From the NCBI RefSeq assembly GCF_020745735.1, contig NC_083409.1, positions 7,057,534 through 7,121,533 on the forward strand: a DNA stretch of 64,000 bases. Reading direction: 5' to 3'. Positions within the stretch are counted from its first letter, which is position 1, and each line of letters starts with the position of its first letter. Shown piece after piece: positions 1-64,000 of the stretch. A model generated the notes under the pieces. That model was given only the letters and a program-made list of their open reading frames with translations, made no database searches and was not told the DNA's origin. Made by a program: the position numbers and the translations under genes. Origin of the DNA: Hemiscyllium ocellatum (taxonomy: Eukaryota).

Positions 1-760
1 CCAGTGTAATCATATCCCTCCTACAATGCGGAGACTACAACTGCACACAGTGCTCCAGCTGTGGCCAAAGTACTGTTCTGTATAGCTTTAACATATCCTC
101 CATGCTCTTTTAAGTTCCACCTAAAATGATTAAGGCAAGTACCCCCGATCGCCTTCATAACTGCCCTGTTAACATTTTACATCTTCAAAAGTGCATCACC
201 TCACATTTACCAGGTTTGAACTCCAGCTGCCTCGGATCTGCACATTTGACCAGTCCGGTTGTATCCAGCTGTAACCAAAAACCTTCTTCACTGTCAAACA
301 TCCGACCAATCTTCACATCATCCACAAACCCAGTTATCATCCACCTTCACATTCTCTTCGGCATTGTTCCTTTATATCATGAGCAATGCGGGACCCAACA
401 CTGATGCCTGTGATATCCCACTGCACCCTGGACCCAGTCATACAAGCAGCTTTCGAGCATCACCTTCTGTCATCTGTCACGAAGCCAAGTTTGGATCCAA
501 CTTGCCAAGTTACCCTGGATCACATAGCCTTGTATCATCTTTATCAGTCTCCCAAGTACGAACTTGTCAAAGGCCTTAGTGAAATTCATATAAACCATAT
601 CAACTGCACCTCCCTCATCTACATACCTGGTCACCTTCTCGACAAAATTCCAAAAGATTTGTTTGGCATGGACTCCCTCTGACAAAGCCGCGCTGACTAC
701 CCCAAAATGGAGATTCATTCGACCTTCAGAATTTTCTCCAATTGTATCCCTATTGCTGAT
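1..760 (-). mobile_element. CR1 LINE reverse-transcriptase fragment (degenerate)
   Basis: ORF 470-829(-) reads VDEGGAVDMVYMNFTKAFDK...GNLASWIQTWLRDR, the typical CR1 ORF2 RT motif (VDVVYMDFSKAFDKVPH); fragmented by stops. Confidence 0.8.
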
Positions 761-829
761 GAGACACCCACTGGTTTCCTTGTCCATGTCTGGCCTGATG
801 CCATGTGACTTCATCATGCCTGGAGTCAA

Positions 830-1300
830 TGTTGAGGATTTCCAGGGTCACTCCCTCCTGGCTCTATATCACTGTGCCATCACCTCTGCTGGGTCTTTCC
901 TGCTGGTGGGAGAGTACATATACAGGGATGGCGATGGTGGTGCCTGGGACACTCTTCGGTATAATCATGTAAATATTATTGTGTCAGGCTGTTGTGTGTC
1001 AGTCTAGTCTGTGAGACAGCTCTCCTGAATTTGACAGTAGCCCGCAGATGTTAGTAAGGAGGATGTAACAGGGTCGACAGGGCTGTGTTTGATGTTGCTT
1101 CTGGTGCCAAGGTCGATGCCAGGTTGTCCATCAAGTTTCATTCTGTTTCTGAGACTTCCCAGCGATTGTTAGAATGGAAGGACTTGCTCGGCCATTACAG
1201 AGGGTGGTTAACAGTTAACCTCATTGCTGTGGGTCTGGAGTCACGAGTAGGCCAGACAAGGTAAGGATGGCAAATTTCCTTCCCGAAAGGACATCGATCT
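830..1300. mobile_element. Old non-LTR (CR1/L2-clade) fragments including the common shark 3' segment GTGGGTCTGGAGTCAC...GGTAAGGATGGCA
   Basis: Same segment recurs at 30290-30440; similarity judged by eye. Confidence 0.45.
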
Positions 1301-1611
1301 TTCGTCTCAAAATCTCTTCAACAAACACCCGATCACTCACAGATCAGAACGACTTTATCAGAGAACACTGGAGAGACTTGAATCAATGCACTTTAGGAAG
1401 GAGTCACATTGGGTGCCTGTGTAGAAGGTTTTAGATTTTATTTCAAACCTTGCTGCCCAGCTCTGGACTGAGGTCAAGGGTGAGACTTCAATGAGTCTCA
1501 TTGTCCCAGGGTCAGACAAGGTCATTACTCCTCATGACCTCCTTACCCCTGGAAGCTGAGAGCACACGGAGAATAGATAGTGCCAGGACACAAAGATTCC
1601 AAACTCAAAGA

Positions 1612-2900
1612 AAGACTTGGATTCGTGAAGCACCTATTCTCAACTCATAATAACTCATGCCCTCACTTGTGCTTGTACACAGCAAGATCCTAGAGAGCAA
1701 ATTGACATGAGCAGAGAATCAGAACACTAGGGGGAGCTGCCATGTTATTTTCTAATTGTGGCTCCTGAGAGGGCAGACATCAGATTGTTCCACCTGAAAG
1801 ATGGTCCCTCCAAAAGTGCTGCATTCCCTCAGCACTGGCCCTCTGACATGGTGCGCTCCCTCAGTACTGACCCTCTGATAGTGCAGCACTCCATCAGTAC
1901 TGACACACTGATAGTACAGCACTCCATCAGTACTGATCTACTGATAGTGCAGAATTCCCTCAATACTGACTTTCTGATAGTGCAGCATTCCCTCAGTACT
2001 GATCCTCTGTCAGTGCGGCACTCCTGCGGTACTGTACCTCTGAGAGTTGGCACTCTCTCAGTACTGAACCTCTGATAGTGCAGCACTCCTTCAGTATTGA
2101 CCCTCTGATAATACAGCATTCCCTGACTCCTGACGTCTCTCAGTGCAGAACTCCCACAGTACTGACCCTCTGACAGGGCGGCACTATCTCAGTATTGAAC
2201 CACTGATAGTGAAGCACACCATCATTGCTGACCTACTGATAGTACAGCATTCCCTCATTACTGACGTTCGGATAGTGCAGCACTCCCTCAGTACTGATCC
2301 TCTGATAGTGCGGCACTCTCTCAGTACTGACCCTCTGATAGTGCAGCACTCCTTCAGTACTGACCCTTTGATAGTGCAGCACTCCATCAGTACTGACCAC
2401 ACGATAGTTCAGCATTCCCTCAATACTGACGTTCTGATAATGCAGCATTCCCTCAGTACTGATGCTCTGACAGTGCGGCACTCCCGCAGTACTGACCCTC
2501 TGAGAGTGTTGCACTCTCTCAGTACTGAACCTCTGATCGTGCAGCACTCCTTCAGTACTGACCCTCTGATAATGCGGCATTCCCTCAATACTGACGTCTG
2601 ACAGTGCAACACTCCCTCAGTCATGATCCTCTGACAGTATGACACTTCCTCAGTACTGACGCTCTGACAGTGCAGCACTTCCTCAGTAATGACTCTCTGA
2701 CAGTGCAGCACTCCTTCAGTACTGACCCCCCGACAGTTTGGTACTCCCTCAGCACTTACCCCCGACAGTGCAGCACTCCCTCAGTAGTGCACTGCACTCT
2801 CACCCTGGATGACGTGCTCATATCTCTGGAGTGGGACATGAAGACACAACATTGTGAATCTGAGGGGAGAGTGCTCCACTCTGTGGCCTGGCTGACAGCT
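1612..2900 (+). mobile_element. Deu-domain SINE (SacSINE1/AmnSINE1-like) with an internally amplified 33-bp segment
   Basis: CCTGAGAGGGCAGAC...CTGAAAGATGGTCCCTCC...GCAGCACTCCCTCAGTAGTGCACTG...GTGCTCATATCTCTGGAGTGGGACATGAA...GAGAGTGCTCCACT matches the recalled DeuSINE core and tail on both sides of the array. Confidence 0.7.
1806..2790 (+). repeat. 33-bp minisatellite (CAGTACTGACCCTCTGATAGTGCAGCACTCCCT)n, about 29-30 diverged units
   Basis: Directly visible; gives 11-aa periodic pseudo-ORFs (STDPLIVQHSL). Confidence 0.95.
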
Positions 2901-3329
2901 CCCCGTCCAATAGTCTGCCATGCTGCTCCTTCCATGCTCGAGAATACCTGGGGTGGCTGGAACTCTCCCCCAGCCCGATATAGTGCCTTCAGGAGAGCAG
3001 TTCATGGAGGTGGGGCATGCATTTCATCCACAGACAAGAAAGATCTGCATTTCTATTGAACATTCCACACCTCAGGCCTTACCAAGACATTTACAGTGGA
3101 TTGCGAACCCTGCTGCGGCAGTTTGTTATGAAAACTTTGTAAGTGATAACCAGGGAGTGGAGAGCATATGCAGCCTGTTCCATGTGGGAATTTTCGGATG
3201 ATTCCTGGCTCTTGGTATATAATGAGAGCAGGATTTGTGGTTAGTGACAGCAGTTGGAGCTCTGGGTTTGGGAGCTTGAGCAGCAGCTGGTGTCAGTGTG
3301 GAGCGTCCATGAGAGTACTATAGTGTAAA

Positions 3330-6190
3330 TCAGGGTGACTGTGCCTGGATGGGACTGCAAGGAGTGTGGGGAATAAGACTGGAGAGTTACAGACACAGAT
3401 TGTCAAGTGGAAATCTGATATTGTGGCTCCAACACAAACTGGGCGCAAAGAAGGACAGGAGGGAGTGTTAAATATTCCAAGATACAAGGTGTTCACGAAA
3501 GTAATGGGATTCGTTCAGGAGATCAGAGCAGAACTGGAGGGAGATGACATCTCAGAGGGGTCAAGGACAGAATCTATTTTGCTCAAGATAAGAATCATGA
3601 AAGGTGCAATCAGATTATTCAGTGCAGTCGAGAGGTCACCAACTAGTGGGAAGGATGGAGAGGGACAAATTTGCAGGGAACTTAGAGAGAGGTGCAAACA
3701 AGATAGGGTTAATTGGGGGGGGACATTAATTATTTGAATATAGATGGGGATAAGGGCAGTGAGGGGCCAGCGTTGTGAATCTGTATTCAGGTGAATTTTC
3801 TCCAGCCGTGTGTTCCCTATCCAATGAGAAAGGAGGCTCTGCTCGACCTGGATTTTGGGAGCAAGGAAGCCCACGTAGATCAAGTGTCAGTGAGAGGACG
3901 TTTAGGGAAGAGTGATCATTGTATCAGATGGTTTAGGGAGACAGTAGAAAAGGGCAAAGGAGAATCCAGAGTAATGTCATGATCATGGATCATATCCCAT
4001 GGGTCACCTCCAAATGTTTCACCCTTAGAAATTTTCAAATTTTAATGTAAAACAAGAGATGAGTGAGTTATAGATCAAATATTTTGCCACCGTATTTACA
4101 GTTGAGAATGACGGAAGCTAAAGAAAATCAGGAAATAAATGGTGACGTCTTGAAAAGAGCACATATTACAGAAGAAAAGGAGTTGCAGTCTGTTCTTAAA
4201 TCCCAAGAAGGTAGATAAAGCCCAAGACTTAATTAAGTCTAACCCAGAATGCTCATGAAGTCACATGGTGTGCAGGGTGTTCTAACTAGGTGGATAAAGA
4301 ACCGGTTGAGTAACAGGAGACAAGAATAGTAGCTGAAGGGAGTTTCTTGAAATGGAGAAAGATGACCAGTGGTGTTCCACAGGAATCAATGCTAGGACCA
4401 TTGTTGTTTGTGATATACATAAATGATCTGGAAGATGGCATTGGTAGTCTGATCAGTAAGTCTGTAGATGATCTGAAGAGCAGCAGAAAGTATAGGGGAC
4501 TGTCAAAGAATACCAGAGAATATAGACAGAATGGAGCGTTGGGTAGAGACGTGGCAGATGGAGTTCAATCAAGGCCAATGTGAGGTGATGCATTTTTGGA
4601 GGTCTAATTCTAGAGCAAATTATATTGTAAATGGAAAGGCCTTAGGAAACGTTTATGAGCAGAGAGATTTGGGAGTTCAGGTCCATTGTACCCTGAAAGT
4701 TGCTGCACAGTTAGACAGCGTGGTCAATAAGTCATATGGTCTGCTTGCCTTCATTGGACGGGGTATTGATTATAAGAGCTGGCAGGCCATATTAACATTG
4801 TACAAGACTTTGGTTCGGCTGCATTTAGAATATTCTGCACAGTTCTGGTCGCCACTTTACCGAAAGAATGTGGTCGCTTTGGAAAGGGTACAGAGATGGT
4901 TTACAAGGATGTTACCTTGCATGGAAGGTGCTAGCTATAAAGAGATGTTGTATAGGTTAGGACTTTTTCATTACAAAAAAAGGAGATCGAGGAGGGACTT
5001 GATTGACATCTACAAACTCATGAAGGGTAAAGTCAGGGTGAAAAGAGAGAAACTTTTTTCCCAGGGTGAGGGATTCAATAACAAAAGGTCACACATTCAA
5101 GGTGAGAGGAGAAATATTTAATGGGGATACATGTTGAAAGTACTTTACACCGAGGGTGGTAGGTGCCTGGAACGTGTTGCTAGCAAAGGTACTAGAGGCA
5201 GTCACAGTAGATTCATTTAAGGTTCGTCAGAACTGATGCATGAGTAGGTGGGGGGATGGATCAGCACTGGCTTGGAGAGCCAAAAGGTCTGTTCCTGGGC
5301 TGTAAATTTTCTTTGTTCTTTAAAGAAAGTTCAGGAAGTGACGGGGAGGCCCCTTGCAGAGATATTTGTGTCATTTACAGTCACAGGGGAGGCTTGAAGA
5401 CTGGATGATTTTGTGCCATTATTTAAGAAAGGCTGCAAGGTGAATCCAGGGAATCATAGAGCGGTGAGTCTGACATTAGTGGTGGATACGTTTGTGGAGG
5501 AAATTTTAAGAGACAGTATCTACAAATGCATTTGAAAAGGTGAGGATTGATTGGGGTAATCAGCATGGTTTTGTGTGTAAGAAATCGTGTCACACAAAAG
5601 TGATTGAAGAGGTGACCAAGAAAATAGTTGAAGGCAGAGTGATCGATATTTGTCTACATGGACTTTAGCAAGGGTTTCAACAAGGTCCTGTATGGTCGAC
5701 TGGAATAATAGGGTTAGATCCCATGGAGTACAGGGAAATCTAGTCAGCTGGAAACAAAATTGGCTTGATAGTAGACGACAGAGGGTGATGGTAGAAAATT
5801 GTTGTTCAGACGAGAAAGCTGTGTTCCACACTGTATCCACTCGTATCTATCATTTATACAAACAGTTTGGGTGAGAATTGAGGAGGTATGGTTAGTAACT
5901 TTGCAGATGACAACAAAGTTGGTGACATGTGGGCAATGACAAAGGTTGTCTGAGAGTACAATGAGATATTGATCACTTGGGCCACTGGGCCGAGGAATGG
6001 CAAACGGAGCTTAATTCAGATAAAGGTGTGGTATTGCATTTTGATAACATAAACTGGGCCAGGACTTACACAGTTAATGATCGGACCCTGGGGAGAGTTG
6101 TCAAAACGAGAGACTCAGGAGTGCAGGTGCATAGTTCCTTGAAAGGGGCATCATCGAATGACAGGGTGAATCATGGACTATCAACAGTTA
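3330..6190 (+). mobile_element. Mosaic of degenerate CR1 LINE fragments (APE endonuclease 3330-4000; RT and 3' end 4260-5300; second RT 5320-6190)
   Basis: ORFs 3366, 4347 (WRKMTSGVPQESMLGPLLFVIYINDL), 4531 (WQMEFN...LEYSAQFWSP) and 5650 are CR1 ORF2 pieces. Confidence 0.85.
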
Positions 6191-6199
6191 GCGATTTTT

Positions 6200-6390
6200 G
6201 AGAAGATCTGTGGCCCAGGTTGAGGTTCTGGATGTAGATTTGCTCGCTGAGCTGGAAGGTTCATTTTCGGTTTTGTCGCCCCCATACTAGGTAACATCAT
6301 CAGTGAGCCTTAGGGTGAAACTTGATTTGGAGCCTCACTGAAGATATTACCAAGTATGGTGATGAAATGTCATCCAGATAAACCTACATC
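6200..6390. mobile_element. Head-to-head inverted pair of Penelope pLTR-derived short repeats with decayed hammerhead motifs
   Basis: GTTCTGGATGTAGATTTG (6224) is the reverse complement of AAACCTACATCCAGAAC (6380); plus-strand CTGAAGA-attacca/agta/tggtgat hairpin-GAAA-TG-TC. Confidence 0.5.
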
Positions 6391-6394
6391 CAGA

Positions 6395-6725
6395 ACTATC
6401 AACAGTGTATAAACAGGCCATTCAGCCAAACAAGCCCATACTAACTCTCCAAAAAGCATCCCACTTATCCCTGTAATCCTGCATTTTCCATGGCTAATGC
6501 AACTCACCTACACATCCCTGGAATCTATGAAGATTTTAGCATTGCCAATCCACCTAACTTGCATATTATTGGACAGTGGGAGGAAAGCCGAGCACCCAGA
6601 CAAAACCCACGCAGACACGAGGGGAATGAACAAACTCGATGTCGGCTGTTGCCAGAGGCTGGAAATGAGTCTAGGTTCTTGGAAGTGTGAGCAGCAGAGC
6701 TAACCACTAAGCCTCCGTGTTACCG
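6395..6725 (-). mobile_element. HE1-like tRNA-derived V-SINE
   Basis: Minus strand begins ...GGAGGCTTAGTGGTTAGCTCTGCTGCTCAC (tRNA-like A box), has the V-domain TGTCTGCGTGGGTTT...TTCCTCCCAC and a CR1-like tail. Confidence 0.75.
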
Positions 6726-7364
6726 TGGTGAACAAGATGGCTGACACACTTGCCTTCATCAGTCAGAATGCTGACTGCAGAAGACAGGATGTCATTTACA
6801 GTCGTACAAGATATTGTTAAAAGCACAATTAGAGCACTGTGTGCAATTCTGGTCACCCTGCTAGAGGAATGATGTTATAAAACTGGAAAAGTTGCAAAAA
6901 GAATTTACAATGATGTTACTGAGATGGAAAGGTTTGAGTTATAAGGAGAAGGTGGATGGGCTGGGACGTTTTCCCTGGAGCAGGAGGCTGGAGGATGTCC
7001 ATTTAGAGGTTTTATAAAATCATGAGGGCCAGAGTGTGACGATGCTGCTCCTTTAATAAGGTTAGGTTGTCCTTGGCTTTTTCTCAGAGTCGTAAACACA
7101 AAAACTCCAAAATGTCTGAGTTTATCTACTTGAAGAAGCTTTAAAGTTTCCAAACAAAGATTTGTACAATGCAAGGGGAGTGGCCAGCATCATTAAACAT
7201 CAAACATGATTATAAGATCAAATGAACCTACATACCCTTCATTTGACTATCATCCATGTATTGATCTAAGAGTTGCTTAAATGTCCCAAATGTATCTGAC
7301 TCTACCATTATGCACTCCACACACCCACAAATCTCTGTGTAAAGAACCTAACTCTGACATCTGT

Positions 7365-8775
7365 TTCAGAAGGGTGGTAAGGACAAGCCATGGAGCTATA
7401 GACCAGTGAGCCTGATGTCGGTGGTGGACAAGTTGTTGGAGGGATTCCTGAAGGATAGGATGTGCATGTACTTGGAAAGGCAAGGACTGATTAGGGATAC
7501 TCAACATGGCTTTGTGTGTGGAAATCATGGCTCACAAACTTGATTGAGTCTTTTGAAAAAGTAACAAAAAGGATTGATGAGGCCAGGGCAGTAGATGTTA
7601 TCTATATGGACTTCAGTCAGGTATTCAACAAGATTCCCCATGGGAGACTGTGCAGCAAGGTTAGTTCTCACGGAATACAGGCAGAACTAGACATTTGCAT
7701 ACAGAACTGGCTCAAAGGTGGAAGACAGAGGGTGGTGGTTGACGTTTTATTTTCAGTCTGGAGGCCTGTGACCAGTGGAGTGCCGTAAGGATCGGTGCTG
7801 GGTCCACTACTTTTCATCATTCATATAAATGATTTGGATGTGAGCATAAGAAGTACCGTTAGTAAGTTTGCAGATGACACCAAAATTGGAAGTATAATGG
7901 ACAGCAAAGAAGGTTACCTCAGATTACAACAGGCTCTTGATCAGATGGGCCAATGGGCTGACAAGTGGCAGATGGTGATTAATTTAGATAAGTGCGATGT
8001 GCTGCATTTTGGGAAAGCACATCTTAGCAGGACTTATACTTATTGGTAAGGTCCTGGGGAGTGTTCCTGAACAGAGACCTTGGAGTGCAAGTTCATAGCT
8101 CCTTGAAGGTGGAGTCACAGATGGATAAGATAGTGAAGAAAGCATTTGGTATCCTTTCCTTCATTGGTCAGAGTGTTGAGTACAGGAGTTGGGAGGTCAT
8201 GTTGCTGCTGTACAGGACATTGGTTAGGTCATTTGTGGAATATTGTGTACAATTCTGAAGTCCTTCCTATCGGAAAGATGTTGTGAAACGTGAAAGGGTT
8301 CAGAAAAGATTTACAAGGATATTTCCAGAGTTGGAGGATTTGAGTTGTAGAGAAGGTTGAATAGGCTGTTTTTCCTGGAGCATAGGAGGCTGAGGAACAA
8401 TCTTATAGAAGTTTATAGAATCATGAGGGGCCTGGATAAGATAAATAGACAGAGTCTCTTTCCTGGGGTGGGGGAGTCCAGAATTAGGGGGCATAGGTTT
8501 AGCGTGAGAGGAGTAAGATGTAAAGAGACCTAAGGGGGAGCGTTTTCACGCAGAGGGTGATAAGTGTATGGAATGAGCTGCCAAAGGAAGTGGTGGAGGC
8601 TGGTACAATTGTAAAATTTAAGAGGCATTTGGATGAGTAAATGAGTAGGAAGGGGTTGGAGGGATATCGGCTAGGTGTTGGCAGGTGGGACTAGATTGGG
8701 TTGGGATATCTAGTCAGCATGGATGAGTTGGACCAAAGGGTCTGTTTCCATGCTGTACATCTCTATGACTCCATC
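7365..8775 (+). mobile_element. 5'-truncated CR1 LINE (RT to 3' end)
   Basis: ORFs 7516, 7795 (LGPLLFIIHINDLD...SKFADDTKIG) and 8043; 3' tail CTCTATGACTC. Confidence 0.9.
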
Positions 8776-8779
8776 TCCC

Positions 8780-9480
8780 TAAACCTTCCTCCAACCATCT
8801 TAAAATTTGGTCCCCTCAAGGAAGCCATTTCTGTCCTGGGAAAAGGTCTCTGGTTATCCATTCTATCTACGCCTCTCATCATCTTTTTGCATCTCTATCA
8901 AGTCACCTCTCATCCTTCTTTGCTCCAGTGAGGAAAGCCCTAGCTCCCTCAGCCTTTATCCTACAGTCCAGCCTGCATCCTGGTAAATATCCTCTGCATC
9001 CTCTGTGAAGTTTCCACACCCTTCAGATAATGAGGTGACCAGAACCGAACGCAATATTTAGGGTGTGGTCTAACCAGCGATTTACTTTGGGGCCTTTCAA
9101 CTCAATTCTCCAGCTCATGAAAACCAACACACCATACTCCTTCTTACCAACCCTATCAACATGGGTGGCAACTTGCAGAAATCTATGGACATGGACCGCA
9201 AGATCCTTCTGTTCATCCAAACTGCCTTTAACCCTGTAATCTGCATTCAAATTTGACCTAACAAAATGAATTGCTTCATACTTTTCCAGGTTGAACTCCA
9301 TCTGCCACTTCTCAGTCCAGCTCTACTTACTGTCAATATCCCATTGCAAACGACAACAGCCCACCCACACTATCCACCACTCTACCAACCTTCAGTCATC
9401 AGCAAACTTACAAATCCACACTTCCACTTCCTCTTTCAAGTCGTTTCTAAAAATCACAGAGAGCACAAATCCCAGAACAG
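8780..9480 (-). mobile_element. CR1 LINE RT fragment
   Basis: ORF 9023-9301(-) MEFNLEKYEAIHFVRSN. Confidence 0.8.
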
Positions 9481-10249
9481 ATCCCTGCAGAACAGATCCC
9501 TGCAGAACACCACCAATCACTGAGCTCCGGGCTGAATACCTTCCATCTGCTATCACCCTGTTGATGGGCATTAAGTGGGATAGTCGAATGGGTCTCAGAT
9601 AGGTTATGTTATTCTATATTCTGTTCTCTTTTATATGTTTCAGTTGGTACACTGTAAATAAATTCTGTTTTGTTTAAAGCCAAGGGGTTTTGACCATCTG
9701 CATCATTCCTGGAATATCCACTGTTCACCTGCTCAGAACAACTAGAAAAATGACAATCTGGACTAACTTCTCGAAATGTTTTGAGGGGGTCTGGCCTGGT
9801 CCATGACAATAGATAACGTAATTATCCAAGGTCTTTTTCCACAGTAGGGGATCACAAAACTGGATGGCATAGTTTAAGGTGAGAGGGAAAAGATTTAAAA
9901 GGGACATGAGAGCAACTTTTTCACCCACACAGCTGAATTATACGGAATGAGCTGCCAGAGGAAGTGGTGGAGGTGAAAACATTACAACATTTAAAAAACA
10001 TTTGCGCAGATACATGAACAGGAAAGGTATAGAGCGATATGGGTCAAATGGTGGCAAATGGGTCTCAGCAATATAGATCAGGTGAATACTTCAGGAATGA
10101 TATTAATACTTTGCAGAGAGGGCAAAAAACAATCCCAAGGAAGTTTCCGCAAAAAGGAACGTCGACGAGAAAAGATAGATTGGAGATCTTGGAACAATGT
10201 TACTTGGGAAAGGGAAGGCAGAGAGGACATTTGTTCGAGGACTTGAAAT

Positions 10250-10610
10250 GAGTAGTGATGTTGACAGAGTAAATAGGGAGAAAATGTCCCTAATCAGGAA
10301 AGGATTGAGAACGACAAGACAACAAATTGAAAGTAATTCGTAAAAGAAGCAAAAGTGAGGTAATGACAATCGTTTTCAGCCAGTGAGTGGTTAAGGTGTG
10401 GAATGCACTGCCTGAGAGTGTGGTGGAGGCAGCTTCAATTGGAACATTCCAAAGGGAATGAGACTTAGTTGAAAATGAACAATGTACAGTCTGACATGGA
10501 GAAGGCAGGAGAATGACACTCAGTGAATTGCTCATTCAGAGAGGCCGTACAGACAGGATGGTCAGAATGGCCTCCTTGTGCACTGTAACAATTCTGTGAT
10601 TATGTGATTG
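10250..10610 (+). mobile_element. CR1 3' end inserted in the J-C intron before the cluster duplication (paralogous copy at 44010-44440)
   Basis: GGTTAAGGTGTGGAATGCACTG...GCCTCCTTGTGCACTGTAACAATTCTGTGATT aligns in reverse with 44010-44330 and has the same junction to unique intron sequence. Confidence 0.75.
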
Positions 10611-10619
10611 AGCAAAATT

Positions 10620-11050
10620 TAAGCTGGGGGAGGTGCGAGCTCGGTTTCTCACAGTGCTGCTACTGCTGCTGCTGCTGCTGAGGTCAGTGAGATCAGAGAC
10701 TGGGACAGGGATCCAGAGCTCACATTTAACTCTGCCCATGTCCGTCACAGAGAGACTAGTAGGAGGTTACTCGCTGATTTCACTCCATGCTGCAGGAATG
10801 GGACCACAGGGTGCAAATGGACAGAGATCCTTCACAAGGGGAGTAAAACTTACTGACTTATATCTTGCTGCTTAAAGGCGCAATGAAACTGAAGAAATAC
10901 AGCTGGACACCCTGTTAGACACAGTGCTCCTCGTTCAACCATTTTATTCACTGCAGCTCCCCAATAACACCTTCAACAATTCAGCATTTGTGTTTTAGAA
11001 AGTGTGTTTCAGTATTGACAGGGTGAATAATGGAGGATTGAGGTTTACTT
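10620..11050 (-). promoter_or_regulatory. J-proximal J-C intron block of cluster 1; candidate intronic kappa enhancer
   Basis: Inverted homology to 43570-43995; shared CAGCTG (10900-10905), CAAATG/ATTTGCAC (10811-10819), RUNX TGTGGT (10803-10808) and CAGGAA. Confidence 0.45.
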
Positions 11051-11052
11051 AC

Positions 11053-11381
11053 TCAGTCAGAGCTTGGTTCTTTTACCAAACGTAAAAGGGTTGCTGTAAC
11101 CTTGCGTACAGTAATAGTCAGCGACATCCTCATTCTGAACGTTGCTGATTGTCAGGGTGAAACTGGCCCTGATCCACTGCCGGTGAATCGATCGGAGACT
11201 CCTGTGAATCGAGTTGCTGCATTGTAGATCAGGAGTGAGGGTTTCTGACCTTCTCGCCGCTGGTACCAGGAAAGCTCATTGCTAACAGATTGACTGGCCG
11301 TACAGGTGATGGTTGCACTCTGGCCCAGCCTCACTGACAGCACCGGGGGAGACTGGCTCATGGTGATGTCCCCACTGATAC
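11053..11381 (-). pseudogene. IGKV-IGKJ: Germline-joined Ig kappa (NS4-type) VJ exon, pseudogene
   Basis: Acceptor ttacccctcAG at 11383-11382. Reads (G)[71 protein letters not shown]; a 1-nt deletion at 11167/11166; then [36 protein letters not shown] and donor GTAAGT at 11052. No RSS between V and J. Confidence 0.93.
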
Positions 11382-11567
11382 CTGAGGGGTAAGAGAGAAA
11401 CACAATGAGGCCAGAACTGTCCCAGAAAGAGCCGGTCAAATGAGAGATTGTTGGAGACACCGAGCATTCCTCTGCTTTCCGCATTTTCCCTTCAATCACA
11501 AGTCAGTGGAATTGGAGTGAAATGGAGAGCAGCTAAAGATTCAAGGTGGAAGGAGAGAGATTTGTAC

Positions 11568-11616
11568 CTGTGACGCAGGATGCCAGGGGCCAGATCAGCT
11601 GGATGTGTGAAATCAT
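11568..11616 (-). CDS. IGKV: Ig kappa leader exon of cluster 1 (MISHIQLIWPLASCVT/G)
   Basis: ATG at 11616, 49-nt phase-1 exon, GT donor at 11567-11566; near-identical to the cluster 2 leader. Confidence 0.95.
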
Positions 11617-11676
11617 GGTGTGCGCCCCTGTCCCTGTGCCTGTTTCCTGATAAACTCTCTGTTCACTGGGCTCTGC

Positions 11677-11771
11677 TTTATAAAGCTGCAACCTGTGAGA
11701 GTCTGACTGGGTGTTCCTCAGTGTGTAAATGGCATCAGGCAGAGAGAGCCACTTCAGCCCCTCACACTTCC
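11677..11771 (-). promoter_or_regulatory. V-kappa promoter of cluster 1: TATAAA (11677-11682), degenerate octamer ATTTACAC (11723-11730), Ets GGAAGT (11766-11771)
   Basis: Positions and spacing conserved with the cluster 2 promoter. Confidence 0.65.
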
Positions 11772-11959
11772 TCGTTCCTCTCTCTCTGACTCAATCACCT
11801 GTCCTTCTCTCCCTCCTCTCTTCCTTGTACCCTCTTTTCCCTTTCTCAGCTTTCATTCTCTCTCTTTCCATTTTCTCTCTCCTTGCCAGGAAGAAGAGGC
11901 TACTGATTGTCGAGTGTTTTTCTGACTGGATGCCTTATCTCCACGATTGAGCCATAAAC

Positions 11960-13070
11960 ATCAGAATTAGGGGTCTTTGCTGATTTTCCTTCATGTGAAT
12001 TATTTCAATTTGATTGTAGGAAGGTTGGCCTGGAAGTTTGCAAATGATTGAAAATTTGAAGGTATGGATAGCCTTAGATTATAGAAGGATAGAGACGAAC
12101 TGGTCAGATGGGCTGATTAATGTCAAATTGAATTTAATCCAGATAACTGTGATGTTCTGCACTTGGGCAGGACACACAATGTAGATGTATGCATGATGGA
12201 CAGTGGGACCCTGGGGAGCACCCAGGATCAGAGGGGCCTTTTGTGCATGTGCACTGGTCCTTTAAGGTTTCAGGATAGTTGGATACAATGGTTAAGAAGG
12301 CAGATGGGAACATTTCAAAATTTCAAAGGCATCTGGACAACGATATGATTGAGAACGTTTTAACGAGAAATGGGCTAAATGCTGTCATAATAGACTAGAT
12401 TTATTTAGGATATCTGATCGGCATGGACGGGTCTGTTTCCTTTCTGTACATCTTTGTGACTTTATGATTTTCCTTTTGTTATAGTTGAGGTGAGGATTTT
12501 AAGGACAGGAAGATTTTTTTGGATCTATATGAAATGTTGGTTCGGCCACAGCTACAGTATTGGTATGCGGTTCTGGAATATGCGTTATCAGTGGGATATG
12601 GTAGCTGTGGAGAGGTTGCATAGGGGATTTACCAGGATGTTATCTGGAGAGTTTCTGTTGTGAAGAGAGATTGGACAGACTGGAGTTGTTTCCCTTAGAC
12701 CAGAGGAGATTGGTGGTGTACATGACTGAGATGTATAAAATCATGAGGTGTATGCATCTTTCCCCTTGATGAAGGGATCAATGACAACGGGGATAGATGT
12801 CAGGTCATGGGCACGAGGTTTAGAGGAGATGGGAGGAAAACCATTTTCACCCAGAGGGTGGTGGTAATCGGGGACTCTCTGCCTGTAAGGGTGAGAGGAA
12901 CAGAAACCCTCACAACATTGAAGTAGTATTCAGATAAGCACTTGGGCTGCCAAGGTATACTAGAAGATGGGTCAAGGACTGGAAAATTAGATTAGTGAGG
13001 TGGTTGTTTTTGACTGGTACAAACATGATGGGTGGAAGGACCTCTTTTTATCTCTGACTCTGTGACACCG
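11960..13070 (+). mobile_element. Degenerate CR1 fragments
   Basis: RT C-terminal and 3' UTR motifs (TTTAATCCAGATAACTGTGATG..., TTTTCACCCAGAGGGTGGTG). Confidence 0.75.
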
Positions 13071-13079
13071 TCACTCACT

Positions 13080-13104
13080 CAGTCTGCTGTCATGTCTCTT
13101 TTCC

Positions 13105-13137
<33 letters not shown>

Positions 13138-14900
13138 GTCTCTCCCCCGTTTCTCTGTCTACCTCTCTCCATTCCACATCCCTCCACCCCCAAGATCTCA
13201 CTCTCTCTATCTTTCTCCCTCCCCATGTTTTGTCATTCGGGTAATATGCTTTTCTTGTCGAAATAACTTCAGATACCAGCATCGTGTTACCAAGTCACGC
13301 TTTATTTACATATTCACAGTAGAAGGATTCTGACCAGCCAGTTCAGATCTAGGCCCGAGAGTGAGGCGACTCTTGTTTATATTTGTCAGCCATGACGCTC
13401 TTCTTTGGTCCAGTTCACAGCCCAAACCAAGGAACTCATACTCAATGAGGTGGATCAGGAAAACCTTGTTGCAATCGCTATATTTATCCTTCCTTCAAAT
13501 TGGTCAATTTCACATTTTTCCCGCATTATTGTCCATTTGTTACATCTTTGTATAGCCTCCTTCAGACCGTGTCACAACTTACTTTCCAAACAACCTTTTT
13601 CTTATTGACAATTTTCTTTCTCATACTTCATCCAAGTCATTGACAGAGACTGGAAAAAGAATTACACCCAGCACTGATCCCTATGGCAATCTCACTTGGT
13701 ATATTCTGACCAACACAAAAAGACCCATTTGTGCGTATTCTCTGTCACGCTTTCTCTCTCTTTACTCCAGATTCTTTGTCAATCTCTCCCACAGCAACCC
13801 TCACACACTTTCTGTCTCTCTCTCCATCTCGATATCTCTGTCTCCATTCCTGACTCTTTCACTCTCTCTCTTTTTCACCTCATTCTCTCTCACTCTTTAT
13901 GTCTCTCTTCATCTTGACCTCTCTCTACTTCTTACTCATCCCATCTCTCTTTCTCTTATTCTTCCTCACTCCCCATCTTTCTCGCTATCTCTAGCAGGCT
14001 CTGTCTCACCACCCCTCTGTATCTATCAGCCTTTCTCTCTCATTCTGTCCCTCATTCTTGTAACTCTTGATGCTTGTCCCTCTGCCTGCTCGCCTCTCTC
14101 TCTCCCACTCTCTCTGTCATTCTCTAACTGATCTCTATACCCCGTCTTACTGCTTGACATTGGAACACCGAGTCCTGGGGCAGCAGTTAAATGCCTCCTT
14201 TCCCTCTGTCTCACTGATAGTTTCCTGCTTACTATTTCCCCCTGTCTCCCTCCGTCTTTCCATCCCTCCTTCTCTCCCGTTTTTTCTGTCTCCATTTCCA
14301 CCTGCTTCCCAGGTGGATATAGTTTAAGGCACAGAAAACCATACTCATCTCTTCGTCACCAATGGATGTGTGTCTTTCACCAATAAACATTTACCTCCTT
14401 CCCATTGGACCCTGCAATAGAGACCAGTTATCATCGACCTCCTTCCTAATGGACTGTCCTGTATTTGAGCTTCAAACCCAACAATCTCTCTACCTCCACA
14501 ACAATGTCTATCTCTGCACGACAGCAGCCCCTTGACCACAGAAACCCTTATTCCTGTTCCTTCCGCCTGCTAACTCCATGATTTCAATGTCCTCACCCAG
14601 CTTCCTCCACCCATTCTCACTTGCTTCACTGCTGACATTTTCACTTTCTCTCCCAATGCAATTCTCCTGCTCTCTCTCCATCTCAATGTCTCTACTTCAG
14701 ACTCCCTCACTCCGTATCTCTCACATTTCTGACCCACTCTGTGTCACTCTACCCCGACTCTTCAGAGTCCTTCTCTCTCTCTATGAGCCTCTCTCCCTTG
14801 GCTCTCCCTCATTCCTGTATCTCTATATACTTGGACCTCTGCCCATTCACATCTCTCTCCCATCCAGCCTCCAGGTCCCTTCATTGTCTTACACCACTGA
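13080..14900 (+). repeat. Pyrimidine-rich low-complexity tract including (CT)n at ~13100-13130 and decayed L2-like pieces
   Basis: Directly visible TC-rich composition; mirrored by GA-rich tracts at 38000-38300 and 40600-41400. Confidence 0.75.
13256..13576 (-). mobile_element. Putative solo LTR
   Basis: Termini TGTGACAC...TTCGACA on the minus strand, internal AATAAA, non-low-complexity island inside the TC tract; no convincing TSD. Confidence 0.35.
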
Positions 14901-14939
14901 GACGATGGACTGTTTGTATATTAGTAATGTGTTCAATGC

Positions 14940-17900
14940 TTATGGGAAGCAGGTGTGGTCAGAATTGTTCATAATTCAGATACGTGGATGATTAGGTACC
15001 TTCTGGGGAAGGTGGGACCTGGACATGAAGGATGGTTTGCACTTAAACTGGAGAGGCAACAATGTCCTGGATGGGAGATTTGCTCGAACACTTTGCGAGG
15101 GTTTAAACCAGCTATCGAAGGTAGTTATTGAATGCGCAGAAATAGAATGCAGAGTGTCTGTAAAGAAGGATACACAGTTGATGAGTTAATACAGGTCTGT
15201 TTGAATGCAAGGAATAAGAGTGATATACTTAGAGCATGGATCAGTACTTGGAAGTACGATGCTATGGCTATAACAGAGACATGGATTTCACAGGGGCAGG
15301 AATGATTGCTGGTTGTTCTGGGGTTCAGATTTTTTTAGAAAGAACACGGAGGGGTGCAAAAGAGGTGGGGGGTAGCATTGTTAATTAGAGAGTGCACCAC
15401 AGCTGCAGCAAAGCAGGTTATTGGGGAGGGCTTGGGTTGAGCAATCACTTTGTTTGTTGTTTTTGATAGACGCCCAAATGCGAGCAGAGAGATGGAAGAA
15501 CAGATTGGACAGCAGATCTTTGAAAGCTGCAGATGTAACTGAGTTGTTGTTATGGGTGACTTCAACCTCCCCAATATTGATTGGGACCTCCTTAGTGCAG
15601 ATTGTCTGGATGGAGCCGATGTTGTCACGTGTATCGAAGTAGAATTCCTGATGCAATATGCAGATAGGATGATTAGGAGGGAGGCCATATTAGATTTGGT
15701 GCTAGGAATTAGTCAGTTCAGGTGTCACATCTTTTGGTGGGAGAACATTTCAGTGATAGTGACCACAACTGCCTCACCTTTACCATAACCATGGGGAGGG
15801 ATAGGAACAGACCACATGGGAAGATATTAACGGCGGGGTGGGGGGGAAGGGGGGATTTATATTGCTATTAAACAAGAGCTGTAGAGTATTAATTAGGAAC
15901 AATTGTTCTAGGGGACCACCATAACAGAATTGTGGATGCCGTTTGGGAGCACTTGTTGCGAGTGTTGGATAACTTTGTCCCACTGACACAAGAATGGCAA
16001 GGTGAAGGACCCTTAGATGACAAGAGGTGAAGCTTCTTGTCAAGAGGATGAAGGAAGCTTACTTAAGTTTGAGGAAGCAAGAATGGGAACTGAAAAATAA
16101 GAAAGGGAAGATCACCTTATTGGGATTGTATTATAGACCCCCTAATTGTCAGAGAGAAATTGAGAAACAAACTTGTAAGGAGATCTCAGCTATGTGTAAG
16201 AATAATAAGGTAGTTATGGTCAGGGATTTTAACTTTCCAAACATCGACTGCGACTGCCATAGTGTTAAATGTTTAGATGGAGAGGAATTTCTTAAGTGCA
16301 TACTGGACAAGTTTCTGATTCAGTATGTGCATGTACCTACCAGAGAAGGTGCAAAACTTGACCTACTCTTGGGTAATCAGGCAGGGCAGGTAACTGAGGT
16401 GTCAGTGGGGGAGCACTTTGGGGCCAGCGACCATAATTCTATTTGTTTTAAAGTCATGATGGAAAAGGATAGACCAGATCTAAAAGTTAAAGTTCTAAAT
16501 TGGAGAAAGGCCAATTTTGACGGTATTAGGCAAGATCATTCGAAAGCTGATTGGAGGCAGATGTTCACAGGTAAAGGGACGGCTGGAAAATGGGAAGCCT
16601 TCAGAAATGAGATAACAAGAATCCAGAGAAAGTACATTCCTGACAGGTGAACGGGACGGATGGTAGGTATAGGGAATGCTGGATGACTAAAGAAATTGAG
16701 GGTCTGATTAAGAAAAAGAAGGAGGCATATGTCAGCAATAGACAGGATAGATCAAGTGAATCCTTAGAAGAGTATAAAGGAAGTAGGAGTATACTTAAGA
16801 GGGAAATCAGGAGGGCAAAAAGGAGACATGAGATAGCTTTGGCAAATAGAATTAAGGAGAATCCAAGGGGTTTTAACTTATATATTAAGGACAAAAGGGT
16901 AACTAGGGAGAGAATAGGGCCCCTCAAAGATCAGCAAGGCAGCCTTTGTGTGGAGCCACAGAAAATGGGGGAGATAATAAATGAATATTTTGCATCAGTA
17001 TTTATTGTGGAAAAGGATATGGAGGATATAGACTATAGGGAAATATATGGTGACATCTTGCACAATGTCCAAATTACAGAAGAGTAAGTGCTGGATGTCT
17101 TGAAACGGTTAAAGGTGGATAAATCCCCAGGACCTGATCAGTTGTACCCGAGAACTCAGTGTGAAGCTAGATAAGTGATTGCTGGGCCTCTTGCTAAGAT
17201 ATTTGTATCATCTATAGTCACAGGTCAGCTGCTGGAAGACTGGAGGTTGGCAAACGTGATGCCACTGATAAAGAAGGGTGGTAAGGGAAAGCCAGGGAAC
17301 TATAGACTGGTGAGACTGATCTCAGTGGTGGGTAAGTTGTTGGAGGGAATCCTGAGGGACAGGATGTACATGTATTTGGAAAGACAAGGACTGATTAGGG
17401 ATAGTCAACATGGCTTTGTGCGTGGGAAATCATGTCTCACAAACTTGACTGAGTTTTTTGAAGAAGTAACAAAGAAGATTGATTAAGGCAGAGCAGTAGA
17501 TGTGATCTATATGTACTTCAGTAAGGGATTCGACAACGTCCCCCATGGGAGACTGAGTAGCAAGATTAGATCTCATGGAATAAATGGAGAACTAGCCATT
17601 TGGATATAGAACTGACTCAAAGGTAGAAGACAGAGGGTGGTGGTGGAGGGTTGTTTTTCAGACTGGACGCCTGTGACCAGTGGTGTGCCACAAGGATCGG
17701 TGCTGGGTCCTGTATTATTTGGCATTTACATGAACGATTTGGATGCGAACATAAGAGGTACAGTTAGTAAGTTTGCAGATGACACCAAAATTGGAGGTGT
17801 AGTGGACAGCGAAGAGGGTTACCTCAGATTACAACAGGATCTGGACCAGATGGGTCAATGGGCTGAGAAGTGGAAGATGGAGTTTAATTCAGATAAATGC

Positions 17901-20505
17901 GAGGTGCTGCATTTTGGGAACTTATACACTTAATGGTAAGGTCCTAGCGAGTGTTGCTGAACAAAGCGACCTTGGAGTGCAGGGTCATGACTCCTTGAAA
18001 GTGGAGTTGCAGGTAGGTAGGATAGTGAAGAAGGCGTTTGGTATGCTTTCCTTTACTGGTCAGACTATTGAGTAAAGGTGTTGGGACGTCATTAGCGGCA
18101 TTGGTTAGGCATTTGTTGGAATATTGCATGCAATTCTTGTCTCCTTCCTATCGGAAAGATGAAACTTGAAAGGGTTCAGAAAAGATTTACAAGGATGTTG
18201 CCAGGGTTGGAGGATTTGAGCTATAGGGAGAGGCTGAAAGGCTGGGGCTGTTTTCCCTGGAGTGTCGGAGGCTGAGGGATGACCATATAGAGGTTTACAA
18301 AATTATGAGGGGCATGGATAGGATATATAGACAAAGTCTTTTCCCTTGGATCAGAGAGTCCAGAACTAGAGGGCATAGATTTAGGTTGAGAGGGGAAAGA
18401 TATAAAAGAGACCTAAGGGGCAACTTTTTCATGCAGAGGGTGGTATGTGTATGGAATGAGCTGCCAGAGGATGTGGTGGAGGCTGGTAAAATTGCAACAG
18501 AAAAGAGGCATTTGGATGGATATATGAATAGGAAGGGTTTGGAGGGATATGGTCCAGGTGCTTGCAGGTGGGACTAGATTGGGTTGGGATATCAGGTCGG
18601 CGTGGACAGGTTGGACCGAAGGGTCTGTTTCCATGCTATACATCTCTATGACTCTATGACTCTATCTGGCACTGGTTTAGAGGATTACAGAATGACTAGG
18701 AATGAACTCAGAAATGGAGGATGGAGCATGATAAAACCTTGGCGGGAAGGATTAGGGAAAACCCAAAGGCATTCTACATTTACATGATGAATATAAAAAT
18801 GACCAAAGAGAGGGTAGGGCTGATGAGGGGTAAAGGAGGGCACTCATGCCTGGAATTGGAAGAGGTAGGGGAGGCCCGAGTGAGTTTTCTTTTCCTTCAG
18901 TGTTCACGAGAGACAGGCTTTGTTTTAATAGTGAGAAAGCTGTGGGGAAGGTTAATAGGCTTGAACAGATTGATATTAAGAAATTGGATGTGCTGAAATT
19001 TCTGGGAAGCATCAAGATAGATAAATCTCTAGGACCAGACCAGATGTATCTAAGGTTACTACAGATAGCGAGGAATGAGATTGCTGCACCTCTGGCGGTG
19101 TTGTTCCTCTGTTCAAGAAGTGGAATAGGGAAACCCCTGGGAATTAGAAACCAGTCAATCTTTTGTCTGTGGTAAGAAAGGTACTGGTAAGGATTCTGAG
19201 AGATAGGATTTATGACTGGTTGGAAAAACATAGTTTGACTAAAGATAGTCAACATGGCTTTGTGAGGTACAGGTCATGGCTTACAAGCCTTGTTGATTTC
19301 TTTGAGCTATGACGAATCATTTTGATGAAGGTTGAGCAGTGGATGTGGTGTACATGGATTTCAGTAAGGCCTTTAATAAGGTTCTCCACAGTAGACTCAT
19401 TCATAAAGTTAGGAGTTATGGGATACAGGGAAATTTGGTTCTTTGGACACAGAATTGGCTGGCCAAAAGCAGACAGAGAGTGGCAGTGGATTGAATGCAT
19501 TCCACCTGGAGGTCGGTGACCAGTGGTGTTCCACAGGGATCTCTTCTTGGGTCTCTGCTCTTTTTAGTTTTTATAAATGATTTGGATGAAGAAGGGGAAG
19601 AGTGGGCTAGTAAGTTTGATGATGACGCAAAGGCCAGTGGTGTTGTAGACAGTATTGCGGGCTGTTTCAGGCGACAACAAGACATTGACAGGATGTCGAG
19701 CTGGGCTGAGAAGTGGCAGATGGAGTTCAACCTGAATAAATGTGAAGTGATTCTTTTTGGAATTTTGAATTTGAATGCTGAAGACAGGATATTTGGCAGT
19801 GTGGAATAGTGGAATCTTGGGGTTCACGTAGATAGATCCCTCAAAGTTGCCACCCAAGTTGATAGGGTTATTAAGAAGCCATTTGGTGTTTTGGCTTTAA
19901 TTAACAAGGGAATTGAGTTTAAGTGCTGCGAGGTTTTGCTGCAGCTCTGTAAAACCCGGATTGGACGACACTTCGAATATTGTATCCCGTTTTGGTTGCT
20001 TAATTATAACAAGGATGTTGATGCTTTAGAGACAATGCAGAGGACGTTAATCAGAATTCTGTCTGGATTGGAGAGCTTGTTTTATGAAGAGAGGTTAAGT
20101 GAGCTGGGATTTTTCACACTGTAGAGAAAAAGGAAGAAAGGTGACTTCATAGAGGTGTGTAATTTAATCAGAGGCATAGATAGAATAGATAGCCAGAGAT
20201 TTTTCCCCAGGGCAGAAATGGCTATCATGAGGGAACATAATTTACGGTGACTGGAGGAAGGTTTAGGGGAGATGTCAGAGGTAGGTTCTTTATTCGGAGA
20301 GTGGAATGTATGTGGAATACACTTACAGTGGTGGTCGTAGAGTCAGAGACATTAGGGACATTTAAGTGAATGCTGGAGAAGCACAAGAATGGTAGTAAAT
20401 TGAAGGGTGTGTAGGTTAGGTTGACCTTAGATTAAGATAAATGCTCAGCACAGTACCATGGGCTGAAGGGCCTGTACTGGACTGCACTGTTCTAAGTTCC
20501 ATGTT
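14940..20505 (+). mobile_element. Older CR1 element (ORF1 end, EN, RT, 3' end) interrupted by a younger nested CR1
   Basis: EN motifs at 15200-15780 (AITETW, MGDFNLPNIDW); sequence resumes after 18665; RT ORFs 19495 and 19891; 3' end near 20500. Confidence 0.8.
16083..18660 (+). mobile_element. Younger nested CR1 LINE, most of ORF2 (EN+RT), multiply interrupted
   Basis: ORFs 16027 (LGLYYRPPN...DHNSICF), 16647, 17175 (PGNYRLVRLISVVGK), 17637 (VTSGVPQGSVLGP...FADDTK) and 18305; ends in (GACTCTAT)n. Confidence 0.9.
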
Positions 20506-20889
20506 TTATGTTCGATGATCTAAAATGTCAATGGCTTCTACAGGCTCTAGCCTCACACACACACAGTGGGGAAATGGGTGAGGTAGGAATGTACTGTCGC
20601 ATTCCATGGACTGTGCCCCAACCTAAAGTATCCCTCAGGAGGGGACAGGGAATGTTCAGGGTCCTGAGCTCCATTTCCCAGCCCAGGCAGCTTATCTCCC
20701 AATGAATGAATGAGATGCCACTTTGGAGCCCAGTCTCATTCAGTGGCCCCATTCAGTGCAGTCTCATTCTGTGGCCCCAGGTCGATACGAAGGAATTAGT
20801 GATCAAGCTAAAAAGGAAAGATTAGTTGATTAGGGGGAGAGAGTGGGTCAATGGGACTAATTGGATCAGTCACAGGCACGATGAGCTGA

Positions 20890-21170
20890 ATAGCCTCCTC
20901 CTGTGCTGTCAGGTTCCAGGGAGTGCAGACCGTTCACAGTTTTCTCTCGTCTCAGTAACAAACGTCCAGCTGCCCCGAGCTCCTTCTTTCACTTCCTCTC
21001 TTGGTGAAGTTTCATCCTTGCGATCTGACAGTCTTTGCAGTTATTTTTTTACACTGGGGCTTTCTGCTGTGGTCAGAATCTCTAATAATAAGTGTCCAAT
21101 CAGTGACAATCACAGCAACTAAGAGCAGTCAGGACTGAGGAGCCAGGATCATTGTGAAACACATTAGGAA
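20890..21170 (-). promoter_or_regulatory. Conserved non-repeat block, copy 1, with EICE (TTTCACTTCC 20987-20996), E-box CAGCTG and CCAAT
   Basis: Inverted near-identical copy at 33480-33755; motif matches the PU.1/IRF composite consensus GGAAnnGAAA. Confidence 0.5.
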
Positions 21171-21720
21171 GATCAAAGACATCTTCTTCAGCTCCTAGTC
21201 CAAACTCCATCCCTCTCCCTGAGCACAGTCTGCTGCTCAACCAGACTCTTTCCAAGCTTGGCCTCATCTTTGAGGCTACTCTGAGCCCCACATCCTTCAC
21301 ATCACAAAGGTCAGCCACTGAAAATCTCAGCCATGTCATGGGAACTCCAAACATGACCATTCTGGTCTTGTCACAGAATCATAGAGGTTTAGAACGTGGA
21401 AACAGGCCCTTTGGCAAAACCTGTCCATGTCACCCAATTTTCACAATTAATCTAGTCCCATTTGCTCGCATTTGGTCCATATCCCTCCGTACTTATTCCA
21501 TCCATGTAACTGGCCCACATCACTGCCATCGCTCTAGCAAAACTTCAGCACATCCAAACTCTACTGACAGTATCTAAACTTGCACCAAGTCCTATTTCTC
21601 CATCCCCTTTCTGACCTGCAATGGTTTCTAGTCCGACAAAATCTCAATTTTCAAATTCTCATGCTTGTTCTCAAACCCCTCCTTATCCTTCACCCTCTCT
21701 GCCTCTGCGACCTCATCCGA
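21170..21720 (+). mobile_element. L2 LINE RT/3' fragment shared with 33050-33480 (interrupted by a short CR1 3' end)
   Basis: Translates like L2 RT C-terminus (SIPL..H.LLLNQTL..LG.IFE); shared TTTTCAAATTCTCAT. Confidence 0.65.
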
Positions 21721-21729
21721 GCTGCCTCA

Positions 21730-23420
21730 CTCAGTGTGGTCAGCATTTTTGGATAATGACTTTCCATTCATTCATCCAAATTATTGAGAAAAATCATGAA
21801 ATGCTGAGGTCCCAGCACAGAACCCCAAGGACACCACCATTCACATCTTGCTCATTGGAGGACACACATTATTCTTCCAATCTGTCTCCCAACTCCAAAC
21901 TACTTTCTGACCCAAGACAAATGATGTTCTCAAATCCCACATGTTTCCACATTGATGAACGGCATCTCAAACATGGAAGCATAGAAAGTAGGAGCAAAAG
22001 TAGGCCATTCAGCCATTCAAGCCTGCTCTACCATTCTATCTGACTATGGCTGATCATCCAAATCAGACCATGATTCTTGTTTTCTCCCCATACTCTTTGA
22101 TCCCTTTATTCCTAAGAACTATATCAAGCTCCTTTTTGAAAACAGTCAATATTTTGTGTCCAACCACTTTCTGTGACAGAAAATGTCACAGGCTTTCTAT
22201 TCTCTGGACAAACAAATGTCTCCTCACCTCGGTCCTAAATGGCCTTTTCTATTTCCTTGAACTCTAATCCCTGTTTCTGGACTCCCCAGTCATCAGGAAC
22301 ACCCTTCCTGAGTTTATCCTGTCTTGTTCTTTTAGGATTGTATAGGTTTCAATGAAATCTCATCAATCTTTGACATTCCAATGAATATAATACTTACCAA
22401 TCCAGTTTCTCCTCAGATCCAAGTGCTGTCTTCCCTGGAATCAGCCTGGTAAACCTTCGCTGCCCTCCCTCCACAGCCAGAACATCCTTCCTCAGATAAG
22501 GAAATTGAAACTGCACACAACAGAATCATAAAATTACACATTAGAGAAGAGGCCCTTCAGCCCATAAAATCTGTACCAGCCAAACTACACTAAACCTATT
22601 GCAGCCTCACTTTCCAACACAAGACCCACAGCCCAGAAAACTATGACATTTCAAGTGTTCATCCAAGTACATTCTAAAGGCTGTGAGGTTACCCATTTCA
22701 AAAAGCCAACCCAGGCAGTGTGTTCCAGAGCCCCACAACCCTCTGAGTGAAACTTTGCTTCATAAATCCCCTCTGAATCTCCTGCCTTTCATGTTGAATG
22801 TGTGCCAACTTGTTATTGACTGTTCAACTAAGAGAAAAACTGTTTTCTATTCATGTTGTCTATTCCCCTCGTTATCTTTTATCTCTCTGTCATGTCTCCC
22901 CTCAACCTTCTCTGCTCCAAAGCAGGAGATTATCCAGCCTCTCCTCATCGCTGAGATGCTCCATCCGAGGCAACTTCCTGGTCAATCTCCTGTGCACTCC
23001 CTCCAGTACATTCACATCCTTCTTATAGTGTGGTAACCACAACTGCACACAGCACTCCAGCTGTGACCAAAGCAAAAGTCTGTATAGCTCCAACATATCC
23101 ACAATGTTCTATGCCTGAAATGATAAAAGCAAGTGCCCTGTACACCTTCATAACTGTTCTATTGACATGTTATATCTTCTAAAGTTCGTCACCTCACATT
23201 TATCAGAGTTAAATTCCATCCGCCTCTGATCTTCCCACCTGACCAATCCAATTATAACATACTGCCATCTAAAACCTTCTTCTTCGCTGTCAACCGTCCA
23301 GCAATCTTCTTGTCATCTGCAAACTCTGTAATCAACAATCTCATCAACATTTTTTCCAAATATCAAAAAAGGGACTCAACACTGATCCCTGTGGTATCCC
23401 ACTGCACGCTGTACTGGGGT
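21730..23420 (-). mobile_element. CR1 fragments
   Basis: ORF 22902(-) LECCVQLWLPHYKKDVNVLEGVHRRLTR; CR1 3' ends at ~21990 and ~22520. Confidence 0.75.
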
Positions 23421-24162
23421 CACACAGACAACCGTCTGCCTCCACCCTCTTATCTCCTTTCACTGAGCCAATTTTGGATTAACTACTCCTGGTGTGATCT
23501 CACTCAAGCGCTGTACAATTGCAACAGCACATCCTTGCTCATGTACTCAAACCCTGTCACTATAAAAACTAACATACTATTTACCTTCTTCACTGCCTGC
23601 TGCTCCTACAGACTTACTGTCAGTGAGTGATGTACAAGGACGCCCAGATCTTATTGCACCTCTCCATTCCTGAGGAAGGGCATATGCCCGAACTGTCAAC
23701 CCTCCTGCTCCTGATCCGTTGTGCATTTCCAGTGCCACACTTTTTGACTCTTATACCACTTATATGTGACCTTATTGAGGGCCCAACTGGAGCACTGGTT
23801 CCAGTTTCAGTCTCCTTACGTTTAGAAGGATGGATTCACCTTGGAGGGAGCACAACAAAGATTTACGAGACTGATTCCAGGAATCAGGGGATTCTCCGAT
23901 GAGGAGAGTTGGAGTTGATTGGGGCATTATTTCCTGGAGTTTAGTGTAGCAGGCTGGAGGGTGTGAATGGCCTCATGCTGTTTCTATTCCTTCTGTTCTG
24001 ATGATGGTGTTGGTGTGTGTTGATGAGAAATGGGGTTCCTCTGTTGAAACTGCTCCTGATTTAATGATGGAGCTAGAAGCCAGGAGAAGCTGCAGAAGCT
24101 TCCGTTTCTAACCAGAAACTGCCCGCTCTGCCTCTTCGACACAATGTGCCCAGAACCAACAC

Positions 24163-24316
24163 CCAGTGCAGTCTCCAGCCAGTGTCCCATTCATCCAGTA
24201 CAGTCTCCAGCTCGAGAACCATTCATCCAGTGCAGTCTCCAGCCAGAGAAACATTCATCCAGTGCCGTCTCCAGCCGGTGTCCCATTCATCCAGTTCAGT
24301 GTCCAGCCAGTGCACC
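24163..24316 (+). repeat. 32-bp minisatellite (CCAGTGCAGTCTCCAGCCAGTGTCCCATTCAT), about 5 units
   Basis: Directly visible. Confidence 0.9.
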
Positions 24317-24539
24317 AATTCAACTCAGATACACATGTCCTTTAACACCACTACACTCAGAACTCTATCTCTCTCTCTCTTTTTCTCGGTGTGTTGCTCT
24401 CTGAGTTACATCCTACCCTCCAGTTGAACTGCTGGGTGTCCGATTTGAGCCAATTCCAGTGAATCCCATGAAGAATAATGACAGGTTATTCGGACTGGAC
24501 ATTTGATGATGTAAATGTGAACCATTGCAGAAAATACAT

Positions 24540-24670
24540 TACAGAAGAAGGGCTCATGCCCGAAACGTTGATTCTCCTGCTCCTTGGATGCTGCCTGACC
24601 TGCTGCGCTTTTCCAGCAAAACATTTTCAGCTCTGATCTCCAGAATCTGCAGTCCTCATTTTCTCCTAGA
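24540..24670 (+). mobile_element. Short Penelope pLTR-derived element with degenerate hammerhead core (similar copy at 23663-23745)
   Basis: CAGAAGA-AGGGCTCATGCCC-GAAACG...GGATGCTGCCTGACCTGCTGCGCTTTTCCAGCA matches the 3' end of the PLE at 36650-36747. Confidence 0.7.
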
Positions 24671-24904
24671 TGAGAAAGTGCAGTAGCAAAGCCCGTACCG
24701 GAGCATTATGTCAATCAACACAGAACCAATGAAAGCTTCAGTAAAAACGATTATTAATGTGATTTTCAAGGATGTGTCATTATTCTAGTTACAAACGTCT
24801 TTCCCAACGAAGGTCCATCCTGTTGAATATTAGATACAGCTGGGATATGCAGAAATGTTGGACAGATGGAGTGTAATGTGGGGTAGTGTGACATTCTTCA
24901 TTTT

Positions 24905-26700
24905 CACAATAATTATTCAAATGTAACTGGAGCATTCTTAAACTGAAATGGCATCACTCCCCATTGGTTTAATCCTGAAGGTGTGTTCATGTTGTCAGCG
25001 GTACTTGTCAATGTCCCTTTAATAAATCAATTTTACACAAGACTGATACACTATCAATCTTTCAATACAATCTTCTTATCTGAGAATAGGGAATGGATCA
25101 ATCTTTGTTACTGCATTCAGTTTCCTATAGTCTACACAGAATCTAATTGACCTGTCTAGTTTAGGGACCAATACCACAGGAAAACTCCAATTACTCTGAA
25201 AGTTTAATCAATTGATTCTCTATCATGTACTGAAGTTCCTTTGTTACGTTGACCTATTTCTCTGGGTTTAAGCAAAATGATTTTTTTATTGGGACTGAAT
25301 TATCTGCATCCACATCATGTCCAATTAATGTAATACAGCCAAATGTACTTTTAAAACCATGTATTGGAGAAGTATCAGTCCATGCAGGCCATCGAGTCAA
25401 CACTGTCATTCGATCACGGTTGATTTTTTTCTCACCCCCATTCTCTTCTGTTCTCTGCATTACCCTCCATCTCCTTACCAAGTAAGAACTTATCTATCTC
25501 ATTCTTAAATGCTCTTTATGACTCGGCCTCCATGGACCTCTGTGGCAGTGAGTTTCCCAGGTTCACCACTCACTTTCTGAAAAAAGTTTGGCTTTTCTCA
25601 GCTCTGAAGGGTCATCCCTTCAGTCTGCGGCTGTGGAAAGTATTCTCCACGAATCTCATTGATTAATACTTTAGTTCCGATTGAGTTCTCTAAAGGGAAA
25701 ATCAATTCTTTCTCCAGTAAAAGTGATTGCATTGTCCCGTATCTCACAGGTAGATTCTGGGTTTAGCTGACGAAAAAGGAGCCACCATTCCTTTTGATAA
25801 AAATCCTGTCCATCTCACAACTACTTAACAAACTCCTTTACTTCCTGACAGAATTCACCTCCGGTCTTTTTGTTATAATAACAGCTACAACCTGCTCCGT
25901 GGGATTATCTATCTGTGTTCCATTCTCTGACCCATTTTTACTAACTCGTGTAAGTCCCGTGGGTCTACCTCACAACTTCCAACATTCCAAACTCACGTGG
26001 CCCACCTTATTCCCAGAGCAACATTTAAGCTTCTGATCATCACTTCCACCCTCAGCAACTTCCTTCTTAATCTGAGAAGGAGTTCTCGGGATGTTCCCTC
26101 CTGTCCATTCTCTCCCCTGGCAGCCTGCCTTCCTCACACTCTGCCACATTTTAGTTTTCTCCCATTTCTGGGGCTGACAGAGAAAGGTTTCTGGATCAGT
26201 TATCGTTGTAGCTGCTTGTCGTGCCGTTGGTCTTTGGTCTTCGACAAGAATTTTGATTCTGGAAGGAAAGAAAGTCATAAATTCTTCTCAAAGAATAATT
26301 TCTCTGAGAGTATTGTAAGTACTCTCAGCCTTTATCGCTCTTATCCACTTGTCAGCATTATTTTGTTGAACTCTTCCAAACTCAGTAGCAGTTTGTCCAG
26401 ATTGTTTCCATAAGTTCTGTAACCTCTGTCTGTATGTTTCTGGGACCGACTCATGTGTGTTTAGAATAGCCCTTTTCCCCTCCCCATGATCTTGCGAATG
26501 TTCCTCAGACAAGGGTGGAGAAATCTCTTGTGCTTTGCCAGTTCATTTACTTTGCATGGGCAAGCTCCAGTCTGCTTTTGGCCACCTCACTTGTTTTGCT
26601 ATCTTCTTAAACAACATGGGGAATGCTTCCACGTCCTTCTCTTCAAATTTTGTCACAGGCTTCACTGTCTTCAACGTAGAGCCAGAGTTATGGAGTGATC
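24905..26700 (-). mobile_element. Ty3/Gypsy LTR retrotransposon remnant (Gmr1-like/SCAN-like gag, zinc knuckle remnant, RT), interrupted by a CR1 3' end at 25345-25660
   Basis: ORFs KFEEKDVEAFPMLFKKIAKQVRWP, HESVPETYRQRLQNL...LREIIL, KCCSGNKVGHVSLECWKL; decayed RT ..KIDLLKGH*QVPLT..MPFQFKNAPVTF on minus 24905-25340. Confidence 0.75.
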
Positions 26701-29330
26701 CAGCACAGAAACAGACCTTTCGGCTCACCATGTCTGTGCTGACCAATAAACACCAAACTGCACTAGTCCCATGAACATGCACTTGGTCCATAGCCAACTA
26801 TGCCCTGGCATTTTAAGTGCTTGTCCGGCTGCTTCTTAAATGTTGTGACAGTACCTGCCTTCACTACCCTCTCAGATTGCCAGTACCATATTTGTATCAT
26901 CTAGGTGAAAACATATTTGCTCAAATCCCTTCCAAACCACTTAATCTTCACCTTAATCTTATGCCTTCTGGTTTTAGATATGTCTTCCACAGGGTAAAGA
27001 ATCACGTAATCTACTTTGTAAATTTCATAAATTTTGTAAATTGCCTTTCATAATTTTGTGTACCTCAATCAGGTGTACCCCTCAACCTCCTCTACTCCAG
27101 GGAAAGCAAACCCAGCTGATCCAGTCTTTCTTTATAACTGAGACTTGCCATGCTAGGCAACATCCTGGTGTACCTCCTCTGGACCCTCTGCAGTGCAATC
27201 ATCTCCTTCTGATAGTGTGGTTACCAGAACTGCACACAGAACTCCAGCTGTGGCCTAATCAGGACTCTGTAAAGTAGCAACAAACTTCCTTGTTCCGATA
27301 TTCTACACCTAGCTGATCAAGTCATGCATCCCGTATGCCTTCTTCCCACCCTGTCTACCCGTGCTGTACACCTTCAGAAATCTATGGATTAGTACGCTCA
27401 GTTCCCTTTGATTCTCAGCACTCCCTAAGGACCTACCATTCATTGTGTATATCCTTCCCTTACTATGTCTCCAAACGTGCATCACCTCACATTTATCAGG
27501 ATTAAATTTCATCTGCCATTGCTGTGTTCAGGTTACCAGCTGAACAATATCAGGTTGCAGCCTGAAACCTTCCTCCTCATTATTAATAACACCAACAATT
27601 TCATGTCATCTGCAAATTTACAAATTATACCGTATACAATCACATCCAATGGTTCGTGTATACAGCAAACAACAAGAGTCCTAGCGTTGTTTCCTACGGT
27701 GCAACACTGGTCACAGGCCTCAAATTCTCCACCATCCCTCTTTGGCTCTCATTTGGAAGCTGGTTTTGGATCCTAACCTGCCTTCGATTCCAATGGGCTC
27801 TTAGACTTTGGGCCAGTCTTCCAAAGGCCTCACCGAAGTCCATATAAATACATCAACTTCACAACCCCATCAATATATTTATTCACCTTTTCAAAATACT
27901 CAATTAACATATTCAGACAGGATTGCCCTCTTACAAATAGGTGCTGGCATCCTTGTCTTTCCTACTGTCGGTTAATCCTGTTCCTCAGAATTGTTTCCAA
28001 TAATTTCCCTCCCACTGGTATCAGATGATTTGGTCCGTAATTTCCTGGCCTATCCCGGCCACTCTTCTTGAACAAAGGGCCATGTGAGCAATCCTCCAGT
28101 CACCTGACACTTCACCTGTGTCCAATAAAGATTGAATATCTCCCCCAGAGTTCCAGAAATCGCGTCCCTTGCCTCCCACAGCAGCCTGGGATACATTTCA
28201 TCAAGCTCTGGGCATTCACCCACCTTTATGCTCGCTAAAACATGCAATACTTCATTCTTATTCATCTTAACATGCTCTAGAACCTCTTTACCAGAAGTAC
28301 AATCTCCAGCTACAAAGTGTTTCTCTGTTGTGTACATTGGCTCCACACGATGTCCATTGGTCTCTAATAGATTCCATTATTTCCCTGGTCATCCTCTTAC
28401 CCTTAACAAACAGATAAAATTCTTTGGGTTTCTGCTTGATCCTATTTCACAAAGATATTTCATAGTCCCACTTTGCCCTCCTAATTTCCTTTTTAAGCAT
28501 CCCACCCAGTTCACTCTAATTCTGAAGGGTCTCCCCTGCTTTTAATTCTCTTTATGTGATATATGCTTCTTTCTTTTACTTTATGCAACCTCACTATCCC
28601 TTCACATCCAGGGGCCCCTGGGCTTGCTGTCCCTGCCCTTCACTCTGAGGGGAAAACGCTGTTCCTGAATTCTCACGATGCCACTTGTAAAAGACGCCCA
28701 CTTTCCAAATGTAGGCTGACCTGCAAGTAACTGCTCCTAGTCTATGTTTGCCAGATTCTGTTTAATGGCATTGAAATCGGCCTTTCCCCAATTAAGATAC
28801 TTAACTTGTGCACTGTCTTTATCCCTTTATATAATTACTTCGAAATTTACGGAGTTGTGGGCACTGTGCTTACCAACTGACACATCAACCACTTGACCAG
28901 CATCATTCGCTGAGATTAGGTCTAGTTCTGCCCCAACTCTACTGGGATTATCTACGAACTGGTACAAAAAGATCTCCTGGATGGACTTTAAAAATTCTGT
29001 CCTGTCTAATCTTTTCACACAAAGGCGATCGCAGTTAATGTTCACAAAGTTGAACTTCTCTCCTAATATAAAACTATTCCTCTCACACTCTCTGTGATTT
29101 GCCTGAATTTCTGCTCCTCTCTCTCCAACTGAATATTGGGGTCCTGTAGCATAATCCCAGCAAAGTGATGGCACCTGTATTATTTCTTAGATCAACCCAG
29201 ATGGCCTTATTTGAAGATTCTACTAAGACAATTTCCCTCATTCCTGCAGTGACGGTTTCCTTTCTAAATAATGCAATGGCCCCGCCTCCCTGTTGCATGC
29301 CCTCCATCCTGCCTGAAACTTCTCTACCCA
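26700..29330 (-). mobile_element. Long degenerate CR1 (EN to 3' end)
   Basis: Minus ORFs 27309 (KFNPDKCEVMH), 28050, 28827 and 29083 (GGGAIALF...LGLCYRTP). Confidence 0.85.
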
Positions 29331-29332
29331 GC

Positions 29333-29582
29333 TTTAAATTAAGGGGTGGTAGGTATAGGACAGATGTTAGGGGTAGATTCTTTACACAGCGGGTTGTGAG
29401 TTCATGGAATGCCCTGCCAGTAGCAGTGGTGAACTCTCCTTCTTTATGGTCATTTAAGCGGGCATTGGATAGGCTTTTGGAAGTTATTGGGCTAGTGTAG
29501 GTTAGGTAGGATTCGGTCGGCGCAACATCGAGGGCCGAAGGGCCTGTACTGCGCTGTATCTTTCTATGTTCTATGTTCTATG
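29333..29582 (+). mobile_element. Young 5'-truncated CR1 3' end with (TTCTATG)n tail
   Basis: FKLRGGRYRTDVRGRFFTQRVVSSWNALP followed by TTCTATGTTCTATGTTCTATG. Confidence 0.85.
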
Positions 29583-29615
29583 AATGTTATGTTGCAAGTC
29601 CTGTCCTTCTTACAA

Positions 29616-30192
29616 CTGTAAATGTGTTGCTGGTCAAAGCACAGCAGGCCAGGCAGCATCTCAGGAATAGAGAATTCGACGTTTCGAGCGTAAGCCCTTC
29701 ATCAGGAATAAGAGAGAGAGAGCCAAGCAGGCTAAGATAAAATGTAGGGAGGAGGGATTAGGGGGAGGGGCGATGGAGGTGGGATAGGTGGAAGGAGGTC
29801 AAGGTGAGGGTGATAGGCCGGAGTGGGGTGGGGGCGGAGAGGTCAGGAAGAGGATTGCAGGTTAGGAGGGCGGTGCTGAGTTGAGGGAACCGACTGAGAC
29901 AAGGTGGGGGGAGGGGAAATGAGGAAGCTGGAGAAATCTAAATTCATACCTTGTGGTTGGAGGGTTCCCAGGCGGAAGATGAGGCGCTCCTCCTCCAGCC
30001 GTCGTGTAGTTGTGTTCTGCCGGTGGAGGAGTCCAAGGACCTGCATGTCCTCGGTGGAGTGGGAGGGGGAGTTAAAGTGTTGAGCCACGGGGTGATTGGG
30101 TTGGTTGGTTCGGGCGGCCCAGAGGTGTTCTCTGAAGCGTTCCGCAAGTAAGCGGCCTGTCTCACCAATATAGAGGAGGCCACATCGGGTGC
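29616..30192 (-). mobile_element. 5'-truncated Penelope-like element, same family as 33996-36747 (GIY-YIG C-terminus + 3' pLTR)
   Basis: Near-identical reverse complement of 36170-36747 (AQHFNSPSHSTEDMQVLGLL...). Confidence 0.92.
29674..29709 (-). ncRNA. Minimal type I hammerhead ribozyme motif in PLE 3' pLTR
   Basis: Minus strand ATTC-CTGATGA-A-GGGC-TTAC-GCTC-GAAA-CG-TC-GAAT; complete conserved core with palindromic ACGU helix III. Confidence 0.75.
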
Positions 30193-30624
30193 CAAATCAA
30201 CTGGAATTGTTTGAGGATGTAAGGAATGGATTTAATAAGGTGAAGCTAGTAGTTTTTTGTTCTTAATTCATTCATGGGAAGAGGGTGTCGCTGGAGAGGC
30301 AGCACTTATTGCCCAGAGGGCAGTTCAAAAGTCAACCATGTTGTTGTGGGTCTGGAGTCACACGTTGTCCAGACCAGGTAAGGATGGCAGTTTCCTTCCC
30401 TAAAGGACATTAGTGAACCAGATGGGTTTTTCAAACAATCAACAGTGGATGCATGGTCATTATTTTATTATTAATTGTGGATTAATGTGCTTCATTTACA
30501 CTTTCAAAAGTCTTCTAGTAAATCCCACAAAAGAGGATAGCATATAAAATTAAGGCTCATGGGCTTGTGGGCAGTGTATTGACATGGATAGAGAACTGAT
30601 TGCAGACAGGAAACAAAGTCATGC

Positions 30625-31560
30625 AGTCATTGAGTCCTACAGCACGGAGACAGGCCCTTCGGCCTAAACTGGCGCACACCGACCAAAATGTCCGACCACA
30701 CTAACCCAATTTCCCTGCACTTGGTCCATATCCTTCTTAACGTTTTCCACCCATGTAATTGGCCAAATGCCTTTTAAATATTGTTAATGTACCTGCCTCA
30801 ATCACTTCTGCTGGCAGCTCATTCCATACGTGTACCACCCTCTGTGTAACAAAGTGCCCCTCAGGTTCCCTTCTATTCTTTCCCCTCTACCCTTAAACTG
30901 TTGCCCTCTCGTCCTTTATTTACAAACCCTCGGAAAAGGACTGCGTGCATTCACCCAATCCATGCCTCTCATGATCTGAGACACTGCTATAAGGTTCCCC
31001 CTCAGTATCCCATGCTCTAAAGATAAAGGACATAGCTTGTCCAACCTCTCCCTATAACTCAGACCCTTGAGTTCTGGCAACATTCTTGTAAATTTCTCCT
31101 ACACTCTTTCCAGTTTAATAACATCCTTCCTATAAGAAGGTGACCAAAATTGAACACAGTACTCCAAGTGTGGCCTCACCAACTTCCCAACTTCTCTCGT
31201 CAATGCCCAGACTGATGAAGGTCAGTGTGCCAAAAGCCTTCATCATTGTCCTGTCTAACAGTGACTCCACTTCCAGAGAACCATGCACCTGAACTCCAAG
31301 GACATTCTGCATCAATATACTCCTTCATGCCCTACCATTCACCATGAAACTCCTACCTAGATTTGACTTTCCAAAATGCAAGACCTCACGCTTATCTACA
31401 GTCAACTCCATTAGCCATTTTTCGGTCCACTTCCCCAGCTGATCGAAGTCCTGCTGCAATTTCTGATAACCTTCCTCACTGTCCACGATACCGCCTATTT
31501 TAGTGTGATTTGGAAATTTATGAATCAAGCCTTGTACACTCTCATCCAAATCATAGATGT
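30625..31560 (-). mobile_element. CR1 RT/3' fragment
   Basis: ORF 31325(-) DDLDESVQGLIHKFPNHTKIGG...WLMELTVDKREVLHFG. Confidence 0.85.
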
Positions 31561-33020
31561 AATGTAGGAATAAACAGGCCTTTTTCTGAAAGGGCTGAAT
31601 GAGCTCAGATCTGGACCACAGGCCTGGAGACCAATGATTCACGTGATATGTTAATGATTTAGATGATGGAATTAAGATTAATATCTCCAGGTTAGCGGAT
31701 GACACAAAGCTGGTTGAGAGGGGGAGTTGTGAGGAGGATGTAGAGATGCTTCTGTGTGATTTGAATGAATTGAGTTAGTCACAGATGATGTACAATGTGG
31801 ATTAAAGTGAAGTTACTCAGTTTAGAATCAAAAACAGGAATGCAGATTATTATCTGAATAGGGATAGACTGAGAATGGGAAAGTGCAATATACACCAGTC
31901 GCTAAATGTAAGCATTGCAGGAGCAGCAAGTAGTGAAGAAAGCCAATGGTATTTTGGTCCTTCATAGAGATAGGATTCAAGTACAGGAGCAGGGATGTCT
32001 TGCTGCAATTTTACAGGGCTCTAGTGAGGTCACACCTGGAGTATTCCATCAACATTTGGCTCAATGACAGGAGACAGAGGGTAGAGTGAGAAATGTGTTT
32101 GTGTGACTGGATCCAGTGTGCCGTGGGATACCACAGGGATCACTGCTGGGTCCCTTATTATTTGTCATACTTAGAAACAATGTGGATGAGAATGTGATGG
32201 TGTGGGAGGTTGAGTTAGCGAATGAAACTAAGTTTGTATATGACATGAAGATTGGTGGATGGTTAAAGTGAGGAAGAAGGTGTTATGTTACAGGATGATA
32301 TAAGTGAGTTGGTCAGATAGGCAGAGAAAAGGCAGATGGAAATTAACCCTGCTAAATGTGAGGTGAAGCACTTTGGAAGACACAGCCGGTTAACAGGGCG
32401 GGAATGAAGCCATATGGGACACTTCCCTTTCTCATTTCAAGGGTGGGTGATAAAAACAGGGAGGTTATGTTGGAATTGTTCAGAACTAAGGTGAGGTGAG
32501 AGCTGAAGTACTGTGTGCAGTCATGGTCACCACACTATAGGAATGATGTGATTACACTGGACAGAGTACAGATGAGATTAACCAGGAAGTTGCCTGGGAT
32601 GAAGCATTTCAATGATGAAGAGAGGCTGGATAAGCTCGAGTTGTTGTCTTTGTAGCAGAAAAGGTTGCTGGGGTCCCTGATAGAGATGTATAAAGTTATG
32701 AGGACATTGCACAGGAGGCAGAGAGTAAATAACATGGTGGCACACATTCATTGTGAAAAACAGGAGCTTCAGAGGTTATTTGAGGAGCATAATTTTCACT
32801 CAGAAGATGGTGAGGGTCTGCATGCATTGACTGGGAGGGTAGTTGCCGGAGGAAACTTCTTAACCTTTAAAATGTCCTTGTATGAACACTGAAATGTCAT
32901 AACATTCAAGGCTATGGGCCTAATGTTAGAAAGTGGGACTCGTTTAAGTTTAGTGTTGTTTGGCTGGTACAGGATCAATGGGCTGAAGGGCCTCTTCTGT
33001 ACAGTGTGATTTTAAGACTC
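31560..33020 (+). mobile_element. CR1 RT/3' fragments
   Basis: GTGGGATACCACAGGGATCACTGCTGGGTCCC (GIPQGSLLGP) and CR1 3' end at ~33000. Confidence 0.75.
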
Positions 33021-33049
33021 TATTCTGTGCAATTTTGGGCTTCTTATCA

Positions 33050-33480
33050 GAGGAAGGATATTCGGGCTGTGAAGGGAGGGCAAGGAGGGGACAAGGATGA
33101 GAATTTGAAAAATAAAGCACTGCTAGACCGGGAGCCAATGTAGGTCAGTGACCATGGCGAAGGGGGGGAGGGGGGGCGGGGATCGGGCGGGTGGGGCTTG
33201 GTGCGAGTTTGGATATGGGCAGCAGAGTTTGGGATGAGCTGACATTTGCAGAGTGTGGTGGCTCTGATGTAGTCCAGGATAACATTGGAATGGTCACTTT
33301 TGGAGACCCAACAACATGGCTGAGATTTTCAGTGGCTGATCTTTGTGATGTGGGGGACATGGGGTTCAGATCAGCCTCAAAGATGATGCCAAGGTTGGAA
33401 AGAGTCTGGTTGAGCAGCAGACAGTGCTCAGTGAGAGGGATGGAGTTTGTACTGGGATCTGAAGAGGATGGCTGTGACCT
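33050..33480 (-). mobile_element. L2 LINE fragment, paralogous to 21170-21720
   Basis: ORF 33145(-) NSIPLTEHCLLLNQTLSNLGIIFE; inverted homology to 21170-21720. Confidence 0.65.
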
Positions 33481-33755
33481 TCCCAATGTGTTTCACAGTG
33501 AGCCTGGCTCCTCAGTCCTGACTGCTCTTAGCTGCTGTGATGGTCACTGATTGGACACTTATTATTAGAGATTCTGACCACAGCAGAATGCCCCAGTGTA
33601 AAAAATAACCGCAAAGATTGTCAGATCGCAAGGTTGAAACTTCACCAAGAGAGGAAGTGAAAGAAGGAGCTCGGAGCAACTGGACGTTTGTTACTGAGAC
33701 TGGAGAAAACTGTGAACTGTCTGCACTCCCTGGAATCTAACAGCACAGGAGGCTG
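33480..33755 (+). promoter_or_regulatory. Conserved non-repeat block, copy 2, with EICE GGAAGTGAAA (33653-33662), E-box CAACTG and ATTGG
   Basis: About a dozen mismatches over ~215 bp versus copy 1 (by eye). Confidence 0.5.
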
Positions 33756-34010
33756 GTTCTGGGATTTTTTTTGCAGAAACAGCATAATGATGGAAACAGG
33801 ATCAGTCACTCTCTCACAAACACAGACGCCTGCACTCGGAGATCAGAAACAGAATCCAGCAGCAGCTGTCTCCAAGTTGTGAAACCTGCACAGAATTGTT
33901 CCCTTATTCTGTTTTTAACTGGAAGGATAGACCAAGCAGGGGAGGCAACACAGTGGTGTGTACGGTCGGACGGGAGTTGCCCTGGAGTGCTCACCGAGTA
34001 ACCCTAACCC

Positions 34011-34172
34011 CCACGTCGAGCAACGTCACCACGTCCCCCCACGTCGAGCAACGTCACCACGTCCCCCCACGTCGAGCAACGTCACCACGTCACGCATGAC
34101 CCCGCCCCCACGTCAAGCAACGTCACCACGTCACGCATGACCCCGCCCCCACGTCGAGCAACGTCACCACGT
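34011..34172 (+). repeat. CpG-rich tandem repeat at PLE 5' end (core CCACGTCGAGCAACGTCACCACGTC; 5 units of about 27-41 bp)
   Basis: Directly visible. Confidence 0.9.
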
Positions 34173-36520
34173 CTAACTCCGCACCTACTTCGATCTCTGT
34201 CCCCGCCCCCAGCTCCAGCTCCAGTCCCACACCAGGTCCTAGCTCCCAGCCTTGCCGGATTTTCACCATCCCTCCAGATCTCCCCCTCTCTGAGGATGAA
34301 AGATCAGTCCTCAGCAGGGGCCTCACCTTCGTTCCCCTACGCCCTCGGATTAATGAGTTCAACACACGGCGAGATATTGAACAATTCTTCCGCCGCCTTC
34401 GCCTCCATGCCTACTTTCACAACCAAGACTCCCGCCCACCCTCTGACGACGCCTTCTCCCGCCTCCAACACACCCCATCCACCTGGACACCCCGTGCTGG
34501 CCTCCTACCCGCCCTCGACCTCTTTATAGCCAACTGCCGCCGTGACATCAACCGACTCAACCTGTCCACCCCTCTCACCCACTCCAACCTCTCACCCTCA
34601 GAACGTGCAGCCCTCCACTCCCTCCGCTCCAATCCCAACCTCACCATCAAACCCGCAGACAAGGGAGGCGCGGTAGTAGTTTGGCGCACTGACCTGCACA
34701 CCGCTGAAGCCAAACGCCAGCTCGCGGACGCCTCCTCTTATCGCCCCCTTGACCACGACCCCACCTCCCACCACCAAACCATCATCTCCCAGACCATCCA
34801 GGACCTCATCACCTCAGGGGATCTCCCATCCACCGCCTCCAACCTCATAGTCCCACAACCCCGCACCGCCCGTTTCTACCTCCTGCCCAAAATCCACAAA
34901 CCTGCCTGCCCCGGCCGACCCATTGTCTCAGCCTGCTCCTGCCCCACCGAACTCATCTCCCAATACCTCGACACGGTCCTGTCCCCTTTAGTCCAAGAAC
35001 TCCCCACCTACGTTCGGGACACCACCCACGCCCTCCACCTCCTTCAGGGTTTTCGCTTCCCCGGTCCCCAATGCCTTATTTTCACTATGGACATCCAGTC
35101 CCTGTACACCTCCATCCCCCATCACGAAGGACTCAAAGCCCTCCGCTTGTTCCTTTCCCGCCGCACCAACCAGTACGCTTCCACTGACACCCTCCTTCGA
35201 CTGACTGAACTGGTCCTCACCCTGAATAACTTCTCTTTTCAATCCTCCCACTTCCTCCAAACTAAAGGAGTTGCCATGGGCACCCGCATGGGCCCCAGCT
35301 ATGCCTGCCTCTTCGTAGGATATGTGGAACAGTCCATCTTCCGCAACTACACTGGCACCACCCCCCACCTTTTCCTCCGCTACATCGATGACTGTATCGG
35401 CGCTGCCTCGTGCTCCCACGAGGAGGTTGAACAGTTCATCAACTTTACTAACACCTTCCATCCCGACCTGAAATTCACCTGGACTGTCTCAGACTCCTCC
35501 CTCCCCTTCCTAGACCTTTCCATTTCTATCTCGGGCGACCGACTCAACACAGACATCTATTATAAACCGACTGACTCCCACAGCTACCTGGACTACACCT
35601 CCTCCCGCCCTGCCCCCTGTAAAAACGCCATCCCATATTCCCAATTCCTTCGTCTCCGCCGCATCTGCTCCCAGGAGGACCAATTCCAACACCGCACAGC
35701 CCAGATGGCCTCCTTCTTCAAGGACCGCAGATTCCCCCCAGACGTGATCGACGATGCCCTCCACCGCATCTCCTCCACTTCCCGCTCCTCCGCCCTTGAG
35801 CCCCGCTTCTCCAACCGCCACCAAGACAGAACCCCACTGGTTCTCACCTACCACCCCACCAACCTGCGCATACAACGTATTATCCGCCGCCATTTCCGCC
35901 ACCTCCAAACGGACCCCACCACCAAGGATATATTTCCCTCCCCTCTCCTATCAGTGTTCCGCAAGGACCACTCCCTTCGTGACTCCCTTGTCAGATCCAC
36001 ACCCCCCACCAACCCAACCTCCACCCCCGGCAGCTTCCCCTGCAACCGCAGGAAATGTAAAACTTGCGCCCACACCTCCACACTCACTTCCCTCCAAGGC
36101 CCCAAGGGATCCTTCCATATCCGCCATAAGTTCACCTGTACCTCCACACACATCATCTATTGCATCCGCTGCACCCGATGTGGCCTCCTCTATATTGGTG
36201 AGACAGGCCGCTTACTTGCGGAACGCTTCAGAGAACACCTCTGGGCCGCCCGAACCAACCAACCCAATCACCCCGTGGCTCAACACTTTAACTCCCCCTC
36301 CCACTCCACCGAGGACATGCAGGTCCTTGGACTCCTCCACCGGCAGAACACAACTACACGACGGCTGGAGGAGGAGCGCCTCATCTTCCGCCTGGGAACC
36401 CTCCAACCACAAGGTATGAATTCAGATTTCTCCAGCTTCCTCATTTCCCCTCCCCCCACCTTGTCTCAGTCGGTTTCCTCAACTCAGCACCGCCCTCCTA
36501 ACCTGCAATCCTCTTCCTGA
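34100..36520 (+). CDS. Penelope-like RT-GIY-YIG polyprotein; stop-free frame of about 806 codons (ORF track shows only the part from Met 35087)
   Basis: Manual translation of frame 2 from 34100 to 35087 found no stop (PCRIFTIPPDLPLSEDERSVLSRGLTFVP...), continuing into the 477-aa ORF; no in-frame ATG before 35087. Confidence 0.85.
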   Translation, partial: PRPHVKQRHHVTHDPAPTSSNVTTSNSAPTSISVPAPSSSSSPTPGPSSQPCRIFTIPPDLPLSEDERSVLSRGLTFVPLRPRINEFNTRRDIEQFFRRLRLHAYFHNQDSRPPSDDAFSRLQHTPSTWTPRAGLLPALDLFIANCRRDINRLNLSTPLTHSNLSPSERAALHSLRSNPNLTIKPADKGGAVVVWRTDLHTAEAKRQLADASSYRPLDHDPTSHHQTIISQTIQDLITSGDLPSTASNLIVPQPRTARFYLLPKIHKPACPGRPIVSACSCPTELISQYLDTVLSPLVQELPTYVRDTTHALHLLQGFRFPGPQCLIFTMDIQSLYTSIPHHEGLKALRLFLSRRTNQYASTDTLLRLTELVLTLNNFSFQSSHFLQTKGVAMGTRMGPSYACLFVGYVEQSIFRNYTGTTPHLFLRYIDDCIGAASCSHEEVEQFINFTNTFHPDLKFTWTVSDSSLPFLDLSISISGDRLNTDIYYKPTDSHSYLDYTSSRPAPCKNAIPYSQFLRLRRICSQEDQFQHRTAQMASFFKDRRFPPDVIDDALHRISSTSRSSALEPRFSNRHQDRTPLVLTYHPTNLRIQRIIRRHFRHLQTDPTTKDIFPSPLLSVFRKDHSLRDSLVRSTPPTNPTSTPGSFPCNRRKCKTCAHTSTLTSLQGPKGSFHIRHKFTCTSTHIIYCIRCTRCGLLYIGETGRLLAERFREHLWAARTNQPNHPVAQHFNSPSHSTEDMQVLGLLHRQNTTTRRLEEERLIFRLGTLQPQGMNSDFSSFLISPPPTLSQSVSSTQHRPPNLQSSS

Positions 36521-36653
36521 CCTCTCTGCCCCCACCCCACTCCGGCCTATCACCCTCACCTTGACCTCCTTCCACCTATCCCACCTCCATCGCCCCTCCC
36601 CCTAGTCCCTCCTCCCTACCTTTTATCTCAGCCTGCTTGGCTCTCTCTCTCTT

Positions 36654-36689
36654 ATTCCTGATGAAGGGCTTATGCTCGAAACGTCGAAT
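36654..36689 (+). ncRNA. Minimal type I hammerhead ribozyme motif in PLE 3' pLTR; predicted cleavage after C36685
   Basis: ATTC-CTGATGA-A-GGGC-TTAT-GCTC-GAAA-CG-TC-GAAT: 4-bp helix I, 4-bp helix II, palindromic ACGU helix III. Confidence 0.78.
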
Positions 36690-36769
36690 TCTCTATTCCT
36701 GAGATGCTGCCTAACCTGCTGTGCTTTGACCAGCAATACATTTGCAGCTGGAGTGCTCACCATTAACTA

Positions 36770-37810
36770 TGGAACCATGAAGCCTCATGACAGCAGGTCA
36801 AACATGGGAAAGGAAACCTCCTGCTGATTACCACATAGCACCGCCCTCCCCTCCAACCTCAACTGAGCAGTCAGTCCTCCTCCATGCTGAACAAAACTTG
36901 GAGGGAGCACTGAGGGTGGGAAGGATACAGGATACACCTTGATTAAGAGACTTCAAATTCGACCATCAAGAGCTGCTCAGAAGCATCACGACTGAGCAAA
37001 TTGGTCAAGCTCCATCTGACTCAGCTGCTAGATTGGACCTGGACCTGGGGCAGGTGGTGAGAGGAGAACCAACAAGAGGGAAAAACATACTCACTATCAC
37101 CCTCACCAACCTGGCTGCTGCTGGTGTATCTGTCCATGACAGTATCAGTAATAGTGACCACTGCACAGTCCGCGTGGAGACAAAATCCCGTCTTCACATT
37201 GAGATGACCTTACATTTTGTTGGGCAAGAGATATGGGATAGCAGGAAGGACTTTATTTTTTGGAGCAATTGATAATGACTTGGAAATTAGTGCCCATTCA
37301 GGTGAGGCAGGTGAAGACACGCAGTTATTGCAATGGCAGATTGGATGGGCTCTTGATGGAAATAAACCTGCAAGGCTCTGGGGGTCGAGTAGGGGAGGGG
37401 GTGGGACTGACTGGATTGCTCCATGAAATGACAGCATTTATCTGACAGGCTGAATGTTCAGCCCCTGTGCTGGAAATAGGTGTCACTCAATGAGGGGTTC
37501 ACAATTAGAGAGCTTGGATGCAGTAAATACAGGACAAATTGTTTCTCCAGGCAGGAGGGTCAACAACCAAAGGGCACACATTTCAGAAAGGGTCTGAAGG
37601 CCAAGAGAGAGGATTGGAACATTTTTATCCAGCGAGTTCATGATGACTGTCTGCAAGGTGATTGGAAGTTTATTCAACAGCAACTTTCAAAAGGGCATTT
37701 GGAGAAATAGCTGAAAAGGAAACAATTGCAGGGTTATACAGGAAGGGCTGGGTAAATGAGACTCATTAGACTCATTTGACTAACAGTCACAATAGGCCCT
37801 CTGTCTGTGC
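36770..37810 (+). mobile_element. Old non-LTR endonuclease fragment followed by CR1 RT/3' fragment
   Basis: LGQVVRGEPTRGKNIL...SDHCTV (EN) and CR1 3' UTR motifs to ~37810. Confidence 0.6.
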
Positions 37811-38489
37811 TGTATAAGAGCTTACACACACTTCGTCTCACCTTTACACAAAGACTGGGAGAAACAGACAACCCAGTTTACAGAAGTGTGTTTTCTCAAA
37901 CAAAACAGTTTTGAACCAACTCAGGGAACAGGGCAGACTAGATTTACTAGAATAAATTAGCAAATCAATGGCAAGGTAACAGTGAACCAAAAGTAATGAC
38001 ACTGAACAGTATATTTAATAGCACTATCATCAAGAGGGGAAGCGATGAGGCGCGGGAGGTCAGAGATTATGCTCTAGGAGTCTGAAAGCTCTGCTGTCAA
38101 TGGTGGGATGGAGGAAGCAACAAGTGACAGGATACCAGAGACAGAAGATGGAATGGGGACGGAGGAAATGTGAGTCTGCGGCAGGACAAAGAGTGAGGGA
38201 GGAGGGAGGCCGTGGAGGCAATTGGCTGGCAGTGAGTTCAGGGGTCATTCTGGAATGAAATATGAGTAAGACAGGGAAGGGACCACTCCATATCAGACAA
38301 GTTAGGGTTTCTGGCTTCAGGAAGATGGGAGAGCACATTGGAATCATAGAGGAGAAAATGGGATGAGCAGGAATTAGGGTTTTTAGGTCAAGGGGCCCAT
38401 AGTCCAGAAATGGACAATGTTGTTGAGATTGAAATAAGCAGCCTACATGATGGGGAGGATGTGGAGTTTGCAGCTTAGGTAATGAGCAG

Positions 38490-40160
38490 TCCATTGGGAA
38501 GGAAGCCGTTGTTTATTGGTCTCTTCTGGAGCATTCAGTGGGAAGGAGGCCCATGTTTAATGGTATATTATGGAGGTTCCAGTGAGAATAAGGCCCATGT
38601 TTACTGGTCCCGTGGGATGGTAGCCCATGTATACATCATCAAAGAGTCATAGTGGTTTACAATGTGGCATCAGGCCCTTCAGCGCAGCTCATCCATGCCG
38701 ACCAAGTTTCCAAAACTGATTCGTCCCATTTGCCTGTGTTTTGCCCAAATCTCTCTAAATCCTTCCTATCCATGTTTCTGTAAAAATGTCCTCGAAATGT
38801 AGTAATTCTACTCGCCGCTACCACTTCCTCTGGCAGCTCATTACACATACGCACCAACCCCTGTGTGAAAAAGGTTGTCTCTCAGGTCCCTTCTAATTCG
38901 TCCCCGTCTAAACTTAAACCTTTCCTTCTAGTACTGGACTCTCTATCCCGGGGAAAAGAATTTGACTATTCACCTTATCCATGACCCTCATGATTCTATA
39001 AATCTCTTTAAGGTCACCGCTCAATCTCCTGCACTCCTGGAAAAACATTTCGGCCTATCCATCCTCGCCTTACAATTCAAACCCTCCAATCTTGGTAATA
39101 TTCCTGTTAACCTTTCTTTTATCCAAACTAGTGTAATAACTTCCTTCCTATAGCAGAGTGAGCAGAAATGTACACAGTGACCAAATGTGGCCTTACCAGT
39201 GCCTTGTGCAGCTGCAACATGATGTCCCAGCTCCTGTACTCCCCGCGTTGACCAGTGAAGGTGAGCGTGCCAAATACCTTCTTCATCACCCTGTCTACCT
39301 GTGACACCACTTTGAAGGAACTATGTACCTGTACCCCTCAGTCTCTCTGTTCAACAACACTCCCCATGGCTCTACCATTAATTGTGTAATTCCTGCTCTA
39401 GTTTATGTTACCAAAAGATAACTCCTTGCATTTATTGAAATTAAACTCAATCTGGATTTGTTGACCCACTGGCCCAGTTGATCAAGATGACATTGCACTC
39501 TTGGATACCCTGTCTCCCTGTTCACGATGCCAACAATTTTAATGTCAGCCACAATCTTACTGACCACTCCTCCTATTTTCTCATTCAAATTGTTCACACA
39601 CATGATGAACAACAGTGGATCCAGGATCCATTCTTGTGACAGACGGCTGGTCCCTGGCCTCCAGTCTGAAGAACAACTCTCTCTCACCAGCCTTTGCCTC
39701 CTATCATCAGGCCAATTTTACATCCAGTTGGCTAGCTCTCCCTGGATCCTATGTAATATAATCCTACGAATCAGTCTACCATAGGGAAACTTGCATAAGC
39801 CTTGCTAAAGCCCATGTAGACGGAGTGTACCGCTCTACCTTGAACTATCTTCTTCATTACTTCTTCAAAAACTCAGTCATCTGCTCATCTACATTGGAAA
39901 TTCCAGTGAATAGGAGGCCCATGTTTACTGGTCTCTCTTGGATAATCCAGTCAAAGGAGGCCCATGTTTATTGGTCTCTCTTGGATCATCCAGTCAGAAG
40001 GAGGCCCATGTTTACTGGTCTCCTTTGGAGAGTCCAGTCAGACGTAGGCCAATGTTTACTGGTCTCTACTGGGAGCCTCAGTGGGAAGGAGGGCCATGTC
40101 TCTCTCAATCCCGTGAACTGAAGCTCATGTTTACTGGACTCTGTTGGAGAGTCCAGTGCC
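38490..40160 (+). repeat. 43-44-bp minisatellite (GGAGGCCCATGTTTACTGGTCTCTCTTGGATAATCCAGTCAAA) in two blocks, 38490-38640 and 39880-40160, split by a CR1 insertion
   Basis: Shared core AGGCCCATGTTTACTGG on both sides of the CR1. Confidence 0.85.
38640..39880 (-). mobile_element. CR1 RT to 3' end
   Basis: Minus ORFs 39128 (DRVMKKVFG...LHKALVRPHL) and 39403 (LLFIMCVNNLNE). Confidence 0.85.
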
Positions 40161-40861
40161 GCATGGACATCATGGTTGGTGTGTGGTCCAGTTGCTTTCT
40201 GCTGTAATTGTGTGATGCTCCAACGCACATCCCAGTGAAACACCCTTACTCAGAGACTGATCATGGAAGGGGAAGTACAGGGGAAAGGATTGGAACATGT
40301 TGTGAATGGACAGGCTGGGTCATTGGTTCAGAGCCTGTCCTGTCCCTCCAGCTCACACTGATGGCCTGAGGTTCTCTTCTCTCTGCTGGGCCTTCATGGA
40401 ATGAGGTTTGTGTACAAAGCAATCCCCAGTGAGAATAGGTTAACAGCACGGAACTGCCCTTCATTTGACAAAAATCTGTCCATTTTCCTGAGAGAGGTCA
40501 AACCCTGGTCAATGTTCGAAATAGGGCCTTACTCCAGGAGAAGACATGCTTCTGGGGTCAAGTATTAACATCCATTAGTGGGGCAGAGGAGAGGAAGATT
40601 TATCCTGCATTCAACTGTCACCAGCTGGAACACTGTGAGAAAGGGAGAGAAGCAAGACGGAGAGAGATAGACCGAGAGTGTCTGTGCGTGTGTGATTGCG
40701 GGAGGAGCATCTGAGACAGTATGAGATATGTGAGGGGAACAAGAAAGAGGTAGAGGGAGGTAGAAATGGTAAGGTTGAAGGATAGAAACAAAATGTAACC
40801 TAGAGGAATGGAGTGAGGGAAAGAGGAAGGATGGATGTGAGACCAAGAATGAAGGGAATCG

Positions 40862-41034
40862 NNNNNNNNNNNNNNNNNNNNNNNNNNNNNNNNNNNNNNN
40901 NNNNNNNNNNNNNNNNNNNNNNNNNNNNNNNNNNNNNNNNNNNNNNNNNNNNNNNNNNNNNNNNNNNNNNNNNNNNNNNNNNNNNNNNNNNNNNNNNNNN
41001 NNNNNNNNNNNNNNNNNNNNNNNNNNNNNNNNNN
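40862..41034. other. Assembly gap (173 N) inside a GA-rich tract
   Basis: N run. Confidence 1.
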
Positions 41035-41224
41035 ATGACAGAGAGGGAGGGAAAGAGACAGTAGATTGGGATGCAGAGAGAGGAAGAGAGACAGAGGGAG
41101 GAATAGAGAGGGGCAAATAATGGTTGGATTCTTTCAATTGAAGCGGGTGATGGAGACAGAGACAGATGGAGAAATAGAGATTATCCGGCGGAGTGAAGAA
41201 GCGTGAGTGAGTTGGAGAGAGTGG

Positions 41225-41236
41225 CTGTGAGACTGA

Positions 41237-41288
<52 letters not shown>

Positions 41289-41395
41289 ATATGAAAGAGA
41301 TTAACAGTGGGAGAAAGAGATAGTAGTAAAGAGGAAGAAGTGGCAGATGTGAGTCAGAAAGGGATATATATATATATAGAGAGAGAGAGAGACAG
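41225..41395 (+). repeat. Compound microsatellites (GT)n(GA)n and (AT)n(AG)n
   Basis: Directly visible. Confidence 0.95.
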
Positions 41396-42367
41396 GTGGA
41401 CAGATCCTGGTCACCACATTCTGGGAAGGATGTGATTGTAATTAAGAGGGTTCAAAGATTTCTCAGGATGCTGTGAGGAAAGACTGGCAAAATTGGGGCT
41501 GTTTTCCCTGGAGCGGTGACGTTTGAGAGGGGACCTGATAGAGGGAGATAAGAATATTTGGGGCAGTGATAGGGTGGGTAGGAAGGCACATTTTACAAAG
41601 TAAGGGACTCAATAACCAGGGACAGAGATTGTAGGTAACACAAACATGGACACATAGAAACTCAGAGCAGGAGAAGGCCATTCGGCCCTTTGCGTCTGCT
41701 CTGTCATTCAGTATGATCATGGCCGACCCTCCATCTCAAAGCCATATTCCTGCTTTCTCTGCATTTCCTTCATGCTGTTAAAATCTCTCTCTTTTCCTTG
41801 AATATACTCAGTTCTTTGTCATCCAAAGCTGTCTGTGATAGAGAATTCAATAGGTTGACCACACTTTGAGTGAAGAAACGTTTCTTTGTCTCAGCCCTAA
41901 ATGGTCTACCTCATATCCCCCAAGAGTGTGTCCCCTGGTTCCAGACACCCCAGACAGGGGAAACCTTCTCCCTGTCCAGCCCTGATAGAATTTTGTACAT
42001 TTCAAATCAGATCCCCTTTCATCGTTCTAAACTCGAGTGAGTCCAGGCCCAGTCGAGTTGGAGAGTGAGAGGAGAGTTGAGGAGAAATGTTCTCACCCAG
42101 TGGGTGGTCGGAATCTGGAACTCACTACCTGAAAAACTGGTAGAGTCACAAACTTTCGAGACATTGGAGCAGTGTTTAGATATTTCTGTAGATGTTTAGA
42201 TGTTTCTGTAGCTTCCAGGGTAATGGGCCAAGAGCTGGAGGATGGGATTAGTGTCATCAGATCTTTGTTTACCAGCAAATATATAATGGGCCAATTGGAC
42301 TCATTCACTGCTGTTCAAATCACTGACTCTCTGAGACAGAGAGAGAGACAGACAGACAGAGAAAACA

Positions 42368-42462
42368 GGAAGTGTGAGGGGCGAACAAGACTCTTTCTGC
42401 CTGATGCCATTTTCATACTGAGGAACACCCAGTCAGACTCTCACAGGCTGCAGCCTTATAAA
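42368..42462 (+). promoter_or_regulatory. V-kappa promoter of cluster 2: Ets GGAAGT (42368-42373), near-octamer ATTTTCAT (42409-42416), TATAAA (42457-42462)
   Basis: Canonical Ig light-chain promoter layout, conserved with cluster 1. Confidence 0.7.
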
Positions 42463-42522
42463 GCAGAGCCCAGTGAAGGGAGAGTTTATCAGGAACCAGG
42501 AACAGGGACAGGAGTGCACACC

Positions 42523-42571
42523 ATGATTTCACACATCCAGCTGATCTGGCCCCTGGCATTCTGTGTCGCAG
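42523..42571 (+). CDS. IGKV: Ig kappa leader exon of cluster 2 (MISHIQLIWPLAFCVA/G)
   Basis: ATG 42523, 49-nt phase-1 exon, GT donor at 42572. Confidence 0.95.
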
Positions 42572-42757
42572 GTACAAATCTCTTTCCTTCAACATTGAAT
42601 TTTTAGCTGCTCTCCATTTCACTCCAATTTCACTGACTTGTGATTGAAGGGAAAATGCTGAAACCAGAGGAATGCTCAGAGTCTCCAACAATCTCTCATT
42701 TGACCGTCTCTTTCTGTGACAGTTCTGACTTCACTGTGTTTCTTTCTGACCCTTCAG

Positions 42758-43057
42758 GTATCAGTGGGGATATCATCATGACTCGGTCTATCCAGGTGCT
42801 GTCAGTGGGACTGGGCCAGATCGCAACCATCACCTGTACGGACAGTCATAGCATTAGCAGCTACCTCAGCTTGGTACCAGCAGCGAGAAGGTCAGAAACC
42901 CTCTCTCCTGATCTATGCTGCAACAAATCAATTCACAGGAGTCTCCGAGTGATTCACCGGCAGTGGATCAGGGCCCAATTACACCCTGACAATCAGCAAC
43001 GTTCAGAATGAGCATGTCACTGACTGTTAGTGTCAGCAGCATTACAGCTACACTCTA
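42758..43057 (+). pseudogene. IGKV: Unrearranged Ig kappa V segment (NS4-type), pseudogene
   Basis: Acceptor AG 42756-42757. DIIMTRSIQVLSVGLGQIATITCTDSHSISSYL; +1 frameshift before the conserved Trp (~42870); [26 protein letters not shown](42950, CGA>TGA)[25 protein letters not shown](43028)CQQHYSYTL. Confidence 0.93.
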
Positions 43058-43085
43058 CACAGTGATACAGAGCCATACAAAAAGC
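43058..43085 (+). promoter_or_regulatory. 12-bp spacer recombination signal sequence of V
   Basis: CACAGTG-atacagagccat(12)-ACAAAAAGC. Confidence 0.97.
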
Positions 43086-43492
43086 TTAAGGCACACAAAA
43101 CCACCTCCTGAACTGACACATCCACGGTTATATAAAACGGAAAATAATGGACACACAGTCCCACCGCCTGAACTGACATATCCCACAGTTAGATCTAAAT
43201 GAAACTGAACAAATTACCCCATGCTGGGATTGTCAGTGTCCCCTACACACTCCAGTCCCTGTGGTGTCCACCTCTCACTGAAGGCCTCAAGTTTCCCCCT
43301 CACGCTCCATGGCCACATGTGAAGAGCAGCTGCAAGATTTAACAACGAAAAATAAAGTTCACAACCCAGAGGCAGAGACAGAAAGACATACAAATGAGTG
43401 AGAGACTGATAGTGACACAAAGAGGGTGAGAATGACCGACAGACCATGAAATAGGGAGCGGTTGAGAGTGATGGATGGAAGCAGAGAGCTGA

Positions 43493-43531
43493 GGTTTTTG
43501 TACAGCCTCTGCACTGGGAGCTCTCACTGTG
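43493..43531 (-). promoter_or_regulatory. 23-bp spacer recombination signal sequence of J
   Basis: GGTTTTTGT-acagcctctgcactgggagctct(23)-CACTGTG, perfect consensus. Confidence 0.97.
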
Positions 43532-43566
43532 GCTTAGGTTTGGTAAAGGAAGCAAGCTCAGACTAA
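43532..43566 (+). CDS. IGKJ: Ig kappa J segment, open (LRFGKGSKLRL/S)
   Basis: FGXG motif; donor GTAAGT at 43567. Confidence 0.95.
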
Positions 43567-43569
43567 GTA

Positions 43570-43995
43570 AGTAAACCTCAATTCTCCGTTATTAAGCTTG
43601 CAACACTGAAACTTTCCAAATCACGAATGCTGAATTGTTGAAGGTGTTAGTGGGGAGGTGCAGTGAATGAAATGGTTGATTGAGGAGCATTGTGTCGAAC
43701 AGGGTGTCCAGCTGAATTTCTTTAGTTCCATTGCCCCCTTGAAGCAGCGAGATATAAGTCAGTCAGTTTTACTCACCGTGTGGAGGAGTTCTGGCCATTT
43801 GCAGCCTGTGGTCCCATTCCTGCAGCATGGAGTGAAATCAATGAGTAGCCTCCTGTCAGTCTCAGTGTGAAGGACATGGGCAGAGTTTGATGTGAGCTCT
43901 GGCTTCCTGTTCCAGTCTCTGATCTCACTGACCTCAGCAGCAGCAGCAGCATCACAGTGAGACATCGAGCTCCCACCTCCCCCAGCTTTAACTCT
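43570..43995 (+). promoter_or_regulatory. J-proximal J-C intron block of cluster 2; candidate intronic kappa enhancer
   Basis: CAGCTG 43709-43714, CATTTG/ATTTGCAG 43796-43804, TGTGGT 43807-43812, TTCCTG 43817-43822; all shared with cluster 1. Confidence 0.45.
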
Positions 43996-44009
43996 GCTCG
44001 ATCACACAA

Positions 44010-44520
44010 TCACAGAATTGTTACAGTGCACAAGGAGGCCATTCCGCCCATCCTGCATGATCCAGTTCTCTAAATGATCAATTGGCTGAGTGTCATTCTC
44101 CTGCCTTCTCCCTGTCACCCTGCACATTGTCACTTTTCAAATAACAGTCTCATTCCCTTCGGAATGTTTCAATTGAAGCTGCCTCCACCACACTCTCAGT
44201 CAGCGCATTCCACACCTTAACCACCCATTGGCTGAACATGTTTTTCCCTCATCTCACTTTTGGTTCTTTTACCAATTATTTTCAATCCATGGCCTCTCAC
44301 TCTCAATTCTTTCTCAGGTGGGAACATTTTCTGCTGGTTTACTCTGTTAAGACCCCTCCTGATTTCTAGATCAGATCTCCTCTCTGCCTTCTCTTCTCTG
44401 AGGAAGACAGTCCAAACTTCTTCAGTCTATCTGCACAACTAACGTCCCTCATCCTCAATGGTTCAGTTAGCCCACTCCTACTCCTATTTCTAATGTTCTT
44501 ATTATCTTATGTTTCTATGT
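44010..44520 (-). mobile_element. CR1 3' end(s); the first part is paralogous to 10250-10610
   Basis: Inverted homology and CR1 3' UTR motifs. Confidence 0.75.
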
Positions 44521-44559
44521 GACAGACACATATCAGATTTCCACTTAACACTCTGTGGC

Positions 44560-45740
44560 TGTACCTTCCCAGTCTTATTCCCAACACTCCGTGCAGTCCC
44601 ATCTTAACACAGTTACCCTGATTTAGAATGTATTAACCTCTCTCCCTCACTCCGAAACTGGGTAAGAAGTTGTATTCCTTATTCTTGTGCTATCTATTCT
44701 CTCCCAGGATTCTGTGCACCTCTGTGTTCCTCTCTGGTATTACCTCCTGGATCCCACAGCCCAGCCAAGTTAGTTTAAACCCTCTCCAATAGCACAACTC
44801 ACTCACCCCAAAGGAGCTCAGTCCCACATCTGTTCAGGAGCAATCCGTCTGGTCTGTACATGTCCATCTCCCCTCAAAGCCAGTCCCAATGTTAAAATAA
44901 TCTAAATGCCCTTCCTACTGGACTGTCTTTTCAGTTCCACCGTCACCTGTGCTATCCTCTTCTTTCTATTCTCAGTTGCGTGGAGCACTGGGGGTAATCT
45001 TGGAGATTCCTACTTTTGAGCACTTGCTGCTAATTCCCTCTGGGAACTCCCTAAATTCTGACTGGAGGATCACATCCTTCTTCTCCCTCTGTCACTGGGA
45101 CCGATGTGGTCCTCCACTGCTGCCTGTTCCCCTTCTCCCCTCAGGATGCTCTGCAGCTGCTCAGTGACAGCCTTGACCCTGGCACCAGGGAGACAACACA
45201 CCATCCTGGATTCCCATCTGCAGCTGCAGAAACAGCTATCGATTGCCCTCACTCTCCAATCTCGCCTCACTATCGCTCCTCCAGTCTCCCCTGTACTGCT
45301 GAGCCCCCCGTGGTGCCAGGGACTTGGCTCTGGCTACACTCCCCAGATGAACCATCATTCTGATCAGGATTACAAACTGTATCCTGGTTGGAGAGTGTGA
45401 TGCACTCAGAGTATTCCTGTACTAGCTGCCTGGTCCTTTTGGACTGCCTGCTGCTTTCCCATTCCCTCTCTCCCTGCATGTGCTGAAGCTGCAGAGTGAC
45501 CACATCTAGAAAAGTAGTCTCCACGGAGCTCTCAGCCTCACGGATGCTCCGCACTGAGACCAGCTGCTGCTCAAGCTCCAAAACCCAGAGTTCCACCTAC
45601 AGTCACTGATCACACTTCGTATGCTCATGGTATTCCAGGAAGCAGGAAAAGCAGTTCCCTCATGCAACCTGATGCTCATTCTCGCCACTCCCTGATTATC
45701 TCTTATCAAAGTTCTTTTGAGAAACAGCAACAGCAGGGCT
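44560..45740 (-). mobile_element. CR1 ORF1 (esterase-type) region, degenerate
   Basis: ORF 45270(-) ELWVLELEQQLVSVRSIREAESSVETTFLDVVT resembles the shark CR1 ORF1 N-terminus. Confidence 0.7.
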
Positions 45741-45765
45741 CACAATCCAGTACTTTCAATGTCCA

Positions 45766-46055
45766 TAGAATCACACAATTCCTACAGCATGGAAACAGGC
45801 CATTTGGTCCATCAAGTCCACGCTGACTCTCCGAACAGTAATCCACCCAGACCCTATACTGTGGGCAATTTAGCATGGCCAATTCACCGAACCTGCACAG
45901 TTTTGGACTGTGGGAGGAAACGAGAGCACCCGGAGGAAACCCATGCAGACACAGGGAGAACGTGAAAACTCCACATAGACACTCACCCGAGACTAGAATC
46001 AAGCCTGGGTCCATAGCGCTGTGAGGCAGCAGGGCTAACCACTAAGTGACCGTAC
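45766..46055 (-). mobile_element. HE1-like V-SINE
   Basis: Minus strand GGTCACTTAGTGGTTAGCCCTGCTGCCTCACAGCGC...GGCTTGATTC (A/B boxes), V-domain, CR1-type tail. Confidence 0.8.
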
Positions 46056-46079
46056 TTCCAGTTTTCCAGGGTTTCAAGG

Positions 46080-47705
46080 AACCTCTACATAAACCCAAAA
46101 CACTTAAGCTATAGGAGCAGAATTGGGCCAGTCAGAATTGAGTCTGCTCTGCCATTTGATCTTGTAGGATGGTTTCTCTAACCCATTCTCCTTTTAACAT
46201 TTGATCTACTTACTGATCAAGAACCTATCTGTCTCTGTTTTAAATGCTCTCAACACCGTGGCCTACATCGACTTCTGTGAAAATGAATTCCGCAGATTCA
46301 CCACCCTGTGGCTGAAGAAATGCCTCCTTATCTCAGTTCTGACTGATCATTCTTCACTCTGAGGCTGTGCCTTCGGGCTCGAGTTTCTTCTATTCGTGGA
46401 AACACCTTCTCCATGTTCTACAGGCCTCTCAATATTCTGTAGTTTCAATAAGATTCCCCCATCATCTTTATAAACTCAATTGCGTTCAGATCCAGAATCC
46501 CCAACCACTCTTTATATGATACCCCTTCTATTCCCAGGATCATTCTTATTCTTTCTCCCTTTTTCCTCTGGACCCTCTCCAATGAAGCACATCCTTCCTT
46601 AATAAGGAGACCAAAATTTCAAATGTGGTCTGATTACAGACTGATACAAACTCAGCAGTACACCTCTGACGTTAAAGTTATGCTAACATTGTAACTGCCT
46701 TTCAAACAGCCAATGGTGAACCTGCACGTTAACCTTCAGAGAAACCTGAACAAGGACTCCCAATTCTCTTTGTGCTTCAGATTTCTGAAATCTTTCCTAA
46801 CTTAGAAAACAGTCTGTGCCTCTATTCTTCCCACCAAAGTATCTAGCCTCACAAGTCCCCGCATTGTACTCCACCTGCCACTTCTTTGCACATTCTCCCA
46901 GCCTGACCAAGTCCTTCTGCAATCCCCCCCACTTTCTCAACTCCACTTGTCTTTTCACCTATTTTTGTGTCATCTACAAACTTATCAACAATATCTTGAT
47001 GAATACTAGGGCCTCAAAGGAATATAGTGGAGCAGATGGACCTTAGAATTCAGTTAAGCACTTCTCTGAAAATGGAGACACAGGTAGATAGAGCAGAGAA
47101 GAGAGCTTTTTCTTCAGTGCCCTTCGTCAGTCAGAACATTGACTACAGATTTTGGGAAGTTATTTTGCAGTTATACAGGACATTGGTGAAGCCACACTTG
47201 AAATATTGTTTTCAGTTTTGGTCACCTTGTTACATCAAGGATGTTACTAAACTGGAAAGAGTGCAGAAGAAATTTGCAAGGATGTTGCCAGGATTCAATG
47301 GTTTCGGTTAAAGGGAGAGTACTTTTTTCTTTAGAGTGTAGGAGACTGAGGGAGGACCTCATAAGATCATGAGAGGCATGGATAGTGTGACTTCACTCAG
47401 TCTTTTCCCCAGGGTTTGAGAATATGAATTAGAGCACATCAGTATAGGTTTAGGGGGAAAGCGTAAAAAGAACCTGAGGGGAAACCTTTTTACACATCGG
47501 ATGGATCGTATATGGAATGAGCTGCCAGTGGAAGTGGTTGAGGTGGGTACACTAATAACATTTAAAAGGTATTTGGGAAAATACAGCCAAGGAACGGATT
47601 CAGAAGGATATGGGCCAAGTGCAGGATTAGAGTAAAATGGCATTTTGGTTGGCATGGACCAGTTTGGTCCAAGTGGCCTGTTTCCATGCTGTAGGACTCT
47701 GTGAC
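46080..47705. mobile_element. Two CR1 3' fragments (minus 46080-46990; plus 46990-47705)
   Basis: ORF 47027 LYRTLVKPHLKYCFQFWSP; 3' UTR motifs. Confidence 0.8.
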
Positions 47706-50569
47706 ATTGTTATGGACCAGGCCAGACCCTTCGAAATATTTTAGGAATGCAGCCCAGACCTTACCTTTTCGAATTGTGTCAAGCGAATAAACATCCGTTG
47801 TGAAAGTAGAACAATACAGCACAGAGACGGCCCGTCAGCCCACGATCTAGTGTCAAACATTGCACCAAATCAGATTTTATGTCTTTCCATGGCCCATGCC
47901 CTTCTATTCCTTGCATATTAATATGCTTGTTTAGAAATCCCTTAAACGCTCTTATAGTGTCTGCCTCCAAAACCACCACTGGCAACACGTCCCAGGATCT
48001 TACCATTATGCAAGTAATAAACTTGCCCCTCATATCTAATTTGAATTTGCCTCTCTCACCGTAAACATCCGAGTTGCAGATATTTCAATCTGCAAATACA
48101 CTGACCGTCAAACACATCGAAGCATTTATTAAGTGCAACATCTCGCCTTAGCCTTGGTCGATCCAGGGATGACGTTGGAGGGAAGACTTCATATATGTGG
48201 AACGTTGGATTATCTTCCAACGAAAGTGGGATCTGCGCAAGAAGAACGGGTTGAACGTGCACTGGAGAGGTGGGAGGCTTGCAAGATCTCTTCGGGTGGA
48301 ATTAAAATGGAAGAAGTATGAGGAAGAAGGTTGAAGAACGTACAATATGTATCAATACTTGGGAATATGATGTACTGGCCATGACAGAGACGTGGGACAG
48401 GAATGGTTGTTGGGTGTTCCAGAGTTTTTAAGTTTCGAAAGTAATTGTGAGAGAGGTAAAAGAAGTGGGGTAGTGGCACTGCTGATCGGCGATAGTATGA
48501 CAGCTGTAGAAAGTGAGATTGTTGAGAAGTTTTGTCGACAGAGTCATTATAGGTGGAAGTCAGATATGGAAAATGAGCCGCCAATTTCTTACGAGTGTTC
48601 AACAGAGAATCCAGTAGTAACAGAGATACGGAGGAGCAAGTAGGTCGGCAGATTTGGTAAGGTGCAGAAGTAACAGTGATATTGTCATGAGTGACTTTAA
48701 CATCCATAATATTGATTGGAAACTTAGTTAAAATAGCTTGAATGTAGCAGTTTTATCACTGTCACTGTTCACTGGCGTAGTTCCAGGTGTGTTCAGGAAG
48801 GATTTATCACTCAAGATGTGCATAGGTGGACTAGACGGGAGGCCATATTGGATTTGGTGCTTGGCAACGAACCAGACCAATTTTCAGATGGCTTTGTGGG
48901 AGAGCATTTCTGTGACAGTGATCACAACTCCCTGATATTTGCTACACTCATGGAAAGCAATAGAGGCAAACCTATGAGAATAATTTGATTGAAGGAGAAG
49001 GAATTATAAGGCCATTGGGCAGGAACTGTGGTGCCTAAATTGGAAACAGATGTTGTAAGTAAAAGGCACGACAGAAATGTGGGATTGTTTCGGGAAGAAT
49101 TGTTGTGAGAACATGATAGTTTTGTCTCATTGAGGCAAGGAACGGATGGAAGGGTGAAGCAACAGTGAGCGCCAAGGGATGTAGAGCATCTAATGAAGAG
49201 GAAGAAGGAAGAGAACGTCAGGTTCAGAAGGTAGGTAACAGACAGGAATTCATAGGCGTACAAGATAGTAGGAAGTAACTGAAGAATGGACTTAGGAGAA
49301 GTAGAAGGAGCATAATAACGTTAACGTGTAGGATTAAAGAAAATTGTATGGCATTGGGGTGGAGCCGATCAGGCAGAGAGGAGAGAACTTGTGCCGGGAG
49401 TCAGCAGAGGTAGAGAATGTCCTGAATGAATTCTTTGCCTTAGTATTCATTAGATGGGGGACTTTGATGTTTGCAATGACAGCGAGGACCAGGTTCGAAT
49501 ACGCTGATGTTAAGAAGGAGGATGCGCTGAGAGTTTTGTAAAACATAACGACAGAAAAGTCCACTGTGTCAGACGGTACATGCCCGTGGGTCTTGCAGCA
49601 AGTGATGGAAGAGATTGCCTCACTTTTGGCGATGATCTTTCAGCCCTCACTGTCAACTGGATTAGTAGCAGATGATTCGTGTGTGGCAGGTGTTATTCCC
49701 TTGTTCAATAAAGGGAACAGGGATAATCCTGAGAATTATAGACCTTTCAGTATTAGGTCTGTGGTGTACAAATTATTAAAGAGGATTCTGAGAGACAGGA
49801 TGTATGATTACTTAGAAAAAAATATTGTTTGGTTAGAAATATGATGGCTTCCGAGGGGCGCATCATGCTACAGAAACTTTTTTGTAATCTTCAAGGATGT
49901 GACAAACACATTGATGAGGTTAGAACAGTGGTTGTGGTGCGTATAGTGTGTTATCATGATCTTCGATAAGGTTTGCTAAGGCAGGCTCATTCAAAAATTA
50001 AGGAGATATGGTATGTGGGGAAATTTGGCTGTCTGAATACAGAAATAGCTGGCTCCCGGAAGACAGAGGGTGGTAGTTAATGGAAAGTATGAGCTGGAGT
50101 TCGTTGACCAGTAGTGTTCTGGATGAATCTGTTGTTGGGACTCTCCTCTTTGTAATTTTCGTAAGTGACTTCAGTGAGCAAGTGGAAGGGGGGACTAATA
50201 AATCTTCCAATGCGTTAAAGGTAGGTGGAGCTGTGGGTAATGTGAAGGGCTGTTTTTAGTGGTAACGGGGCATTGGCATGATAGATTGTTGGGCTAAGTG
50301 TCAGATCGATTTCAAACTGGAAAGTGTGAAATGATCCATTTTGGAAGATCGAATTTGAATGCAGAGTACAGGTTTGAAAGCGGGTATCTCGGCAGTGTGG
50401 ACGAACAGTGGGATCTTGGGATCCATGCCCAGGTGTCCATCAAAGTTGCCACACAAGTTGAAAGAAATGTTAAGAAGACATACATTGTCTGCGTTTCATT
50501 AACGGGGATTGAGTTGAAGTGCCGCGAGGATATGCTGCAAATCTATGGAGTTTAAAAATGTATTGCTGG

Positions 50570-50750
50570 AAAAGCGCAGCACGTCAGGCAGCATCAAAGG
50601 AACAAGAGAGTCGACGTTTCGGGCATAAGCCCTTCTTCAGGCTTATGTCCGAAACGTCGATTTTCCTGTTCATTTGATGCTGCCTGACCTGCTGCGCATT
50701 TCCAACACCACATTTTTAAGCTCTAATCTCCAGCATCTGCAGTCCTCACT
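50570..50750. mobile_element. Head-to-head inverted pair of PLE pLTR-derived short elements; minus-strand hammerhead core CTGAAGA-AGGGC-TTAT-GCCC-GAAA-CG-TC
   Basis: GAGAGTCGACGTTTCGGGCATAAGCCCTTCTTCAGG followed by GCTTATGTCCGAAACGTCGA; counterpart at 54650-54790. Confidence 0.75.
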
Positions 50751-52329
50751 GTCTGCAAATCTATTGAACCCTGATTAGTCTGGAACCCTGATTAGTCAAC
50801 TTTTGGAATATTTTGTTCACTTCTGGTCGCATCATTATCGGATGGATGTGGAGGCTTGAAAGAAAGTGCCAAAAGAGATTTAATAGGATGCTGCATGGAC
50901 TGGAGGTCATGTCTTATGGAGAAAGGATATCTTGTATCACTGTATTCTGACAGTTGAAAGACTTAACAGACAATCAATTTTTCAATGTATAATTTCAGTT
51001 AACTCACACTGTAAATTTACACTACAGTACACTGACCCAGTGATAAACAGGGCGTATAGCATACAATAGAGAGTGTTGAGAGACGTATTTGACACAGATT
51101 CGGGGAGATAACACCTCAGACAAGACTGAACTGGGAAGCGAGAAGATAAACAGAAGAAAAGCTTTCAGTGGCGAGTGACAGACATACTTTAGTGAGGAGG
51201 ATTCTGGGGAAATTCAGCTCAGTTAGCAAGACTGAACAGCGGATCGAGGAAGACCCCCCATACCCACTCAACTACAATCCAGTACTGAACAAGTGGAAGA
51301 GAATTCAGCAAAGAGTGACAGACATACTTCACTCAGAAGCATTGTGGGAGAGGTCGACTCAATATCTACAACGTAGCAGCGTGTTGGGCGAGACCCCCTA
51401 CTCCCAAATGGTAAATAGAAGGATGAATATACAATGGAGAACAGCAGAGAAACATTAGCCAGCGGTAAATGTGAATGGGTTTGGATGTGATATTCTTTAG
51501 AGGGTCAGCATGGATATGTTGGTCCAAAGGGACTACTTCTAGACTGCAGCAATTCTAAGATTCTAAGACATCAATGGGGAGCATTCCGGAGGAGTCGACT
51601 CAGTCACTGCAACAAAACAGCGGATCGAGGAAGAACTCAATACCAGGGAATGGCAATCCCTAAGACTGATATTACTGTAGTCCTTTCTTCTTTCCACCTT
51701 TTCCAACCAAGGGGATGTCAGAAAGTACCCACGAAAGTACTTGATCACTTTGTAAAGATTGCACTGTAATTCAAATCACCAGTTAAGTGGAAATTCTCAA
51801 CAAAACAGTTTCAGAGTGGTCGCTTTGAGATGCATGTGCTGCTGGTTTTTGTAAGTGCAACTTCAAGGAACACTGCGCAAAGTGGGTTCAACGTACAAGA
51901 TAAAGGCAAGCTAAGATTCTTTCATCTTTCTTCGTGTGAAGAGTCTGAGATGGCAGTTAAGGCCGTGGCGTGCTCGTATTCGCAGATGTAGGAGATCAGG
52001 GAGCAGTCTCGTCTTTCTGATGACTATACACACCGGAAGTGTGAACAGCAGCAGCTCCTCAGAGACCGCATTGTTCAGTCGGAGGGGACCTGGATAGAAC
52101 GAGGAGCATGCAGAGTGGAAAGGAATGTAACAGGCAGTCGTTCCTGGGAGGTGGCCACGCCAAAGTTTCAGTTTGAGAAACGGATGACCACCAGGAGAGG
52201 CGAGAAGGAAGTGCAAGGGTTTCCGATAGATATTCCACTCTGTAACAGTTATCCCGTTTTGAATACTGTCGAAGGGGGCATAGACTCTCAGGATCGTGTA
52301 ACAGCAGCATCCAGGCCTTCATAGAAACG

Positions 52330-52607
52330 CAATGACTGAGAGACACAGTGCCTGAGAAACAGAGAGCCTGATAAACACAGTGCCTGAGAAACACATTTAA
52401 TGAGAAACACAGTGCCTGAGAAACAGAGTGCCTGAGAAACAGAGCCTGCGAAATACAATGCCTGATAAACACAGTGCCTGAGAAACAGTATCTGAGAAAC
52501 ACAGTGCCTGAGAAACAGAGAGCCTGCGAAACACAATGCCTGAGAAACAGCGATCCTGAGAAACACAGTGCCTGAGAAAACAAGTGCCTGAGAAACACAG
52601 TGCCTGA
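52330..52607 (+). repeat. 16-bp satellite (GCCTGAGAAACACAGT)n containing 7 perfect CACAGTG heptamers
   Basis: Counted at 52344, 52376, 52408, 52470, 52500, 52564 and 52596. Confidence 0.95.
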
Positions 52608-54099
52608 CAAGGTTTGGTGGAAGGTTATTTTTATGGCTGCAGTTCGATGAACAGCAGTGTTAGGCAAGTATCAAGACTGTGACCTCTGCTTGTTATGATC
52701 TAAAGTACTTGGAAGACAATGCAGTTGCTGCTGTTAGTAAGTTTGCAGACAATACAATTTTCGGTGAAATTGTGCGTAGTGACAGCAGAATATGAATCAT
52801 TTTCACATTTTAGAGAGAAATTGAGTTGGAGTTCAAACTGCGGTCAGTGTAAGTGGTTGCACCTTGAGAGATCAAATGCTAAGGGCAATTATGAGGTTAA
52901 CGGAAGGTGCCACACAGGAGGGTACTGAGTAAGATGCCTCTGATGTTAGATACAAAGTGGTAGCATGGGTGGAAGTTTGACTGTCCAGCAGAAAGCAGAC
53001 ATTGGAGATTAAAGGTTCCTTCTCAGGATGGCAGGCAGTGACAAGTTGTTTTCGGAAGGATTAGTGTTGGGACCACAACTTTTCAGTTTTTGTATTAAAG
53101 GCCAAGGCGAAGGAATTCAGCTCTTTCTGGCTACGGTTGCAGAAGATACAAAGACACAAAATGGGACTGGTAGCAATGAGGAATTTGGAAAGGTTCAGAA
53201 TGATTCGACTGCTTAGGAAAGTGAGCAATGAAGTGGCAGATGCAGAACAACATGGAGAAGTGTGAGTTCATGCATTTTGGTGGAAGAATGGTGGCGTGGA
53301 CTACTTTCTAAATTTGGACAAATTTCTTAAACCTGAAGTGGAATGAGACTTGGGTGTTCTTGTCCAGGAACCTCTTAAGGTAAACTTGCAGGTTACGTCA
53401 GTAGTTACGAATGCAAACGCAATTTTGGTGTTTATTTTGTGAGGACTGAATATAAAAAAAACTGGGATGTACTTCTGAATCGCTATAGGGCCCTGGTCAA
53501 AGCACATTCGGAGTATTGTGAGTAGTTTTGGCCAAGTATCTCAGAACGGACGTACTAGAACTGGAGCGAGTTCAGGGGAGGCTCAGTGAATCAAACGCTT
53601 AACATATGGGGAAATTTGAGGACTCTGGGTTTGTGCTCGATTGCGTTTAGAAGAATGAGAGATTATCTATTTGAAACAGATTGAATACGGAATTCCTGGA
53701 CAGAGTAGATGTTGGAACGATGTTTCCATTCGTAAGAGAGACGAGGACCCGAGGGCATAAGCGTCGAGTAACGTGAAGATGTCTTAGAATGGAGATAAGG
53801 AGAAACTTCTTCATCCACAGTGTGGTGAATCTGTGGTTGCGATTGCTGTAGAAGGCTGTGGAGAACAGGTCATTGAACATATTTGAGAGGGAAATAGTTT
53901 CTTGAGCATTAAGGAGATCACGGATTATGGGGGAAAAGCGGTAGAATGGGGTTGAGAAACTTATCAGCAATGATTCAATGGTGGAGCAGACTCAATGGTC
54001 TAAATGGAATAATTCCTTCTCCTATGTCTTATCGTCTTATGATTTTTATTTGTATGTTGCAACGGATTAGAGGGTATGAGTTTTCAAAAGAGTCAAGTA

Positions 54100-57000
54100 A
54101 AACTCGAGCTGTTTTACATAGAAAATAGGACAGTTTATGCCCTTCCCACCTTAATGTTTTGTCGATCTATAAATGTCGTCTAAGATGAAACTAAACGATA
54201 TACCCTTTATTGTACTATCCTCCAATTGCCTATCTAAGATTTGCTTCAATTTCTCAAATGTATTTGGCAGTCTATTCCACACACCTACACTCTGCGTAAA
54301 GAACCTAGCCCTGATAGCTGCCCTAAGCCATCCTTCAATCACCTTAACATTCTGCCCTATTGTGGTAGCCATTTCGGCCTTGGGAAAAAAGACTCTTGAG
54401 TATTCACTCTATCCGTGTCTCTCAACACCTTGTTTACCACTATGAAGTTTGCTTTCAAACTTTTTCGCTCCAATGAGAAAAAAACCTTAGCTCCATCAAC
54501 CTTCTTTCATAAGACATGACCTCCAGTCCAAGCATCATCCTGTTAAATCTCTTTTGGCACCTTCTCTCAAGCCTCCACATCCATGCTATAATGATGCGTC
54601 CAGAAGTGAACATAATATTCCAAGTGTTGACTAATCAGGGTTCCATAGATTTGCAAAATGTGAGGAATGCAGATGCTGGAAATCAGAGCATGAAAATGTT
54701 TTGCTGAAGAGGGGCTTATGCCCTAAACGTCGACTCTCCTGTTTCTTTGATGCTGTCTGACCTGCTGCGCTTTTCCAGCAACACATTTTTAAACCCCATA
54801 GATTTGCAGCATATCCTCGCGGCTCTTCAACTAAATCCCCCTGTTAATGAAACCCAGACAATGTATGTTTTCTTAACATTTCTTTCAAATTGTGTGGCGA
54901 CTTTAATGGGCACCTGGGCATGGATCCAAAGATCCCTCTGTTCGTCCATACTACCAAGAAACCTGCCTTCAAACCTCTACTCTGCATTCAAATTCGATCT
55001 TCCAAAATGGATCACTTCACACTTTCCAGTTTGAAATCGATCTGACACTTAGCCCAATAATGCATCATGTCAATGCCCCGTTACCACCAAAAACAGGCCT
55101 TCACATTACCTACAACTCCACCAACCTTCGAATCATCAGAAGATTTATTAACCCCACTCCCTCACTTCCACTTGCTCACTGAAGTCACTTACGAAAATTA
55201 CAAAGAGGAGAGTCCCAACAACAGATTTATCCAGAACACTACTGGTCACCGAACTCCAGCTCATACTTCCCATTAACTACCACCCTCTGTCTTCCGGGAG
55301 CCAGCTATTTCTGTATTCAGACAGCCAAATTTCCTCACATACCATATCTCCTTAATTTTTGAATGAGCCTGCCTGAGCAAACCTTATCGAAGATCATGAT
55401 AACACACTATACGCACCACAACCACTGTTCTAACCTCATCAATGTGTTTGTCACATCCTTGAAGATTACAAAAAAGTTTCTGTAGCATGATGCGCCCCTC
55501 AGGATGTCATCATATTTCTAACCAAACAATATTTTTTTCCAAGTAATCATACATCCTGTCTGTCAGAATCCTCTTTAATAATTTGTACACCACAGACCTA
55601 ATACTGAATGGTCTATAATTCTCAGGATTGTCCCTGTTCCTTTTATTGAACAAGGGAATAACACCTGCCACCCACTAATCATCTGCTATAATCCAGTTGA
55701 CAGTGAGGGCTGAAAGATCATCGCCAAAAGTGAGGCAATCTCTTCCATCACTTGCTGTAAGACCCACGGGTATGTACCGTCTGGCACAGTGGACTTTTCT
55801 GTCGTTCTGTTTTCCAAAACTCTCAGCGCATTCTCCTTCTTTACGTCAACATATTCGAACCCAATAGCCTGTTCTTCGCTGTCATCACAAACATCAAAGT
55901 CCTCCTATCTAATGAATACTGAGGCAAAGAATTCATTCAGGACATTCTCTACCTCTGCTGAGTCCTGGCACAAGTTCCCTCCTCTCTGCCTGATCGGCCA
56001 GACCCTCACTCTGGCTATCCTCCTTTTCCTCACAATTGTATGCAATGCCATAGAATTTTTTTTAATCCTACAGGCTGACGTTTTTATGCACCTTCTACTT
56101 CTCCTAAGTCCATTCTTCAGTTCCTTCCTACTATCTTGTACCCCGATAAATTCCTGTCTGTTACCTACCTTCTTAACCTTACGTTATCTTCCTTCTTCCT
56201 CTTAATTAGATGCTCTTCATCCCTTGTCGGTTACCTTTCTCAAATTACTTTTGAAACTTGAAAACTTTGGAATACCCAACAACCATACCTGTCCCACGTC
56301 TCTGTAGTGGCCAGTGCATCATATTCCCAAGTATTGATACACACTGTACGTTCTTCACCATTCTTCCTCATACTTCTTCCATTAAAATAGACACATTTCA
56401 AACTATCGCACTGACTACACGTTTGACCTATAAACGGTCTATCTGTCTTCACAAGCTCTCTGCACCGTCGACCGGCTGTTGACAAGCTAATTCGTCCACA
56501 GATTTGTCGCTCTGGTTTCCAGCCGGGTTAAACCAAACTAGTTTACTTCCACCCGAAGAGATCCTGAGAAGGAACCTTTAATCTCCAAAGTCTGCTTTCT
56601 GCTAGACGGTGAAACATCCACGCATGCCACCACTTTGTCTCTAACATCAGAGGCATCTTACTCAGTAACCTCCTGTGTGGCACCTTCCATTAACTTCATA
56701 ATTGTCCTGAACATTTGATCTCTCAAGGTGAAACCACTTACAATGACCGCAGTTTGAACTCCAACTCCATTTCTCTGCTAAATCTGAAAATGATGTACAT
56801 TCTGCTGTCACTATGCACAATTTCACTGAAAATTGTATTGTCTGCAAACTTACTAACAGCAGCAACTGCATTGTCTTCCAAGTACTTTATATCATAAAAA
56901 GCAGATGTCGCAGTCTGGATACCTGCCTAACACTACTGTTCATCGAACTCCAGCCATAAAAATAATCTACCACCAACCCTTCTCAGGCATTCTGTTTCTC

Positions 57001-58830
57001 AGGCACTGTGTTTGTCAGGCATTGCGTTTCTCAGGCACTGTGTTTCTCAGGCATTCTCTTTCTCAGACATTGTGTTTCTCAGTCTCTCTTTTTCTCAGGC
57101 ACTGTGTTTCTCAGGCACTCTGTTTCCCAGGCACTGTGTTTCTCACATTCTGTGTTTCTCACATACTGTTTTTCTCAGTCTCTCTTTTTCTAGGGCATCT
57201 GTGTTTCTCAGGCACTCTCTTTCTCAGACATTGTGTTTCTCAGGCTCTCTGTTTCTCAGGCACTGTTTTTCTCAGACACTCTGTTTCTCAGGCTCTGGTC
57301 TCAGGCATTGCGTTTCTCAGGCACTGTGTTTCTCAGGCACTGTGTTTCTCAGGCTCTCTGTTTCTCAGGCAATGTGTTTCTCAGCAACTCAGTTTATCAG
57401 GCACTGTGTTTCTCAGGCACTGCCTTTCTGTGAAGGCCTGTATGCTGCTGTTCCACGCTCCTGAGAGTCTATGCCCCCCTCAACAGTATTAAAAACGGGA
57501 TAGCTGTTACAGAGCGGAATAGCTATCAGTATCCCTTTTACTTCTTCTCGCCTCTCCTGGTGGTCATCCGTTTTTCAAACTGAACCTTTGGCGTGGCCAC
57601 ATCCCAGTAACTACTGCCTATTACAAACCTTTCCACTCTGCATGCTCCTCGTTCTATCCAGGTACTCTCCAACTGAACAATGTGGTCTCTGAGGAACTGC
57701 TGTTCACACTTCCGGTGTGTATAGTCATCAGAAAGACGAGACTGCTCCCTGATCTCCTACATCTGCGAATACGAGCACTCCACGGCTTTAACTGCCATCT
57801 CCGACTCTTCACACGAAGGAAGATGAAAGAATCTTAGCTTGCCTTTATCTTGTACGTTGAACCCACTTTGCCCAGTGTTCCTCGAAGTTGCACTTATAAA
57901 AACCAGCAGCACATGCATCACAAAGCGACCACTCTGAAACTGTTTTGTTGAGAATTTCCACTTAACTGGTGAGTTGAATTACAATGCAATCTTTACAAAG
58001 TGATCAAGTACTTTCGTGGGTACTTTCTGACATCCCCTTGGTTGGAAAAGGTGGAAAGAAGAAAGGACTACAGTAATATCAGTCTTAGGGATTGCCATTC
58101 CTTGGTATTGAGCTCTTCCTTGATCCGCTGTTTTGTTGCAGTGACTGAGTCGACTCCTCCCTAAATGCTCCCCATTGATGTCTTAGAATCTTAGAATTCC
58201 GGCAGTCTGGAAGTAGTCCCTTTAGACCAAAACGTCCATGCTGTCCCTCTAAAGAATATCACATTCAAACCCATTCGCATTTACCGCTGGCTAATGACGC
58301 TCTGCTGTTCTCCATTGAATGTTCATCCTTCTATTTACCATTCGGAGTAGGGGTTCTCGCCCAATACGCTGCTACATTGTGGTTATTGAGTCGACCTCTC
58401 CCCCAATGCTTCTGAGTGAATTGCGTCTGTCACTCTTTGCTGAATGCTCTTCCACTTGTTCCGTACTGGATTGTGGTTGAGTGGGTACGTGGGCGTCTTC
58501 CTCTATCCGCTGTTCAGTCTTGCTGACTGAGCTGACTTTCCCCAGAATCCTCCTCAGTAAAGTTTGTCTGCCTGTCTCCATTGAAAGCTTTTCTCCTGTT
58601 TATCATCTGTATGGGCTTATTCCTCGGTCCCCAGTTCAGTCTTGTCTGAGTTGTTTTCTCCCCGAATCTATATCAATGATGTCTCCCGCAACTCTCTATT
58701 GTATGCTATACTCACTGTTTATCACTGGGCCGGTGTAATGTAGTTTAAATTTGCAGTGTAATGTAACTGAAATTATACATTGAAAAATTGATTGTCTGTT
58801 AAGCATTTCATCTCTTCGAAAACAGTGATC
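54100..58830 (-). repeat. Right (inverted) arm of the duplication: on the minus strand block B (58830-56590), then block A (56580-54480), then CR1 3' end to ~54110
   Basis: e.g. 56230-56400 vs 48300-48460; 55560-56230 vs 49170-49800; 57420-58830 vs 50930-52330. Confidence 0.8.
56985..57425 (-). repeat. 16-bp satellite, inverted and longer paralog (ACTGTGTTTCTCAGGC)n, about 7 perfect heptamers
   Basis: Directly visible; gives LRHCVSQALCFSG pseudo-ORFs. Confidence 0.95.
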
Positions 58831-60460
58831 GTGTCACTTCTTTCATGTGTAAATCACAAAACCCTTTTTTTAAAATTTGCATTCTCAGGTTAGCTGTTAA
58901 CAATGGTGATAGCTATACAACATGTTGAAGGTGATGGGCCATCACCACTAATCCAGAATTTGGTTTCCAGCATCTTCAGTCATTGTTTTTACCTCGTTGA
59001 TTTTAACCCTACTGCGAATCCTCTTGCAAGGATGCCTGCCTTAAAGAATTGTTCCTCCTCTCTCTACAAGAATCTCAGGGAGTCCCTCTCCCACTGCAAC
59101 TGCCAGGTCATTTCCTCTGCCCTGAACCTCTTACTTCAACAGTTACCTCACTCCCCCTTCCCCCACCTCACCCTAGTTCCAAACTTCCAGCTCAGCACTG
59201 CCCCATGACTTGTCCGGACTTGTTCTATCTGCTTATCTTCTTTTCCACCTATCCACTCCACCCTCTCCTCCCTGACCTATCACCTTCATCCCCTCCCCCA
59301 CTCACCCATTGTACTCTATGCTACTTTCTCCCCACCTCCACCCTCCTCGAGCTTATCTCTCCACGCTTCAGGCTCACTGCCTTTATTCCTGATTGAAAAT
59401 CACACGACACCAGGTTATAGTCCAACTGGTTTAATTAGAATCACACTAGCTTTCGGAGAAATGCTCCTTCATCAGGTGATTGTGGAGGTCTCGATCGTAA
59501 CACAGAATTTATCGCAAAAATTTGCAGTGTGATGTAACTGAATTTATACATTGAAAAATTGATTGTCTGTTCAGCCTTTCATCTGTTAGAATACAGTGAT
59601 AGTTTCACTTCTTTCATGCGTAAATTACAAAACCCTTCGTTTTAAAGTTGCACTCTCGAGTTAGCTGCTGACAATGGTGATAGCTAGACAATATGTCGAA
59701 GGTGTTGGCCCCCTGTGTTCTCTGTCTATTGCCTAACATTTAGATTGATTCTAATCTAATAAGTAAGATAAGTGTGTTTTACATAAATTCATGCAGTTTT
59801 TGAGCTCAGGGTTCGACATGAATAAATGCAGTTTTTGAGCAAAGTGTAATGTAACTCTGCAATAAAAATTCACCACACAAAAAATGGGTCTTTGTGGGTC
59901 AAAGAAGCCACACATATGTGTCAAAGTGCATGTGGGTCTTTGTCTGTCTGTGTGTGTGTCTGTCTGTCTGGGCTGGGGGTTGTGAGTGTGCGAAAGTGTG
60001 TTTGTGTGAGTGTGTTTTTGTGTATGTGTGTGTAGTGGGTGCAGAGTGTCTTAAGTCTGTGAGGGGGTGCATATGTGAGTGTGGGAGTGTGTGTGTCTAA
60101 AAGGGTGTGTGTGGTTTGCTGTGTGCGTGTCTGTGTGTACCTGTGTCCGTGTGTATGTGAGAGTGTGTGCGTGTAGGAATATCTGTGTATGGTGCAATTG
60201 TGGTCACCTGTAATGTGACATGAACCCAATGTCCCGGTTAAGGCCCTCCCAATGGGTACCGAACTTAGTTATCAACCTCTGATCAGCCGCTTCCTCTGCT
60301 GCCTATCCGAAAGTCCACCTTGAAGATTGGTCAACCAAAGTTCCGAGGTTGAACGTCCTGGACCACTGAAGTGTTCCCTAACTGGTAGGGAATCCTCCTG
60401 TCTGTTGATTGTTGTGCGGTGCCCATTCATCCAGACAACCACACACACACTCCCACACTC
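58740..60460 (-). mobile_element. Second Penelope-like family: GIY-YIG C-terminus (60200-60460), TG-rich 3' region and pLTR, partial duplicate at 58740-58960; a plus-strand PLE-derived fragment sits at 58980-59395
   Basis: ORF 60272(-) INRQEDSLPVREHFSGPG...LQGGLSDRQQRK; 58745-58940 repeats 59515-59710. Confidence 0.7.
59441..59480 (-). ncRNA. Minimal hammerhead ribozyme motif, second PLE family (AGCU helix III, UA cleavage triplet)
   Basis: Minus strand CAC-CTGATGA-A-GGAG-CATTT-CTCC-GAAA-GC-TA-GTG. Confidence 0.6.
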
Positions 60461-60659
60461 ACACATGCAACCCCTCACAGACTCATTGGTGTTTAGCCAG
60501 TCCTGATGAAAGAGAAAATCCCAAGTCATACACTGGTTAGATGGATAGTTCATACCCAGTGTGAACGCTTTGATTTGAACTGATGTTGTAATCATTTCCA
60601 TAACAGTAACGCAATGTGATTAACACGTCAAACTCAATACCAGCATTTTGAAATAAGCA

Positions 60660-61660
60660 GAATTGAGTAACAAACAACCCAGAGCAGATATGCTGCTTTT
60701 CGTCATTTATAAAAATGTTTTGGACGTGAATACAGAGGGAATGGTTAGTAAATTAACAGTTGACACCAAAATAGGTGATATAATGGACAATAAAGGGATA
60801 TCTCAGCGTAAAGTGATTAGCACATTGATTAGATGGGACAGTGGGCTAAGAAGCAGCAGATGGAGTTTTGACCAATGTGATGTAAGGCATTTTGTTCAGG
60901 CAAAGCTGTGCAGGAGCTCCAGAGTTAACGGTAGGGCACTGCAGAGTGTTGACCAAGAAAACTAAGAATGTCGTTGTATAGTTCGTTTAAAGTGGAGTCT
61001 CAGGTAGATAGGTTTGTGAAGAAGGCAGTTGGCATACTTGCCTTTATTGGTTGTTGCGCTGAATATACGAGTTGGGATATCCTATTTCATCTGTACATGA
61101 CACTGGCTAAGCCACTTTAGGAATACATTATAAAATTTTGGTCACCCTGCTATGGGAATGATGCTGCTAAACTTGGAAGTGTGTAGATAAGATTTACAAA
61201 GATGTTGGCAAACCTAGGGGGTTTGAGATATGGGGAGAGGCCGAAGAGGCTGGGGCTTTTTTCTTACCTGGAGGAACGGAAGCTGAGGGGGTGATCTTAT
61301 GGTGGTTCATGAAATCAGGAGGAGCGTAGATGAGTTGAATGGCCTCAGGCTTTTCCCCAGGGGAGGGGGGGGGTCTAAAAGTAGAGGTTTAAGTTGAGAG
61401 GGAAAAGTTTTAACAGGAATTCGAATTGCAACATTTTCATGCAGAGGACGTTGTACATATGGAACAAGCTGACAGAGATCGTGTTTGAATCAGGTGCAAT
61501 TTCAACATTTAAAAGTCATCTAAATGGATATATGAATAAGAATTGTTCAGAAGGATGTGGGCCTAACATAGGCATGTGAGGCTACATCAGTTAACGATAT
61601 CTGAGCAGGGCAAGTGAGCTGGACTGAAGAGTCTGTTTCAATGCTGTATGATTCATTCAC
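60660..61660 (+). mobile_element. CR1 RT to 3' end
   Basis: ORF 60663 LLFVIYKNVLDVN...SKLTVDTKIG. Confidence 0.8.
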
Positions 61661-61689
61661 TGGTGTAAGTAAGAGTAAAATCTTTGGAC

Positions 61690-62145
61690 TGTGGTCTTTG
61701 TGAATTTACTGGTGTTTAAACAGGATTGGTGACCAAGCAAATCCCTTCCCATACACAGAGCAAGTGAATATTTTGTCCCCAACGTGAACTCACTGATACA
61801 TAGCACATTTCATGATACATGAAAGCCTTTTTTGCAGTCAGAGCCGGGTCATGGTTTCCACCCGCCATGTATTTGCTGGCGTATTAGGAAGATGGATGAC
61901 GGAGTGAATTCCTTCCCACACAGAGAGCAGTTGAATGATTTCCGCCTGGTGTTATGTTAGTGGTGTGCCAGCAGGTTTGATGAATCAGTAAAGCCTGTTT
62001 CCACACACAGAGTAGGTGAATGGCCTATCCTCAGTGTGAACTCACTGTCATACCAGAAAGTACAATGACTGAGCGAATACCTTCATAAAATCAGGGCAGT
62101 GAATGGCTTCTCTCCAGTGTGAATTCTCTGGTGACTCAGCAGTTT
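61690..62145 (-). pseudogene. Decayed C2H2 zinc-finger array (about 5 fingers)
   Basis: Minus strand LSKLLSHQRIHTGEKPFT...VHTEDRPFTYSVCG...FNCSLCGKEFT...; HTGEKP linkers at 28-aa period with stops and frameshifts. Confidence 0.8.
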
Positions 62146-62479
62146 GGATAACAATCTATAGGCTTCATGGATTTCATGTTAGTATATTACCACTAATGTG
62201 CTCTGATTTGGCAATCTGACACTTACATGCGATGTTATTCATGTATTCTGGAAATACAAACTCCCCGATCCATTGGTTTTCCTGTACTTAGTTTACCAGT
62301 TATATCCTCAAAAACTTTCAATAGTTTTGTCAATAGTGTTTCCCTTTCATAAACCAATGTTGACTGTGTGCAAACTTACTGATGCTTTGCAAATGTTTGT
62401 TTATCTCATCCTTCATAATAGACTCCAGCATCTCGTGATGAATGATGGACTCATCAGCTTTGAATCTAGGAGAAGTGTT

Positions 62480-64000
62480 AAGACATAGAACATTTCAGTG
62501 TAGTACAGTCCCTTCGACCCTCGACGTTGTGTCGACTTGTGAAAACAATCTGAAGCCCATCCAATGAACACAATTCCATGTTTATTCATATGACTATCCA
62601 ATAAACATTTAAATGCCGTTAAAGTTGGTGAGACTACTAAAGTTGCAGGCAGTGCATTCCACGCCTCTCATACACTGTGAGTAAAGAAGCTACCTCTGTC
62701 ATCTGCCTACATCTATCATCCCTCAATTTATAGCTATGTCCTCTCGTGCTATCCATCACCATCCAATGAAAAAGGCTCTCACTGTCCACCCTATATAATA
62801 CTCTGATTACCTGATACGTCTGAACTAAGTCACCTCTCAACCTTCTTCTCTCCAATGAAAACAGCTTCAAGTCCCTCCGCCGTTTCCCATACGATATTCC
62901 GTCTATACCAAACAACAGCCTAGTAAATCTCATCTGAACCTTTTCCAAAGCTTCCACATCCTTCCTGTATTGGCTGACTAGAACTGCATGCAATACTTCA
63001 AGAGCAGCCATCCCTGAGTTTTGTACACCTGCAGCATAAACTCGTGACTCTGAAACTCAACCCCTCTACCAATAAAAGCCAACACACTGTATGGCATCTT
63101 AACAACCCTTTCAACCTGAGTGTCAACTTTCAGGGATCGTTGTACGTGGATAATGAGATCCCTCTGCTCGCCTACACTACCAAGAATCTTATCATTAGCC
63201 CAATACTCTGCATTCCTGTTCCTCCTTACGAAGTAAATCACTTCACATTTTTTTGCATTAAACTCCATTTGCCACCTCTCAGCCCAGCTCTGCAGCTTAG
63301 CTATGCCCCTCTGTAACCTACAACACCCTTCGGCACTGATCACTAGTCCACTGATCTTAGTGTCATCCACAAATTTACTAACTCATCCTTCTCCGCCCTC
63401 AGCCAGGTCGTTTATTAAAAACAACAAACAGCAGTGGGCCCAAAACACATCCTTGCGGTACGCCACTAGTACCTAAACTCCAGGATGAACAATTCCAAGC
63501 AATGCCCATCCTCTGTTTTCTTTCATCTAGCCAACTTCTGATCCAAACCACTAAATCACCATCAATCCTATCCCTCTGTACTTTGTGCCTACCGTGGTGA
63601 ACCTTACCAAATGCTTTGCTGAAAATCATGTATACAACATCAACTGATTTACCCTCATCCACCTGTTCGGTCACATTCTCAAAATATTCAATAAGGTATG
63701 TGAGGCATGACCTACCCTTCATAAAACAGTGTTGTCTATCCCTTATCAGCTTATTCGTTTCTCAATGATTATGAATCCTATCTCTTATAACCTTTTGCAA
63801 CACTTGATCAACAACAGAACTAAGGCTCATTGATTTATAATTAACAGGGTGTTCTCTACTCCCCTTTTGATCAAGGTAGATAGCATTGGTTATCCTCCAG
63901 TCTTCTGGCACTATTCCTGTAGACAATAGCGCCATAAATATCAAAGCCAAAGGCTCTGCAACCTCCTCCTTGGCTTTCCAGTGAATCTTAGGGAAAATCC
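62480..64000 (-). mobile_element. CR1 RT to 3' end (runs off the window)
   Basis: Minus ORFs 63762, 63399 (VDVVYMIFSKAFGK...GVPQGCVLGP), 62978 and 62637. Confidence 0.9.

What the first reader, a model, noticed from the sequence alone, without database searches (positions are those of the whole stretch)
20890..33755. Duplicated upstream block with a perfect PU.1/IRF composite element: candidate shark kappa enhancer
Seen: a ~270-bp non-TE block occurs at 20890-21170 and inverted at 33480-33755. The copies lie ~9.4 kb and ~8.9 kb upstream of the two V leaders, despite largely different TE content in between. Both keep AGAGGAAGTGAAAG exactly, plus an E-box ~15 bp away (CAGCTG/CAACTG) and a CCAAT-like ATTGG. 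By eye the block has about a dozen mismatches in ~215 bp, apparently fewer than the adjacent shared L2 fragment or the V exons. Known: GGAAnnGAAA (EICE) bound by PU.1-IRF4/8 is the key site of the mammalian Ig kappa 3' and lambda enhancers. Inference: a per-cluster B-cell enhancer, which to my knowledge has not been described for shark kappa clusters.
Basis: partly seen in the sequence, partly recalled or inferred. Interest (0 to 1): 0.72.

Follow-up and report, generated by a model that had tools for sequence, protein, structure and literature searches.

The report
Conserved upstream module of shark kappa clusters
A roughly 350-base non-coding block lies a few kilobases upstream of shark kappa light-chain V genes, is kept as well as the V promoter in three shark species, and carries binding-site types known from mammalian and bird light-chain enhancers, so it is a credible but untested candidate enhancer; the two copies in this window sit next to dead genes.

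Summary
The two inverted copies are real: 20897-21362 and 33288-33752, 466 bp, 91% identical, with sharp borders. AGAGGAAGTGAAAG is exact in both. They lie 9.3 and 8.8 kb upstream of two head-to-head kappa-type V leaders.

I fetched other shark kappa loci. The block is present, in the same orientation and 2.4-6.4 kb upstream of V, in Chiloscyllium punctatum (two loci, three copies) and Stegostoma tigrinum. A profile of the core finds only these six copies in about 186 kb, so it is not a dispersed repeat.

In a conservation profile of the cluster unit, the core (33500-33700) scores 0.93-0.94. That equals the V promoter/leader and exceeds the V exon body (0.76-0.85) and the syntenic flank (0.68-0.81). 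The PU.1/IRF-type site is exact in 5 of 6 copies and lies at a fixed distance from CAGCTG. RUNX and MEF2 consensus sites lie nearby.

No activity, binding or transcription data exist. Both V units here are pseudogenes with no C exon in the window, copy 1 carries about twice as many private changes, and one C. punctatum locus lacks the block.

The scan found this module before on other DNA of this genome (s1-228462, s1-216793, s1-216798). I found no published shark Ig enhancer in the held library.

The parts
20897..21362 (-). Block copy 1, full shared segment. The strand that points towards its V gene is the minus strand. Its V-proximal edge is 20897.
   Evidence: blastn self-comparison 90.8% over 466 bp; alignment A1
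20902..21251 (-). Conserved core of copy 1, about 350 bp, the part shared at 88-94% with other species' clusters
   Evidence: 93.4% to C. punctatum L001 3268-3615; profile HMM hit 21250-20897, E = 3e-124
20986..20999 (-). AGAGGAAGTGAAAG, containing the Ets-IRF composite element GGAAGTGAAA (20987-20996), in copy 1
   Evidence: exact match; among the four best-conserved 14-mers of the core in six copies
20967..20972 (.). E-box CAGCTG of copy 1, 14 bp from the EICE 10-mer, with no indel between them in any of six copies
21068..21100 (+). RUNX/CBF consensus TGTGGT (21068-21073), MEF2 consensus CTAATAATAA (21082-21091) and CCAAT (21096-21100) in copy 1
   Evidence: motif scan; the stretch AGAGATTCTGACCA is nearly invariant in six copies
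33288..33752 (+). Block copy 2, full shared segment. Its V-proximal edge is 33752.
33399..33747 (+). Conserved core of copy 2
   Evidence: 94.3% to L001 and 87.5% (blastn; 90.6% without gaps) to Stegostoma L004 7295-7634; conservation profile 0.93-0.94 at 33500-33700
33650..33663 (+). AGAGGAAGTGAAAG (EICE) in copy 2. The neighbouring E-box is degenerate here (CAACTG at 33677-33682).
33550..33582 (+). ATTGG (33550-33554), MEF2 consensus (33559-33568) and RUNX site ACCACA (33577-33582) in copy 2
11048..11616 (-). Kappa-type V unit 1: leader 11616-11566, then a germline-joined VJ exon 11385-11048 with a frameshift after GSGSG and a TGA in the J part (pseudogene)
   Evidence: translations; tblastn with shark kappa chains
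42523..43570 (+). Kappa-type V unit 2: leader 42523-42573; V exon from 42754 with a frameshift and two stops (pseudogene); RSS12 at 43058-43085; J RSS23 at 43493-43531; J at about 43532-43570
22461..23634 (-). Far-distal flank of copy 1, syntenic with 31891-33082 and with L001/L004, only 71-78% alike. Used as the local yardstick of drift.
31891..33082 (+). Far-distal flank of copy 2 (partner of 22461-23634)

Best explanation
The block is a selectively maintained cis-regulatory module that belongs to the kappa-type light-chain cluster unit of these sharks. It is most likely a lymphoid (B-cell) enhancer.

Proposed mechanism (inferred). A Spi-family Ets factor (PU.1/Spi-B type) and IRF4/8 bind the composite site GGAAGTGAAA. 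An E protein binds CAGCTG 14 bp away. RUNX/CBF and MEF2-type factors bind about 70-95 bp further out. The assembled complex then opens and activates the V promoter 2-9 kb downstream. It may also mark the cluster for rearrangement and hypermutation.

Shown here: the sequence, its linkage to V, its orientation and its conservation.
Inferred: factor binding and enhancer activity.

The two copies in this window flank two dead V units, so they are probably relics. Copy 1 is already decaying.
For: Linkage to V:
- The block lies upstream of V in the same orientation in window units 1 and 2 (9.3 and 8.8 kb), C. punctatum L001 (6.4 kb), Stegostoma L004 (2.4 kb) and C. punctatum L005 (4.7 kb). L005 also has a head-to-head partner copy.
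- The distance varies through TE insertions while the orientation and the sequence are kept.

Not a dispersed repeat:
- A profile HMM of the core finds only these six copies in about 186 kb.
- Summed contig depth over the block is about 2000-4800, against about 13 for the single-copy flank and about 100,000 for a true TE next to it. That suggests a copy number of order 10^2, as expected for one block per cluster in a large array.

Constraint:
- The conservation profile of the unit has three peaks: block core 0.93-0.94, V promoter/leader/intron 0.91-0.95 and a J-C intron piece 0.91-0.92. The V exon body scores 0.76-0.85 and the syntenic far flank 0.68-0.81.
- The same core-above-flank pattern is seen within the window and across two other species.

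Motifs:
- The EICE is exact in 5 of 6 copies, including one that is only 76% alike overall. Its spacing to CAGCTG is invariant.
- GGAAnnGAAA is the EICE consensus (PMC4334403). [quoted passage not shown]
- The 10-mer equals the lambdaB probe core (PMC4872103).
- Lambda enhancers of human, mouse and chicken share E-box, MEF2 and PU.1-IRF4 sites. The chicken 3'Core has a putative CBF site (PMC3972084).

Other readings tested: no conserved ORF and no Rfam family.
Against: - There are no functional data of any kind. No run on record as RNA holds the block, and contigs cannot show transcription.
- Both V units here are pseudogenes, and no C exon is found in the window.
- Against the divergent L005 pair the core (76-78%) is no better kept than the V region (78-80%) or the near flank (74-81%). 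The two L005 copies are only 67.5% alike. Constraint is therefore not uniform, and gene conversion may add to the similarity in the closer group.
- C. punctatum L006, colinear with unit 2, shows no block within 14.2 kb upstream of its leader, though that stretch has 0.97 kb of N.
- The motif combination was defined after seeing the sequence. GGAANNGAAA alone occurs 9 times in the window.
- No clear NF-kB site or octamer is present in the block.
Confidence: 0.55

Rival explanations
1. The block is a promoter (possibly bidirectional in head-to-head pairs) for a non-coding germline transcript that runs into the cluster. It is not a distal enhancer.
For: The block has CCAAT and an AT-rich TATA-like stretch close together. 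PU.1-type sites are common in TATA-less lymphoid and myeloid promoters (general knowledge). The blocks face each other between divergent clusters in the window and in L005.
Against: CCAAT and the AT-rich stretch are only about 8 bp apart, which does not fit promoter geometry. No conserved downstream exon or splice donor was seen. The distance to V varies from 2.4 to 9.3 kb through TE insertions. No RNA evidence exists either way.
Confidence: 0.13
2. The block is a cis-element of another kind tied to Ig biology, for example a hypermutation-targeting (DIVAC-like) element or a recombination-accessibility or boundary element, without classical enhancer activity.
For: E-box, MEF2 and PU.1-IRF4 motifs are the ones needed for DIVAC function of Ig enhancers (PMC3972084). 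The block is linked to clusters and conserved.
Against: In the known cases these functions reside in enhancers themselves (PMC3972084), so this is more a refinement than a separate class. No CTCF-type core was seen by eye in the block.
Confidence: 0.12
3. The block has no function. Its similarity reflects gene conversion or recent co-duplication among cluster units, and the motifs are chance.
For: Window copies 1 and 2 are 93% alike, although their V-proximal flanks are of two different old types that are shared with the L005 pair. That suggests homogenisation. Against L005 the core is not better kept than V. Both window units are dead.
Against: The core-above-flank pattern recurs between species, where conversion cannot act: window against Stegostoma is 88-91% in the core and 72-76% in the far flank. 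The EICE and its spacing to the E-box survive in a copy that is 76% alike overall. The chance of keeping a given 14-mer at that identity is about 0.76^14 = 2%.
Confidence: 0.12
4. The block is a fragment of a transposable element or another dispersed repeat unrelated to Ig loci.
For: It abuts TE ends on both sides, and its last 25 bp or so resemble the head of a common shark repeat. It is multi-copy in the reads.
Against: The profile HMM finds it only upstream of kappa V genes in 186 kb. Depth is 20-50 times lower than for the adjacent true TE. Position and orientation relative to V are fixed in three species.
Confidence: 0.03

Closest known systems
Ig lambda enhancers of mouse (E-lambda 2-4/3-1), human and chicken (cIg-lambda-E)
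   Same: Both have a PU.1-IRF composite site, and the 10-mer GGAAGTGAAA is identical to the lambdaB probe core (PMC4872103). Both have a MEF2 consensus upstream of it, an E-box downstream of it, and compact size (a few hundred bp). Both are linked in cis to a light-chain gene (PMC3972084).
   Different: The known enhancers lie 3' of C, whereas this block lies 2-9 kb upstream of V, once per V-J-C cluster. No clear NF-kB site is present (only a kB-like GGGGCTTTCT). Spacings differ. Sequence homology to the mammalian or chicken enhancers was not tested, because no such sequence was available from a tool. Activity is unknown.
Mouse Ig kappa 3' enhancer (PU.1 / NF-EM5 = IRF4 site)
   Same: Both have an EICE plus an E-box in a kappa-type light-chain locus. 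SPI1/IRF4 at this enhancer facilitates light-chain recombination (PMC13757776; PMC3972084, Fig. S5 legend).
   Different: The mouse enhancer sits 3' of C and serves a single large translocon locus. The shark element is upstream and repeated with each small cluster.
Chicken Ig lambda 3'Core DIVAC element
   Same: Both combine an E-box with putative CBF (RUNX) and PU.1 motifs (PMC3972084).
   Different: The chicken element was defined by a hypermutation-targeting assay. Nothing comparable has been tested for the shark block.
The same module noted elsewhere in this genome by the scan (s1-228462, s1-216793, s1-216798)
   Same: All describe an EICE plus E-box (plus RUNX or kB-like) block of about 280-350 bp a few kb upstream of kappa V.
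   Different: Those copies lie about 5 kb upstream of V. The clusters noted in s1-228462 belong to a pair that s1-228448 describes as intact. The copies here lie 9 kb upstream of two pseudogene units. I could not compare the sequences directly.

Membership tests
Ig light-chain lymphoid enhancers with an Ets-IRF composite element | Contains an EICE (5'-GGAAnnGAAA-3') | tested here: met
   GGAAGTGAAA is exact in both window copies and in 5 of 6 copies overall. Consensus from PMC4334403.
Ig light-chain lymphoid enhancers with an Ets-IRF composite element | Partner motifs of the lambda and kappa 3' enhancers (E-box, MEF2, NF-kB) | tested here: inconclusive
   CAGCTG is present in 5 of 6 copies at fixed spacing. 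The MEF2 consensus YTAWWWWTAR is present in the four closer copies. NF-kB is only a kB-like site with a mismatch. A RUNX site is present. The motifs were chosen after seeing the sequence.
Ig light-chain lymphoid enhancers with an Ets-IRF composite element | Linked in cis to a light-chain gene and conserved above its surroundings | tested here: met
   The block is upstream of V in 5 of 6 clusters in three species. Core scores 0.93-0.94 against flank 0.68-0.81.
Ig light-chain lymphoid enhancers with an Ets-IRF composite element | Bound by PU.1/Spi-B with IRF4/8 in B cells | not testable with these tools
   Needs EMSA or ChIP/CUT&Tag with shark factors.
Ig light-chain lymphoid enhancers with an Ets-IRF composite element | Raises transcription of a linked promoter in B cells, independent of distance and orientation | not testable with these tools
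   There is only indirect support: the distance to V varies from 2.4 to 9.3 kb with the sequence kept.
Ig light-chain lymphoid enhancers with an Ets-IRF composite element | Sequence homology to a known mammalian or bird enhancer beyond short motifs | not tested
   No mammalian or chicken enhancer sequence was available from a tool. Only the 23-nt lambdaB probe in PMC4872103 could be compared, and it shares the 10-mer.
Transposable element / dispersed repeat | Copies scattered in unrelated genomic contexts | tested here: not met
   nhmmer with the core profile finds only the six V-linked copies in 186 kb. Depth is far below that of the neighbouring TE.
Transposable element / dispersed repeat | TE hallmarks (coding capacity, terminal repeats) | tested here: not met
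   All six reading frames carry 2-15 stops in every copy. No terminal repeats were seen in the alignments.
Structured non-coding RNA gene | Match to a described RNA family | tested here: not met
   cmscan of 20600-21500 against Rfam 15 gave no match at E up to 1.
Promoter of a transcript | Transcription start sites in or next to the element | not testable with these tools
   No run on record as RNA holds the block, and the runs laid were contigs.

The most novel reading that the evidence does not exclude
The block is the working per-cluster enhancer of shark kappa genes and uses the same MEF2 / PU.1-IRF / E-box grammar as the lambda enhancers of birds and mammals. If so, this grammar predates the split of cartilaginous and bony vertebrates and was originally placed upstream of V. 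In head-to-head cluster pairs the two facing copies would form a shared central control region. That arrangement could bear on how one of some hundred clusters is chosen per B cell.
Probability: 0.35. Interest if true: 0.78.

Novelty: new variant of a known kind. Interest (0 to 1): 0.6.

Why it matters
I found no enhancer described for any cartilaginous-fish immunoglobulin gene in the held literature. How a shark B cell activates only a few of its many small Ig clusters is an open question; PMC2435157 proposes infrequent formation of a promoter-enhancer complex.

A defined 350-bp element with a testable PU.1/IRF site, present once per cluster, would make that question experimentally approachable. 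It would also date the light-chain enhancer motif set to the base of jawed vertebrates.

This window adds four points:
- The module is also kept next to dead clusters.
- The distance to V can stretch to 9 kb.
- The module is shared with Stegostoma and with a divergent C. punctatum subfamily.
- It is one of only three conservation peaks of the unit.

Tried and rejected
Steps that gave nothing:
- Five of the look-ups for chromosome-scale shark assemblies returned gene positions but no DNA, because the file was too large: new C. punctatum, Hemiscyllium, Scyliorhinus torazame, Cetorhinus and Heterodontus. The older S. torazame assembly failed the same way. Conservation outside Orectolobiformes could therefore not be tested.
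- The third protein search added only one usable locus, L006. It has no block within 14.2 kb upstream of its leader, with 0.97 kb of N. I count this as one negative.
- L002 and L003 have only 2.1-2.7 kb upstream of V and are uninformative.
- No run on record as RNA holds the block. The runs guessed to be RNA hold parts of it at depths like DNA. All runs laid were contigs, so nothing can be said about expression.
- Depth ratios from contigs are only a rough guide to copy number, as the tool warns.
- The look-up of earlier findings by sequence was blank.

Readings rejected:
- Coding exon: stops in all frames in all copies.
- Known RNA family.
- Dispersed TE.
- A C exon in the window: tblastn with three shark kappa chains found none.

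The third near-match to the 14-mer, at 9421, lies in a stretch that matches other places in the window (8772-9494 against 20274-19527). It is unrelated to the block.


Full report
**1. The observation**

A blastn self-comparison shows that the shared segment is longer than stated. It runs 20897-21362 on the plus strand against 33752-33288 on the minus strand, 466 bp at 90.8% identity. Both borders are sharp in the alignment.

AGAGGAAGTGAAAG is exact at 20986-20999 (-) and 33650-33663 (+). The only other near match in the window (9421, one mismatch) lies in a stretch that matches other places in the window. The E-box is CAGCTG in copy 1 and CAACTG in copy 2, 14 bp from the GGAAGTGAAA 10-mer. 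ATTGG/CCAAT is present in both.

**2. The setting**

The window holds two head-to-head kappa-type V units.

- Unit 1 (minus strand): leader at 11616-11566 and a germline-joined VJ exon at 11385-11048. It has a frameshift after GSGSG and a TGA in the J part.
- Unit 2 (plus strand): leader at 42523-42573, a V exon from 42754 with a frameshift and two stops, an RSS12 at 43058, and a J with an RSS23 at 43493-43531.

tblastn with three shark kappa chains finds no C exon anywhere in the window. Both units are therefore pseudogenes here. The block edges lie 9,281 and 8,771 bp from the leader ATGs. An N run at 40862-41034 was left alone.

**3. Is the block better kept than its neighbours inside the window?**

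Copy 1 against copy 2:

| Segment | Identity | Fisher p against core |
|---|---|---|
| Core 20902-21251 | 92.8% | - |
| 20975-21117 | 96.5% | - |
| Adjacent shared piece 21252-21362 | 84.7% | 0.02 |
| V region | 87.0% | 0.007 |
| J region | 82.1% | 1e-6 |
| Syntenic far flank 22461-23634 / 31891-33082 | 71.0% | 2e-19 |

**4. Other clusters and species**

The V ORF finds Chiloscyllium punctatum proteins at 74-85% identity. A second search finds kappa light-chain models in several sharks. DNA could be fetched for four C. punctatum contigs and one Stegostoma tigrinum locus, and later for one more C. punctatum locus. The larger assemblies returned no DNA.

The block is present, on the same strand as V, at these places:

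- L001 3268-3615, with the leader at 10001; 94.3% to copy 2.
- Stegostoma L004 7295-7634, with the leader at 10001 and the C exon at 17485-17781; 87.5% by blastn, 90.6% without gaps.
- L005 4839-5296, with the leader at 10001; about 76%.
- L005 1561-991, a second copy facing away from the first; about 76%.

L005 belongs to a more divergent kappa subfamily. Distances from block to leader are therefore 2.4, 4.7, 6.4, 8.8 and 9.3 kb. The differences are due to repeats inserted in between.

A profile HMM built from the six cores finds only those six copies in the window plus all loci, about 186 kb. L006 is colinear with unit 2 from 33866 onward. It has no block within 14.2 kb upstream of its leader, but that stretch includes 0.97 kb of N and a repeat insertion exactly where homology stops.

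**5. Copy number**

Only contigs could be laid on 20500-21800. In the window's own species (organism A) the summed depth is about 2000-4800 over the block. It is about 13 over the apparently single-copy flank 20500-20631 and about 100,000 over the repeat at 21424-21511. Many distinct contigs cover each variable position. The tool warns that this is not a copy number.

Contigs of three other coded organisms carry the block at about 90% identity. One 785-bp contig also carries the same upstream flank.

At a dozen positions copy 1 differs from nearly all other copies. Counting private changes among the four closer copies gives 13 for copy 1, 6 for copy 2, 7 for L001 and 30 for Stegostoma.

**6. 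Conservation profile of the unit**

I slid 100-bp windows along unit 2 (31800-45000) and averaged identity to unit 1, L001 and L004. Three peaks appear:

- the block core at 33500-33700: 0.93-0.94;
- the V promoter, leader and leader intron at 42400-42700: 0.91-0.95;
- a piece of the J-C intron at 43750-43950: 0.91-0.92.

The V exon body scores 0.76-0.85 and the syntenic far flank 0.68-0.81. The core-above-flank pattern holds between species, where gene conversion cannot act.

Against the divergent L005 pair the core (76-78%) is about level with the V region (78-80%). The two L005 copies are only 67.5% alike. Constraint is therefore real but not uniform.

**7. What is conserved inside the core**

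In the six-copy alignment the best-kept 14-mers are:

- GAGAAAACTGTGAA;
- GTTTGTTACTGAGA;
- AGAGATTCTGACCA, which runs into the RUNX site ACCACA;
- AGAGGAAGTGAAAG, the EICE.

The EICE is exact in five copies; the sixth has GGAAATGAAG. CAGCTG is kept in five. No copy has an indel between the two sites. A MEF2 consensus (CTAATAATAA) and CCAAT lie next to the RUNX site in the four closer copies.

GGAANNGAAA alone occurs 9 times in the window. The four-motif combination within 350 bp occurs only at block copies. This test was devised after seeing the sequence.

There is no conserved reading frame and no Rfam match.

**8. Comparison with what is known**

- GGAAnnGAAA is the Ets-IRF composite element (PMC4334403).
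- The lambdaB probe GCGAATAAAAGGAAGTGAAACCG contains the same 10-mer (PMC4872103).
- Human, mouse and chicken lambda enhancers share E-box, NF-kB, MEF2 and PU.1-IRF4 sites, with a further E-box downstream in mammals. The chicken 3'Core has E-box, putative CBF and PU.1 motifs. These motifs are needed for targeting hypermutation (PMC3972084).

The shark block thus works like, or at least looks like, that class. It differs by lying upstream of V, by being repeated once per cluster, and by lacking a clear NF-kB site. Membership cannot be settled without binding and activity data.

Searches of the held library found no described enhancer of a cartilaginous-fish Ig gene. PMC2435157 only postulates a promoter-enhancer complex.

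**9. Verdict**

The block is a real, cluster-linked, conserved non-coding module. I put about 0.85 on that much and 0.55 on the specific reading as a B-cell enhancer acting through the EICE.

Rival readings are an upstream promoter, another Ig-related cis-element, a functionless product of homogenisation, and (nearly excluded) a repeat fragment.

The two copies in this window belong to dead units, and copy 1 shows signs of decay.

The scan had already noted the same module on other DNA of this genome (s1-228462, s1-216793, s1-216798). I treated those notes as leads. The cross-species and profile tests reported here are my own.

Noticed in passing
window 20670-20897 and 33752-33974 (plus 36758-37471); L005 4838-5510 and 1571-41: The V-proximal flanks of the two window copies are of two different types. 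Each type is shared with one member of the head-to-head pair in C. punctatum L005: copy 1 with L005a, copy 2 with L005b. So the head-to-head pair itself looks like an old duplication unit. Yet the two window cores are 93% alike while the two L005 cores are 67.5% alike, which hints at homogenisation within some pairs.
   Followed up: partly
window 43750-43950 (and 10640-10880 in unit 1): A third conservation peak of the unit (0.91-0.92) lies in the J-C intron, 200-400 bp behind J. It coincides with an antisense ORF with a leucine-run, signal-peptide-like start (10633-10875 +, 43773-44009 -).
   Followed up: partly
window 40258-40542: A 285-bp piece about 2 kb upstream of the unit 2 leader is 88% alike (up to 0.92 per 100 bp) with L001 8367-8651. 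It is also found in L002, L003, L005 and L006 but is absent from unit 1. It may be a second conserved upstream element or a shared old repeat.
   Followed up: no
window 29613-30192 and 36171-36750: These are two 580-bp inverted copies, 98% identical. The stretch 33995-36750 has no colinear counterpart in C. punctatum L006 (only a reversed repeat match at 7783-8318), so it looks like a later insertion that pushed block 2 away from its V.
   Followed up: partly
window 49165-58829: A large inverted-repeat structure, with arms 85-98% alike, containing 16-bp tandem arrays at 52288-52632 and 56933-57460. It lies where the C exon of unit 2 would be expected by colinearity with L006.
   Followed up: no
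window 1755-2803: A 33-bp tandem repeat array of about 1 kb.
   Followed up: no
window 1-496: This stretch matches the far-distal flank of the block units: 69% to 32560-32048, and 75-77% to 23003-23282 in direct orientation. It could be the edge of a further unit to the left of the window or a lone repeat copy.
   Followed up: no
proteins P0006, P0115, P0118: Three entries labelled Salmonella enterica or Aeromonas veronii are 74-84% identical to shark kappa V or C domains and sit on contigs of 299-990 bp. They are most likely fish or shark DNA contaminating bacterial assemblies.
   Followed up: no
L001 3034-3267: A 235-bp short repeat is inserted in C. punctatum exactly at the junction between the well-kept core and the less well-kept distal part of the block. 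The core stays intact.
   Followed up: no
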